A DNA stretch of 59,993 bases from Rhizobacter sp. (GCA_017881025.1 JADGRJ010000001.1:1-59993); one strand, 5' to 3'. Positions 1 to 59,993 are shown, numbered from the stretch's first letter. A program made the numbers and translations. Notes: generated by a model not told the origin, from the sequence alone.

Positions 1-1303
1 TGCGGATGTCGACGTCGTCGTCGGTGACGACGATGAACTTGGTGTACATGAACTGGCGCAGAAAGCTCCAGACACCGAACATGACGCGCTTGGCGTGGCC
101 GGGGTACTGCTTCCTGATGCTGACGATCGCCATCCGGTAGCTGCAGCCCTCGGGCGGCAGGTAGAAGTCGACGATCTCGGGAAACTGCTTCTGCAGGATC
201 GGCACGAAGACCTCGTTCAGCGCCACGCCGAGCACCGCCGGCTCGTCGGGTGGCTTGCCGGTGTAGGTCGAGTGATAGATCGGGTCGCGCCGGTGCGTCA
301 TCCGCCCGATCTCGAACACCGGGAACCAGTCGGGCTCGTTGTAATAGCCGGTGTGGTCGCCGAACGGGCCTTCGAGGGCGTGCAGGTAGCCGCCGATCTC
401 GCGCGTCGGCACGCCGAGCTCGCTCGTCCCCGTGAAGCCGGGCGCTGCGACCGGGATGTGGCCCTCGAAGACGAGCTCGGCGCTCGCCGGCACCTGGAGG
501 AAGACGCCGGCGTCGCCGACGGCGCAGTCGGTCACCTCGGTCCGGCTGCCGCGCAGCAGCCCGGCGAACTGGTATTCCGAGAGAGTGTCGGGCACGGGGG
601 TGACGGCGCCGAGCATCGTCGCCGGGTCGGCACCGAGCGCAACCGCGAGGGGAAACGGCTCACCGGGGCGGGCCGTTGCGAACTCGCGGAAGTCGAGCGC
701 CCCGCCGCGATGGGCGAGCCATCGCATGATCACCTGGTGCCGGCCGATGACCTGCTGACGATAGATGCCGAGGTTCTGGCGCAGGCGCGATCCCGGCAGG
801 CCTTGCGGCCCGCGGGTGACGACGAGGCCCCACGTGATCAGCGGCCCGGCGTCGTCGGGCCAGCATGTCTGGACCGGCAGCCGGCCGAGATCGATCTCAT
901 CGCTCGGGATTTCGACCTCGCGGCAGGCCGGGCGCGGCGTCGAGACTGGCCGCATCGTCCACAGCGTCCTCGCCATTTGTAACAAACGGCCTGCGTCACG
1001 CAGCCCCTTCGGCGGCTCGGGCTCCTTCAGGTTGGCAAGCAGGACACCGATGTCGCGCAGCCCGCTCACCTCGGTGGCGCCCATCGCCTTGGCGACCCGA
1101 TCTGTGGTTCCGAAGAGATTGGCGAGGACCGGAATTGTGTAACCGACGGGCTTTTCGAAGATAAGTGCCGGGCCGCCGTTCCTCAGGACGAAGTCACCGA
1201 CCGCTGTCATCTCAAGCCGCGTGGAGACTGGCTCTGCGACCCGTACCAAGTCGCCTTCGGCCTCCAGCGAGCTCAGGAAATGGCGCAAATCCGAATATTC
1301 CAT
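1..1303 (-). CDS. ubiD: UbiD family decarboxylase (3-octaprenyl-4-hydroxybenzoate carboxy-lyase), 3' end runs off window
   Basis: Not in the ORF track. Manual translation from ATG at 1303 gives [22 protein letters not shown]...[24 protein letters not shown]; later [11 protein letters not shown] and [25 protein letters not shown] motifs typical of UbiD. Confidence 0.95.
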
Positions 1304-1521
1304 ACGAAATCGCTATAAGAGATGCCAGGACAAGTGTTGACCAGGAATTAAAGCGATTCCTAGAATCGCGCCGTTTTCGCGGCTGCCTTGCCTTCCCGGC
1401 GGGGTCCGGCCGAAAGCGGTTCTGCGGACCTCGCGTCGGCTCGACCCGTGCGAATTATCCCCGTGCGCCGGCCTTCCCCTGAGACAGGCCGGGCAAGGCG
1501 GTCGAATTGGAAGTGAGAGCC

Positions 1522-2445
1522 ATGACTTCATTGACGCAGGTCTGTTCGCTTGCCCGCTCCTGGCGGACCGCGGCCGCCCGCTCGGGAGCCGTTTTTTTGC
1601 GCGACGCCGGTCACGGCCTGCTTGAGGTCGGCCACAACTCGCTGGCGCTGTTCGGCCTGCTGATCGTCGGCATCGCCCTGTTCGCGTCGAGCCGCTCCGA
1701 CATCCGGCACGCCGTCGAGGCGCAGACGCTGAGCTGGCTGCAGGCGCGCCACGAGGCCCGCTGGCAGGCGACCGCGGACCCCCAAGCCGAGCCTGACTTG
1801 GGCGAGCCCGACGCGATCCTGCGCGCGACTGCGTCCGACCCGCGCGACCTGAGCCGCGCCCAGGCGTCGGTCGCGCTCTGGCTGTCGCGCCGCTATCACG
1901 TCGCCCCCGAGCCGGTCAGCCGCCTGGTCCAGGAGGCCTGGACGGTCGGCGCGCTGGTCGACCTCGACCCCACCCTGATCCTCGCCGTGATGGCCGTCGA
2001 ATCGAGCTTCAACCCGTTCGCCCAGAGCCCGGTCGGCGCGCAGGGGCTGATGCAGGTGATGACCAAGCTCCACGACGACAAGTACGAGGCGTTCGGCGGC
2101 AGCCACGCCGCCTTCGACCCGGTCACCAACCTGCGGGTCGGCGTCCAGGTGCTGAAGGAGTGCATCGCCCGAACCGGCAGCCTCGAGGCGGGCCTGCGCT
2201 CCTACGTCGGCGCCGGCAACTCCGGCGAGGATGGCGGCTACGCCGCGAAGGTCCTGTCCCAGCAGAGCATCCTTCGCCAGGTCGCCAGCGGCGGCAAGGT
2301 CCGCACGACCGCGTCGGCCGCGCCGGCGCCGCGGGCGCGTCCGACCGCCGATGCCGCCGCGCCTGCGACCACGACGTCCGAGCCGCAGGTCGTCACGCCG
2401 GCCGATCCCACGCCGGCGCCCGAAAAGATCGCCCTCTTGCACTGA
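1522..2445 (+). CDS. Lytic transglycosylase (SLT domain) with N-terminal TM segment
   Basis: AVMAVESSFNPFAQSPVGAQGLMQV and FDPVTNLRVG SLT motifs. Confidence 0.9.
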   Translation: MTSLTQVCSLARSWRTAAARSGAVFLRDAGHGLLEVGHNSLALFGLLIVGIALFASSRSDIRHAVEAQTLSWLQARHEARWQATADPQAEPDLGEPDAILRATASDPRDLSRAQASVALWLSRRYHVAPEPVSRLVQEAWTVGALVDLDPTLILAVMAVESSFNPFAQSPVGAQGLMQVMTKLHDDKYEAFGGSHAAFDPVTNLRVGVQVLKECIARTGSLEAGLRSYVGAGNSGEDGGYAAKVLSQQSILRQVASGGKVRTTASAAPAPRARPTADAAAPATTTSEPQVVTPADPTPAPEKIALLH

Positions 2446-2508
2446 CGAGCGCCGCTGATCGGTGCTCTGCGGGTCTCGCGCGACGACCCGCTCCGCTACA
2501 CTGACGGC

Positions 2509-2618
2509 GCCGTGCGACTGGCGATGCGGCTCCGTCATGGAGCCCGAGGTGGGTCACCACCGGGAAGCACGGTCGGCACCTGCGTCGCTCGTGTCGGTCG
2601 AGCCGTTCGCCTGGGCCG
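2509..2618 (+). ncRNA. ZTP (pfl) riboswitch upstream of glyA
   Basis: CGTGCGACTGGCGA...GGTGGGTCACCACCGGGAAGCACGG...GCCGTTCGCCTGGGC matches the pfl consensus, including the TGGCG/CGCCTGGGC pseudoknot elements; sits before a folate/one-carbon gene. Confidence 0.92.
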
Positions 2619-2672
2619 CCCCGCGAGCCGTCGCATTCGATTCGCGCGGATTGCCTTGAAGGACGGCCCTCC

Positions 2673-3923
2673 ATGTTCGATCGCACCACTTCCACCCTGG
2701 CCCACGTCGATCCCGAGATCGCCGCGGCGATCGCCGCCGAGAACCGGCGCCAGGAAGAGCACATCGAGCTCATCGCATCGGAGAATTACGCGTCGCCGGC
2801 GGTGATGGCGGCGCAGGGAAGCCAGCTCACCAACAAGTACGCCGAGGGCTATCCCGGCAAGCGCTACTACGGCGGCTGCGAGTTCGTCGACGTCGTCGAG
2901 CAGCTCGCCATCGACCGCGTCAAGAAGCTCTTCGGCGCGCAGTACGCCAACGTCCAGGCCAATTCCGGCTCACAGGCGAACCAGGCCGTCTTCTTCGGCC
3001 TGATCCAGCCCGGCGACACGATCATGGGGATGAGCCTCGCCGAAGGCGGCCACCTCACCCACGGCATGGCGCTCAACATGAGCGGCAAGTGGTTCAAGGT
3101 CGTGAGCTACGGGCTCACCGCGGCCGAGGAGATCGACTACGACGCGATGGAGCGGCTCGCCCACGAAACGCGGCCCAAGCTCATCATCGCCGGCGCGTCG
3201 GCGTACAGCCTGAAGATCGACTTCGCCCGCTTCGCGCAGGTCGCCAAGGACGTCGGCGCCTGGTTCATGGTCGACATGGCGCACTACGCCGGGCTGATCG
3301 CGGCGGGCGTCTACCCGAATCCGCTGCCGCACGCCCACGTCGTCACCTCGACGACGCACAAGAGCCTGCGCGGCCCGCGCGGCGGCATCGTCCTGATGAA
3401 CGACGAGGCGGTCGCCAAGAAGATCAACAGCGCGATCTTCCCCGGCATCCAGGGCGGACCGCTGATGCACGTGATCGCCGCCAAGGCGGTGGCGTTCCAG
3501 GAAGCGCTCGCGCCCGAGTTCAAGACCTACCAGCAGCAGGTCGCGAAGAACGCCGTCGTCCTCGCCGAGACGCTCGCCGAGCGGGGCCTGCGCATCGTCA
3601 GCGGCCGCACCGAGAGCCACGTCATGCTCGTCGACCTGCGGCCGAAGGGAATCACCGGCAAGGAAGCCGAGACAGTGCTGCAGTCGGCGCACATGACGTG
3701 CAACAAGAACGGCATCCCCAACGATCCGCAAAAGCCGATGGTGACGAGCGGCATCCGCCTCGGCACGCCGGCGCTGACGACGCGCGGCTTCGGCGAGAGC
3801 GAGACGCGCCAGACCGCGCACCTCATCGCCGACGTGCTCGACCGGCCGAACGACGAGGCCAACATCGCCGCGGTGCGCGCCAAGGTCGCGACGCTGACTC
3901 GAGACTTCCCGGTCTACCGGTAG
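2673..3923 (+). CDS. glyA: Serine hydroxymethyltransferase
   Basis: [40 protein letters not shown]-lysine motif. Confidence 0.99.
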
Positions 3924-3969
3924 ACCTTGAAGGGGTCGCGCCCGCGACCCCGCTGTCCTTCCAACATCC

Positions 3970-4413
3970 ATGCGCTGCCCTTTCTGTAGCCACGAGGACA
4001 CCCAGGTCGTCGAGACGCGCGATTCCGACGAGGGCGACGTCGTCCGCCGGCGCCGCCGCTGCCAGAGCTGCGACAAGCGCTTCACGACCTACGAGCACGC
4101 CGAGATCGCGCTGCCGTCGGTCGTCAAGAAGGATGGCACGCGCGCCGAGTTCGATCCGGCCAAGATCCGCGCGTCGATGACGCTCGCCCTGCGCAAGCGC
4201 CCGGTCAGCGTCGAGCAGATCGACGCCGCGATCGAGCGCATCCAGGACAAGCTCCTCAACAGCGGCGCGAAGGAAGTGCTATCGGCCAAGCTCGGCGAGC
4301 ACGTCATGCGCGAGCTCAAGCGGATCGACAAGGTCGCCTACGTGCGCTTCGCGTCGGTCTATCGCAGCTTCGAGGACGTCGACGAGTTCAGGCAGCTGAT
4401 CCGGGACATCTGA
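3970..4413 (+). CDS. nrdR: Transcriptional repressor NrdR
   Basis: MRCPFC...[16 protein letters not shown] zinc ribbon, ATP cone, [13 protein letters not shown]. Confidence 0.99.
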
Positions 4414-4507
4414 CCGCTCCCCCCGAGGGACCCCCACCGGGCGGACCCCCGGCGTTTCCCCTCCCGAGGGATCGCTTTCGAAGCGCTGCGTTCCTACAGT
4501 GCTTCGC

Positions 4508-5065
4508 ATGGCAACGACGCACGACGCACACGACACCGGCAAGAACCGGCAGCACGGATTGACCTTGCTCGAGGTCGCGATCGTCGTCGCCATCACGGCG
4601 ATCGGCGCCGCCGCCGCGGCGCCATCGTTCACCGCCCTGATCGACGCGCGTCGCCTCGACAGCGCCGCGACGCGCCTCGCCGCCGACATCCAGCTTGCGC
4701 GCAGCGAGGCGATCGCGCGCAACCGGTCGCTTCGCCTCAGCGTGTTGACCGGCGCGGACGCGAGCTGCTGGATCGTCCACAGCGGCGCGGCGGCCGACTG
4801 CCGCTGCAGCAGCGATGCCGGCGCCGTGTGCGGCGGCGGCGCGCGCGCGCTCAAGGGCGTCGTCCTGCCGGGCAACGAGCGGATCGGCGTCACCGCCAAT
4901 GTCGCCTCGATCGTCTTCGACCCGCTGCACGGGACGAGCACGCCGACCGGCACGCTGCGCCTCGTCGGTGCGCGCGGCGGCGCGGTCCATCACGTCGTCA
5001 ACGTCGTCGGCCGGGTGCGTTCGTGCTCGCCCGACGGCGCCGTGCCCGGCTATTCGCCTTGCTGA
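4508..5065 (+). CDS. fimT: GspH/FimT family minor pilin
   Basis: Prepilin motif G-LTLLEVAIVV, ARSEAIARN, C-terminal GRVR. Confidence 0.85.
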   Translation: MATTHDAHDTGKNRQHGLTLLEVAIVVAITAIGAAAAAPSFTALIDARRLDSAATRLAADIQLARSEAIARNRSLRLSVLTGADASCWIVHSGAAADCRCSSDAGAVCGGGARALKGVVLPGNERIGVTANVASIVFDPLHGTSTPTGTLRLVGARGGAVHHVVNVVGRVRSCSPDGAVPGYSPC

Positions 5066-5082
5066 TCCACGAAGGAACGCCC

Positions 5083-5559
5083 ATGAACCCGACCCCTCGC
5101 CACCCTGCGGCACGCTTCGCCCATCGCGCCCGGCGCGCCGCCGGCTTCACGCTGATCGAGACGATGGTCACGATCGGCATCGCCGGCGTGCTCTCGAGCG
5201 TCGCCTACCCGAGCCTCGAAGGCCAGGTGATGCGGGCGCGCCGCACCGACGCGCTGGTCGCCCTCATGCAGGCGCAGCTCGCGCAGGAGCGCTTTCGCGC
5301 CAACAACGCGAGCTACGGCAGCCTCGCCGAGACCGGCGTGCGAGCGACGTCGCCGGCAGGCCACTATCGGATCGAAGTGGCGTCGGTCGGCGCCGCGGGC
5401 TACGAGCTGCTCGCGTCCGCCGTCGCGGGCCAGACGCGCGACGCCAGATGCCGTCACTTGCGCCTGGCGCTCGTCGACGCCGCGCTCACGTACGCATCGG
5501 GGAGCGACGCGACGTCGTCGAATCCCGCCGACGTCAACCGCGCGTGCTGGAGCCGGTGA
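5083..5559 (+). CDS. pilE: Type IV minor pilin PilE-like
   Basis: GFTLIETMVTIGIAGVLSSVAYPS, RARRTDA, C-terminal disulfide ending CW. Confidence 0.85.
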   Translation: MNPTPRHPAARFAHRARRAAGFTLIETMVTIGIAGVLSSVAYPSLEGQVMRARRTDALVALMQAQLAQERFRANNASYGSLAETGVRATSPAGHYRIEVASVGAAGYELLASAVAGQTRDARCRHLRLALVDAALTYASGSDATSSNPADVNRACWSR

Positions 5560-6230
5560 TGGCGCGCCGTCGCGAGCGCGGCCTCTCGCTGGTCGAGCTG
5601 ATGGTCGGCGCGGCGATCGGCCTGATCGTCGTCGCCGCCGCCGGCAGCGTCGTCGCCGCGCACGCGGTCGCGGCGCGGCGGGTGCAGCTCGAGGCTCGCC
5701 TCATGCAGGACCTGCGCGGCGCGGCCGAGCTCGTCGGCCGCGATCTGCGCCGGGCCGGCCATTGGGCCGCCGCGGCGTCGGGCGTGCGCAGGGGCGACGA
5801 GCCGGTCGCCGTCAATCCGCACGCCGCGGTGGCGCCGGCGAGCGCCGCCGCAGGCGTCGTCGAGATCAGCTTCTCGACCGGTGCGGATGATGCGACAAGC
5901 GTCGACGACAGCGAACGGTTCGGCTTTCGTCTCCGCAACGGCGCGATCGAGATGCAGCTCGGCACGCGCAACTGGCAGGCGCTGAGCGATCCGGCGACCG
6001 TCGTCGTCACGTCGTTCAGCGTCGTCCCGCGCGTCGATGAAGCCGACCTCGCCACGTTCTGCGCCAAGGCGTGCGCCGCCGGCAGCACGACCTGCCCGCC
6101 GCGTCAGCAGATCCGCAGCTACGCGATCAGCGTCGCCGGCCGCTCGGCGATCGACCCGCTGGTGACGCGCGAATTGCGCAGCGCCGTTCGCGTCCGCAAC
6201 GACGTCGTCGTCGGCAGCTGCGAGGCATGA
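5559..6230 (+). CDS. pilW: Type IV minor pilin PilW-like
   Basis: ATG overlaps the pilE stop (TGATG); RGLSLVELMVG, RDLRRAG. Confidence 0.8.
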   Translation: MARRRERGLSLVELMVGAAIGLIVVAAAGSVVAAHAVAARRVQLEARLMQDLRGAAELVGRDLRRAGHWAAAASGVRRGDEPVAVNPHAAVAPASAAAGVVEISFSTGADDATSVDDSERFGFRLRNGAIEMQLGTRNWQALSDPATVVVTSFSVVPRVDEADLATFCAKACAAGSTTCPPRQQIRSYAISVAGRSAIDPLVTRELRSAVRVRNDVVVGSCEA

Positions 6231-7543
6231 CGGCCATGTCGCATCGCTCGCCCGGTCGCACGATGGCCCCATCGCTTCGCTCGCGGCGAGGCCAGCGCGG
6301 TGTCGCCGCGCTCTTCGTCACCGTCATGCTCTGCTTCGCGATGGTCCTCGCGGTCGCCGTCGCGCATCGCAACGTCGTCGTCGAGGAGCAGAGATCGGCG
6401 AACGAGCTGCACGCCGCGAGCGCCTTCGAGGCCGCCGAGGCGGGTCTCGAATGGGCGCTCGCGCGAATCAACGACCCGACCCGGACCGGCGCCGATTGCC
6501 TGCCAAGCGCCGACGGGGCGGCACTCTCGCTTCGCCAGCGCATGGTTCGCATCGACGTTCCCTCGGGCGACCTCGTCCCTCGGACCTGGAACGACGCTGG
6601 CACGCAGGCGCCGTTGCAGGCCGCATGCGTGCGCGGCGCCGCCGGCTGGACCTGCAGCTGCCCGGCGAGCGGCCGGCCCGTTCTGCCGGTGCTCGCCAGC
6701 GCCGCCATCGCGCCGGCATTCGTCGTCGAGCTCGCCGTGTCGCCCCGACCCGACGTCGTTCGCGTCGTCGCCACCGGCTGCACCCGCACCAGTGCCGGCG
6801 CGACGTGCGCGGCGAGCATCGACGCAGCCAGCGAAGCGACTGCCCGGCTCGAAGCCGCCTGGGCGCTGCTGCCCGCGCTGCGTGCCGCTCCGGCCGCGGC
6901 GCTGACGGTCCAGGGCGACGTCGATGTCGGCGCCGCCTCGCTCGGCGTTCACAACGTCGACGCCGCCAGCGGCGCTCTCGCCGTTCACGCCGGCGGCCGC
7001 ATCGCCGCCAGCGCGCTGCGGGTCGGCGCACCGCCCGGAGCTGCGCTCGGCGCATCGCTCGCCTCGGGCGACGCCGCCCTGCGCGCGCTGCCCGGCAACC
7101 GCTTCTTCGCGCGCACCTTCGGCATGGGCGCATCCGCGTGGGCGGCACAACCCGCGGCGCGCCGCATCGATTGCGCGAGCGACTGCGCTCGGGCGATCGA
7201 CACCGCGATCGTCACCGGCACGCGCCTCCTCGCCGTCGACGGCGACGCGACGATCAGCGGGCCGGCGACCTTCGGCAGCGTCGACGATCCGGTCGTCATC
7301 GTCGCCAGCGGCGCGCTGCGGATCTCGGGCGACGTCGCCGTTCACGGCGTCGTTCACGCCACGTCGCTCGAATGGAACGACGCGACTCCCGGCCGCGCCT
7401 TCGTTCGCGGCGCCGTGCTCGTTGGCGGCGGCTACCGCGGCAACGGCGCCGTCGATCTGCGTCGCGACGCGGCGGTGCTGGCGCGCCTGGCCTCCGGCAA
7501 CGGCAGCTTCGTTCGCGTCAACGGCAGCTGGAAGGACTTCTGA
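6227..7543 (+). CDS. pilX: PilX-like minor pilin with long C-terminal domain
   Basis: QRGVAALFVTVML (no Glu5), AFEAAEAGLEWA, terminal GSWKDF. Confidence 0.8.
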   Translation: MTAMSHRSPGRTMAPSLRSRRGQRGVAALFVTVMLCFAMVLAVAVAHRNVVVEEQRSANELHAASAFEAAEAGLEWALARINDPTRTGADCLPSADGAALSLRQRMVRIDVPSGDLVPRTWNDAGTQAPLQAACVRGAAGWTCSCPASGRPVLPVLASAAIAPAFVVELAVSPRPDVVRVVATGCTRTSAGATCAASIDAASEATARLEAAWALLPALRAAPAAALTVQGDVDVGAASLGVHNVDAASGALAVHAGGRIAASALRVGAPPGAALGASLASGDAALRALPGNRFFARTFGMGASAWAAQPAARRIDCASDCARAIDTAIVTGTRLLAVDGDATISGPATFGSVDDPVVIVASGALRISGDVAVHGVVHATSLEWNDATPGRAFVRGAVLVGGGYRGNGAVDLRRDAAVLARLASGNGSFVRVNGSWKDF

Positions 7544-7545
7544 CC

Positions 7546-8787
7546 ATGGGCTCGCCTCGCACCTCGACGTCGCCACGCCGGCGCCAGCGCGGCGTGAGTC
7601 TGCTCGAATCGCTCGTCGCCTTTGTTGTCCTCGCGCTCGGCACGGCCGCTGTCGCCCAGCTGCAAAGCCAGCTGCGCCTGGCCGGCGACGTCGCGCGCGA
7701 GCGCTCGGAGGCGCTCCGCCTCGGTCAGGAAGCGATCGAGGAGATGCGGTCGTTCGCCGCCCTCGATGGCGCGCCCGGACAACGCACGTACGCCGGCATC
7801 GCGAGCGGAGACGCGTCGATCGGCGCCGCGTCTTCGCCTTCGGCGCACGCCGACTACCGGATCGAGCGAAGCATCGACGACCTCGGCTTCGCCGCCACCA
7901 AGGCGACCCGCGTCGCCGTGCACTGGAGCGATCGCAGCGGCAGCGCGCGCGAAGTCGTTCTGCACTCGTTCATCGCGGGGATCGCCCCGGCGTATGCCGG
8001 CTCGCTCGCCCTCGCCGACGGTGCGATCGCCCGCGCACCGCGCGGCGCTTCCGAGCGCGCGCCGACCGTGCCGTTGACGGCGCGCAACCTCGGCGACGGT
8101 CGCAGCGCCTGGAAGCCGATCGAGCGCGGCCCGACCGCGCTGGTCTTCGACAACCGCAGCGGCGCCGTCGTCGGCCGCTGCGACGCCGTCGCCGCGACGA
8201 CGGCGACGCGCGACCTTTCGGCCGCGGCGCTGTCCGGGTGCGAGACCGGCCGCTGGCTGCTCGTCGCCGGGACGATCCGCTTCACCTCGACGACGCCGCC
8301 GGACCCGGCCGCCGCTCGCGAGCCGCCGCTCGCCACCACGATCGCGGTCGCGCTCCGCGACGGCGACTACCCGGCGCCGGCGGCGTGCTTCAGCGAAGCG
8401 AGGAAGACCGTGCGCTTTCTCGTCGACGGCAGCCTGCGCCTCGACGATGTCGCCGCCGACGCGACCCCTGCGTCGGCGGGTCGCGCCGGCTGGGACGACA
8501 CCGGCGATCGCTTCCTCGCCTGGCATTGCATCGTCACGCCGCGCGCCGACGGGCGCTGGTCGGGCCGGGTCGCGCTGGTCGCCGGCGGCTGGGCGATCGG
8601 CACCGGCGCCGACCAGCGTCGAGTCTGTCGCTTCGCCGAACCTGCGGGCCACGCGATCGATGCGAACATCGGGACTGCGGGCAACTTTGCCGATGTCGGC
8701 GGCGCGCTGCTCGGCCGCAACTTCCTCGTCGTCCGCGGCAGCGACGGGTGTCCGGGCGAGCCCCGAACCGAGCAGCACCAACCCTGA
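7546..8787 (+). CDS. PilV-like prepilin with large Cys-containing C-terminal extension
   Basis: QRGVSLLESLVAFVVLALG prepilin motif; 413 aa. Confidence 0.75.
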   Translation: MGSPRTSTSPRRRQRGVSLLESLVAFVVLALGTAAVAQLQSQLRLAGDVARERSEALRLGQEAIEEMRSFAALDGAPGQRTYAGIASGDASIGAASSPSAHADYRIERSIDDLGFAATKATRVAVHWSDRSGSAREVVLHSFIAGIAPAYAGSLALADGAIARAPRGASERAPTVPLTARNLGDGRSAWKPIERGPTALVFDNRSGAVVGRCDAVAATTATRDLSAAALSGCETGRWLLVAGTIRFTSTTPPDPAAAREPPLATTIAVALRDGDYPAPAACFSEARKTVRFLVDGSLRLDDVAADATPASAGRAGWDDTGDRFLAWHCIVTPRADGRWSGRVALVAGGWAIGTGADQRRVCRFAEPAGHAIDANIGTAGNFADVGGALLGRNFLVVRGSDGCPGEPRTEQHQP

Positions 8788-8813
8788 GCGAGACGGCAAC
8801 GAGCACGAAAGCG

Positions 8814-9926
8814 ATGACTGCGACTTCCTCGGCCGACGTGACGGCGCCGATGCGCGAGGCGCTCGCGCTCGCCGCCCATGCCGTGGGCCTGTCGGACCCG
8901 AACCCGCGCGTCGGCTGCGTCATCGTCGCCGCCGACGGCACGCTCGCCGGCCGCGGCCACACGCAGGAAGCGGGCGGCGCGCACGCCGAGGTCATGGCGC
9001 TGCGCGACGCCGCGGCGCGCGGCGTCGACGTCCGCGGCGCGACGGTCCACGTCACGCTCGAGCCGTGCTCGCACCACGGCCGCACGCCGCCGTGCGCCGA
9101 CGCGCTCGTCGCCGCCGGCGTCGGCCGGGTCGTGATCGCCCTGCGCGACCCGAACCCGCTCGTCTCCGGCCGCGGCGCGGCGCGCCTCGAGGCGGCCGGC
9201 ATCGCCGTCGAATGGGGCAGCGGCGGCGACGAATCGCGCGCGCTCAACATCGGCTTCGTCTCGCGCATGGAACGCGGCCGGCCGTGGCTCCGCCTGAAGG
9301 CGGCGGTCTCGCTCGACGGCCGCACGGCGCTCGCCGACGGCACCAGCCAGTGGATCACCGGCGAGGCGGCGCGCGCCGACGGCCACGCCTGGCGCAAGCG
9401 CGCGAGCGCCGTGCTCACCGGCGTCGGCACGGTGCGCGAGGACGATCCGCGCCTCGACGTTCGCCTGGTCGCAAGCGCGCGCCAGCCGTTGCGCGTGATC
9501 GTCGATTCGCGCCTCGAAACGCCGCCGACGGCGCGCATCGTCGCGCCACCGGGATCGGTGCTCGTCTATGCGGCGGTCGACGACGCGTCGCGCCGGCAAG
9601 CGCTCGAGGATCGCGGTGCCGAGGTCGTGCTGCTGCCCAATCCCACCGGCAAGGTCGATCTCGCGGCGATGCTCGCCGACCTCGGCCAGCGCGCCGTCAA
9701 CGAGCTCCACGTCGAAGCGGGCGAGAAGCTCAATGCCTCGCTGCTCGCCGCCGGCCTGGTCGACGAGCTGCTCGTCTATGTCGCGCCCCGCCTGATCGGC
9801 CCCGGCCGCGGCCTGGCGGCGCTCGCGCCGATCGCCCGCCTCGACGACGCCCTGGGCTTTTCGATCACGGCAATCGAGCGCGTCGGCGCCGACCTGCGCC
9901 TGCTGCTGCGGCCCACCCCGACGTGA
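8814..9926 (+). CDS. ribD: Riboflavin biosynthesis deaminase/reductase
   Basis: PNPRVGCV, HAEV, TLEPCSHHGRTPPCAD, SLDGRTA, VEAG. Confidence 0.97.
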   Translation: MTATSSADVTAPMREALALAAHAVGLSDPNPRVGCVIVAADGTLAGRGHTQEAGGAHAEVMALRDAAARGVDVRGATVHVTLEPCSHHGRTPPCADALVAAGVGRVVIALRDPNPLVSGRGAARLEAAGIAVEWGSGGDESRALNIGFVSRMERGRPWLRLKAAVSLDGRTALADGTSQWITGEAARADGHAWRKRASAVLTGVGTVREDDPRLDVRLVASARQPLRVIVDSRLETPPTARIVAPPGSVLVYAAVDDASRRQALEDRGAEVVLLPNPTGKVDLAAMLADLGQRAVNELHVEAGEKLNASLLAAGLVDELLVYVAPRLIGPGRGLAALAPIARLDDALGFSITAIERVGADLRLLLRPTPT

Positions 9927-9983
9927 GCGCAGCCTGACGCCTGCGCGACGGCGCCGCCGGCCGGCGGCGACGACAATCGACGC

Positions 9984-10616
9984 ATGTTCACCGGCATCGT
10001 CAGCGGCATCGGCCGAATCGTCGAAGTCCACGCGCTCGGCACCGACGCGTCGTTCGGCAACGCGCTGACGATCGAAGCACCGGCCGGATGGCTCGGCACG
10101 ACCGCGATCGGCGACAGCATCGCGCTCGCCGGCGCCTGCATGACCGTCATCTCGATCGACGCCGCGCACCATCGCTTCCAGGTCGAAGTCTCGGCCGAAA
10201 GCCTCGCCGCCACGCACGGCCTCGACGCCCCCGGCGAGGTGAACCTCGAGAAAGCCCTGCGCGCCGGCGACCGGCTCGATGGCCACCTCGTCAGCGGCCA
10301 CGTCGACGGCGTCGGCACGGTGACGAAGTTCGAGCGCGCCGGCGAATCGTGGCAGCTTCGCGTCGCTGCGCCGGCAGCGCTGGCGCGCTACCTCGCCCTG
10401 AAGGGCTCGATCGCCGTCGACGGCGTCAGCCTCACGGTCAATCGCGTCGTCGACGGCGACGGCGCGTGCGAGTTCAGCGTCAACCTGATTCCGCACACGG
10501 TCGAGCACACGACCTTGCACCGCCTCGCCGTCGGCCGCCGGGTCAATCTCGAGGTCGACCAGATCGCGCGCTACGTCGAGCGAATGCTCGCGAACACGAC
10601 TGCGCGCTCCGATTGA
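9984..10616 (+). CDS. ribE: Riboflavin synthase (alpha chain)
   Basis: MFTGIV start, VNLEKAL, GHLVSGHVDG, KGSIAVDGVSLTVN. Confidence 0.97.
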   Translation: MFTGIVSGIGRIVEVHALGTDASFGNALTIEAPAGWLGTTAIGDSIALAGACMTVISIDAAHHRFQVEVSAESLAATHGLDAPGEVNLEKALRAGDRLDGHLVSGHVDGVGTVTKFERAGESWQLRVAAPAALARYLALKGSIAVDGVSLTVNRVVDGDGACEFSVNLIPHTVEHTTLHRLAVGRRVNLEVDQIARYVERMLANTTARSD

Positions 10617-10660
10617 CCATCCCGGCGCACGCGCCGGCCCCGCCACCTACAATTTCAGGC

Positions 10661-11794
10661 ATGTCGATCGCACCGATTCCCGAGCTCGTCGCCGAGCTGG
10701 CCGCCGGCCGGATGGTCATCTTGGTCGACGAGGAAGACCGCGAGAACGAAGGCGACCTCGTCCTCGCCGCCGATCACGTCACGCCGGAAGCGATCAACTT
10801 CATGGCGCGCTTCGCGCGCGGCCTGATCTGCCTGACGCTGACGCGCGAGCGCTGCGAGCGGCTGCAGTTGCCGCCGATGACGGCGAGGAACGGCGCCCAG
10901 CACGGCACCGCGTTCACGGTCTCGATCGAGGCGGCGACCGGCGTCACGACCGGCATCTCGGCCGCCGACCGCGCCCGCACCGTGCAGGCGGCGGTGCGCC
11001 GCGACGCCAAGGCGAGCGACCTGGTCCAGCCCGGCCACATCTTCCCGCTCCAGGCGCAGGACGGCGGCGTCCTCATGCGCGCCGGCCACACCGAAGCCGG
11101 CTGCGATCTCGCCGGCATGGCCGGCCTGACGCCGGCGGCGGTGATCTGCGAGGTGATGAACGACGACGGAACGATGGCGCGCCTCCCGGACCTGATGGGG
11201 TTCGCCGCCGAGCACGGCCTCAAGGTCGGCACGATCGCCAGCCTGATCGAGCACCGCAGCCGCAACGAATCGCTGATCGAGCGCACCGGCACGCGCAAGA
11301 TGCTGACGCAGCAGGGCGAGTTCACCTGCACCGCGTACCACGACCGCACCGGCGGCCTGCACCTCGCCCTCACCCACGGCCGCTGGTCGCCGACCGACGA
11401 AGTGCTGGTGCGCGTGCACGAGCCGCTCTCGGTGCTCGACCTGCTCGACGCCGGCCCGGGCGACCACTCCTGGCCGCTGCCGCGCGCGCTCGCGGCGCTG
11501 CATCGCGGCGAGCGCGGCTGCGCCGTCCTCCTCAACTGCGGCGAAGACGCCGCCGCGCTGCTGCCGCGCGCGCTCGCACGCAGCCGCGGCGCGCGCCAGC
11601 CGTCGCTGCCGATGGACCTGCGCACCTACGGCATCGGCGCGCAGATCCTGCGCGACCTCGGCGTCGGCCGCATGAAGCTGCTCGGCAGCCCGCGGCGCAT
11701 GCCGAGCCTGTTCGGCTACGGCCTCGAAGTGACCGGCTACCTGGCCGACGAGCCCGTCGTCGCATCGGCCCCGGTCGTCCATGCGCAACGCTGA
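10661..11794 (+). CDS. ribB: DHBP synthase fused to a degenerate GTP cyclohydrolase II domain (RibBA/RibBX)
   Basis: [27 protein letters not shown]; C-terminal domain ends [15 protein letters not shown]. Confidence 0.95.
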
Positions 11795-12245
11795 ACGCGG
11801 CGAGCCGGCGCGCCTCGACGGCCGCGACCTGCGCATCGGCATCGTCCAGGCGCGCTTCAACGCCGAGCTCACCGACGCCATCGCGCGCGCCTGCAGCGCC
11901 GAGCTGATCGCACTCGGCGTCGCGGCGGGCGACATCACCCACGTCACCGTTCCCGGCGCGCTCGAGATCGGCGCCGCCTTGAACGCCCTCGCCGACGCCG
12001 ACGACCACGACGCGCTGGTCGCGATCGGTTGCGTCATCCGCGGCGAGACCTATCACTTCGAGCTCGTCGCCAACGAGAGCGCGGCGGCAGTGACGCGCGT
12101 CGGCATCGATCACGGCATGGCCATCGCCAACGCGATCCTCACCTGCGACACGCCGGCGCAGGCCGAAGCGCGCGCCGGCGAGAAGGGCCGCGACGCGGCC
12201 CGCGTCGCGGTCGAGATGGCCAACCTGCTCGACGAGCTGTCGTGA
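11781..12245 (+). CDS. ribH: 6,7-dimethyl-8-ribityllumazine synthase
   Basis: [29 protein letters not shown]. Confidence 0.97.
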
Positions 12246-12328
12246 TGAGCGGCCCCGCACGGCCGCTCCGAAGGGGCCGCTCCGTCCCGCTTGGCGGGAC
12301 CGCGCGCAGCGCGAGGGTGCCCAGGTGA
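12245..12328 (+). repeat. REP-like palindromic element between ribH and nusB that forms a 27-codon mini-ORF
   Basis: Hairpin GTCCCGC-TTG-GCGGGAC; layout similar to the element at 14775-14845 (reverse strand); ATG 12245 to TGA 12328. Confidence 0.55.
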
Positions 12329-12828
12329 CCGGCGAGGAAGCGGCAACGCCCGATCGGCGCCCGCGTCAGGGCGCTCGCCGCGCGGCGCCGAAGTCGGCGC
12401 GGCGCAAGGCGCGCGAGTTCGCGCTGCAGGGACTCTACGAGTGGCTCCTCGGCGGCGCCGATGCCGGCGTCGTCGATGCGCATGTGCGCGAACAGGACGG
12501 CTTCGACAAGTGCGACGTCGCCTACTTCGACCTGCTCCTGCACGGCGCGATCCGCGAGGCCGCGGCGATCGACGCGGTGCTGGCCGGCCACATCGATCGC
12601 AAGGCCGAGCTGCTCTCGCCGGTCGAGCACGCGGCGCTCATGATCGGCACCTTCGAGCTGATGAGCTGCGTCGAGGTGCCCTACAAGGTCGCGATCAACG
12701 AAGCGGTCGAGCTGGCGAAAAGCTTCGGCGGCACCGACGGCCACAAGTACGTCAACGGCGTCCTCGACAAGGCCGCCGCGGACCTGCGCCGCGCCGAGGT
12801 CGAGGCGGCGCGCGCGGCGCGCGGCTGA
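12325..12828 (+). CDS. nusB: Transcription antitermination factor NusB
   Basis: [42 protein letters not shown]. Confidence 0.98.
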
Positions 12829-12977
12829 CGGCGCGAACGCACCGTTCCGGCGTCGCTGTGGCGCCGACGCGGCAGAGGCGTGACACGCCCTCGGTCATTG
12901 GTGAACTTGTGTTACGAACGTAGGCGCGCGAGCGTTTTTCACGGTCCCGCGGCAATCGGCTCACTTAAGCTGGCGCG

Positions 12978-14768
12978 GTGAGCAGTTCGCCCCCGCCTAC
13001 CCTTCCTCCCGCCGAGTCCGAGCCTGCCCCGGCGGCGAGTCTTCCCGGCGTCGCGCTCTGGAGCGATTCCGATCCGCCGCCGGTGGCGGGAACGACGCCG
13101 GTCGCGTTCAGCGGCCTCGTCGCGTCGCCGGCCGACCGGGTGATGCCGACGATCGGCCACATCGGCCGCTACGCGCTCAAGTACCAGCTCGGCGAAGGCG
13201 GCCTTGGCACGGTCTTCGCGGCGCACGATCCGCTGCTGTCGCGCCTGATCGCGGTGAAGACGCTGAACGTGAAGGTCGCCGACGACGAGCGCGAGTCGTT
13301 CAACGCGTTGTTCCTGAACGAAGCCCGCGCTGCCGGCGGCCTCAGCCACCCGCACATCGTCACCGTCTTCGATGCCGGCATCAGCGACGAGCGCGCCTAC
13401 ATCGCGATGGAGCTGCTCAAGGGCCGCGACCTGCGCCAGCTGCGCCAGGAAGGCTGGCGGGCGACGCCGGCGCAAGCGGCGCTGATCATCCGCCGCGTCG
13501 CCGACGCGCTCGCCTTCGCCCATTCGAAGGGCGTGATCCATCGCGACATCAAGCCGGCCAACATCTTCATGGTCGGCCGCACGCAACCGCGCGTGCTCGA
13601 CTTCGGCATCGCCCGCGTCGCCCACCAGCAGGAAAGCACCGACCCGCACTCCGGTGCCGGCTCGCCCTACTACATGGCGCCCGAGCAGGTGCGGCGCGAG
13701 CTCGCCGACCGGCGCGCCGACGTGTTCTCGCTCGGCGTCGTCCTCTACGAGCTGCTCACCGACGTCAAGCCGTTTCACGGCGAGTCGCTGGCGCAGATCC
13801 GCGAAGCCGTGCTTCACCACGAGCCGCCGCTGGCGAGCAAGGTCGACCCGACGGTGCCGAAAGCGCTGGCCGCGATCACCGCACGGGCGATGGCGAAGGA
13901 TCCCGAGCAGCGCTTCCGTTCGGCGCGCTCGTTCGCGCGCGAGCTGCGTCAATGGCTCGACGACAACCCGGCCAGCGCCGACGGCGAGAAGACCGCGCCG
14001 GCCACGCCGCCGGAGCCCAAGCGCACGCGCGTCATGCTCGGCGCGGCCGCAGCCGCCGCTGTCGCCGCGCTGACGGCGGCGATCGCGACGTGGGTCGTGC
14101 TGGCGCCGGCCGCGCCGGCGCTGGCGGAAGCGAGCCCGGCGCGCGTCGAGGCGAGGGAGACGCCACCCGCCGCCGAGACCCTTGTCGCCGAGTCGACGCA
14201 GGCGCCGACCGCGCCTGCGAGCCTCATGGTCACGGCTGCCGCGCCGACGCCACTTGCCACACCCACGACGACGCCGGACACGAACGTCGCGGCGACGACG
14301 CCGCAGGTCGCCGAGCCCGCGCCGGCGACCACACCGGCGACCGCGCCGGCCGCCGCGGTTCCGTCACCCAAGGCGCCTCACACGCCCGTCGTCGCGGCGC
14401 TGCAAGCGCCGGCAGGAACCGTCAAGCCCGCCGCCGCGACGACGACGACGCCGCCGCGCGAGTCGGCGAAGGATCGCAAGGCGCGCGAAGGCCGCGAGCG
14501 CGAAGCGCGCGAGAACGACGCTCGCGTCGCTGCCGCGGCCAAGCTCGTCGCGCCGCTGACCGGCACGGTGAGGATCGCGATCAGCCCGTGGGGCCTGGTC
14601 GAGGTCGATGGCGCGCCGTCGGGCGCGGCGCCGCCGATCACCGAGCTCACGCTCGCCGAAGGCCGGCACCAAATCGTCGTCCGCAACGGCGACTACGCGC
14701 CCTACACGGCGTCGGTCAACGTGACGGCGGGGCAGACGATCTCCGTGCGCCACAAGTTCGGTTCGTGA
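12978..14768 (+). CDS. Membrane Hanks-type Ser/Thr kinase with Pro/Thr/Ala linker and C-terminal PEGA-like domain
   Basis: GEGGLGTV, VAVK-like IAVK, HRDIKPAN, DFG, GSPYYMAPE; TM helix; ISPWGLVEVDG...PP...GRHQIVVRN. Confidence 0.92.
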   Translation: MSSSPPPTLPPAESEPAPAASLPGVALWSDSDPPPVAGTTPVAFSGLVASPADRVMPTIGHIGRYALKYQLGEGGLGTVFAAHDPLLSRLIAVKTLNVKVADDERESFNALFLNEARAAGGLSHPHIVTVFDAGISDERAYIAMELLKGRDLRQLRQEGWRATPAQAALIIRRVADALAFAHSKGVIHRDIKPANIFMVGRTQPRVLDFGIARVAHQQESTDPHSGAGSPYYMAPEQVRRELADRRADVFSLGVVLYELLTDVKPFHGESLAQIREAVLHHEPPLASKVDPTVPKALAAITARAMAKDPEQRFRSARSFARELRQWLDDNPASADGEKTAPATPPEPKRTRVMLGAAAAAAVAALTAAIATWVVLAPAAPALAEASPARVEARETPPAAETLVAESTQAPTAPASLMVTAAAPTPLATPTTTPDTNVAATTPQVAEPAPATTPATAPAAAVPSPKAPHTPVVAALQAPAGTVKPAAATTTTPPRESAKDRKAREGREREARENDARVAAAAKLVAPLTGTVRIAISPWGLVEVDGAPSGAAPPITELTLAEGRHQIVVRNGDYAPYTASVNVTAGQTISVRHKFGS

Positions 14769-14774
14769 CTGGTG

Positions 14775-14845
14775 GGGGCCCCCCGCTCACTGCGTTCACT
14801 GCCCCCCGAGGGGGCGGCAACGCCCTTGGGGCAGCCCGGCGGGCG
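14775..14845. repeat. REP-like palindromic element (GCCCCCCGAGGGGGC hairpin plus CCTTGGGGCAGCCCGGCG), a style recalled from Burkholderiales genomes
   Basis: Hairpin directly visible; family assignment from memory. Confidence 0.65.
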
Positions 14846-14863
14846 TTGCACGCGCGGATCTGG

Positions 14864-15244
14864 ATGCGTCTGCGCGTCGCGATAGCATCGGCCGCCTGGC
14901 TGCTCACCGCCTGCATGCAGGCGGCGCCGCCGCTCGGCCTTCTCGACGTCAGCGCCCGGCCGGCGGAGCGAGCCCTCCTGGCCGGACTCAAGGCCTATGA
15001 CGACGCCCAATACGAACCTGCCGACCGCCTCTTCCGCGAAGCCCTCGGCGCCGGCCTGGCCTCGCCGCGCGACCGCGCCGAGGCCCACAAGCGGCTCGCC
15101 TTCATCCACTGCGCGGCCGGCCGTCTCCCCGACTGCGAGCTCGAGTTCAGGCTCGCGCGCCAGGCCGACCGCAACTTCGCGCTCGACAAGTCCGAGGCCG
15201 GCCACCCGGTCTGGGGCCCGGTCTACAAGAAGCTGCAGCCCTGA
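14864..15244 (+). CDS. TssQ-like TPR lipoprotein (alternative in-frame GTG start at 14765)
   Basis: Lipobox LTAC; AHKRLAFIHC...FALDKSEAGHPVWGPVY signature. Confidence 0.75.
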   Translation: MRLRVAIASAAWLLTACMQAAPPLGLLDVSARPAERALLAGLKAYDDAQYEPADRLFREALGAGLASPRDRAEAHKRLAFIHCAAGRLPDCELEFRLARQADRNFALDKSEAGHPVWGPVYKKLQP

Positions 15245-15280
15245 GGCGCGGCGCTCCCCGTCCGCGCGCGAGTCGGCGCG

Positions 15281-15691
15281 ATGAGGCGAAGCGAAGCCGT
15301 CTTCAGCGTGGCGATGCGCATCTACTGGGAAGACACCGACGCCGCCGGCATCGTCTTCTACGCCAACTACCTGAAGTTCTTCGAGCGCGCCCGCACCGAG
15401 TGGCTGCGCGGGCTCGGCTTCGGCCAGGAGGCGCTGCGAACGGGCGCCGGCATCGCCTTCGTCGTCAGCGAGACGAAGCTCAGGTATCGTCGCCCGGCGC
15501 GCCTCGACGACGTCATCGACGTCAGCGTCGCCGTCGTCCACCTCGGCCAGGCGAGCCTTGAGATCGCGCAAGAGGCGCGCCGGGCCGGTGAATTGCTGGC
15601 CGAGGGCACGATCCGCATCGGCTGCGTCGAGCTTGGAACTTTCCGCCCCTGCCGCATCCCCAACGACATTCGCCTCTCACTTCATCGATGA
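15281..15691 (+). CDS. ybgC: Tol-Pal-associated acyl-CoA thioesterase
   Basis: RIYWEDTDAAGIVFYANYLKFFERARTEWLR; precedes tolQ. Confidence 0.95.
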   Translation: MRRSEAVFSVAMRIYWEDTDAAGIVFYANYLKFFERARTEWLRGLGFGQEALRTGAGIAFVVSETKLRYRRPARLDDVIDVSVAVVHLGQASLEIAQEARRAGELLAEGTIRIGCVELGTFRPCRIPNDIRLSLHR

Positions 15692-16404
15692 ACCAGGATC
15701 TCTCGATCGTCACGCTCGTGCTGCACGCGAGCCTCGTCGTGCAGGTGGTGATGGCGGGGCTGATGGTCGCGTCGCTCGCCAGCTGGACCGTCATCTTCGG
15801 CAAGCTCTTCGGCCTGCGCCGCACCAAGGCCGCCAACGACGAGTTCGAGCGCGAGTTCTGGGCCGGCCGCAACCTCAACGACCTCTACACCGACGCGACC
15901 AAGCGGGTCGGCGACGCGCCGATGGAGCGCATCTTCGCCTCGGGAATGCGCGAGTTCTTCAAGCTGCGCGAGAAGCGCGTCATGGACACCGGCGCCCTGC
16001 TCGACGGCGCGCGCCGGGCGATGCGGGCGAGCTTCCAACGCGAGCTCGACGCGATCGAGTCGAACCTGTCGTTCCTCGCCTCGGTCGGCTCGGTGTCGCC
16101 GTACGTCGGCCTGTTCGGCACGGTCTGGGGAATCATGCACGCGTTCATCGGCCTGTCGAACATGACGCAGGTGACCCTCGCCACGGTCGCGCCGGGGATC
16201 GCCGAGGCGCTGGTCGCCACCGCGATCGGCCTGTTCGCGGCGATCCCGGCGGTGATCGCCTACAACCGCTTCGCGCGCGACATCGACCGCATCGCCGGCC
16301 AGCTCGAGAGCTTCATCGAGGAGTTCTCGAACATCCTGCAGCGAAACGCCGGCGCGATGCCGGCGCCGGTGCCCGCGCCGCCGGCAGTGAGTGCGACGCG
16401 CTGA
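15688..16404 (+). CDS. tolQ: TolQ
   Basis: SPYVGLFGTVWGIM, VAPGIAEALVATAIGLFAAIPAV. Confidence 0.97.
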   Translation: MNQDLSIVTLVLHASLVVQVVMAGLMVASLASWTVIFGKLFGLRRTKAANDEFEREFWAGRNLNDLYTDATKRVGDAPMERIFASGMREFFKLREKRVMDTGALLDGARRAMRASFQRELDAIESNLSFLASVGSVSPYVGLFGTVWGIMHAFIGLSNMTQVTLATVAPGIAEALVATAIGLFAAIPAVIAYNRFARDIDRIAGQLESFIEEFSNILQRNAGAMPAPVPAPPAVSATR

Positions 16405-16414
16405 GGCCGACGAC

Positions 16415-16846
<432 letters not shown>

Positions 16847-16866
16847 GCGCGGCGAACGGTGAGCTG

Positions 16867-17751
16867 ATGAACACCGCCGTTCTCGAGCGCGACCTGTTCG
16901 CGCCGCAGCAGCCGCCGGGCATGCGCTCCGGCCTCGCGCTGGCGATCCTGGCTCACGTCCTCCTGGTCATCGCCCTCACCTTTGGCGTCAACTGGAAGGC
17001 GAGCGAGCCCGAGGGCGTCGTCGCCGAGCTCTGGTCGGCGCTGCCGCAAACCGCGGCGCCGCGCGTGGCGCCACCCGAGCCGAAGCCCGAGCCGGTGCTC
17101 GCGCCCAAGCCGGCGCCGGTCGTCAAGCCCGAGCCGGCGCCGCCGCCGCGCCCCGACGCGCAGATCGCGATCGAACGCGCCGCGCGCGAGCGCGCCCGCC
17201 GCGAGGAAGCCGAGCGCGTCGAGGCGGCGCGCCAGGCCGAGCTGCGCAAGCGCGAAGACGCCAAGCGCGAAGACGCCAAGCGCGCCGAGGCGAAGCGGGC
17301 CGAGGCCGAGCGCCAGCGCGTCGCGAGCGAACAGGCCGACAAGAAGCAGCTCGCCGAGCAGGCCAAGAAGGACGAGGCGCGCCAGGCGGCGATCCGCGAG
17401 GCCAACCTGCGCCGCATGATGAGCCAGGCCGGCACGAGCGACGACCCAGCCGCGGCCGGCAACGCGGCGCGCACCTCGGGTCCCTCGGCGAGCTATGCCG
17501 GACGCATCAGGGCGCGCATCAAGCCGAACATCGTCCTCACCACGACCGTCGCAGGGAACCCGTCGGCGACGGTCGAGGTCAAGGTCGCGCCCGACGGCAC
17601 GATCGTCGCCAGGAAGCTCGTGACGAGCAGCGGCTCGGCGGCGTGGGACGAGACCGTGCTGCGCGCGATCGACAAGACCGAGGTGCTGCCCAAGGACACC
17701 GACGGGCGCGTGCCGCCGGCGATCAGCATCACCTTTCGACCGCTCGACTAG
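16867..17751 (+). CDS. tolA: TolA
   Basis: TM with conserved His, Pro-rich and A/E/K/R helical linker, C-terminal TonB_C-like YAGRIRARIKPNI...WDETVLRAI. Confidence 0.9.
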   Translation: MNTAVLERDLFAPQQPPGMRSGLALAILAHVLLVIALTFGVNWKASEPEGVVAELWSALPQTAAPRVAPPEPKPEPVLAPKPAPVVKPEPAPPPRPDAQIAIERAARERARREEAERVEAARQAELRKREDAKREDAKRAEAKRAEAERQRVASEQADKKQLAEQAKKDEARQAAIREANLRRMMSQAGTSDDPAAAGNAARTSGPSASYAGRIRARIKPNIVLTTTVAGNPSATVEVKVAPDGTIVARKLVTSSGSAAWDETVLRAIDKTEVLPKDTDGRVPPAISITFRPLD

Positions 17752-17781
17752 CGGGAGCGCGCCGGCTAAGACGAGGGCGCG

Positions 17782-18534
17782 CTAGGGCTCGAGCGAGACG
17801 CCGCTCACGTAGGCGACGCTGTGACTCTGAGTGTTGTCGGCGTCGGCGCCGACGGCGATGCCGACGATCGGCGGCACGACCTTGCTCTCGTCGCCGAAGA
17901 GCTTCATGAAATCAGCGCCGACGTCGCGCCGCTCGGCGACCCACTTGTTGAGGCGGTCGGTGCCGGACTCGAGGACGATGTAGCGCATGCGCCGCGTGAA
18001 CGCGTTGTCGAGCGTCGTGCCGGCGGGCAAGTTCGCATCCCAGACGTAGCAGACCGTCGCGGCCGGCACCGGCTCCTCCGACTTGGAGCGGCCGACGCGA
18101 AGCAATTGCCGCTCGGTGAACGAGAGGCTCTCGATCGGCAGGTCGAAGAAGACGCAGACCTTCACCGCGGTGTCGTCGCCGCGGCGCTGCCGCAGGTCGG
18201 CGGCCTCGATCGGCTTTTCGATCCGCCATTGCCAGACGAGGTGCGCGGGAGCGGCGTACTCCTTGAGCGGGTGCACCAAGTTGCCGTACGACAGGTCGGC
18301 CTCGATCTTGACCGCCCGCTTGCCGTCGATGTCGACGACGGAAAAGCGCGTGAACGGCTTGGTCTGCTGCGGCAGGCCGACCACGTGCCACGGCACGGCC
18401 GGCGCGCCGCCGGCGGCGCCGAGCGGCGCAAGCGCCGGCTCGGCCGCGAACGCGCTGCCGGCGGCGAGGAGGAGGAAGGCAAACGCCGGCACGAAGTGCC
18501 GGCGCAGCGGCGAGGCGCGGAGGTCGAAGCTCAT
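17782..18534 (-). CDS. DUF3047 family exported protein
   Basis: Signal peptide; GDDTAVKVCVFFD, TVCYVWD, IAVGADADNT. Confidence 0.75.
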   Translation of the reverse strand: MSFDLRASPLRRHFVPAFAFLLLAAGSAFAAEPALAPLGAAGGAPAVPWHVVGLPQQTKPFTRFSVVDIDGKRAVKIEADLSYGNLVHPLKEYAAPAHLVWQWRIEKPIEAADLRQRRGDDTAVKVCVFFDLPIESLSFTERQLLRVGRSKSEEPVPAATVCYVWDANLPAGTTLDNAFTRRMRYIVLESGTDRLNKWVAERRDVGADFMKLFGDESKVVPPIVGIAVGADADNTQSHSVAYVSGVSLEP

Positions 18535-18566
18535 GCCCCGAGTGTCGCCGCTCGGTGCCGTGCTTG

Positions 18567-22267
<3,701 letters not shown>

Positions 22268-22271
<4 letters not shown>

Positions 22272-22957
22272 GGCGTGCTCCGGTTCGTCGTCGCCGCGGC
22301 GAGCCGCGCGTTGACCAGCGTCGTGATGTCGTGCACCGGAAGGCCGGTCGCGGAACGGACGGCGTCGGCATACGGCGGCATGTTGGTGCACTCGAGAACG
22401 ATCGTCGTGACCTCTGGGTGGCGCGCGATGAGGCGCTGCGCTGCCGCCACCGTCGCGCGCTCGGCCTCGTCGATGTCGAGCTCGGCGCGATCCTCGAGCA
22501 CCGTGGTGCGGAAACGGGAGTCGAGCGCGAGCCCTTCGAGTGGCGTGTCGGCGCACGCACCGACCGCGCGCAGATGGTCGGCCGTGAGCGAGGCGGCATC
22601 GGCCGTGACGACGCCGACGCGGCGGCCGTCGCGCCATCCGGCCTCGATCTCGGCGACGAGAAGCAGGCTCGACGTCCACACCGGCACGGCGAGAGCGGCC
22701 GCCATCTCCTCCTGGAAGAGGGCGAGGAAACCGCAGCTCGTCGTCACCGCGGCGACGCCGTCGCGTTCGAGCGCGCGCGCCGCGTCGATGAACGGCGCGA
22801 GCAGCGCCCGGTCGCGCTCGACGACGACGCGCCGCGGCGAGGCGCCGCGCACGGTGCGGTAGCGGACCGGAAAGGCGAACGTCGCCGCGTTGCCGATGTC
22901 GCCGCGCGGGCGCGGGAAGCGCGTCTCGAGCATCACGACGCCGAGGCGTGCGATCAC
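22268..22957 (-). CDS. Asp/Glu/hydantoin racemase family protein
   Basis: TRFPRPRGDIGN, TTSCGFL and LECTNM cysteine motifs; GTG overlaps the MarR stop. Confidence 0.8.
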
Positions 22958-23502
22958 AAGGAGGTCGCCGCGCGCGCGGCCTGGTCGTACAGACCGGACA
23001 TGGTCCGCAGCAGGCGCGCGCTCTCGCCGATGTCGGCGTTGCGCTCGGCGTCGAGGTTGGCGATCAGGCACGCCTCGCGCACCTCGCGGTACTTCGCGAC
23101 CGCCGTCTCGCCCGTCGCTGTCGGGCTGTAGAAGACTTCCTTGCCGACCCGCTCGCCGTGCGCCAGGCCCGCCGCCAGGAGCTTCTTCAGCGAGTAGCCG
23201 ACGACGTGCGTGTCCTCGACGTTGAGGACGAAGCAGATGTCGCCGACCTTCTTGTTGCGCGCGCGGTGGCAGATGTGATGCAGCACGAGAACGTCGGTGA
23301 TCGTCAGCTCGGGGCAGCCGGCGGCGGCCATGCAGCGCACGGCCCAGCGTGAGAACGCGTTCCAGGCGACGATGAGGCCGAACTCGAGCTCCGAGAGCTC
23401 GACGCTCTTGGCCGAGACCAGGTGCGACGACGAGACGATGCCGGCCGACCTGGCCTTGCGCGGCGCGGATCGGGCCGGCAGCGGCGCGACCTTCGAAGAC
23501 AT
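22954..23502 (-). CDS. MarR-like winged-helix regulator
   Basis: IVSSSHL...ELSELEFGL...ICFVLNVEDTHVVGYSLKKL. Confidence 0.8.
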   Translation of the reverse strand: MSSKVAPLPARSAPRKARSAGIVSSSHLVSAKSVELSELEFGLIVAWNAFSRWAVRCMAAAGCPELTITDVLVLHHICHRARNKKVGDICFVLNVEDTHVVGYSLKKLLAAGLAHGERVGKEVFYSPTATGETAVAKYREVREACLIANLDAERNADIGESARLLRTMSGLYDQAARAATSL

Positions 23503-23532
23503 CGGGCGTTCCCTCGAAACGTTGAAAACTTA

Positions 23533-23562
23533 TTGACAATTTATCTCCATCCTTCCTAGACT
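23533..23562 (+). promoter_or_regulatory. Sigma70 promoter for the TRAP operon
   Basis: TTGACA-18 bp-TAGACT in an AT-rich patch; overlapping GTTGAAAACT/ATTGACAATT repeat may be the MarR operator. Confidence 0.6.
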
Positions 23563-23650
23563 GCAAGCGCCTCGGGCAAGAACCGATGTCCGATGCCCGA
23601 GGCCGCTCTATGCTTTTCCGCTTCCCATTCAACCGCTGGCCGGAGTGCTC

Positions 23651-24646
23651 ATGAAACTTCTCGTCCGTCTTCATTCGGTCCTGGCCGGCCTCGGCGCCGC
23701 CGCGGCGATGGCCGTCGTCTCGACCACGGCCCATGCTCAGGCCAAGTGGGACCTGCCCGCCGCCTACCCGGCGACGAACTACCACACCGAAAACCTGGTC
23801 CAGTTCGCCAACGACGTCGACAAGGTGACCGGCGGCAAGCTGAAGATCACGGTCCATCCCAACGCGTCGCTGTTCAAGGCCGACCAGATCAAGCGCGCCG
23901 TCCAGGGCGGGCAAGCCCAGATCGGCGAGGTGCTGCTCGTCAACTTCCAGAACGAATGGCAGTTGTTCGGCATCGACGGCCTGCCGTTCCTCGCCGACAG
24001 CTACGCCGATTCGATGAAGCTCTACAAGGCGAGCAAGCCGGCGCTCGAGAAGAAGCTCGCCGAGCAGGGACTCATGCTGCTCTACACGGTGCCGTGGCCG
24101 CCGCAGGGCATCTACGTCAAGAAGCCGATCGCCTCGGCTGCCGACCTGAAGGGCGTCAAGTGGCGCGCCTACAGCCCGGCGACGGCGCGCATCGCCGAGC
24201 TCGTCGGCGCCCAGCCGGTGACGGTGCAGGCCGCTGAGCTGTCGCAGGCGCTGGCGACCGGCGTCGTCGAGAGCTACATGTCGTCGGGCTCGACCGGCTA
24301 CGACAGCAAGACCTACGAGCACATCAAGTACTGGTACGACACGCAGGCCTGGCTTCCGAAGAACGCCGTCCTCGTCAACAAGGCAGCTTTCGATGCCTTG
24401 GACAAGGCATCGCAAGCTGCGCTGTTGAAGGCCGGTGCCGACGCCGAGACGCGGGGCTGGGCGCTCTCGCAGCAGAAGAACGGCGAGTACATCGACCTGC
24501 TGAAGAAGAACGGCATGACGATCCTGCCGCCGTCGCCGCAGCTCAAGGCCGACATGAAGAAGGTCGGCGACACGATGCTGAAGGAATGGCTCGACAAGGC
24601 CGGCCCCGAAGGCCAGGCCGTCGTCGACGCCTACAAGAAGCTCTAG
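23651..24646 (+). CDS. dctP: TRAP transporter substrate-binding protein (possibly pyroglutamate)
   Basis: Signal peptide, KWDLPAAYP, DLKGVKWRAY. Confidence 0.9.
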   Translation: MKLLVRLHSVLAGLGAAAAMAVVSTTAHAQAKWDLPAAYPATNYHTENLVQFANDVDKVTGGKLKITVHPNASLFKADQIKRAVQGGQAQIGEVLLVNFQNEWQLFGIDGLPFLADSYADSMKLYKASKPALEKKLAEQGLMLLYTVPWPPQGIYVKKPIASAADLKGVKWRAYSPATARIAELVGAQPVTVQAAELSQALATGVVESYMSSGSTGYDSKTYEHIKYWYDTQAWLPKNAVLVNKAAFDALDKASQAALLKAGADAETRGWALSQQKNGEYIDLLKKNGMTILPPSPQLKADMKKVGDTMLKEWLDKAGPEGQAVVDAYKKL

Positions 24647-24661
24647 ACGCGGGCACGGCCG

Positions 24662-25207
24662 GTGCCGGAAGCTTCGTCAACGCCGGCGCGCGGCCCCGTC
24701 GGCCGCGCCCTCGACCGCCTCTACGACGCGAGCGCGGCGCTCGCCGCGGTGGCGATGGTGATGCTGCTGGTCATGGTGCTGCTCTCGATCGCTTCGCGCC
24801 AGCTTGGCTTCAACGTGCCGGGCGTCGACGCCTACGCCGGCTACATGATGGCCGCCGCGGGCTTCCTCGCCCTGGCGCATACCTTGAAGCGCGGCGAGCA
24901 CATCCGCGTCACCCTGCTCCTGTCGGCGCTGCACGGCGGCCCGCGCCGCGGCCTCGAGATCTGGGCGCTCGCGGCGGCGGCACTGCTGGCCGCGCTCTTC
25001 GCCGCCTACAGCTGCAAGCTCGCCTGGCAGTCGTACACCTTCCACGACATCTCGACCAGCAACGACGCGACGCCGCTCTGGCTGCCTGAGCTCGCGATGG
25101 CGATCGGCACGGTCGTCTTCGCGATCGCCTTCGTCGACGAGCTGGTGCTCGAGATCCGCGGCAGGCGCTTCATCCCGGTCAGCGACGAGGCGCTGCGCAA
25201 TGAGTGA
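24662..25207 (+). CDS. dctQ: TRAP small permease
   Basis: 4 TM segments, GEHIRVTLL. Confidence 0.9.
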   Translation: MPEASSTPARGPVGRALDRLYDASAALAAVAMVMLLVMVLLSIASRQLGFNVPGVDAYAGYMMAAAGFLALAHTLKRGEHIRVTLLLSALHGGPRRGLEIWALAAAALLAALFAAYSCKLAWQSYTFHDISTSNDATPLWLPELAMAIGTVVFAIAFVDELVLEIRGRRFIPVSDEALRNE

Positions 25208-26501
25208 CTTCGCGATCACCGCGCTGCTCGTCCTCTCGCTCTTCGCGATCCTCGCGAGCGGCGTCTGGATCGGCCTGACGCTCTCGGGCGTCGCCTGGAT
25301 CGGCATGCAGCTGTTCAGCTCGCGGCCTGCCGGCGACGCGATGGCGGTGACGATCTGGGGCTCGGCGTCGAGCTGGACGCTGACCGCCCTGCCGCTCTTC
25401 ATCTGGATGGGCGAGATCCTCTTTCGCACTCGCCTCAGCCAGGACATGTTCCGCGGCCTGGCGCCGTGGATGCAGCGCCTGCCCGGGCGCCTCTTGCACA
25501 CGAACGTCGTTGGCTGCGCGATCTTCGCCGCCGTGTCGGGGTCGAGCGCGGCGACCTGCGCGACGATCGGCAAGATGAGCCTGCCGGAGCTGGCCCGGCG
25601 CGGCTACCCCGACATGATGTCGGTCGGCTCGCTCGCGGGCGCCGGCACGCTCGGCCTGCTCATCCCGCCGTCGATCATCATGATCGTCTACGGCGTCACC
25701 GCCGACGTCTCGATCTCGCAGCTCTTCATCGGCGGCGTGATCCCGGGCATCGTCCTCGCCGGCATCTTCTCGCTCTACATCGCCGGCTGGTCGATCAGGA
25801 ACGCGCACCTGATCCCGCCGCCGGACGCGCCGATGACGCTGGCCGAGAAGCTGCGCGAATCGAGGGGCCTGATCCCGGTGGTGCTGCTGATCATCGCCGT
25901 GCTCGGCTCGATCTACGCCGGAATCGCCACCGCCACCGAGGCGGCGGGCCTGGGCGTGCTCGGCTCGCTCCTTATCTCGATGGCGCAGGGCTCGATGAAC
26001 TGGCAGACCTTCAAGGACGCGCTGATGGGCGGCACCCGCCTGTACTGCATGATCGCGCTGATCCTGGCCGGCGCCGCGTTCCTCACCCTCAGCATGGGCT
26101 ACATCGGCCTGCCGCGCCACCTCGCCGAATGGATCGCGACGCTCGGCCTCAGCAAGTTCGCGCTGATCCTCGCCCTGACCGCCTTCTACGTCATCCTCGG
26201 CTGCTTTCTCGACGGCATCTCGATGGTCGTTCTCACCATGGGCGTCATCATGCCTACGGTGCAGAAGGCCGGAATCGATCCGCTCTGGTTCGGCATCTTC
26301 ATCGTCATCGTCGTCGAGATGGCGCAGGTGACGCCGCCGGTCGGCTTCAACCTCTTCGTGCTGCAGGGGATGACCAAGCGCGAGATCGGCACCATCGCCC
26401 GCGCCGCCTTCCCGTTCTTCCTGCTGATGGTGCTGATGGTCGTCCTGCTCTACGCCTTCCCGCAGCTGGTCACCTTCCTGCCGCAGCAGATGAGGCGCTA
26501 G
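25200..26501 (+). CDS. dctM: TRAP large permease
   Basis: FAAVSGSSAAT, GTLGLLIPPS, TPPVGFNLFV. Confidence 0.95.
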   Translation: MSDFAITALLVLSLFAILASGVWIGLTLSGVAWIGMQLFSSRPAGDAMAVTIWGSASSWTLTALPLFIWMGEILFRTRLSQDMFRGLAPWMQRLPGRLLHTNVVGCAIFAAVSGSSAATCATIGKMSLPELARRGYPDMMSVGSLAGAGTLGLLIPPSIIMIVYGVTADVSISQLFIGGVIPGIVLAGIFSLYIAGWSIRNAHLIPPPDAPMTLAEKLRESRGLIPVVLLIIAVLGSIYAGIATATEAAGLGVLGSLLISMAQGSMNWQTFKDALMGGTRLYCMIALILAGAAFLTLSMGYIGLPRHLAEWIATLGLSKFALILALTAFYVILGCFLDGISMVVLTMGVIMPTVQKAGIDPLWFGIFIVIVVEMAQVTPPVGFNLFVLQGMTKREIGTIARAAFPFFLLMVLMVVLLYAFPQLVTFLPQQMRR

Positions 26502-26661
26502 GCGCGGCGCCGGCCGGCGCCGAATCGGCGAACTGGCGGCAACAAGTCGCGCATTTCCCCGCACCGCCGTGGCCGCTGGTGGCCATCATGGCCCGGCCTT
26601 CCGCAAGGCATGCGCACGTCCAGTGGCGGACGTCGCCGCTGCGGTCGGCGAGAGGACCGCG

Positions 26662-29244
26662 ATGGCCGATCTTTCTACCCCCCTCAGCTGGAAGGCCCAG
26701 CCGGGTCCGGCGCGCGCCGCGGGCGCCGCGCCGGCCGCCGACGTGTCGACAGCGAAGGAAAAGGGCAGCCGCGACGCCTTCATGTGGCCAACACCGCCCT
26801 ACGCGAGCTATCCCGCGGCGACCGAGCAGACCGAGACGCTGCCGTGCCAGATCCTGGTCGGCGACGAGCTGAAGCTGATCTCGGCGCGACTGACGTTCTT
26901 CGTTCCGGAAACCTCGGTCGCCCATGTGCAGATGCCGCCGGCGCGAACGACCTTGGCGCTGCGCTTCGACAAGTTCACTGCGCTGACCCTGACGACACCG
27001 CTGGAGCCGCTGCCGCTGTCACGCGCCGATCCGCACGCGGCACTGCTCGGCCAGCGCCAGAGCTCGCCGTACCGGATCCAGCTCACCGTCGGCGGCGAGC
27101 TGAGCGGCATGACGATCGGCCACGTCGAGGCCGAGTTCGGCCTGTTCATCTTTCCGCCGTATGAAGACGACGGCTGCGTCAAGCGCACGTTCATCCCGCG
27201 CGCCGCGTACACCACCTTCGAGCTCGGCCCGAAGATCGGCGAGGTGCTGGTCGACGCCCAGGTCACCGACTTCGGCGAGATCGAGAAGGCGGTCGAGGTG
27301 CAGAAGCAGCTGCGAACGCAAAAGCTCGGCGACATCCTGGTCAGCAAGCAGATCGTCTCGCCCGAGCAGCTGCTCGAGGCGATCGAGCGCCAGCACAAGA
27401 TGCCGCTGGTGCGGATCGGCGAAGCGCTGCTCTCGCTCGGCCTGATCGACGACGCCCATCTCAAGGAAGCGCTCGTCCAGCAGCAGCTCGACCGCAGCGT
27501 GCCGCTCGGCGAGGTGCTGGTGCGGATGGGCGTGGTCACGCGCGAGGATCTGCAGACCGCGCTGGCGAGGAAGATGGGTTACCCGCTCGTCGACCTCGAC
27601 GCCTTCCCGGTCGAGGCGAACGCGCTGCGCCGCCTGCCCTATGGCGTTGCCGCGCGGCTGCGCGTCATGCCGCTCCTGGTCCGCGACGGCCGCCTGGTCG
27701 TCGCCCTCGACGACCCGTCGCGCCGCGCCGCCGTCGACGAGGTCGAGTTCAACGCCGACATGAAGGTGATCCCGGTGCTCGCGCTCAGCCAGTCGATCGA
27801 GGCGGCGCTGCACGCGGCCTACGACAAGATCGGCTCGGCCAGCAAGTCGCGCGTCGCCGAGGACCTGTCGGCGCCGATCGCCTTCGAGCCCGACTTCTCG
27901 CCCGCCGCCGCAGCGGCGACGACCGACGAGCTGGTCGAGACGCTCGAGAAGGAAGGCCTCGAGCGACTCACCGGCGACGACGACAAGCCGATCGAGCAGA
28001 GCGACAACTCGCTCGTTCGCCTGCTCAACAACATGGTCGTCGAAGCGCACAAGGACGGCGTCTCCGACATCCACATCGAGAGCTATCCCGGCAAGGAAAA
28101 GATCCGCGTCCGCTTCAGGAAGGACGGCATCCTGCGCACCTACCTCGAGCTGCCGGCGAACTACCGCAACGCGCTCATCGCCCGCGTCAAGATCATGTGC
28201 GATCTCGACATCGCCGAGCGCAGGCGCCCGCAGGACGGCAAGATCAACTTCGCCAAGTTCGTTCCGCAGCACAAGATCGAGCTGCGCGTCGCGACGATCC
28301 CGACCAACAACGGCCTCGAGGACGTCGTCCTGCGCCTGCTCGCCTCGGCGCGGCCGATCCCGGTCGACATGCTCGGCCTCTCGGAGGCGAATCACAAGGC
28401 GCTGCTGCAGGCGGTCGAGCGCCCGTACGGCATGGTCCTCTGCGTCGGCCCGACCGGATCGGGCAAGACGACGACGCTGCACTCGGCGCTCAGCCACATC
28501 AACGTGCCGGAGAGGAAGATCTGGACCGCCGAGGACCCGGTCGAGATCACCCAGCCGGGGCTGCGCCAGGTGCAGGTCAACCCGAAGATCGAGTGGACCT
28601 TCGCCAAGGCGCTGCGCGCCTTCATGCGCGCCGACCCCGACGTGATCATGCTCGGCGAGATCCGCGACGAGGAGACCGCGCACATGGCGATCGAGGCCTC
28701 GCTCACCGGCCACCTCGTCCTCTCGACGCTGCACACCAACAGCGCGCCGGAGACAGTGACGCGCCTGCTCGACATGGGCATGGACCCGTTCAACTTCGGC
28801 GACTCGCTGCTCGCCGTGCTGGCGCAGCGCCTGGTGAGGAAGACCTGCGCCGCGTGCCGGACGACGCGGCCGGCGACGCACGACGAGATCGAGGAGCTGC
28901 TAGGCGACTACATGAACGCCTTCGGCGCCGAAGCGCCGACGACGAGGAGCGAGGTCCTCGCCGGCTGGACGCAGCGCCACGCCGTCGACGGCCGCCTCGT
29001 CTTCCATTCGAACCAGGGCTGCGAGAAGTGCGACCAGACCGGCTTTCGCAGCCGCGCCGGCATCCACGAGATGATGGTCGTCTCGCGCGAGATCCGCCGC
29101 CTGATCCAGAACGGCGCGCGCGCCGAGGCGCTGCAGGCGACGGCGATGAAGGAAGGCATGCGGACGCTGCGCCAGGACGGCATCGAGAAGGTGCTGGCCG
29201 GCCACACGACGATCGAGGAAGTGAGGGCCACCAGCAACGCGTAG
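26662..29244 (+). CDS. GspE/PulE/PilB family assembly ATPase with MshEN-like repeats
   Basis: SDIHIE, ERRRPQDG, GPTGSGKTTT, EDPVE, RADPDVIMLGEIRD, TGHLVLSTLHTN, CxxC...CxxC. Confidence 0.92.
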   Translation: MADLSTPLSWKAQPGPARAAGAAPAADVSTAKEKGSRDAFMWPTPPYASYPAATEQTETLPCQILVGDELKLISARLTFFVPETSVAHVQMPPARTTLALRFDKFTALTLTTPLEPLPLSRADPHAALLGQRQSSPYRIQLTVGGELSGMTIGHVEAEFGLFIFPPYEDDGCVKRTFIPRAAYTTFELGPKIGEVLVDAQVTDFGEIEKAVEVQKQLRTQKLGDILVSKQIVSPEQLLEAIERQHKMPLVRIGEALLSLGLIDDAHLKEALVQQQLDRSVPLGEVLVRMGVVTREDLQTALARKMGYPLVDLDAFPVEANALRRLPYGVAARLRVMPLLVRDGRLVVALDDPSRRAAVDEVEFNADMKVIPVLALSQSIEAALHAAYDKIGSASKSRVAEDLSAPIAFEPDFSPAAAAATTDELVETLEKEGLERLTGDDDKPIEQSDNSLVRLLNNMVVEAHKDGVSDIHIESYPGKEKIRVRFRKDGILRTYLELPANYRNALIARVKIMCDLDIAERRRPQDGKINFAKFVPQHKIELRVATIPTNNGLEDVVLRLLASARPIPVDMLGLSEANHKALLQAVERPYGMVLCVGPTGSGKTTTLHSALSHINVPERKIWTAEDPVEITQPGLRQVQVNPKIEWTFAKALRAFMRADPDVIMLGEIRDEETAHMAIEASLTGHLVLSTLHTNSAPETVTRLLDMGMDPFNFGDSLLAVLAQRLVRKTCAACRTTRPATHDEIEELLGDYMNAFGAEAPTTRSEVLAGWTQRHAVDGRLVFHSNQGCEKCDQTGFRSRAGIHEMMVVSREIRRLIQNGARAEALQATAMKEGMRTLRQDGIEKVLAGHTTIEEVRATSNA

Positions 29245-29254
29245 CGTTGCCGGT

Positions 29255-29354
29255 CGCCCTCACTTCGCTTCGCTTTCCAGGGTTGCTCCCTCCCCGCTTC
29301 GCTCCCCTCCCTCCGCGAGGGAGGGGCCGGCCCCGCAGGGGCCGCTTGAGGGCG
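29255..29354. repeat. Double-hairpin REP-like element, copy A, bounded by CGCCCTCA/TGAGGGCG inverted repeats
   Basis: 29304-29345 matches the reverse complement of 40563-40604 at 40 of 42 nt. Confidence 0.8.
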
Positions 29355-29355
29355 G

Positions 29356-29931
29356 TCAGCGGGTGGTCATGAAGAGCGTGAAGGCGACGACGATCGCGGC
29401 CAACGCCCAGCCGAGCGCACCAGCGGGCTCGTGCGGACGCACGGGCGCGGTCGTGACGACCGGCGCAGGGGCCGCACCGGCCGGGAGGAGCGCCTGCAGC
29501 TGCGCCTCGAACGCCTTGAAGAAATCGTCGGTGATCTTGCCGGCGGTCGCGTCGATGAGGCGCGAGCCGATCTGCGCCATCTTGCCGCCGACGGTCGCGC
29601 GCGCGCTGTAGGCGAGCTTCGTCGCGGTGTCGCTGACCGGACTGAGCGACACGTCGGCCGAGCCGCGGCCGAAGCCGGCGACGCCACCCTGGCCGTCGAA
29701 GTTGATCGTATAGCCGAGCGGCGGGTTGACGTTGGTCAGCTTCAGGTTGCCCTTGAAGCGCGCGCTCACCGGGCCGATCTTCATCGCCACGACGGCGGCG
29801 AAGCCGTCGTCGCCGACGCGCTCGAGCGATTCGCAGCCTGCGATGCACGCCTTCAGGGTCTCCGGGTCGTTGAGCGCGGCCCAGGTCGCGTCGACCGACG
29901 CCGGGATGATTCGTTCGCCGTTCAGTTCCAT
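29356..29931 (-). CDS. coxG: CoxG/SRPBCC protein with C-terminal membrane anchor
   Basis: WAALNDPETLKACIAGCE, VGGKMAQIGSRLID. Confidence 0.9.
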   Translation of the reverse strand: MELNGERIIPASVDATWAALNDPETLKACIAGCESLERVGDDGFAAVVAMKIGPVSARFKGNLKLTNVNPPLGYTINFDGQGGVAGFGRGSADVSLSPVSDTATKLAYSARATVGGKMAQIGSRLIDATAGKITDDFFKAFEAQLQALLPAGAAPAPVVTTAPVRPHEPAGALGWALAAIVVAFTLFMTTR

Positions 29932-29943
29932 CCGTCGATTCTG

Positions 29944-31107
29944 CTACCGGCGCGGCGCCGGTGCCGATTGCAGCGCCGTCGCCAGGTCGGCCAGGCTCGC
30001 CAGGTTGTGGACCGGCAGGAAACGGTCGACGTACGGCAGCAGCGCTTTCACCCCGCCGGCGCGCGGCTCGAAGCGGTCGAAGCGCAGCAGCGGGTTGAGC
30101 CAGACGATCTGGCGCGCGAACAGGCGCAGCTGCTGCGCCGCACGCGTCAGCTCGCCGTGCTCGTCGCGGTCGAGGCCGTCGCTGACGAGGAGGAGCGCGG
30201 CGTTGGCGCCGAGCAGGCGCCGCGCCCAGTGCCGGTTGAAGTCGTCGAGGCACGACGCGATCCGCGTGCCGCCCTTCCAGTCCTGCACCTGCGCGCTCGC
30301 CAGCTCGAGGGCGAGGTCGGGGTCGCGATGACGCAGTGCCCGTGTGATGTTGGTGAGGCGCGTGCCGAAGGTGAGCGTGTGGACCTTGAGGTAACGCCGC
30401 GTCAGGCCGTGCACGTAGTGCAGCATGAGGCGGGCGTAACGGTCCATCGAGCCGGAGACGTCGAGCAGGACGACGATCGTCGGCAATTCGCTCCTCGGCC
30501 GGCTGAAGCGCGGCACGAGCGTCTCGGGCTGGCGCGCCATCGCGAGCATCGTCGCGCGCAGGTCGATCCGGCCGCGCGCGCTCGCCGCATGACGGCGCCT
30601 GCGCACCGGCGCGAACGGCAGCGGCACCTCCTCGGCGAGCTTCTTGGCGAGCTCGAACTCGGCCGCCGTCATCGACTCGAAGTCGGCGCGCTGCAGGCGC
30701 TCGCGGTCCGAAAACGCGAAGCTGGTCTCGAACTCGATCTGCTCGTCGGGCCGCGGCGGCGGCCGCGCCGCCGCGGGCACCGCCGTCGGCGCGAGCGCGT
30801 CGGCGAGCCGATGCGAGCGCGGCTTGTTGGCGCGGTCGCCGCGCCCGGTGATCTTCGGCAGCAGCTCGGCCATGAACCGCTCGAGCAGCTTCGGGTCGCG
30901 CCAGAAGGCCGCGAAGGCGTCGTCGAAGAGCGCCTGCTGTTCGTGGCGGTCGATCATCACGGCGGAGAGCGCGGCATGGACGTCGTCTCGCCGCGCCAGG
31001 CCGACGGCTTCGATCGCCTCGAGCGCCGCCAGGACGCGGTCGGGGCCGACGGCCAGGCCGGCGTTGCGCAGGACGCGCGCGAAATGGACGACGTTGTCAG
31101 CGAGCAT
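29944..31107 (-). CDS. coxE: CoxE-like VWA protein
   Basis: DVSGSM MIDAS motif, WKGGTRI, VWLNPL. Confidence 0.9.
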   Translation of the reverse strand: MLADNVVHFARVLRNAGLAVGPDRVLAALEAIEAVGLARRDDVHAALSAVMIDRHEQQALFDDAFAAFWRDPKLLERFMAELLPKITGRGDRANKPRSHRLADALAPTAVPAAARPPPRPDEQIEFETSFAFSDRERLQRADFESMTAAEFELAKKLAEEVPLPFAPVRRRRHAASARGRIDLRATMLAMARQPETLVPRFSRPRSELPTIVVLLDVSGSMDRYARLMLHYVHGLTRRYLKVHTLTFGTRLTNITRALRHRDPDLALELASAQVQDWKGGTRIASCLDDFNRHWARRLLGANAALLLVSDGLDRDEHGELTRAAQQLRLFARQIVWLNPLLRFDRFEPRAGGVKALLPYVDRFLPVHNLASLADLATALQSAPAPRR

Positions 31108-32062
31108 CGGCGGGCGCCGCGTGCGGCGCCTCGCCGCGTGCCGTCGCCTGCAGCTCGGCGAGCAGCTTGCTGACGTCGCCGCCCTGCATCTTGGCGATGT
31201 CGTCGCGGTGCTTGAGGAGCACGCCGAGGGTGTCGCGGACGTTGTCGGGCGCCAGACTGATCGCGTTCAGCGCGACCAGCGCATTGCTCCAGTCGATCGT
31301 CTCGGCGATGCCGGGCGCCTTGAACAGATCGAGCGTTCGCATGCGCTGCACGAAGGCGACGACCTGCGCGGCGAGCCGCTCCGAAGCGCCCGGCGCGCGG
31401 ATGCGGACGATCTCGAGCTCGCGCTCGAGGTCGGGGTAGTCGACCCAGTGGTAAAGGCAGCGGCGCTTCAGCGCGTCGTGGATCTCGCGCGTCCGGTTGC
31501 TGGTGATGACGACGATCGGCGCCGCGTCGGGCGCCGCCTTGACCGTGCCGAACTCGGGGATCGTCAGCTGGTTCTCGGCGAGCACCTCGAGCAGGAAGGC
31601 GTCGAACGGCTCGTCGGCGCGGTCGAGCTCGTCGATCAGGAGAACCGGGGAGTGCGCCTGCGTCAGCGCCCGCAGCAGCGGCCGCTCGATCAGCATCGAG
31701 CGCGCATATAGGCTTTTCGCGAGGCGCTCGCGCGATGCCGCGTCGCCGACGTCGTGCGCGGCCTCGGCGAGGCGGATCTCCATCATCTGGCGCGCGACGT
31801 TCCACTCGTACGCCGTCTGCGCTACGTCGAGACCCTCGTAGCACTGGACACGCAGCAGCAGCGCCTGCAGCGCCCGCGCCAACGCCTTGGCGAGCTCGGT
31901 CTTGCCGACGCCGGGCTCACCCTCGACGAAGAGCGGGCGCTTGAGCGTCAGGGCGAGGAAGACCGACGTCGCGAGGCGCCGGTCGGCGACGTAGTTCTCG
32001 GCGGCGAGCGCGGCGATGACATCGTCGACCGAGGTCGGCGCGGCAGGAGCGGGACTCATCAT
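31097..32062 (-). CDS. coxD: CoxD-like MoxR AAA+ ATPase
   Basis: GEPGVGKT, QCYEGLD, LLIDELDRADE, TSNRTREIHDALKRRC. Confidence 0.92.
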   Translation of the reverse strand: MMSPAPAAPTSVDDVIAALAAENYVADRRLATSVFLALTLKRPLFVEGEPGVGKTELAKALARALQALLLRVQCYEGLDVAQTAYEWNVARQMMEIRLAEAAHDVGDAASRERLAKSLYARSMLIERPLLRALTQAHSPVLLIDELDRADEPFDAFLLEVLAENQLTIPEFGTVKAAPDAAPIVVITSNRTREIHDALKRRCLYHWVDYPDLERELEIVRIRAPGASERLAAQVVAFVQRMRTLDLFKAPGIAETIDWSNALVALNAISLAPDNVRDTLGVLLKHRDDIAKMQGGDVSKLLAELQATARGEAPHAAPADAR

Positions 32063-32113
32063 CGAGTCATCCTAACCGGCGCCCGCGCCGGACGCCGGCC
32101 GGATGCGGACACC

Positions 32114-32911
32114 TCAGCGCGCGAGCGCCGCCGCGACCGCGCGCGAGGCGATGACGCTGATCATCGCGGCGCGGTACTCGGCCGAGCCGTGCAGGTCGGC
32201 GTTGATGCCGCCGGTCGGCATCTTCACCGCCTTGGCGGCGCCGGGCGTGAAGCTCTTCGCGAGCGCGTTCTCGATCTCGGTGGCACGAAACGCGCGGCCC
32301 TTCGCACCGGTGACGCCGACGCGAACGCCGCCCGCCGTCTGCGCGACGCAGACGCCGATCAGCGCGAAGCGCGACGCCGGCTGCCGGTACTTGACGTAAG
32401 CCGCCTTCTGCGCCGCCGGGAAGGTGACCGCGGTGATCAGCTCGCCCGGCTGCAGCGCCGTCTCCCACAGGCCGGTGAAGAAATCGTCGGCGGCGATCGT
32501 GCGCCGGTCGGTGTGGATCGTCGCGTTGAAGGCCAACACGCCGGCGGGATAACACGCCGCGGGATCGGCGTTGGCGATCGAGCCGCCGATCGTTCCCATG
32601 TTCCTCACCATCGGGTCGCCGATGCCGCCGGCGAGCTCTGCGATCGCCGGCGCGATTCGCTTGACGTCGGCGTTCGACGCAACGCTCGCGTGCGTCGCCA
32701 TCGCGCCGATCGTGACGCCGCTGGCGTCGGCCTTGATCGTCTTCAGATCGGCGATCGCGCCGAGATCGACCAGGCGCTCGGACTGCGACAGGCGCAGCCG
32801 CATCGCCTGGATCAGGCTCTGGCCACCGGCGAGGTAGCGGGCGTCTGCGCCGGCGGCGGCGCTCTTGGCGGCGTCGCGGCTGGTCGGCCGCTGGTAGTCG
32901 AATGCGTACAT
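32114..32911 (-). CDS. coxM: Molybdenum hydroxylase FAD subunit
   Basis: AGGQSL, RNMGTIGGSIANADP. Confidence 0.92.
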   Translation of the reverse strand: MYAFDYQRPTSRDAAKSAAAGADARYLAGGQSLIQAMRLRLSQSERLVDLGAIADLKTIKADASGVTIGAMATHASVASNADVKRIAPAIAELAGGIGDPMVRNMGTIGGSIANADPAACYPAGVLAFNATIHTDRRTIAADDFFTGLWETALQPGELITAVTFPAAQKAAYVKYRQPASRFALIGVCVAQTAGGVRVGVTGAKGRAFRATEIENALAKSFTPGAAKAVKMPTGGINADLHGSAEYRAAMISVIASRAVAAALAR

Positions 32912-32927
32912 CGTCGTTCTCCTTGCT

Positions 32928-35309
32928 TCAGGCGGCGGGCATGCCGTTGGCGGCGCGCCAGACACGTTCCGGCGTCGCCGGCATCGCCAGGTCGACGACG
33001 CCGAGCGCGTCGGTGAGTGCGTTCATGTAGGCCGGCGGCGAGCCGATCGCGCCGGCCTCGCCGCAGCCCTTGACGCCGAGCGGGTTGTGGCTGCACGGCG
33101 TGTTCGTCGTCGCGACCTTGAAGCTCGGGATGTCGATCGCGCGCGGCATCGCGTAGTCCATGTACGAGCCGGTGACGAGCTGCCCCGAGTGCACGTCGTA
33201 GCAGCACGCTTCCATCATCGCCTGGCCGAGGCCCTGGGCGATGCCGCCGTGCACCTGGCCCTCGACGATCATCGGGTTGACGATGTTGCCGAAGTCGTCG
33301 ACGGCGACGAACTGCTCGATCTTCACCTTGCCGGTGTCGCTGTCGACCTCGACCTCGCAGATGTAGCTGCCGGCCGGATAGGTGAAGTTGGTCGGGTCGT
33401 AGAACGCGTTTTCGTTCAGCCCCGGTTCGAGCTTGTCGAGCGGGAAGTTGTGCGGCACGTAGGCAGTGAGCGTGACGTTGCCCCAGGCGACCTTCTTGTC
33501 GGTGCCGGCGACCTTGAACTCGCCGTTCTCGAACTCGATGTCGGTGTCGGCCGCCTCGAGCAGGTGGGCAGCGATCTTCTTGCCCTTGGCGATCACCTTG
33601 TCGACCGCCTTGACGATCGCCGTGCCGCCGACCGCGAGCGAGCGGCTGCCGTAGGTGCCCATCCCGAACGGCACGCGGCCGGTGTCGCCGTGAACGATCT
33701 CGACGTTGCCGACCGGAATGCCGAGGCGCGCCGCGACGACCTGCGCGAACGTCGTCTCGTGGCCCTGGCCGTGGCTGTGCGAGCCGGTGAAGACGGTGAC
33801 CGTCCCGGTCGGGTGGACGCGCACCTCGCCCGCTTCGAACAAGCCCGCGCGCGCGCCCAGCGCGCCGGCGATGTTCGAAGGCGCGATGCCGCACGCCTCG
33901 ATGTAGCAGGCGTAGCCGAGGCCGCGCTTCTTCCCCTTCGCCGCCGACGCGGCCTTCCTCGCCGGAAAGCCGGCGACATCGGCGATCTCCATCGCCTTGT
34001 CGAGGTGCGCCGCGTAGCCGCCGACGTCGTACGTCAGGCCGACCGGCGTCGCGTATGGGAAGGTGGTGATGAAGTTCTTGCGCCGGATCTCGGCCGGGTT
34101 CATCTTCATGTCGCGCGCCGCCTGCTCGACGATGCGCTCGACGACGTAGGTCGCCTCGGGACGGCCGGCGCCGCGATACGCGTCGACCGGTGCCGTGTTG
34201 GTGAATACCGCCTTCACCTCGGCGTAGATCGCCGGCGTCTTGTACTGGCCGGCGAGCAGCGTCGCGTACAGGATCGTCGGCACCGCCGAAGCGAAGGTCG
34301 ACAGGTATGCGCCCATGTTGGCGATCGTCTTGACGCGCAGGGCGAGAAAGTTGCCGTCCTTGTCCATCGCCAGCTCGGCGGTCGTGACGTGGTCGCGGCC
34401 GTGCGCGTCGGTGAGGAACGATTCGCTGCGCTCGGCCGTCCACTTGATCGGCCGGCCGACGCGCTTGCTCGCCCAAACCAGGGCGACGTCTTCCGGATAG
34501 AGGAAGATCTTCGAGCCGAAGCCGCCGCCGACGTCGGGAGCGATCACGCGCACCTTCGATTCCGGCAGGCCGAGCACGAACGCGCACATCAGGAGGCGCT
34601 CGACGTGCGGGTTCTGGTTGGCGACATAGAGCGTGTAGCTCTCGTCGCTGCGGTTGTAGCTGGCGTTGGCGGCGCGCGGCTCGATCGCGTTCGGGATCAG
34701 CCGGTTGTTGACGAACGAGAGCTTGGTGACGTGCGCCGCCTTCGCGAACGCGGCGTCGACCGCGGCCTTGTCGCCGTGGCCCCAGTCGTAGCAGACGTTG
34801 TCGGTGACGTCGTCGTGCACGCTCGTCCCGATCGAGTCGGCGGCGCTGATGTCGATCACCGGCGGCAGCTCCTCGTAGTCGACGACGATGAGCTCGGCCG
34901 CGTCCTTCGCCTGCAGCAGTGTCTCGGCGACGATGAGCGCGACCTGATCGCCGACGTGGCGCACCTTGCCTTGCGCCAGCACCGGGTGCGCCGGCTCCTT
35001 CATCGGCGTGCCGTCCTTGTTGTGGATCAGCCAGCCGCAAGGGAGCCCCCCGACCTTGGCCTCGGCCAGGTCGGCGCCGGTGATGATGTCGATCACCCCG
35101 GGCGCCTTCTTCGCCGCCGTCAGGTCGATCGAGCGGATGCGCGCATGCGCGTGCGGGCTGCGCAGGAAGACGCCGAAGGTCTGCCCTTGCAGGACGACGT
35201 CGTCGGTGTAGTTGCCGGCGCCGGTGATGAAGCGGCGATCTTCGCGCCGGCGCACGCTCTGGCCGATCGGGCTCTTGCTCAGGTCGACGGCTTCGTTCAT
35301 GTTGCCCAT
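32928..35309 (-). CDS. coxL: Molybdenum hydroxylase large subunit, form II CoxL-like
   Basis: [38 protein letters not shown]. Confidence 0.92.
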
Positions 35310-35319
35310 GCTCTGCTCC

Positions 35320-35799
35320 TCAGACCGTCGTCGGGGTCTTGCCCGACTGGCAGAACTGGATCGACTTGACGATGTTGTGATAACCGGTGCAGCGGCAGAT
35401 GTTGCCGTCGAGCGCCTCGCGGATCTCTTCTTCGTTCGCCTTCGGGTTGTCGGCGAGCAGCTGCACCGCCGACATCACCATCCCCGGCGTGCAGTAGCCG
35501 CACTGAAGGCCGTGGCACTCGCGGAAGGCGGCCTGCATCGGGTGCAGCTCGCCGTCCTTGGCGAGGCCCTCGATCGTCGTGATCTGGCTGCCCTGCACCT
35601 GCGCGGCGAGGATCGAGCACGACTTGATCGCGCGCCCGTTCATGTGCACGGTGCAGGCGCCGCACTGCGCGGTGTCGCAGCCGACGTGCGTGCCCGTGAG
35701 CTGCAGCTGCTCGCGCAGGTACTGGACGAGCAGCGTGCGCGAGTCGACGGTCTTCGTGACCGACTTGCCGTTGACGGTGAGGGAAATGGGAATGTCCAC
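35320..35799 (-). CDS. coxS: Molybdenum hydroxylase 2x[2Fe-2S] subunit
   Basis: [28 protein letters not shown]. Confidence 0.95.
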
Positions 35800-35952
35800 G
35801 CCGGTCTCCTGCGGGTTGTCTTGAAGCGGCTCGCCGCGACGGTGCCGCTGCTGCTGAGGGGTGCTTGAACGATTGTTGGAGGGGCGGGAGGCATCGCAAG
35901 GATGGGTTTCCCCTAATGCGCCGCCACGCCGGCGCAGCCGCGTCGGCCGCCG

Positions 35953-37206
35953 CTAGCCGGCGCAGCTGCGAAAGCCGAAGAAGCCGGCGTCGCGCTCGGG
36001 CCGCTCGAAGCCGCGCAGACGTGCGCTGTGCAGGCTGGGGCGGGTCGCGAACGAGGCGCCGCGCAGCACCTTGTGCGAGCCGAACGCGGGCTCCGAATAG
36101 TCGCGCCAAGGGCCGGCGACGAAGCCCGGGTACGGCCGAAACGTGCTCGCCGTCCACTCGTGGACGTCGCCCCAGCGAAAGCCCCGCGTCGCCCCCTGGT
36201 GCGCCGCAGCTTCCCACTCGACTTCGCCCGGCAGGCGGCGTCCGGCCCAGCGGCACCACCCGTCGGCCTCGTACCAGCTCACGTGAACGGCCGGATGCGA
36301 CGCGGCGACGCGCGCGAGCACGCCGAAGCGCCGCTGGAGGACGCCGTGACGCATCTGGTCGACGTGGCGCGGCGTGCGCCGACCTTCGCGCTGGAGCCAC
36401 TCCCAGCCCGCGTCGCTCCAGTGCGCGCGCTCGTCGTAGCCGCCGTCCTCGACGAATTCGCCGTACTGCGCCCAGGTCACCGCCTGCGCGTCGATCTCGA
36501 ACTCCGGCACGTCGACCGGATGCGGCTCGGCTTCGTTGTCGAAGCGAAAGCCACCGCTGCTCGTTCCGAGCAGCCAGCGCGTCGCCGGGAAGAGAAGCGG
36601 CGGCCGCGCCGGGCGCGTCGTGATCCGCGCAGCCAGGCCGGTATCGATGCCGAGCGACTGCGCGAGCACCGCGAACGCCTCGGCGTGCATCTCCTCGTGG
36701 AAGAGCGCGAGGCGATGGAAGTAGAGCGACGCATCGTCCTCGACGCCGATCCCGGCGAGCAGCTCGAGCGTCGTCTCGAGCGTGTCGACGAGGTACGCGC
36801 GCGTCGCCTGAAGGTCGGGCAGCTCGCCGCCGACGAGCGCGCGCCGGCGCGCCCGGTCGACCATCGCCGGGTCGTACCAGGCATCGGCCTCGGGAACAAC
36901 CGACGCCAGGCGCGGGTGCGTCGGGTCGGCGCGCTCGCCGCGCGCGCGCTGCACGTTGCGGGCGATCCAGTACTCCTGGAACCAGCCGATGTGGCCGAGC
37001 GTCCAGAGCGCCGGGTCGAGCTCGCCGGCGAGCGCGGGCGCGAGGTCGCCCGGCAGGACGAGCCCCTGGCCGTCGGCGGCCGCTTCGAGCGCGCTCGCCC
37101 AGCGCAGGGTGTGGTTGCGCGCATCGATCAAGGCGAGCGAGAGCAGCTCCTTGCCGGCCGAGCGCAGGCTCGCGCTGTCGAGGCCGGAGGCGTCGAACTC
37201 GATCAC
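35953..37206 (-). CDS. EgtB/SenA-like non-heme iron enzyme (DinB_2 + FGE-sulfatase domains)
   Basis: LGHIGWFQE and FHEEMH three-His site, FDNE, RRLPGEVEWE, GDVHEWT, VLRGASF, GFRSC. Confidence 0.85.
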   Translation of the reverse strand: MIEFDASGLDSASLRSAGKELLSLALIDARNHTLRWASALEAAADGQGLVLPGDLAPALAGELDPALWTLGHIGWFQEYWIARNVQRARGERADPTHPRLASVVPEADAWYDPAMVDRARRRALVGGELPDLQATRAYLVDTLETTLELLAGIGVEDDASLYFHRLALFHEEMHAEAFAVLAQSLGIDTGLAARITTRPARPPLLFPATRWLLGTSSGGFRFDNEAEPHPVDVPEFEIDAQAVTWAQYGEFVEDGGYDERAHWSDAGWEWLQREGRRTPRHVDQMRHGVLQRRFGVLARVAASHPAVHVSWYEADGWCRWAGRRLPGEVEWEAAAHQGATRGFRWGDVHEWTASTFRPYPGFVAGPWRDYSEPAFGSHKVLRGASFATRPSLHSARLRGFERPERDAGFFGFRSCAG

Positions 37207-37757
37207 GGCGGCGGCGCCGACGCGGTCGGGCCGGCGCGGCAGTTGAGAGGCAGGAAGCGGACCGGCACGTCGGTCTTGTCGAGGCCGCGCGCCGTCATCT
37301 TGTTGGGCGGCTCGGCATGGCCGCAGACCCAGGAGACCGGGACGATCCTGGCGTCCTCGACGACGCCGGGACGCAGGCTCAGCACCTTGCCCTGGATCGC
37401 GACGTTGGCGCGGTTGCCGAAGGTCACCTGGATCGCACCCGACTCAACCGCGACCGAGCTGATGTACTCGTTGACGATCTTGTCGGCGACCGGCAGGCCG
37501 GCGGCGGCGTTGTTGACCGGGAGCTTCCCCGTCGCCGCCCACGCCGCTGCGATCGGCGGCTTGACGATGTCGGCGAGCTTGACCGATTCGACGATGCGAT
37601 CGCGGATCAGCTTGTCGGGGACGCCGGGCAGCGCGATCAGGGCGAGGACGACGATGATCGCGATCACGACCATCAGCTCGATCAGCGAAAAGCCGCGTCC
37701 CGCCGTGCGGCACGCCGATGGGCGGTATCGTGGGCGGCGTAACGACGGAAGGCGCAT
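37203..37757 (-). CDS. Type IVa pilin
   Basis: GFSLIELMVVIAIIVVLALIALP, P.NNAAAGLP, GAIQVTF, SWVCG...FLPLNCR D-region. Confidence 0.88.
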   Translation of the reverse strand: MRLPSLRRPRYRPSACRTAGRGFSLIELMVVIAIIVVLALIALPGVPDKLIRDRIVESVKLADIVKPPIAAAWAATGKLPVNNAAAGLPVADKIVNEYISSVAVESGAIQVTFGNRANVAIQGKVLSLRPGVVEDARIVPVSWVCGHAEPPNKMTARGLDKTDVPVRFLPLNCRAGPTASAPPP

Positions 37758-38004
37758 GCAGCAGGAGCTCGACGCTCTCGAAACGCTCGGAGTGACCTTG
37801 CCGAGCCCGGCCTACATTCTCGGCGCCATTGTCTTCGGCGTGCTCGGCCTGGCCGCGTACATCCACGGTCGTCGCGCCGGCCGGCCGCGCACGCGCTGGC
37901 TCGGCCTGGCGCTCATGCTCTATCCGTACCTGGTCTGGAACACGGCGCTGCTCTACATCGTCGGCCTCGGCCTCTGCGTCGCCGTCTGGCTCGATCTGCG
38001 CTGA
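37756..38004 (+). CDS. Small (82 aa) three-TM membrane protein
   Basis: LPSPAYILGAIVFGVLGLAAY...GLALMLYPY hydrophobic segments; host-like codon use. Confidence 0.65.
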   Translation: MQQELDALETLGVTLPSPAYILGAIVFGVLGLAAYIHGRRAGRPRTRWLGLALMLYPYLVWNTALLYIVGLGLCVAVWLDLR

Positions 38005-38172
38005 GCCCGCCCGGGCGTCACCGCCCCCGGCGACCGCACGTCGCCCACGGGAACTTGGGCGGCGCCGGTGCGCGGTGCCGTCCTACGCCCGCGCCGCGGG
38101 ACCTCGACGTAAGGTGCGGACTCGACGTGCTGCGCCGACTCGACGGCGTCGCCCGCCCCATCGGAGACATCC

Positions 38173-38628
38173 ATGAAACTAAATCTTGCATCTCTTGCCG
38201 GCCTGATCGTGGTCGGCGTCGCAGCCGGCTACGCGGCGGCGCCGGCGCATGCCGCCGACGCGGCCGCCTCGGCCGCCAAGTCCACCTACCTCAAGGAGCG
38301 AGCCGACTGCGAGGCCGGCCGCACTGCCCAAGACCGCGCGACCTGTCTCAAGGAGGCCGGCGCGGCGGAGGACGAGCGCAAGCGCAACCGCCTCGACAAC
38401 ACCGGCTCGCTGCGCCAGAACGCGATCGAGCGCTGCAACGCGGTGGCGCCGAAGGACAAGGCAGACTGCCTCGCGCGCATCGAGGGGCCGAGCCAGCCGA
38501 ACCAGACGACGAAGACCTCGGGCAGCGTCGCCGGCGGTGGCGTGATCCGCGAAACGACGACTACCACGACCGGCCAGCCGACCATCGTCATCATCCCCGG
38601 CGCCCCCGCCGCCAGCGCGCCGCGCTGA
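38173..38628 (+). CDS. Exported helical protein with four Cys, function unknown
   Basis: GGAGA RBS, signal peptide ending AHA, YLKERADC...DRATCLKEAGAA. Confidence 0.8.
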   Translation: MKLNLASLAGLIVVGVAAGYAAAPAHAADAAASAAKSTYLKERADCEAGRTAQDRATCLKEAGAAEDERKRNRLDNTGSLRQNAIERCNAVAPKDKADCLARIEGPSQPNQTTKTSGSVAGGGVIRETTTTTTGQPTIVIIPGAPAASAPR

Positions 38629-38712
38629 TACCCGCGCACCCCCGCGGGCTGCCGTCGGGCGGGGCGCGCGACTGCAGCCGCCGCTGCTATCCTCGCGTCC
38701 CCCCGTCGCGCC

Positions 38713-39177
38713 GTGGCTGCCCTTCACATCACCGACATCGAGTCGGCCATCAACTGGTGGCGCGAGCGCTCTCCCTCGCCTGACGGCATCACCGCCTGCG
38801 CCGAGGTCCTCGCCCTCGCCGAGGTCTACGCGCTGATGGTGTACTACCACGAGAGCGAGTGCGACGAGGCGTCGATGCCCGCCGCCGCGCGCGCCACCTG
38901 GCTGGCGTGGTACGCGACGACGCCCGACGCGCCCTGCATCGCGATCTGCTCGACGAGCCAGGGCGACGCGGTCTGCAAGGGCTGCGGCCGGACCTTCCTC
39001 GAAGTGCAGCGCTGGACCGAGATGTCGCCGTTCGAGAAGCGCGCGACCTGGCGGCGGATAACGCACGAAGGCACGGCCTGGCGCTTCAACCGCTACGCCG
39101 AACGCGCGCAAGAGGGGGCCCCGCCCGCGCCGGAAACCGCCGCCGCCGAAGACATTTCCGTCCGCGCCGCGGCATGA
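38713..39177 (+). CDS. DUF3717-DUF1289-like fusion protein
   Basis: HITDIESAINWWR N-domain; PCIAIC...CKGCGRT..EV..W C-domain. Confidence 0.75.
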   Translation: MAALHITDIESAINWWRERSPSPDGITACAEVLALAEVYALMVYYHESECDEASMPAAARATWLAWYATTPDAPCIAICSTSQGDAVCKGCGRTFLEVQRWTEMSPFEKRATWRRITHEGTAWRFNRYAERAQEGAPPAPETAAAEDISVRAAA

Positions 39178-40625
39178 CGCGGCTCGGCCTGCGCCACGGC
39201 GCGCGCCGGATCGCGCCGCTCGCTTGGCCGGTGTTCGTCGGCCAGGTCGCGGTGATCGCGTTCAGCACCGTCGACACGGTGATGGTCGCGCGGACGTCGG
39301 CGACCGATCTCGCCGCGCTCGCCGTCGGCGCGTCGGTCTACATCTCGATCTTCGTTGGCTTCATGGGCACCGTGCTGGCGGTCGGGCCGATCGCCGGCCA
39401 GCTCTACGGCGCCGGCAAGCTGCGCGAAAGCGGCCACGAGGCGCAGCAGGCGATGTGGCTGGGCCTGGCCCTGGCCGTGCCGGGTTGCCTGCTCCTGCTC
39501 GCACCCGACCCCTTCCTCGCCCTCGCCCGCGCCGAGCCGGCGGTCGCCGCCAAGGTGCGCGACTACCTCGGCGGGCTCGCCATCGCGCTGCCTCCGGCGC
39601 TCGTCTTCACCGCCTTTCGCGGCTTCAACATCGCCGTGTCCCGGCCGAAGGCGGTGATGGCGATGCAGCTCGGCGGGCTCGCCCTCAAGGTGCCGGTCAA
39701 CGCCGTGCTCGTCTTCGGCATCGCCTGGCCGACGCCGTTCGGCGAGCTGAACGTGCCGGCGCTCGGCGTCGCCGGCTGCGGCCTGGCGACGGCGATCGTC
39801 ATGTGGTGCCAGCTCGCGGCGGCGGTGCTCCTCCTGCGCCGCGATCGCTTCTATCGCCGCTTCGGCCTCGGCAGCGGCTCGGCGATCGCGCGACCGAGCG
39901 CGACGAGCCTGGCGGCGCTGCTCCGTCTCGGCGTGCCGATGGGGCTGGCGGTGCTGGTCGAGGTGACCGGCTTTACGTTCATGGCGTTCTTCGTCTCGCG
40001 CATCGGCGCGACCGCGGTCGCCGGCCACCAGATCGCCGCCAACATGGTCTCGATGATGTTCATGCTGCCGCTGGCGATCGCCAACGCGTCGAGCACCCTG
40101 GTCGCGCAGCAGGTCGGCGCCGGCGACGTGGCCGATGCGCGCCGGATCGGCTGGGTCGGCCTCGAGATCGGCGTCGTCGTCGCCGCCGTGCTCGGCAGCG
40201 CCGTGTACTTCCTGCGCGAGGAGGTGGTCGGCCTCTACACCGCCAACCCGGTGATCGTCGCCGCGACGCTGCCGCTGCTCGCCTGGGTCGCGCTCTTCCA
40301 CATCGCCGATGCGGCGCAGACGATCGCCGCCTTCGTCCTGCGCGCGTATCGCATCGCCACCGTCCCCTTGATCATCTACGTGGTCGCGCTCTGGGGCGTC
40401 GGCCTCGGCGGCGGCTACCTGGCGGCGTTCGATCCAGCCGGCATCAGCCCGGCCTGGATGCACAGCGCACGCGGCTTCTGGTCGATGTCGACGCTCGGCC
40501 TCACCATCGCCGGCGCCAGCCTGACCGCGTTCCTGGCTTGGCGGCTGCGCCGCGACGCGAAAGCGGCCCCAGCGGGGCCGGCCCCTCCCTCACGGAGGGA
40601 GGGGTTGGGGCGGGAGCAATCCTGA
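39174..40625 (+). CDS. MATE family efflux transporter
   Basis: DTVMVAR, LGVAGCGLAT, LGVPMG, VAGHQIA; ~12 TM; ATGA overlap with the upstream gene. Confidence 0.93.
   Translation: MTRLGLRHGARRIAPLAWPVFVGQVAVIAFSTVDTVMVARTSATDLAALAVGASVYISIFVGFMGTVLAVGPIAGQLYGAGKLRESGHEAQQAMWLGLALAVPGCLLLLAPDPFLALARAEPAVAAKVRDYLGGLAIALPPALVFTAFRGFNIAVSRPKAVMAMQLGGLALKVPVNAVLVFGIAWPTPFGELNVPALGVAGCGLATAIVMWCQLAAAVLLLRRDRFYRRFGLGSGSAIARPSATSLAALLRLGVPMGLAVLVEVTGFTFMAFFVSRIGATAVAGHQIAANMVSMMFMLPLAIANASSTLVAQQVGAGDVADARRIGWVGLEIGVVVAAVLGSAVYFLREEVVGLYTANPVIVAATLPLLAWVALFHIADAAQTIAAFVLRAYRIATVPLIIYVVALWGVGLGGGYLAAFDPAGISPAWMHSARGFWSMSTLGLTIAGASLTAFLAWRLRRDAKAAPAGPAPPSRREGLGREQS
40563..40624. repeat. Double-hairpin REP-like element, copy B, inside the 3' end of the MATE CDS
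   Basis: Inverted copy of 29278-29345. Confidence 0.8.
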
Positions 40626-40628
40626 CAG

Positions 40629-40652
40629 CGGTTCCAGCTTCAGCTGGAACCG
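40629..40652. terminator. Hairpin between convergent MATE and kinase genes
   Basis: CGGTTCCAGCT-TC-AGCTGGAACCG perfect inverted repeat; weak U tracts. Confidence 0.45.
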
Positions 40653-40670
40653 TGATTGAAGAACCCGCCG

Positions 40671-42032
40671 CTAAGCGGCCGGTACTTCAATCACGAACCT
40701 GCTGCCGCCGCCTTGACGCGCTTCGCAGCGGACGCTGCCGCCATGGCGAACGGCGATCTGCTTGACGAGCGCCAGACCCAGGCCGATGCCTCCGGCATGC
40801 TCGGCGTGCCCGGGCACGCGAAAGAACGGTTCGAAGATGCGCTCGCGCATCGCAACGGGGACCCCCGGGCCGCGGTCGCAGACCTCGAGCCAGACGAATT
40901 CGTTGCCGCGCACTTTCACGCGGCCGAGGCCGATCTCGACCTCGCCGCCGCCATAGCGCTGCGCGTTCTCGAGCAGGTTGCGGATGGCGCGGCGCAGGAG
41001 CCGCTCGTCGCCCTTCACGAAGACGCTGCCCACGCCCTCGACGTGAGCGCCGACGCGTGCCGCCTCCTCGGCGGCGACGGCGAGCAGGTCGACCTGGTCG
41101 TCGTGCAGCGGGATCTCGGTGGCGTCGAGCCGGCTCGCCAGGAGCACTTCCTCGACCAGGCCATCGAGCTCGGCGACGTTCTTGTCGATCTCGGCCTTGA
41201 GCGTGGCGCGCTGCGCCGGCGTCGCCTCGGCGAGCATCGACACCGCCATCTTCATCCGCGCCAGCGGCGAGCGCAGCTCGTGGCTGGCGTTGGCGAGCAG
41301 CGACCGGTGCGACTGGACGAGCGCCTCGACGCGCGCGGCGGCGACGTTGAAGCTCGCCGCCACCGCCGCGACCTCGTCGGCGCCCGAGATCGCGACGCGG
41401 TGGTCGAGCGCGCCGGCGCCGAACTGCTCGACGCCCTGCTTGAGCGCCTCGAGGCGCCGCGTCAGGCGCCGCACGACCGGGTAGGCGCCCGCGGCGACGG
41501 CGAGAAACAGGACGACGAGGATGATCGCGAGCCCGGCACCGCGCGGCAAGCCGGGGAAGAGCAGCGGCCACGGCGGCGACGCGCGCCCGGCGCGCTCTTC
41601 GCCGCCCGGGCCGCGGACCTCGGCGCCGGCGCCGGCGCGTCGCCCGCCCTGGCGCATCCCGGGACGCATCGTCAAGAGCGTGCGGCCGTCGTCGAGCTTG
41701 AACGAGAACGGCCGGGTTCCGTCGAGGGTGCGACGCTCGAACGATTCGGAAGCGCCGATGCGCTGGCCCTGCGCGTCGTCGAGCGCGAGCGGAACGCGCA
41801 GGCGCTGCGACCAGTCGCGCAGGGCGGCGAGTTGCGCGTCGGCCGACGTGTCGGCGCCGGGCAGCGAATTCCCGAGCAGCTCGGCCCAGGCGCCGAGGCG
41901 GTCGCTCACGACCTGCTCGTTGCGGACCCGTTCTTCGGCGAGGTGGCGCTCGACGATCCAGCCGGAGAGAAGGGCGAACAGCAGCAGCACCACCACGACG
42001 GTGGCGTAGATCCGCAGGTAGAGGCTCTTCAT
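40671..42032 (-). CDS. Sensor histidine kinase (HAMP, HisKA, HATPase), CpxA-like
   Basis: ASHELRSPLAR, NLLENA, DRGPG, GIGLGL. Confidence 0.95.
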   Translation of the reverse strand: MKSLYLRIYATVVVVLLLFALLSGWIVERHLAEERVRNEQVVSDRLGAWAELLGNSLPGADTSADAQLAALRDWSQRLRVPLALDDAQGQRIGASESFERRTLDGTRPFSFKLDDGRTLLTMRPGMRQGGRRAGAGAEVRGPGGEERAGRASPPWPLLFPGLPRGAGLAIILVVLFLAVAAGAYPVVRRLTRRLEALKQGVEQFGAGALDHRVAISGADEVAAVAASFNVAAARVEALVQSHRSLLANASHELRSPLARMKMAVSMLAEATPAQRATLKAEIDKNVAELDGLVEEVLLASRLDATEIPLHDDQVDLLAVAAEEAARVGAHVEGVGSVFVKGDERLLRRAIRNLLENAQRYGGGEVEIGLGRVKVRGNEFVWLEVCDRGPGVPVAMRERIFEPFFRVPGHAEHAGGIGLGLALVKQIAVRHGGSVRCEARQGGGSRFVIEVPAA

Positions 42033-42060
42033 CGCCGACCGGCGCGCAGCGCGGCCGGCG

Positions 42061-42777
42061 TCATGCCGCAGCGTCGTCGGCGTCCTGCTTCCTCGCGAAC
42101 ACGTAGCCGGCGCCGCGCACGGTGAGGACGCGGCGCGGCGCCTTCGGATCGTCCTCGATGACGGCGCGGATGCGCGAGATGTGGACGTCGATCGAGCGGT
42201 CGAAGGCCTCCAGCGGATGGCCCTTCAGCGCGTCCATGATCTGGTCGCGCGAGAGGACGCGGCCCGGGCTTTGCGCGAGGACGACGAGGAGGTCGAACTG
42301 GTGGCCGGTCAGGTCGCAGGTCTTGCCATCGAGGCGGGCGACGCGCGCGCCGAGGTCGACCTCGAGCCGGCCGAAGCGCAGCACGTCGTCGCCCGTCGCT
42401 TGCGGCGAGGCGCGGCGCAACAGCGCCTTGACGCGGGCGAGCAGCTCGCGCGGCTCGAACGGCTTGGGCAGGTAATCGTCGGCGCCGAGCTCGAGGCCGA
42501 CGATTCGGTCCATCGGCTCGCCGCGCGCAGTGAGCATGAGCAGCGGCAGCTGGCGCGTCTTGCTCGTGCTGCGCAGCTCGCGGCAGAGGTCGAGACCGTC
42601 GCCGTCGGGAAGCATCAGGTCGAGCACCAGCGCGTCGTAGCTGTTGGCGGCGAGCAGGTCGCGGCCGCCCGCGAGCGACCCGGCGGTCTCGACCTCGAAG
42701 CCGGCGCGGCCGAGGTAGTCGCCGACCATCGAGGCGAGGCGGCTGTCGTCGTCGACGAGAAGAAGGCGTGGCGTCAT
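42061..42777 (-). CDS. OmpR/CpxR family response regulator
   Basis: LVDDD, LDLMLP, GADDYLPKPF, DRSIDVHISRIR, TVRGAGY. Confidence 0.95.
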   Translation of the reverse strand: MTPRLLLVDDDSRLASMVGDYLGRAGFEVETAGSLAGGRDLLAANSYDALVLDLMLPDGDGLDLCRELRSTSKTRQLPLLMLTARGEPMDRIVGLELGADDYLPKPFEPRELLARVKALLRRASPQATGDDVLRFGRLEVDLGARVARLDGKTCDLTGHQFDLLVVLAQSPGRVLSRDQIMDALKGHPLEAFDRSIDVHISRIRAVIEDDPKAPRRVLTVRGAGYVFARKQDADDAAA

Positions 42778-42841
42778 CGGGGTTCCTGTCACCGTGCGGT
42801 CGCCGGCAGGATCGCCCGCCGACGGTGACGTGGCGGCGCGA

Positions 42842-43498
42842 TTATCGGCGCGGCGGCATCGCCTGGCGCATCGACTCCATGCGCTTCATGCGATCTTCCC
42901 GGCGCGCCTGGCGGTCGCGGATGCGCTCGCCGAGGCGCACGCGCTGCTCGGGCGTCAGGACCCGGGCGACGTCGAGCATCGCCTGCGTCATGCGCCGGCT
43001 CATCTGGTCGTGCTGCTGCAGCATCTGCTGGCGCACCTGCTCGGCGGCGGCGGCGTCGATGGTCGGCGCGGTGAACGCCTGCATCGCGCGCTGGCGCAGG
43101 CCGCGACCGGCCTCGGCCTGCGCCTTCAGGTCGGCGGCCGCCGCGGCGGCGATCTGCTTGATCTGGCCGCGCTGCGCGTCGCTTGCGTTGAGGCCGTCGA
43201 GCATGTGATCGATCATCCGGCCCATGCGCTCGGGCGAGCCGCCGAACATCATGCCGCCGCCCATCTCGCGATGCATGCCGCCCATGCCGTGGTGCATGTC
43301 GTCCATGCCCCGGCCGTGCTCGCCGCGACCCGGGAACGACATGCCGGCGCCTCGGTCGCCCATGCCCGGAGGCGGCGCCGGCTGGGCCCACGCCGAGGCG
43401 CCCAGCGCGGCGAGCAGCGTCAGCAGCATGCCGATCATCACCACCTGGACGCGACGCGCGGCCGACGCCGATGCCACGATTGCCACTGCCTTGCTCAT
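42842..43498 (-). CDS. Spy/CpxP family periplasmic chaperone
   Basis: Signal peptide, Met/Gly/His-rich segment, LNASDAQ and LTPEQR motifs. Confidence 0.88.
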   Translation of the reverse strand: MSKAVAIVASASAARRVQVVMIGMLLTLLAALGASAWAQPAPPPGMGDRGAGMSFPGRGEHGRGMDDMHHGMGGMHREMGGGMMFGGSPERMGRMIDHMLDGLNASDAQRGQIKQIAAAAAADLKAQAEAGRGLRQRAMQAFTAPTIDAAAAEQVRQQMLQQHDQMSRRMTQAMLDVARVLTPEQRVRLGERIRDRQARREDRMKRMESMRQAMPPRR

Positions 43499-43573
43499 CA
43501 CTTGCTCCTTCGCCCGATCGTCGGGAATTGCAATGATGGTGACGATGCGTCGTGAGTCCAGCTTGGCCGCGGG

Positions 43574-43588
43574 GTAAAGATCTGTGAA
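43574..43588. promoter_or_regulatory. CpxR-type binding site upstream of the spy/cpxP-like gene
   Basis: GTAAA-GATCT-GTGAA versus consensus GTAAA-N5-GTAAA. Confidence 0.6.
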
Positions 43589-43717
43589 TACGCCTGATAC
43601 GAGCAATGAACTGTGCGATTCCCGTCGCGGGACCCCCGTCCAATGCAAACTCGGCGGGCTGCGCCAGCCGGTGCGTGATGGCGGCAGCGGTGTCCGGTAT
43701 CGCCTCGAGGAGCCTCC

Positions 43718-44809
43718 GTGCTGATCGTCTTGCTTGGGTTGATTGCGTTCGGCGTGGCGGTGCCCTGGGCCATCGCGGCCTTGTTCCTGAAAGGCGAAGA
43801 CCTGTCGGCCTTCGACCGTCCGGCCGGCGAGCGCCCCTCCGCCGGGCCCGAACCGAGCGCCGAACTGAAGGCCGTCGTCGCGTCGCTGTCCGGCATCCGC
43901 GACGCGCTGCGAGGCGTTCCGCTCAGAGGACGCATCGCGGCACTGCGCCGGTACATCGACGAGCTGTTCGGCAATCGCGCGTTCGACGCCACCTTCCTGC
44001 CGGTCGATTGCGCGGGCGTGCCCGCGGAGTGGGTGCTCTCGCCCGGCGCCGACGGCGCCCGGCGCACGCTCTACATCCACGGCGGCGGATTCGTCATCGG
44101 CAGCCCGCGCAGCCATCGCACGCTGACGACGCGGTTCTCCGCCATGACCGGCGGTGCCGTGCTCGCGATCGACTATCGCCTGATGCCCGAGCATCGCCGC
44201 ATGGCCGGTGTCGAGGATTGCCGGACGGCCTACCGCTGGATGCTCGACAACGGCCCCGATGGTCCGCAAGCCGCGCAGGCGGTGTTCGTCGCCGGCGAAT
44301 CCGCCGGCGGCAACCTGGCGCTGGCGCTGATCGCCTGGGTCCGCGATCAGGGGCTGCGGGCACCCGACGCCGCGGTCGCGCTGTCGCCCGCGACCGACGG
44401 CACGCTCGCGAGCCCGAGCCTGCGCGCCAACCGGCGCAGCGATGCGATGCTCGGCCCCCTGTACGGCCCTCTCGCGAGGCTGCCGCAGTGGGTGCTGCTG
44501 TGGATGGCGTGGATCGCCAACCGGATCAATCCGAGAAACCCGGTGATCTCGCCCGTGTACGGCGACCTGTCCAACCTCCCGCCCGTGCTGGTGCATGCGA
44601 GCGAGGCGGAAATGCTGCTCGACGACGGTCGCCGCTACGTCAACCGCGCCCGGGCGGCCGGCTCGCCGGCGACACTGCAGACGTGGGGCCACGTGGTGCA
44701 TGCCTGGCAAATCTTCAACCCCGAGCTGCCCGAGGCGGTCGCCGCGCTGGAAGAGATCGGCAAGTTCCTCGCCGCCGCCGCCCCTCCGGCCGGCGCTGTG
44801 CCTCGCTGA
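43718..44809 (+). CDS. HSL-family esterase/lipase with N-terminal membrane anchor
   Basis: HGGG, DYRL, GESAGG, HVVHAW. Confidence 0.9.
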   Translation: MLIVLLGLIAFGVAVPWAIAALFLKGEDLSAFDRPAGERPSAGPEPSAELKAVVASLSGIRDALRGVPLRGRIAALRRYIDELFGNRAFDATFLPVDCAGVPAEWVLSPGADGARRTLYIHGGGFVIGSPRSHRTLTTRFSAMTGGAVLAIDYRLMPEHRRMAGVEDCRTAYRWMLDNGPDGPQAAQAVFVAGESAGGNLALALIAWVRDQGLRAPDAAVALSPATDGTLASPSLRANRRSDAMLGPLYGPLARLPQWVLLWMAWIANRINPRNPVISPVYGDLSNLPPVLVHASEAEMLLDDGRRYVNRARAAGSPATLQTWGHVVHAWQIFNPELPEAVAALEEIGKFLAAAAPPAGAVPR

Positions 44810-44827
44810 AGCGCGACCGAACGAACC

Positions 44828-44869
44828 CTGTCGCGGATCAAATGCGCCTTGTCGTGCGTCCCCCATGAT
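44828..44869 (+). promoter_or_regulatory. FNR/CRP-family-like box plus -10 for WS/DGAT 1
   Basis: CTGTC-GCGG-ATCAA (44828-44841); CATGAT begins 29.5 bp from the box centre. Confidence 0.5.
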
Positions 44870-44904
44870 CGATACCGGACTTTGCCCCGCCACCGGATGA
44901 AAGC

Positions 44905-46377
44905 ATGAAAGCCCTGAGCGGATTGGATGGCGCCTTCCTCCATCTCGAGACCCCCGAAACGCCGATGCACGTCGGCTCGTTGCACCTGTTCGACCTGCCG
45001 CCGGGGTACCGGGGCGACTTCCACGCCAACATCAAGCGGCAGATGAAGTCGCGCATCCATCTTGCGCCGGTCTTCACGCGCAAGCTCGCGCCGATGCCGC
45101 TTCAGTTCGCCAATCCGGTCTGGGTCGAAGACGACCGCGTCGATCTCGACCACCACGTGCATCGGGTCACGCTGCCGCACCCCGGAACGCACGCCCAGCT
45201 CGAGGATTGCGCCGGCAGGCTGCACTCGGAGCTGCTCGATCGCAGCCGCCCGCTCTGGCGCCTCTACGTCTTCGACGGCCTGGAGAGCGGTCAGGCGGCC
45301 TACTACATCAAGGTCCACCACGCGGTCCTCGACGGCCAGGCCGGCGTGCTGCTGGCGCAGGCGCTGTTCGACGTGACCGCCAAGGCGCGGCAGCTCCCGC
45401 ACGGCTCCGGCGCGCAGGGCGAGCATCCGGGCCTGGCCGCTCTCGCCGCGGCCGCGCTCAAGCACGACGCCGGCCAGTACATCAAGCTGCTGCGCCACCT
45501 GCCCGATGTCGTGAAGACGCTCGCGGGCCTGTTCCGGGCCGCGCCCGGCGAGGTCAAGGGCCGGCTCGGGCAGAACTTCTCGTTCGGTCCGAAGACGCCG
45601 CTCAACGTCGCGGTGACCGGCGAACGCGGCTTCGCGGCGGTGTCGATCCCGATCGCCACGCTCAAGGCGCTGGCCCAGGCGCACGACGCCAAGCTCAACG
45701 ACATCGTGCTGGCGCTGTGCGGCGGCGCCCTGCGCCGCTACCTGGCCAGGCACGGCGGCCTGCCGAAGAAGCCGCTGATCGCGTCGATGCCGATCTCCCT
45801 GCGCAAGCCCGGCAACACCGACTTCACGACGCAGGCGACGCTGAGCCTGGTCAACCTGAACACCCACATCGCCGATCCGCTGAAGCGCCTGCGCGCCATC
45901 CGCGACGCGGCGGGTGCCGTCAAGGCGCTCGCCCAGCGCGCCAACAGCCTGATCCCGACCGACTTCCCGTCGATCGGCGTGCCTTGGGTCCTGCACGCGC
46001 TGGCATCGCTCTACGGACGATCCAGCGTAGCCAGCGCCATGCCGCCGATCGCCAACGTCGTGATCTCCAACGTCGCGGGACCGCAGGTGCCGCTCTATGC
46101 GGCGGGCGCGCGCATGGCCACCTACTGGCCGCTGTCGATCGTCGAGCACGGCCTCGGGCTCAACATCACGGTAATGAGCTACGCGGGCGCCATGGGATTC
46201 GGATTCACGACGGCACGCGCCGCCGTTCCCGATGCGCGCGAGCTGTCGGCGGCGCTGCTGGAGGCGCTCGACGAGCTCGTGGCGCGGAGCCGGCCCGCGG
46301 CGAAGAAGAAGACGGCGCCGGGCAAGAGCTCCAGCCGCGCAGCGGGCTCTACTGCGCGGGCACGGCCAGCCGGGTGA
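44905..46377 (+). CDS. Wax ester synthase/diacylglycerol acyltransferase 1
   Basis: LSGLDGAFLHLETPETPMHVG, LDRSRPLW, HHAVLDG (HHxxxDG), NVVISNVAGP. Confidence 0.95.
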   Translation: MKALSGLDGAFLHLETPETPMHVGSLHLFDLPPGYRGDFHANIKRQMKSRIHLAPVFTRKLAPMPLQFANPVWVEDDRVDLDHHVHRVTLPHPGTHAQLEDCAGRLHSELLDRSRPLWRLYVFDGLESGQAAYYIKVHHAVLDGQAGVLLAQALFDVTAKARQLPHGSGAQGEHPGLAALAAAALKHDAGQYIKLLRHLPDVVKTLAGLFRAAPGEVKGRLGQNFSFGPKTPLNVAVTGERGFAAVSIPIATLKALAQAHDAKLNDIVLALCGGALRRYLARHGGLPKKPLIASMPISLRKPGNTDFTTQATLSLVNLNTHIADPLKRLRAIRDAAGAVKALAQRANSLIPTDFPSIGVPWVLHALASLYGRSSVASAMPPIANVVISNVAGPQVPLYAAGARMATYWPLSIVEHGLGLNITVMSYAGAMGFGFTTARAAVPDARELSAALLEALDELVARSRPAAKKKTAPGKSSSRAAGSTARARPAG

Positions 46378-47803
46378 CCTCGTTCGCCCACGGCAGCATC
46401 AGCGTCAGCAGCAGCAGCTTTTCGAACTCCGGCGCGAAGCGGTCGATGATCCTCTGCGGGTCGGGGCAGCGCCGGCGATCGGCGATCAGGCCGAACTGCA
46501 CGCCGCCGGCGTACGAGACGATGCTCAGGCCGACGCCGACGTTGCCCGACGACGGAACCCAGAAGATGCTCTGCCGCAAGGTGCTGCCGCAGAACACCAC
46601 GGGCTCGGTCGGGCCGGGAACGTTCGTCATCACCGCGGTGGTCTTCTTCAGGAAGACGTCGGACAGCGCATCCTGCAGCGACTTGGTCAGCACGCCCGAC
46701 ACCGCCAGGAGCGCGTAGGCGAGCAGCGGCTGGTAGCTGCCCTTGAGCTCGCTCATGCGCGCGCGCACGGCGTAGAGGCACTCGACCGCGTTGTCGATGC
46801 CGATCGGCAACACCACCGGCGCCAGGCCGAAGCGGTTGCCGAGCTGCCAGGCCTCGTCGAGCGGACGCAGGTTCACCGGCACCATGGCACGGATCTCCTT
46901 GCCTGCGGGGTCTTCGCCGCGCTCGCGCAGGTAGCCGCCGATCGCGCTTGCGGCGCATGCGAGCAGCACATCGTTGACCGAGCAGTTCATGGCCTTGCCG
47001 ACCGCCTTGACGTCGGCGAGCGGCAGCGGCTCGCACCACGCCACGACCTTGTCGCCGCTGAGCGGGCCCTTGAGCAGGGTCGGCGAATCGTCGGCCAAGA
47101 GGGCGAGCGCGGCGGCGTCGCGGAGGACCCGGTAGCCGGCTCGCGCCAGCTTCACGGAGTCGTCCGCCGATCGTTGCGGGTGGGCGAGGAGCTCCATCGC
47201 CTTCACCACGCCGTCGCCGTACATGCCGATCGCCTTGACGGTGACATCGGTGAGTGGCCTGACCACCGCGTCTGCGAGCCAGTCGCCGTCGTCGGCATCT
47301 TGCCCGCCATCGCGCGCCGGCCGGTGCAGGTCGGTGCCGCCGTCGGCGATCGACAACAGCACCGAGTTCAGGGCGATGCCGTCGGCGATGCAGTGGTGGA
47401 TGCGCACGATCAGCGCGCTGCCGTCCTCGTAGCGATCGATCAGGTGGATCTGCCACAGCGGGTGCGCCGGGTCCAGCGGGGTGGCGGCGAGCTCGCTGAC
47501 ACGTGCCTGGAGGGCAGAACGTTCGCTCTGGCCGCGCTTCCTCACCAGCTTTTCGCGGACGAGGTGGCGGTCGATGTCGAAATCGTCGTCGTCGACCCAG
47601 TGGGAGAGCAAGGCCTCCTGAACGGCCTTCTGGCGGAATCGCAGGTAAGAGAGAAACCGCGATTGGAGGCGCTCGCGCAATGCCGCGCGGTCGAGCGCCG
47701 GCCGCAGCAGCCAGATGCCGACGATCATCATGAGGTTGACGCGGCTGTCCATGCGCAGCCAGGCCGTATCGACACGCGACATCCGCTCGGAACTTGGGGT
47801 CAT
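46349..47803 (-). CDS. Wax ester synthase/diacylglycerol acyltransferase 2
   Basis: MSRVDTAWLRMD, LDPAHPLW, HHCIADG, VPVNLR, TNVPGP; 3' end overlaps WS/DGAT 1 by 29 bp. Confidence 0.95.
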   Translation of the reverse strand: MTPSSERMSRVDTAWLRMDSRVNLMMIVGIWLLRPALDRAALRERLQSRFLSYLRFRQKAVQEALLSHWVDDDDFDIDRHLVREKLVRKRGQSERSALQARVSELAATPLDPAHPLWQIHLIDRYEDGSALIVRIHHCIADGIALNSVLLSIADGGTDLHRPARDGGQDADDGDWLADAVVRPLTDVTVKAIGMYGDGVVKAMELLAHPQRSADDSVKLARAGYRVLRDAAALALLADDSPTLLKGPLSGDKVVAWCEPLPLADVKAVGKAMNCSVNDVLLACAASAIGGYLRERGEDPAGKEIRAMVPVNLRPLDEAWQLGNRFGLAPVVLPIGIDNAVECLYAVRARMSELKGSYQPLLAYALLAVSGVLTKSLQDALSDVFLKKTTAVMTNVPGPTEPVVFCGSTLRQSIFWVPSSGNVGVGLSIVSYAGGVQFGLIADRRRCPDPQRIIDRFAPEFEKLLLLTLMLPWANEVTRLAVPAQ

Positions 47804-47876
47804 TCGGGCACTCCCAGGATCAGGTTGGCGACCACGCCCAGGGCGTGCCTCGGCGTCACGCCTGATCCCTGATCGC

Positions 47877-47979
47877 ATTGGACAGTCGGCGCCTGAAGGC
47901 GGGACTGACGAAGCGCAAGGAAAAAGCACGCCCGGATCTGATGCCGCTCAAAGCGCCCGAAGCGCCCGAGTCGTCTACT
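47877..47979. promoter_or_regulatory. Two FNR/CRP-family-like boxes in the divergent WS/DGAT 2 / acyl-CoA ligase promoter region
   Basis: CTGAC-GAAG-CGCAA (47905-47918) and CTGAT-GCCG-CTCAA (47938-47951); weak -10-like hexamers 29.5 bp outward on each side. Confidence 0.45.
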
Positions 47980-48059
47980 GGAGCTTGGTCGACCGTGCCG
48001 CTCTCCTGGCGGACCACGGCCGCTGGTGCAGGCATCTTCGCTGTCGAGGAGTGACGAGA

Positions 48060-49787
48060 GTGGACAAGATCTGGCTGAAGAACTATCCCCCGGGCATCCC
48101 GGCCGTGGTGGATCTGAACGAGTTCTCCTCGCTGAAGGACGTGCTGGAGCACAGCTGTCGGCGCTTCGGCGCGCTGCCGGCCTACAGCAACATGGGCTCT
48201 TCGATCAGCTACGCGCAGCTCGATCAGGCGAGCCGGGACTTCGCGGCCTATCTGCAGCAGACGGTCGGGTTGAAGAGGGGCGCCCGGGTCGCGATCATGA
48301 TGCCCAACCTGCTGCAGTATCCGGTCGCCCTGTTCGGCGTCCTGAGGGCGGGTCTGGTGGTGGTGAACGTCAACCCGCAATACACACCCTCGGAACTCGA
48401 GCATCAGCTCAAGGATTCGGGGGCGGCGGCGATCGTGGTGCTGGAGAACTTCGCCCACACCGTGCAAGAGGTGCTCGACCGCAATCCGGGGCTGACGCTG
48501 ACGGTCGTCACCACGGAAGTGGGAGACATGCTGCCGGTGCTCAAGGAGGTCCTCACCAACGTCGTCGTCAAGTACGTGAAGAAGATGGTGCCGGGCTGGA
48601 AGATCGCCGGCGCCACCGAGTTCAATGCGGCCCTGCGCGCCGGCCATGGACTTCGGCTCGACGAGGTGCCTCTGACGCACGGCGACACGGCCTTCCTCCA
48701 GTACACCGGCGGCACGACCGGCGTCGCCAAGGGGACGGTGCTCAGCCACGGCAACCTCGTCGCCAACCTGCAACAGCTCGGCGCATGGATCGCGCACGAC
48801 CTCGACGAGGGCAAGGAAGTGTTCGTCTGCCCGTTGCCGCTCTATCACGTCTTCGCGCTGACCTCGAGCCTGATGTTCATGAAGATCGGCGCGCACGCGA
48901 TCCTCGTCACCGATCCGCGCAACATGGAGGCGTTCCTCCACGACCTTCGCAAGTACCCGTTCACCGCGATGATCGGCGTCAACACGCTGTACCGGGGGCT
49001 GCTCGACGCGCCCGGGTTCGATGACGTCGACATGCGCAGCTTCAAGCTGGCGAGCGCCGGGGGGATGGCCGTCCAGCGCGTCGTCGCCGAACGCTGGGCG
49101 AAGGCCACCGGCGTGCCGCTCATCGAGGGCTACGGCCTCACCGAAACCTCGCCGGTCGTGATCTCGAATCCGCTCGACATCGAGCAGTGGACCGGGACCA
49201 TCGGCGTGCCGATCCCCTCCACCGAGGCCGCGATCCTGAACGACGACGGCGGCGAGGTCGTGCTCGGCGAGGTCGGCGAGATCTGCGTGCGCGGGCCGCA
49301 GGTCATGGTTGGCTACTGGAACCGCCCCGACGAGACCGAACGCGCGTTCACCGCCGACGGCTGGTTCAGGACCGGCGACCTTGGCACCATGGACGAGCGC
49401 GGCTACTTCAGGATCACCGACCGCAAGAAGGACATGATCATCGTCTCCGGATTCAAGGTCTTTCCGAACCAGATCGAGGATGTCGTGGCCTTGCACCCGG
49501 GCGTCGCCGAGGTCGGGGCGATCGGCGTGGCGGACGAGAGGTCGGGCGAGGCGGTCAAGATCGTCGTCGTCCGCAAGGATCCCGCGCTGACCGAGCAGGC
49601 TCTGCTCGAGCACTGCCGCCAGCACCTGACCGGATACAAGATCCCGAAGATCGTCGAGTTCCGTACCGAGCCGCTGCCGAAGTCGAACCTCGGCAAGATT
49701 CTGCGGCGCCAGTTGCGCGACGCGGCGGTCGCGCCGCCGGCGCCCTCCCCGGGCGCCCGATCGAGCCCCGGTGTTCCCGCGGCGTGA
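48060..49787 (+). CDS. fadD: Long-chain fatty acid-CoA ligase
   Basis: KIWLKNYP, QYTGGTTGVAKG, EGYGLTETSP, GWFRTGD, DRKKDMIIVSGF, LPKSNLGKILRR. Confidence 0.95.
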   Translation: MDKIWLKNYPPGIPAVVDLNEFSSLKDVLEHSCRRFGALPAYSNMGSSISYAQLDQASRDFAAYLQQTVGLKRGARVAIMMPNLLQYPVALFGVLRAGLVVVNVNPQYTPSELEHQLKDSGAAAIVVLENFAHTVQEVLDRNPGLTLTVVTTEVGDMLPVLKEVLTNVVVKYVKKMVPGWKIAGATEFNAALRAGHGLRLDEVPLTHGDTAFLQYTGGTTGVAKGTVLSHGNLVANLQQLGAWIAHDLDEGKEVFVCPLPLYHVFALTSSLMFMKIGAHAILVTDPRNMEAFLHDLRKYPFTAMIGVNTLYRGLLDAPGFDDVDMRSFKLASAGGMAVQRVVAERWAKATGVPLIEGYGLTETSPVVISNPLDIEQWTGTIGVPIPSTEAAILNDDGGEVVLGEVGEICVRGPQVMVGYWNRPDETERAFTADGWFRTGDLGTMDERGYFRITDRKKDMIIVSGFKVFPNQIEDVVALHPGVAEVGAIGVADERSGEAVKIVVVRKDPALTEQALLEHCRQHLTGYKIPKIVEFRTEPLPKSNLGKILRRQLRDAAVAPPAPSPGARSSPGVPAA

Positions 49788-49811
49788 ATCGGGCGGCGCC
49801 CGCGCGCCGCC

Positions 49812-50483
49812 TCAGAACCGATACCAGAGGCCGAGCGAATAGGTGATCGGCTTCAGGTCGATGGTGGTCCTGACTTCGACCGGGACCGGCACGCCGGGAA
49901 TCGTGGCGATGGCATCGACATCGCTCTTGACGTCGAGGCGAGCGACCGAGGCGAACAGGCCCCAGTCCTTGCGCACGGCGTAGCTCAGGCCGGCCTGCAG
50001 CGCCCAGCCCCAGGAATCGCTCATGTCGAGCTTGCTGGTCGGCAGGCTCGAGCGGATGGCGGTGAATTTCGTGTAGTTGATGCCCGCCCCCACGTACGGC
50101 CGCAGCGCGTTGGCCGGATCGCCGAAGTAGTAGTTCAGCAGCAGGGTCGGCGACACGTTCTTCGTCGACAGCAGCTCGTCGCCGAGCGCCGCGGCCGCGC
50201 CGGTCCCCTTGGCCTTGATGCGCGGCGGCACGCCGAGCGCGAGCTCGATGCCGAGGTTCGGCGTCAGCGAGCGCTCGATGACCAGCAGCAGGGTCGTTGC
50301 GTCACCGGTCTCGGCATCTGCGCCGGCGGGAAATACCGGCGGAGTGGCCGTGAGCCCGTTCGAGCTCGAGTGGGTCGTGTACCGGGTGGCACCGAGCTTG
50401 ACGACGTTGTCCTGCGCCTGCACGGCCGTGGCGGCCAAGGCAGCGGCGATCGCCGCTGTGAAGATGCTTGTCTTGAGTTTCAT
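49812..50483 (-). CDS. ompW: OmpW/AlkL family outer membrane protein
   Basis: GGAGGAG RBS, signal peptide, IELALGVPP, SPTLLLNYYF, RPYVGAGINYT, terminal YRF. Confidence 0.9.
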   Translation of the reverse strand: MKLKTSIFTAAIAAALAATAVQAQDNVVKLGATRYTTHSSSNGLTATPPVFPAGADAETGDATTLLLVIERSLTPNLGIELALGVPPRIKAKGTGAAAALGDELLSTKNVSPTLLLNYYFGDPANALRPYVGAGINYTKFTAIRSSLPTSKLDMSDSWGWALQAGLSYAVRKDWGLFASVARLDVKSDVDAIATIPGVPVPVEVRTTIDLKPITYSLGLWYRF

Positions 50484-50536
50484 CGCTCCTCCCTTTGCAC
50501 ATCGCGATCGATCCTGCGCCGGTGGGTCGCGCGAGG

Positions 50537-50554
50537 TGTTGACGGCAGTCAACA
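50537..50554. promoter_or_regulatory. FNR/ANR-type box upstream of ompW
   Basis: Perfect palindrome TGTTGAC-GGCA-GTCAACA; minus-strand CAGGAT 29.5 bp from the centre. Confidence 0.75.
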
Positions 50555-50626
50555 GAGGCGGTGAAGGTCGTGACTGGCGCCGTCCACGGTGGTCCGGCGT
50601 GAGGTGCGAGGTCGAATCGCGCCCGG

Positions 50627-50667
50627 TTGCTCTGCATCAATACACGGCCCGCACCGCTGGGTATGGT
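50627..50667 (+). promoter_or_regulatory. FNR-type box plus -10 for the 22-mer repeat protein
   Basis: TTGCT-CTGC-ATCAA followed by TATGGT 28.5 bp from the centre. Confidence 0.6.
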
Positions 50668-50695
50668 TGTTCATCCCAACCAGCGAGAAAGAGCC

Positions 50696-51421
50696 ATGGC
50701 AACTCAAGCGACCCCCTCCAAGAAAGCGACAGCAGTCCGGCGCCGCGCTGCCGGAGTCGCTCGCCCGCCCGCACGGCGCAAGACGACTGCAACGGCGAAG
50801 TCGAAGCCCGTCCGAAAGGCTCCCTCGCTCGGCAAGGCGGGGACGGCGGTCCGGGCCGGGGTCATCGACCGCCTGAAGGCGCTCACGGCGCTCGAGAGCG
50901 AGATCGCGCGGCTCAGCCGGGGCGCGGTGGCCGAAGCGCTCGCGGTCGCCGGCATCACCGCGAGGGAAGTGACGGCGATCCTGCGCGATGTCGTCGTCGG
51001 CGCGATCGAAGCCGCGGGGCGGGCCGGCAGCGAGTTGACGGTGAGCATCAAGGGCGTCGCCAAGGGCGCCATCGCCGGCGTGCACGACGCGCGCGGCAAT
51101 CTGACCCAGGCGGCCGGAACGATCGTGAAGACCGCGATCGCGCAGGCAAGCAGGATCGGCGCCGAAGCGGGCCCGGTGGCGCGTAGCGCGCTGGACGGCA
51201 TCCGCGAGGGCGCGACCGAAGCCGGCGCGAACGCCGTCGCCGTCGTCAGCGCGAGCGTCAGGAGCGCGTTGGCGGCAGCGAGCGAGATCAACGCCCTGGC
51301 GGCCGAGGCGGTGCGCCAGGTGGTGGTCGGATCGGCCGAAGGCATCGCCGAGGTCGTCAAGTCGCACCGCGCGACACCGAAGCCGCGGCGTGCGGGAGCC
51401 AAGCGCCTGCGGTCCGCGTGA
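50696..51421 (+). CDS. Hypothetical protein with basic tails and ~6.5 tandem 22-residue amphipathic repeats
   Basis: K/R/A/P-rich N- and C-termini; visible 22-aa periodicity; no catalytic motif. Confidence 0.8.
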   Translation: MATQATPSKKATAVRRRAAGVARPPARRKTTATAKSKPVRKAPSLGKAGTAVRAGVIDRLKALTALESEIARLSRGAVAEALAVAGITAREVTAILRDVVVGAIEAAGRAGSELTVSIKGVAKGAIAGVHDARGNLTQAAGTIVKTAIAQASRIGAEAGPVARSALDGIREGATEAGANAVAVVSASVRSALAAASEINALAAEAVRQVVVGSAEGIAEVVKSHRATPKPRRAGAKRLRSA

Positions 51422-51490
51422 GCGGGAACGGGCTGCGCAACCGCCAGCGCCTTGCGCGTCGCTCATGATCCCGAGCGACGCGCGCGAGCC

Positions 51491-52744
51491 ATGGGCCCAC
51501 GCGTTCGCCTCCGCGGTTCGGACCTGCGCGGCGCTGCCCGCCTCGCGACCAATGCGACCTCGGGCCTGACCGACCTGGTCGAGGCGATGCACGAACGCAT
51601 CGCCCGCACCGCGGGCATGACCGCGCCGGCCGCGGACGGCCGCACGGGCGGCATCACCGGCATCGTCTACAAGACGATTCGCGGCGTCACCCGCGTTGTC
51701 GGCGGCAGCATCGATTCCCTGTTGGGGCTCCTCGCTCCGGCATTGCCCGCGGAAGACCACAGCCCGGAGCGCGAGGCGATCGTCGCGGCCTTGAACGGCG
51801 TGCTCGGCGACTATCTCGCGGCCACCGCCAACCCGCTCGCCACGAGCATGGCGTTGCGCCGCGACGGGCGTCGGCTCGATCTCGAGGCCGCGGCGCTGAA
51901 GGCGCGCATGCCGGCCGCCGGCGGCCGCCTGCTGGTGCTGCTGCACGGCCTGTGCATGAGCGACCTTCAATGGACGCGCCGGGACCACGATCACGGCGCG
52001 GCGCTCGCTCGCGACCTCGGCTACACGCCGGTCTACCTGCACTACAACAGCGGTCTGCACATCTCGATCAACGGGCATGCGCTCGCGAACCTGCTCGAGC
52101 GTCTGATCGACCAGTGGCCCGCCCCGCTGGATCGATTCGTGCTGCTCGGACACAGCATGGGCGGCCTGCTGGCGCGCAGCGCGCTCCACTACGGAGCCGA
52201 GGCCGGCCACCGCTGGCCGTCGCGGTTGGACGACCTCGTGTTCCTCGCGACGCCGCATCAGGGCGCACCGCTTGAGCGCGCCGGCAACTGGGTCGACATC
52301 CTCCTCGGGGCGACGCCCTATGCGGCGCCTCTCGCACGCCTCGGCAAGCTGCGCAGCGCCGGCATCACCGACCTGCGCCACGGCTGTCTGGTCGACGAGG
52401 ACTGGGTCGGACGCGATCGCTTCGCGCCCGGCCCGGCCCCGCGCCATCCCCTTCCGCTCCCGGAGGCGGTGCGCTGCTACGCGATCGCGGCGAGCCTGGG
52501 CCAGGGCGGCGGCGATCTGAAGGATCGCCTGCTCGGCGACGGCCTGGTGCCGCTGGCCAGCGCCCTGGGCCGACACGCCGATCCGGACCGGTCGCTGCGA
52601 ATCGCCGAGGACCGGCAATGGATCGGCTACGGCATGAACCATCTCGACGTGCTCGGCGATGCCGGCGTGTATGCGCGGCTCGGGCAGTGGCTGGCCGCGC
52701 CCGGGACCACGTCGACGAGAGCATCGCTCGCCAGCCCCCCATGA
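51491..52744 (+). CDS. PGAP1-like alpha/beta hydrolase (lipase/esterase)
   Basis: LLHGLC, YNSGLHIS.NG, GHSMGG, TPHQGAPLE, GDGLVP, MNHLD. Confidence 0.88.
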   Translation: MGPRVRLRGSDLRGAARLATNATSGLTDLVEAMHERIARTAGMTAPAADGRTGGITGIVYKTIRGVTRVVGGSIDSLLGLLAPALPAEDHSPEREAIVAALNGVLGDYLAATANPLATSMALRRDGRRLDLEAAALKARMPAAGGRLLVLLHGLCMSDLQWTRRDHDHGAALARDLGYTPVYLHYNSGLHISINGHALANLLERLIDQWPAPLDRFVLLGHSMGGLLARSALHYGAEAGHRWPSRLDDLVFLATPHQGAPLERAGNWVDILLGATPYAAPLARLGKLRSAGITDLRHGCLVDEDWVGRDRFAPGPAPRHPLPLPEAVRCYAIAASLGQGGGDLKDRLLGDGLVPLASALGRHADPDRSLRIAEDRQWIGYGMNHLDVLGDAGVYARLGQWLAAPGTTSTRASLASPP

Positions 52745-53472
52745 CAGCCGCCGACGCGATCCTCGGGCACCTGAAAGTCGTCGACGCCGAGCGGCAGCGG
52801 CGAGCGGCGCTGCCGGAACTGGACGCCAGGGTCCACTCGCTGAAGGAATATCAGCAGCGACGCTTCTCGCAGACGTACGCCGACCTGCTGCTCAGCACGC
52901 GCTACGGAGCCGCCTCGCGCTACTTCCTCGACGAGCTGTACGGCGCGAAGGATTTCACCCGTCGCGACCGCCAGTTCGCTCGGGTCGCGCCGGCCATCGT
53001 ACGATTGTTCCCGAGCGAGCTCGCCCAGACGATCGTGACCCTGGCCGAGTTGCATGCGTTGTCCGAGACCCTGGACACGGCCATGGGCATGCAGCTCACG
53101 AGCGCGCGGATCGGCGCCGTCGACTACATCCGCGCGTGGCAAGGCGTCGGCCGCGCACCCGACCGGGAACGCCAGATCGCGCTGACGCTCGGCATCGCCG
53201 CACAGCTCGATCGGCTGACGCGCCTGCCGCTGCTGCGCAACAGCCTGCGCTTGATGCGCGGGCCGTCCCGCGCCGCGGGTCTTTCCGAGCTGCAGCGCGT
53301 GCTGGAGACCGGGTTCGACACCTTCCGGGCGATGAAAGGCGCGCAAGAGTTCATCGCGCTCATCGGCTCGCGCGAGCGTGACTTCGCCGCCGCGCTCTTC
53401 TCGGCACAGCCGAATGGCGCCGACGCCGATTCCTCGATGCAAGGTGCCCTGGCCAGCCTGCCTTCGCCGTGA
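52741..53472 (+). CDS. Conserved hypothetical protein with FFLEELY-like motif (YFLDELYG)
   Basis: YQQRRFSQTYADLL...YFLDELYG..DFTRRD.QF; ATGA overlap with the hydrolase. Confidence 0.75.
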   Translation: MTAADAILGHLKVVDAERQRRAALPELDARVHSLKEYQQRRFSQTYADLLLSTRYGAASRYFLDELYGAKDFTRRDRQFARVAPAIVRLFPSELAQTIVTLAELHALSETLDTAMGMQLTSARIGAVDYIRAWQGVGRAPDRERQIALTLGIAAQLDRLTRLPLLRNSLRLMRGPSRAAGLSELQRVLETGFDTFRAMKGAQEFIALIGSRERDFAAALFSAQPNGADADSSMQGALASLPSP

Positions 53473-53520
53473 CGGATCGCCTGCGGACGACGAGCCGCTG
53501 CCTTCGACGCACGCTTGGAC

Positions 53521-53611
53521 TGGTGGAGAGGGTGGGATTCGAACCCACGTTACGGTGAAACCGTAAACCAGATTTCGAGTCTGGCGCATTCGACCACTCT
53601 GCCACCTCTCC
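53521..53611 (-). tRNA. tRNA-Ser(CGA)
   Basis: GGAGAGG/CCTCTCC acceptor stem, CCAGA-CTCGAAA-TCTGG anticodon arm, long variable arm, GGTTCGAATCC, encoded CCA. Confidence 0.97.
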
Positions 53612-53676
53612 GGTCGGGTGCTTCGGCGGGTCGCTGCCGAGGGCGGGATTCTAGGGCCTGCGCGGCTTCGGCCCGC

Positions 53677-55917
<2,241 letters not shown>

Positions 55918-55965
55918 GATTGATACGACTCGCTGCAGACCGCAGCGGCCCGACCAAGAGTTGCG

Positions 55966-57162
55966 ATGAAGAGCGAGACGACGCTGCGCGGCCGAGCCGC
56001 TCCCCTGGCCCTGGCTGTGCTCGCCGTCCTGAGCGCCTGCGGTGGCGGCGGCACCGCCGGCGAGTCGATCGCGCCGGCGGCGACGGCGCTCTCGGCCGAG
56101 GCGGCGCTCGGCGAGAAGATCTTCGCCGACCCGTCGCTCTCGGCGTCGGGGCGGCAGTCGTGCGCGAGCTGCCACGATCCGGAGCGCGGTCATTCGCCGG
56201 CCAACCCCCTCGCCGCGCAACTCGGCGGGCCGAACGGTGACCTGCAGGGAACGCGCAAGGCGCCGGGGATCCGCTACCTCGCGACCAATCTGCCTTTCTC
56301 CTTCGCCGCCGACGGCACGCCGACCGGCGGCTTCTTCTGGGACGGGCGCGCCCCAACGTTCGCGGCGCAGGCGACCGAGCCCTTCCTGAATCCCTTCGAG
56401 ATGGCCAACGCCGACAAGGCGAGCGTCGTCGCCAAGCTCGCCGCCGCGCCTTACGCAGCCGAGTTCAGGGAGGTCTTCGGTGCGGGCGTCTTCGCCGACG
56501 TCGAGGGCGCGTACCTGCGCCTGTCGCTCGCGCTCCAGCAATACGAGCGCGAGGACGTCGAGTTCAACGCCTACAGCAGCAAGTACGACGCCTTTCTGCG
56601 CGGCCGCGCGGCGCTGAGCGACGCGGAGCTGCGCGGCCTCGCGCTCTTCAACTCCCCCGCCAAGGGCAACTGCGCCGCCTGCCATCCCTCGTCGCGCACC
56701 GATGGCAAGGCGCCGCTCTTCACCGACTTCAGCTACGACAACCTCGGCGTCCCGCGCAATCCCGAGATCGCCCGCAATGCCGACCCGGCGTACTTCGACC
56801 TCGGCCTGTGCCAGCGCGCCGACCTGGCACCGCGCGGCGACCTCTGCGGCGCGTTCAAGGTGCCGTCGCTTCGCAACGTCGCGCTGCGCGAGGCGTTCTT
56901 CCACAACGGCCGCTTCAAGACGCTGAAGGACGCGCTCACCTTCTACGTCCAGCGCGACACGAATCCCGAGAAGTGGTACCCGCTCGCGGGCGACGGCACG
57001 GTGAAGAAGTTCGACGATCTGCCGCCCGAGTACCACGTCAACGTCAACACCAGCGAGGCGCCGTACGACCGCCGCCCCGGCGACGCGCCGGCGCTGTCCG
57101 ACGCCGAGATCGACGATGTCATCGCCTTCCTGAGAACGCTGAGCGACGGCTACGTCCGCTAG
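55966..57162 (+). CDS. Di-heme cytochrome c peroxidase/MauG family lipoprotein
   Basis: Lipobox LSAC, CASCH and CAACH, FFWDGRA, FKVPSLRNV, FHNG. Confidence 0.9.
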   Translation: MKSETTLRGRAAPLALAVLAVLSACGGGGTAGESIAPAATALSAEAALGEKIFADPSLSASGRQSCASCHDPERGHSPANPLAAQLGGPNGDLQGTRKAPGIRYLATNLPFSFAADGTPTGGFFWDGRAPTFAAQATEPFLNPFEMANADKASVVAKLAAAPYAAEFREVFGAGVFADVEGAYLRLSLALQQYEREDVEFNAYSSKYDAFLRGRAALSDAELRGLALFNSPAKGNCAACHPSSRTDGKAPLFTDFSYDNLGVPRNPEIARNADPAYFDLGLCQRADLAPRGDLCGAFKVPSLRNVALREAFFHNGRFKTLKDALTFYVQRDTNPEKWYPLAGDGTVKKFDDLPPEYHVNVNTSEAPYDRRPGDAPALSDAEIDDVIAFLRTLSDGYVR

Positions 57163-57209
57163 ACCGTCGCGCTCGCCCGACCTCCTCCACTTCGACGAAG
57201 GAAAGCTCC

Positions 57210-58526
57210 ATGACCTCCCATCGCCTGCGCGCCTCAGCCGCGAGTGCCTGCATCGCCGCGAGCCTCGCGCTCGCAGCCGGACCGGCGCTCGCGCAGAGCG
57301 CGAGCGAAAGCGAACTGGCGCGCCGGCTCGACCAGCTCGCCGCCGAGCTCGCCGGCGTCAAGGCCGAGCTGGCGCGACTGCAGAGCGCGCGCGCGGCCGC
57401 GCCGCAAGCGGCAGCGCCCGCAGCCTCGAGCGCCGTCCCGGTCGTCGCCGCCGCGCCGCAAGGCCCGGGCCTTTCGCTCGAGCCGGCGACGGTACTGACG
57501 AGCTACGGCGAGATCAACTACAACCGGCCGACGCGCGACAGCAAGAACGCGGTCGCCGACGTGCGCCGCTTCGTCCTCGGCTACCAGCATCGCTTCGACG
57601 ACAAGACCAAGGTCGTCACCGAGCTCGAGGTCGAGCACGCGGTGTCGTCGGCCGACGATCGCGGCGAGGTCGAGGTCGAGCAGGCCTACATCGAGCGCCA
57701 GCTGGCGCGCCAGTGGGCAGTGCGCGCCGGGCTCTTCCTCATTCCCGCCGGCCTCCTCAACGAGAACCACGAGCCGACCGCGTACTACGGCGTCGAGCGC
57801 AACTTCGTCGAGACGGCGATCATCCCGAGCACCTGGCGCGAAGGCGGAATCCAGGTCGTCGGCGCATTCGACAACGGCCTGACGACGCAGTTCGGCGTGA
57901 CCACCGGCTTCGACCTCACCAAGTGGGACGCGACCTCGAGCGAAGGCGCCGACTCGCCGCTCGGCGCGATCCACCAGGAGCTCTCGCTCGCCAAGGCACG
58001 CGACCTCTCGGTGTTCGGCGCGATCAACTACCGCGGCGTCCCGGGCCTGCTGCTCGGCGCCTCGATCTTCACCGGCGGCGCGACGCACGGCCAGTCGCCC
58101 GATCGCGCCCGCGTCACGCTCTGGGACCTGCATGCGCGCTACACGCCAGGTCGCTGGGACCTCGCCGCGCTCTACAGCCGCGGCACGATCTCGAACACCG
58201 CGGCGTTCAACATGCCGCTCGTCGGCGGCACGACCCTGATCCCGAAATCATTCGACGGCTGGTATGCGCAGGCGGCGTACAAGGTGTGGTCGAACGCCGA
58301 CTATTCGCTCGCGCCGTTCGTTCGCTGGGAAGAGTTCAACACCGCGCGCAGCTTCGCGTCGCTCGGCGCCGGCCTCACGCCCGATGCCGGGCGCACGGAG
58401 CGAGTCGCCACCGTCGGCGCCAACTTCTCCATCGGCAGCGGCGTCGTCCTCAAGGCCGACTACCAGCGCTTCCGCGAGAACCGCGATGCCAATCGGTTCG
58501 ACCTCGGCTTCGGCTGGAGCTTCTAG
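57210..58526 (+). CDS. Outer membrane porin-like beta-barrel with N-terminal coiled coil
   Basis: Signal peptide, YGEINYNR, ELEVEHA, VEQAYI, NENHEPT.YYGVERN, terminal GWSF. Confidence 0.82.
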   Translation: MTSHRLRASAASACIAASLALAAGPALAQSASESELARRLDQLAAELAGVKAELARLQSARAAAPQAAAPAASSAVPVVAAAPQGPGLSLEPATVLTSYGEINYNRPTRDSKNAVADVRRFVLGYQHRFDDKTKVVTELEVEHAVSSADDRGEVEVEQAYIERQLARQWAVRAGLFLIPAGLLNENHEPTAYYGVERNFVETAIIPSTWREGGIQVVGAFDNGLTTQFGVTTGFDLTKWDATSSEGADSPLGAIHQELSLAKARDLSVFGAINYRGVPGLLLGASIFTGGATHGQSPDRARVTLWDLHARYTPGRWDLAALYSRGTISNTAAFNMPLVGGTTLIPKSFDGWYAQAAYKVWSNADYSLAPFVRWEEFNTARSFASLGAGLTPDAGRTERVATVGANFSIGSGVVLKADYQRFRENRDANRFDLGFGWSF

Positions 58527-58529
58527 GCC

Positions 58530-59075
58530 ATGCGGCTGACCCTCGCCGTCCTCGCCGGCGCCGTCGCGGCGGCGCCGGCGAGCGCTTTCGCGGTCGATTA
58601 CCTGAGCGCCGAGCAGGCCGCGCAGCTGATGTTCCCCGAGGCCGACCGCTTCGAGCCGCGCGAGATCGCCCTCGATGCGGCGCAACTGCAAGGCCTCGCG
58701 GCGCAGGGCGTCCGCGGCCGCTCGGCGCGCTGGCCGGTGCGCGTCGCACAGCGCGGCGGCGCAACGCTCGGCTACGTCGTCGCCGACGAGGTGCTCGGCA
58801 AGTTCGAGCTGATCTCGTACGCCGTCGGCATCGACCTCGACGGCGCGGTGAAGCAGGTCGAGATCCTCTCGTACCGCGAAAGCCACGGCGGCGAGGTGCG
58901 CCTGCCGGCTTGGCGGCACCAGTTCGTCGGCAAGACGCTGGCGGCGCCGCTGCGCGTTGGCGACGACATCGCCAACATCAGCGGCGCGACGCTGAGCTGC
59001 ACGCACCTCACCGAAGGCGTGCGAAGGATCGTCGCCGTCGTCGCGCTGGCGCGGCGAACCGGGAGCCTGGGCTGA
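58530..59075 (+). CDS. Exported FMN-binding (flavinylated) domain protein
   Basis: Signal peptide, YRESHGGEV, NISGATLS flavinylation motif. Confidence 0.88.
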   Translation: MRLTLAVLAGAVAAAPASAFAVDYLSAEQAAQLMFPEADRFEPREIALDAAQLQGLAAQGVRGRSARWPVRVAQRGGATLGYVVADEVLGKFELISYAVGIDLDGAVKQVEILSYRESHGGEVRLPAWRHQFVGKTLAAPLRVGDDIANISGATLSCTHLTEGVRRIVAVVALARRTGSLG

Positions 59076-59164
59076 ACCCGCCATCGACGCCGACCCGCGA
59101 CGAGCACAGGCGCGCAGCGCCGCTGCGGCGGCCGGCGGCGCGGCGGTCGGCCGGCGCGCGCATC

Positions 59165-59893
59165 GTGCGGCGGGCGCGGCCATTGCTCGGCACGCTGGTC
59201 GAGATCGGCGTGCTCGCGGAAACGTCGCGCGCTGGCGCCGAAGCGGCGATCGCGGCCGCGTTCGATCGCATCGCCGCCGTGCAGAAGCGCCTGTCGCGCT
59301 TCGATCCGCGCAGCGAGATCGCCCGCTTCAACGCTGCGCCTGCCGGCGCGTGCATCGAGCTCGGCGACGACGCCCAGCGCGTCCTCGCCGCCGCGCGCGA
59401 GCTGCACGACGCAAGCGGTGGCGTCTTCGATGTCACGCTCGGCAGCGGCAGCGATGCCTGGCATCGCGAGGGCCGCGTCCTGCGCAAGCTGAGCGCGGCG
59501 GTGCGGATCGATCTCGGCGGCATCGGCAAGGGCCACGCCGTCGACGGCGCCGTCGACGCGCTCGTCGCCGCCGGCGTGACGTCCGGCTGGGTCAACGCCG
59601 GCGGCGACCTGCGCGCCTTCGGCGCCGCGACGGTTCCGATCGACCTGCGCGACGAAGACGGCGGCGGCGTGCGTCGCTTCGCCAGCCTCGGCGACGGCGC
59701 GTTCGCGACCAGCCGCCTCGCCGCCGGCGACAGCCGGGTTCGCCATGCCAGCGTCGCGGCGCCATGCTGCCTCTGGGCCGACGCGCTCACCAAGCTCGTC
59801 ATCGCGAGCGGCGACGCCGGGCACCCGCTGCTCGCGCGCTACCGCGCGCGCGCCTGGCTGCACGGATCGCGCCCGGGCGCGAGCGACGCCTGA
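59165..59893 (+). CDS. apbE: FAD:protein FMN transferase (start codon uncertain)
   Basis: LGTLVEI, SEIARFN, FDVT, DLGGIGKGHAVD, VNAGGDL, ATS, ADALTK. Confidence 0.88.
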   Translation: MRRARPLLGTLVEIGVLAETSRAGAEAAIAAAFDRIAAVQKRLSRFDPRSEIARFNAAPAGACIELGDDAQRVLAAARELHDASGGVFDVTLGSGSDAWHREGRVLRKLSAAVRIDLGGIGKGHAVDGAVDALVAAGVTSGWVNAGGDLRAFGAATVPIDLRDEDGGGVRRFASLGDGAFATSRLAAGDSRVRHASVAAPCCLWADALTKLVIASGDAGHPLLARYRARAWLHGSRPGASDA

Positions 59894-59993
59894 TGCCGCG
59901 CACCGTCCATCGCCTCGCCGCCTGGCAGCGCGCCGCGCTGTTCGGCGCCGGCGCGGTGCTGCTGGCGAGCGGCGCTGCCTGGCTGGCGCTGCA
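59893..59993 (+). CDS. Membrane protein, 5' part only, translationally coupled to apbE
   Basis: TGATG overlap; MPRTVHRLAAWQRAALFGAGAVLLASGAAWLAL. Confidence 0.65.
   Translation, partial: MPRTVHRLAAWQRAALFGAGAVLLASGAAWLAL

What the first reader, a model, noticed from the sequence alone, without database searches (positions are those of the whole stretch)
50696..51421. Apolipoprotein/perilipin-like 22-mer repeat protein with basic tails: candidate droplet coat
Seen: consecutive 22-aa units AVAEALAVAGITAREVTAILRD / VVVGAIEAAGRAGSELTVSIKG / VAKGAIAGVHDARGNLTQAAGT / IVKTAIAQASRIGAEAGPVARS / ALDGIREGATEAGANAVAVVSA / SVRSALAAASEINALAAEAVRQ / VVVGSAEGIAEVVK; no aromatic or Cys residues, no signal peptide; K/R-rich ends. 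Known: 11/22-mer amphipathic repeats bind lipid surfaces in apolipoproteins, perilipins and synuclein, and basic AKP-type tails tether inclusions to DNA in PhaF and Rhodococcus MLDS. Inference: a droplet scaffold that may also tether droplets to the nucleoid.
Basis: partly seen in the sequence, partly recalled or inferred. Interest (0 to 1): 0.75.

Follow-up and report, generated by a model that had tools for sequence, protein, structure and literature searches.

The report
Low-oxygen helical-repeat scaffold protein
This is a real gene for an unnamed bacterial protein made of eight 22-residue helices with positively charged tails; it is likely switched on when oxygen runs low, is predicted to fold as a compact coil of helices, and would most likely act as a scaffold on stored-fat droplets or similar internal compartments, which has not been tested.

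Summary
The 241-aa ORF has eight 22-residue repeats (lag-22 z 5.7, hydrophobic peak at 98°), no F/W/Y/C and basic tails. It is not an apolipoprotein, perilipin, phasin or DUF6781 member. It belongs to an unnamed family (207 clusters at 50% identity) with no Pfam or NCBIfam model. With an alignment, AlphaFold2 predicts a compact helix-turn solenoid (pLDDT 86). Its best fold matches are de novo designed proteins such as DHR4.

New here: an FNR/Anr-type box lies 55 nt upstream. It is kept in 4 of 4 close relatives and in 3 of 8 distant loci, and the same motif precedes 7 of 12 USP hits in this genome.

Context is split. In Burkholderiales, 9 of 9 other firm carriers have WS/DGAT (background 113 of 200), and 4 of 10 contexts have it within 6 kb. 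In 80 metagenome loci of one distant clade, the gene sits in a DUF5132–HMA_2–X–P2A ATPase–MetK operon, with WS/DGAT in 0 of 80.

Best reading (0.35): a hypoxia-induced scaffold for lipid-bounded inclusions with an optional DNA tether. A soluble DNA-organising role (0.25) and a pump-accessory role (0.2) are close rivals. Lipid and DNA binding are untested.

The parts
50696..51421 (+). Gene for the 241-aa helical-repeat protein (P0001), unnamed family
   Evidence: homologues; no Pfam or NCBIfam hit; covered by RNA-library contigs of close relatives in 4 of 4 runs laid, 2 studies
50696..50818 (+). Basic, predicted disordered N-terminal tail (residues 1-41, net +13)
   Evidence: pLDDT 54-62 and no secondary structure
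50837..51364 (+). Eight 22-residue repeats (residues 48-223); each is predicted as one helix of about 18 residues plus a G-[GA]-[DNE] turn
   Evidence: periodicity, family profile; helices 45-85, 89-110, 114-131, 136-153, 158-176, 180-198, 200-225
51365..51418 (+). Short basic C-terminal tail (net +7 over the last 19 residues)
50627..50640 (.). FNR/Anr-type inverted repeat (1 mismatch to TTGAY-N4-RTCAA), 55 nt upstream of the ATG; likely control site of this gene
   Evidence: kept in L002-L005 including the two loci without ompW
50662..50667 (+). -10-like hexamer TATGGT, 28.5 nt from the box centre, about the spacing of a class II FNR promoter (spacing recalled)
   Evidence: TATGGT or TACGGT in L002-L005; the sigma-70 scan found no full promoter
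50539..50552 (.). Perfect FNR-type box that goes with the divergent ompW gene
   Evidence: only exact match in the window; present in L002 and L005, which have ompW, and not in L003 and L004, which lack it
49812..50483 (-). OmpW-family outer-membrane protein, divergent; present in 2 of 4 close relatives
47715..49787 (+). Long-chain fatty acid-CoA ligase (FadD-like; true start probably near 48060)
46349..47929 (-). Wax ester synthase/diacylglycerol acyltransferase (WS/DGAT) 2
   Evidence: TIGR02946, 348 bits, over the cut-off
44905..46377 (+). WS/DGAT 1
   Evidence: TIGR02946, 413 bits, over the cut-off
43718..44809 (+). Hormone-sensitive-lipase-family hydrolase (GESAG motif)
51491..52744 (+). 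PGAP1-like alpha/beta hydrolase, 69 nt downstream on the same strand; follows the gene in 4 of 4 close relatives
   Evidence: RNA-library contigs of X2, X3 and X5 bridge the two genes, which does not prove one transcript
52741..53472 (+). FFLEELY-motif protein, overlapping the hydrolase stop
   Evidence: NF047641

Best explanation
The gene encodes a member of an unnamed family of eight 22-residue amphipathic helices that is likely switched on by an FNR-type regulator at low oxygen, is predicted to fold as a compact solenoid, and would most likely work as a non-enzymatic scaffold on the surface of lipid-bounded inclusions (here wax-ester or triacylglycerol droplets), with basic tails that likely grip DNA or another polyanion. 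Shown: the repeat, the family, the tails, the conserved box and the gene neighbours. Predicted: the solenoid fold. Inferred: induction at low oxygen; that the solenoid opens or lies on a lipid surface, as exchangeable apolipoproteins open their bundles (recalled); and DNA binding by the tails. In the anaerobic relatives the same domain would serve a compartment built around a P2A pump and DUF5132/HMA_2 proteins.
For: Weakly hydrophobic, aromatic-free amphipathic repeats like perilipin 4. The most frequent sub-cut-off Pfam matches over 105 members are surface-coating families: Senescence 11, Phasin_2 5, Apolipoprotein 3; the senescence domain targets lipid droplets (abstract starts of PMC8079945 and PMC10801920). 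The gene sits between FadD and a lipase-like gene next to two WS/DGATs; in G042 FadD abuts the same hydrolase directly, so the gene was gained or lost at that spot. WS/DGAT is present in 9 of 9 other firm Burkholderiales carriers against 113 of 200 in the family sample, and lies within 6 kb in 4 of 10 contexts. Other neighbours include patatin (G393, G355), an HSL lipase (G508) and caleosin (G772). The FNR-type box is upstream in this clade and in 3 of 8 distant loci at 1 mismatch or fewer; the motif is enriched in the genome (40+40 against 8+14 control) and precedes 7 of 12 USP hits. In the distant clade the neighbours are the accessory families of ferrosome and calcyanin loci. Tails of net +5 or more occur in 48 of 105 members; MucR fusions in 8 of 61 hits.
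Against: The alignment-based model is a confident compact solenoid (pLDDT above 90 for 152 residues, pTM 0.71), which would bury the apolar faces. Conserved G-G-D turns and a core of exactly 181 residues in 88 of 105 members favour a fixed fold (I chose mostly full-length rows). The core is net acidic in most members (median -4), while perilipin 4 needs a net positive charge. There is no 11-mer signal. WS/DGAT, FadD and PGAP1 were found in 0 of 80 metagenome loci, of which only 21 are 8 kb or longer. Three of the four WS/DGAT links involve one subfamily (57-58% identical) in USP/Hsp20/hydrolase-type stress islands, so they may be one event or shared regulation. Carriers have large genomes, which inflates the 9 of 9. 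The gene is in only 4 of 48 same-genus genomes, so it is not needed to store lipid. The weak Pfam matches may be compositional. 57 of 105 members lack a strongly basic tail. No box was found upstream in L106, L109, L110 or L111, and only a 2-mismatch one in L104.
Confidence: 0.35

Rival explanations
1. It is a soluble, hypoxia-induced DNA-organising or DNA-protecting protein. The solenoid would be a stable core that self-associates, and the basic tails (or a fused MucR domain in some relatives) would bind DNA. The WS/DGAT link would only reflect shared low-oxygen control.
For: Confident compact fold. Basic tails in 48 of 105 members, on both ends in 25. MucR (PF05443) is fused in 8 of 61 hits, and MucR is an H-NS-like nucleoid protein (abstract start of PMC10746212). 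FNR-type box and stress-island neighbours such as USP, Hsp20, CBS, CsbD and BON, the gene set of the lxa/DosR type (passages of PMC3721108).
Against: 57 of 105 members, including most of those in the pump operon, have no strongly basic tail, so DNA binding cannot be the conserved role of the domain. It does not explain the fixed place in a membrane-protein operon (57 of 64 loci) or the position inside a lipid cluster here.
Confidence: 0.25
2. It is an accessory scaffold or chaperone of a P2-type cation pump. That would be its old role in the DUF5132-HMA_2-X-ATPase-MetK operon, and in Burkholderiales it would serve the P2 ATPases of the low-oxygen regulon from a distance.
For: The gene lies directly upstream of an HMA_2-bearing P2A ATPase in 57 of 64 loci with enough flank; HMA_2 is upstream in 52 of 59, DUF5132 in 39 of 45, and MetK downstream in 22 of 25. 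The pump has SERCA-like PEGL, TNLSE and WINLxxD motifs (assignment recalled). A P-type ATPase lies about 5.4 kb from the homologue in L007. This genome has P2-type ATPases on C273 and C409, contigs that also carry the box.
Against: This genome has no DUF5132, its pumps lack the HMA_2 part by tblastn, and none is near the gene. Only 1 of 10 Burkholderiales contexts showed an ATPase nearby in the ORFs I scanned. The 80 loci were the best 80 of 427 to a query from that clade, so they overstate this context. The apparent ATPase fusions (P0029, P0176, P0223) look like frameshift read-throughs.
Confidence: 0.2
3. It is a LEA-like general stress protectant, unfolded in solution and helical on drying or on membranes, with no specific partner.
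For: Small-residue, aromatic-free repeats. The single-sequence model gives long helices at low confidence (pLDDT 55, pTM 0.33). CsbD and DUF2934 fusions and stress-gene neighbours.
Against: The core is far more hydrophobic than LEA proteins (recalled), has a fixed length and conserved turns, and folds with high confidence once the alignment is given. No LEA model matched any of 105 members at E 0.1.
Confidence: 0.1

Closest known systems
Perilipin 4 amphipathic repeat region (PMC5889406, passages read)
   Same: Long tandem repeats of small apolar residues without aromatics, 3/11-type hydrophobic periodicity, low hydrophobic moment, repeats without indels.
   Different: The unit is 22 with no 11-mer signal; there are conserved Gly-Gly-Asp turns and a predicted folded solenoid, whereas Plin4 is unfolded in solution. 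The core is mostly net acidic. No perilipin model matches.
Exchangeable apolipoproteins (ApoA-I/A-IV/E, PF01442)
   Same: 22-residue amphipathic helical units; a folded helical form that may open on lipid (recalled).
   Different: No HMM match (best member 16 bits against a cut-off of 90). Units are not separated by prolines, there is no signal peptide, and Lys/Arg sit on one flank of the helix only (read from the profile).
PhaF of Pseudomonas, MLDS of Rhodococcus, HBHA (recalled; HBHA seen only as a search listing, PMC6176652)
   Same: A helical body plus a basic low-complexity tail, in an organism with several WS/DGAT genes (6 matches).
   Different: Unrelated sequence; tails on both ends, Arg/Lys-rich rather than AKP repeats; no pha gene next to it; tails are weak or absent in over half the family.
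De novo designed helical repeat protein DHR4 (5cwb) and related designs (7mwr_B, 8cwy_A)
   Same: Best fold matches of the model: Z 17.8 (rmsd 6.6, 171 aligned) and Z 15.6 (rmsd 3.7, 163 aligned); Foldseek TM 0.54 to 5cwb.
   Different: These are designed proteins with 10-16% identity and no function to transfer. The best natural chain scored Z 7.6, within the background for helical repeats.
Low-oxygen regulons: Burkholderia lxa locus, Anr/Fnr, Mycobacterium DosR (PMC3721108, passages read)
   Same: TGA-N6-TCA-type box upstream; relatives lie among USP, alpha-crystallin, nitroreductase, BON and cation ATPase genes.
   Different: I did not check whether the lxa locus holds a homologue. Here the gene lies in a lipid cluster, not in a USP island.
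Ferrosome fez clusters (bioRxiv 2020.01.10.902569) and the ccyA neighbourhood of Microcystis (bioRxiv 2024.07.07.602159)
   Same: Distant relatives of this gene lie with a small GxxxG protein (DUF5132), HMA_2/CoBaHMA proteins and a P-type ATPase.
   Different: The pump is P2A, not P1B-6, and MetK follows it. The passages read mention no such repeat protein. This genome lacks the operon.

Membership tests
Apolipoprotein A1/A4/E (PF01442) | Match to the family profile over its cut-off | tested here: not met
   0 families for P0001 at E 0.1; 3 of 105 members weak, best E 0.008, 16 bits against 90
Apolipoprotein A1/A4/E (PF01442) | Tandem 22-residue amphipathic helices | tested here: met
   lag 22 z 5.7, peak at 98.25 degrees
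Apolipoprotein A1/A4/E (PF01442) | Proline-punctuated repeats and secretion signal (recalled) | tested here: not met
   junctions are G-[GA]-[DNE]; one Pro in residues 48-223; no hydrophobic N-terminal stretch (sequence)
Perilipin (Plin1-5) | 11-mer repeat region | tested here: not met
   lag 11 z 0.0, 1.0 and 0.3 in three members
Perilipin (Plin1-5) | Weakly hydrophobic helix without aromatic residues (Plin4) | tested here: met
   no F/W/Y; moment 0.17-0.39 against 0.257 for Plin4 (different angle convention)
Perilipin (Plin1-5) | Repeats unfolded in solution, helical on lipid | tested here: inconclusive
   folded solenoid with alignment, low-confidence long helices without; predictions only
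Perilipin / apolipoprotein / phasin | Binds neutral-lipid or PHA surfaces | not testable with these tools
   needs flotation or imaging
Phasin / PhaF / MLDS | Match to a phasin or granule-protein profile | tested here: not met
   none for P0001; Phasin_2 only weakly (best E 6e-4) in 5 of 105 members; nothing relevant in NCBIfam
Phasin / PhaF / MLDS | Basic low-complexity tail of repeated AKP units (recalled) | tested here: inconclusive
   tails are basic (+13, +7) but not AKP repeats; DNA binding untested
DUF6781 (PF20572) | Profile-profile homology | tested here: not met
   hhalign probability 1% with a narrow and 10% with a diverse DUF6781 alignment; this genome's DUF6781 gene is elsewhere, on C411
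Ferrosome (fez) system | P1B-6 ATPase with D[YF]SCA and HNxxT motifs in the cluster | tested here: not met
   the pump beside the relatives has Cation_ATPase_N/C domains and a PEGL motif; no such cluster lies next to this gene
Calcyanin (ccyA) | C-terminal (GlyZip)3 domain | not tested
   no calcyanin sequence or profile was compared; the family has one GxxxGxxxG stretch (G120-G124-G128)
FNR/Anr-type low-oxygen regulon | Conserved TTGA-N6-TCAA-like box at promoter distance | tested here: met
   two FNR-like regulators at 213 and 203 bits, just under the cut-off of 228
FNR/Anr-type low-oxygen regulon | Induction at low oxygen | not testable with these tools
   only contigs of RNA runs were available
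Natural alpha-solenoid families (HEAT, ARM, TPR) | Fold or profile match to a natural solenoid | tested here: inconclusive
   no natural chain above Z 7.6 and no Foldseek match at E 0.001; a missing match does not exclude kinship

The most novel reading that the evidence does not exclude
A natural counterpart of the designed DHR4 solenoid that can open onto lipid surfaces and serves as a common scaffold for two kinds of bacterial compartment: neutral-lipid droplets made under low oxygen in Burkholderiales, and a ferrosome-like, calcium-pump-bearing compartment in Nitrospirota and Desulfobacterota. Interchangeable DNA-binding ends (basic tails or MucR) would tether the compartment to the chromosome.
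Probability: 0.15. Interest if true: 0.8.

Novelty: new variant of a known kind. Interest (0 to 1): 0.52.

Why it matters
My one search on structural droplet proteins of Betaproteobacteria listed a single paper, on mycobacterial HBHA, although 113 of 200 genomes of this bacterial family carry WS/DGAT. A small, soluble, easily made candidate with a predicted oxygen switch makes the question directly testable. The family has no profile in Pfam or NCBIfam, and its predicted fold is so far matched only by designed proteins. The same domain is a regular part of an uncharacterised P2A-pump operon that uses the accessory families of ferrosome and calcyanin loci. Finding what the domain binds would therefore inform both lipid storage under hypoxia and a possible new mineral compartment. 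If it is only a soluble stress protein, it remains a new repeat family of moderate interest.

Tried and rejected
Pfam and NCBIfam on P0001-P0003 and on 105 members: no family over a cut-off for the repeat domain. PDB by sequence: only designed helical proteins and one GCN4 fusion. Viral fold library: nothing at E 0.001. No natural solved fold was found, which is not evidence of a new fold. Plasmid tblastn with P0026: no match. ESM Atlas gave no answer for P0001 or P0002. Homotrimer prediction: no answer, score 0.08 against a mark of 0.42; not used either way. DUF6781 kinship rejected. G388 (E 8.9e-4, a 634-aa ORF in a secretion-system-like region) was dropped as a false hit. G475 (residues 7-68 only, at a contig end) was left out of the firm counts; with it, WS/DGAT presence is 10 of 10. 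Apparent fusions to P-type ATPase (P0029, P0176, P0223), GGDEF (P0093) and GNAT (P0201) were not used, as they look like frameshifts or chimeras. A longer-protein search gave only P0223, which is weak evidence on fusions. G866, the one DUF5132 carrier among 301 genomes of the phylum, has no match to the repeat family. RNA contigs cannot rank expression, so their depth was not used. A covariation test of hairpin contacts and a count of repeat-sized deletions could not be run; by eye, P0052 lacks exactly 22 residues and L109/L110 lack about 59. The sigma-70 scan found no promoter. Look-ups in earlier notes by sequence and by place found nothing.

Full report
1. Observation. The ORF at 50696-51421 (+) encodes 241 aa with 61 Ala, 26 Val, 22 Gly and no F, W, Y or C. 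Against shuffles, the core repeats at lag 22 (z 5.7) and 44 (z 6.1) but not at 11 (z 0.0). Hydrophobicity peaks at 98.25 degrees (0.273 against 0.055 +/- 0.029), and two homologues agree. That peak follows from any 22-residue amphipathic repeat and does not prove a continuous 3/11 helix (inference). The tails are net +13 and +7. Contigs from RNA libraries of close relatives cover the gene in 4 of 4 runs laid, from 2 studies. This fits a used gene but proves neither transcription nor its level.

2. Family. The single protein finds 5 relatives. A profile of these finds 207 clusters at 50% identity with E up to 0.001, 98 of them up to 1e-10. I aligned 105 mostly full-length members, leaving out fragments, short forms and most fusions. 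The unit is V-[VA]-x-[VA]-[AV]-[RK]-x-[VAT]-V-[KR]-G-[AV]-[VI]-E-[AG]-[AV]-x-[ED]-V-G-[GA]-[DE], repeated eight times. The core measures exactly 181 residues in 88 of 105 rows. No Pfam or NCBIfam model covers the domain. The weak Pfam matches are Senescence in 11, Phasin_2 in 5, Apolipoprotein in 3, GCIP_N in 3 and DUF6781 in 2 of 105, none shown over its cut-off. DUF6781 is not a homologue by hhalign. Tails of net +5 or more occur in 48 of 105 members. The domain is fused to MucR in 8 of 61 hits and singly or doubly to CsbD, DUF2934, receiver and HMA_2 domains.

3. Fold. With 46 sequences, AlphaFold2 gives pLDDT 85.6 and pTM 0.71: one long capping helix, then helices of 18-26 residues broken at each Gly turn, with disordered tails. 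Without an alignment it gives long helices at pLDDT 55 and pTM 0.33, so the compact fold depends on family information. The best fold matches are designed proteins: DHR4 (5cwb, TM 0.54, E 2e-3), 7mwr_B (Z 17.8, rmsd 6.6, 171 aligned) and 8cwy_A (Z 15.6, rmsd 3.7, 163 aligned). The best natural chain has Z 7.6. I could not inspect the coordinates, so I do not know whether an apolar surface stays exposed.

4. Local context. The gene lies after an HSL-type lipase, two WS/DGATs, FadD and a divergent ompW, and before a PGAP1-like hydrolase and an FFLEELY protein. Four close relatives (79-86% identical) keep FadD upstream and the two downstream genes, two of them without ompW; the WS/DGAT pair is seen in the two loci long enough to hold it. 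The gene was found in 4 of 48 other genomes of the genus (many incomplete, 18 candidates scored each). In G042, FadD abuts the hydrolase with no repeat gene between them. The genome has 6 WS/DGAT matches and no DUF5132.

5. A low-oxygen switch. The window holds two sites matching TTGHY-N4-RTCAA, against 0.13 matches expected, and both lie between ompW and this gene (I widened this pattern after seeing the site). The site at 50539 is kept only where ompW is kept. The site at 50627, with a -10-like hexamer 28.5 nt from its centre, is kept in all four relatives. In distant Burkholderiales loci, a box with at most one mismatch lies 69-90 nt upstream of the homologue in L007, L107 and L108 (3 of 8 scanned). 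L104 has one only at two mismatches, and L106, L109, L110 and L111 have none that close. In this genome the pattern occurs 40+40 times against 8+14 for the reversed control. It precedes 7 of the 12 USP hits within about 200 nt. Two FNR-like regulators score just under the cut-off. The lxa paper describes a TGA-N6-TCA motif shared with Anr/Fnr before USP, alpha-crystallin, nitroreductase and cation-ATPase genes (PMC3721108, passages). Induction itself is inferred.

6. Other Burkholderiales. Samples gave 9 of 400 genomes in the family (5 full-length, 2 short forms, 1 doubtful fragment, 1 dropped) and 1 of 400 in the order. Counting this clade once, there are 10 firm contexts. WS/DGAT lies within 6 kb in four: here, G309, G393 and G454. 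By chance about 1 in 100 genes would (my estimate from about 3 copies in 5.5 Mb). However, the last three enzymes are one subfamily (57-58%), only 44% identical over 228 residues to the WS/DGAT here, and they sit in stress islands. That may be two events, not four. All 9 other firm carriers have WS/DGAT somewhere, against 113 of 200 in the background (not size-matched). The other neighbours mix lipid genes (patatin, HSL lipase, caleosin) and stress genes (USP, Hsp20, CBS, nitroreductase, CsbD, BON, VIT1).

7. Distant relatives. A metagenome scan with a closer alignment gave 427 confirmed matches; the best 80 were kept, so they represent one clade. Among loci with enough flank, DUF5132 is upstream in 39 of 45, HMA_2 in 52 of 59, an HMA_2-bearing P2A ATPase directly downstream in 57 of 64, and MetK in 22 of 25. 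WS/DGAT, FadD and PGAP1 were found in 0 of 80 (loci not dereplicated, 21 are 8 kb or longer). MetK records name Thermodesulfovibrionales, Nitrospirota and one Planctomycetota; a MucR fusion is named Syntrophobacteraceae. GxxxG and R-rich HMA proteins with a P-type ATPase build ferrosomes (bioRxiv 2020.01.10.902569; first fifth of the text and passages read). DUF5132 and CoBaHMA/HMA_2 genes flank ccyA in Microcystis (bioRxiv 2024.07.07.602159, passages). CoBaHMA is proposed to bind anionic lipids (bioRxiv 2025.12.07.689555, passages). Supplements of these preprints were not seen and might list this family. Four earlier notes of this scan describe the same operon; I found them only after my own counts, and they are not independent support.

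8. Mechanism. The domain has no sign of an active site, turns up with different partners, and often carries a DNA-binding end. Two settings recur: storage lipid plus low-oxygen genes, and a pump operon with compartment-type accessory proteins. One role that fits both is a scaffold on a lipid-bounded inclusion, and I give it 0.35. The Plin4-like chemistry supports it (PMC5889406, passages). The confident closed fold, the acidic core and the 0 of 80 count weigh against it. A soluble DNA-organising protein (0.25), a pump accessory (0.2) and a LEA-like protectant (0.1) remain open.

9. Novelty. It works, at best guess, like PhaF or MLDS (recalled), but it is a member of none of the families tested. 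My literature searches found no paper on this repeat family or on the DUF5132-ATPase-MetK operon. The family has no name to search by, and subscription journals are largely missing. Verdict: a real, undescribed family; first reading partly supported; new variant of a known kind; interest 0.52.

Noticed in passing
G000:C411:3552-4280 (L142): DUF6781 protein with an Ala/Pro/Lys/Arg-rich C-terminal tail, found in 46 of 48 same-genus genomes. It follows an acetoacetyl-CoA reductase-like gene (read by eye) in several relatives and precedes a gene that looks like an ABC1/UbiB kinase in other families. It is a good candidate for a PhaF-like PHA-granule protein; one paper search gave only an unrelated hit.
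   Followed up: partly
L013-L092, e.g. L034:543-6456: Conserved operon DUF5132 - HMA_2 - repeat protein - HMA_2/P2A ATPase - MetK, often with further divergent HMA_2 genes and next to phosphate ABC transporter-like genes.
   Followed up: partly
window 50539-50552 and 49812-50483: ompW and its perfect FNR-type box move together: both are present in L002 and L005 and both are absent in L003 and L004. RNA-library contigs X1 and X5 also skip this stretch.
   Followed up: yes
L109:2758-3180, L110:9391-9816: Short 141-142-aa members keep the first and last helices but lack about 59 inner residues. L109 lies after a phasin-like ORF (by eye), patatin and USP.
   Followed up: partly
L111:12000-12650: A bacterial caleosin-family gene (PF05042, E 4e-31) 2 kb from the homologue in G772, among CsbD, VIT1 and BON genes.
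   Followed up: no
P0163-P0165, P0168, P0172, P0175, P0187, P0196: Repeat domain fused to one or two MucR/Ros zinc-finger domains in Syntrophobacteraceae-like proteins.
   Followed up: no
L107:10104-10736 and L110:9797-10375: An unannotated ORF with a similar 'LAxAPxGAGLLYAVxWF' stretch lies right beside the homologue in two genera, once divergent and once downstream; no Pfam hit.
   Followed up: no
window 55966-59993: Cluster that reads by eye as a cytochrome c peroxidase-like gene, a porin-like gene, an FMN-binding protein and an ApbE-like flavin transferase; not scanned.
   Followed up: no
window 40671-43555: Two-component pair with an LTXXQ (CpxP/Spy-like) protein.
   Followed up: no
window 53521-53611: tRNA-Ser(CGA) on the minus strand just after the FFLEELY gene.
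   Followed up: no
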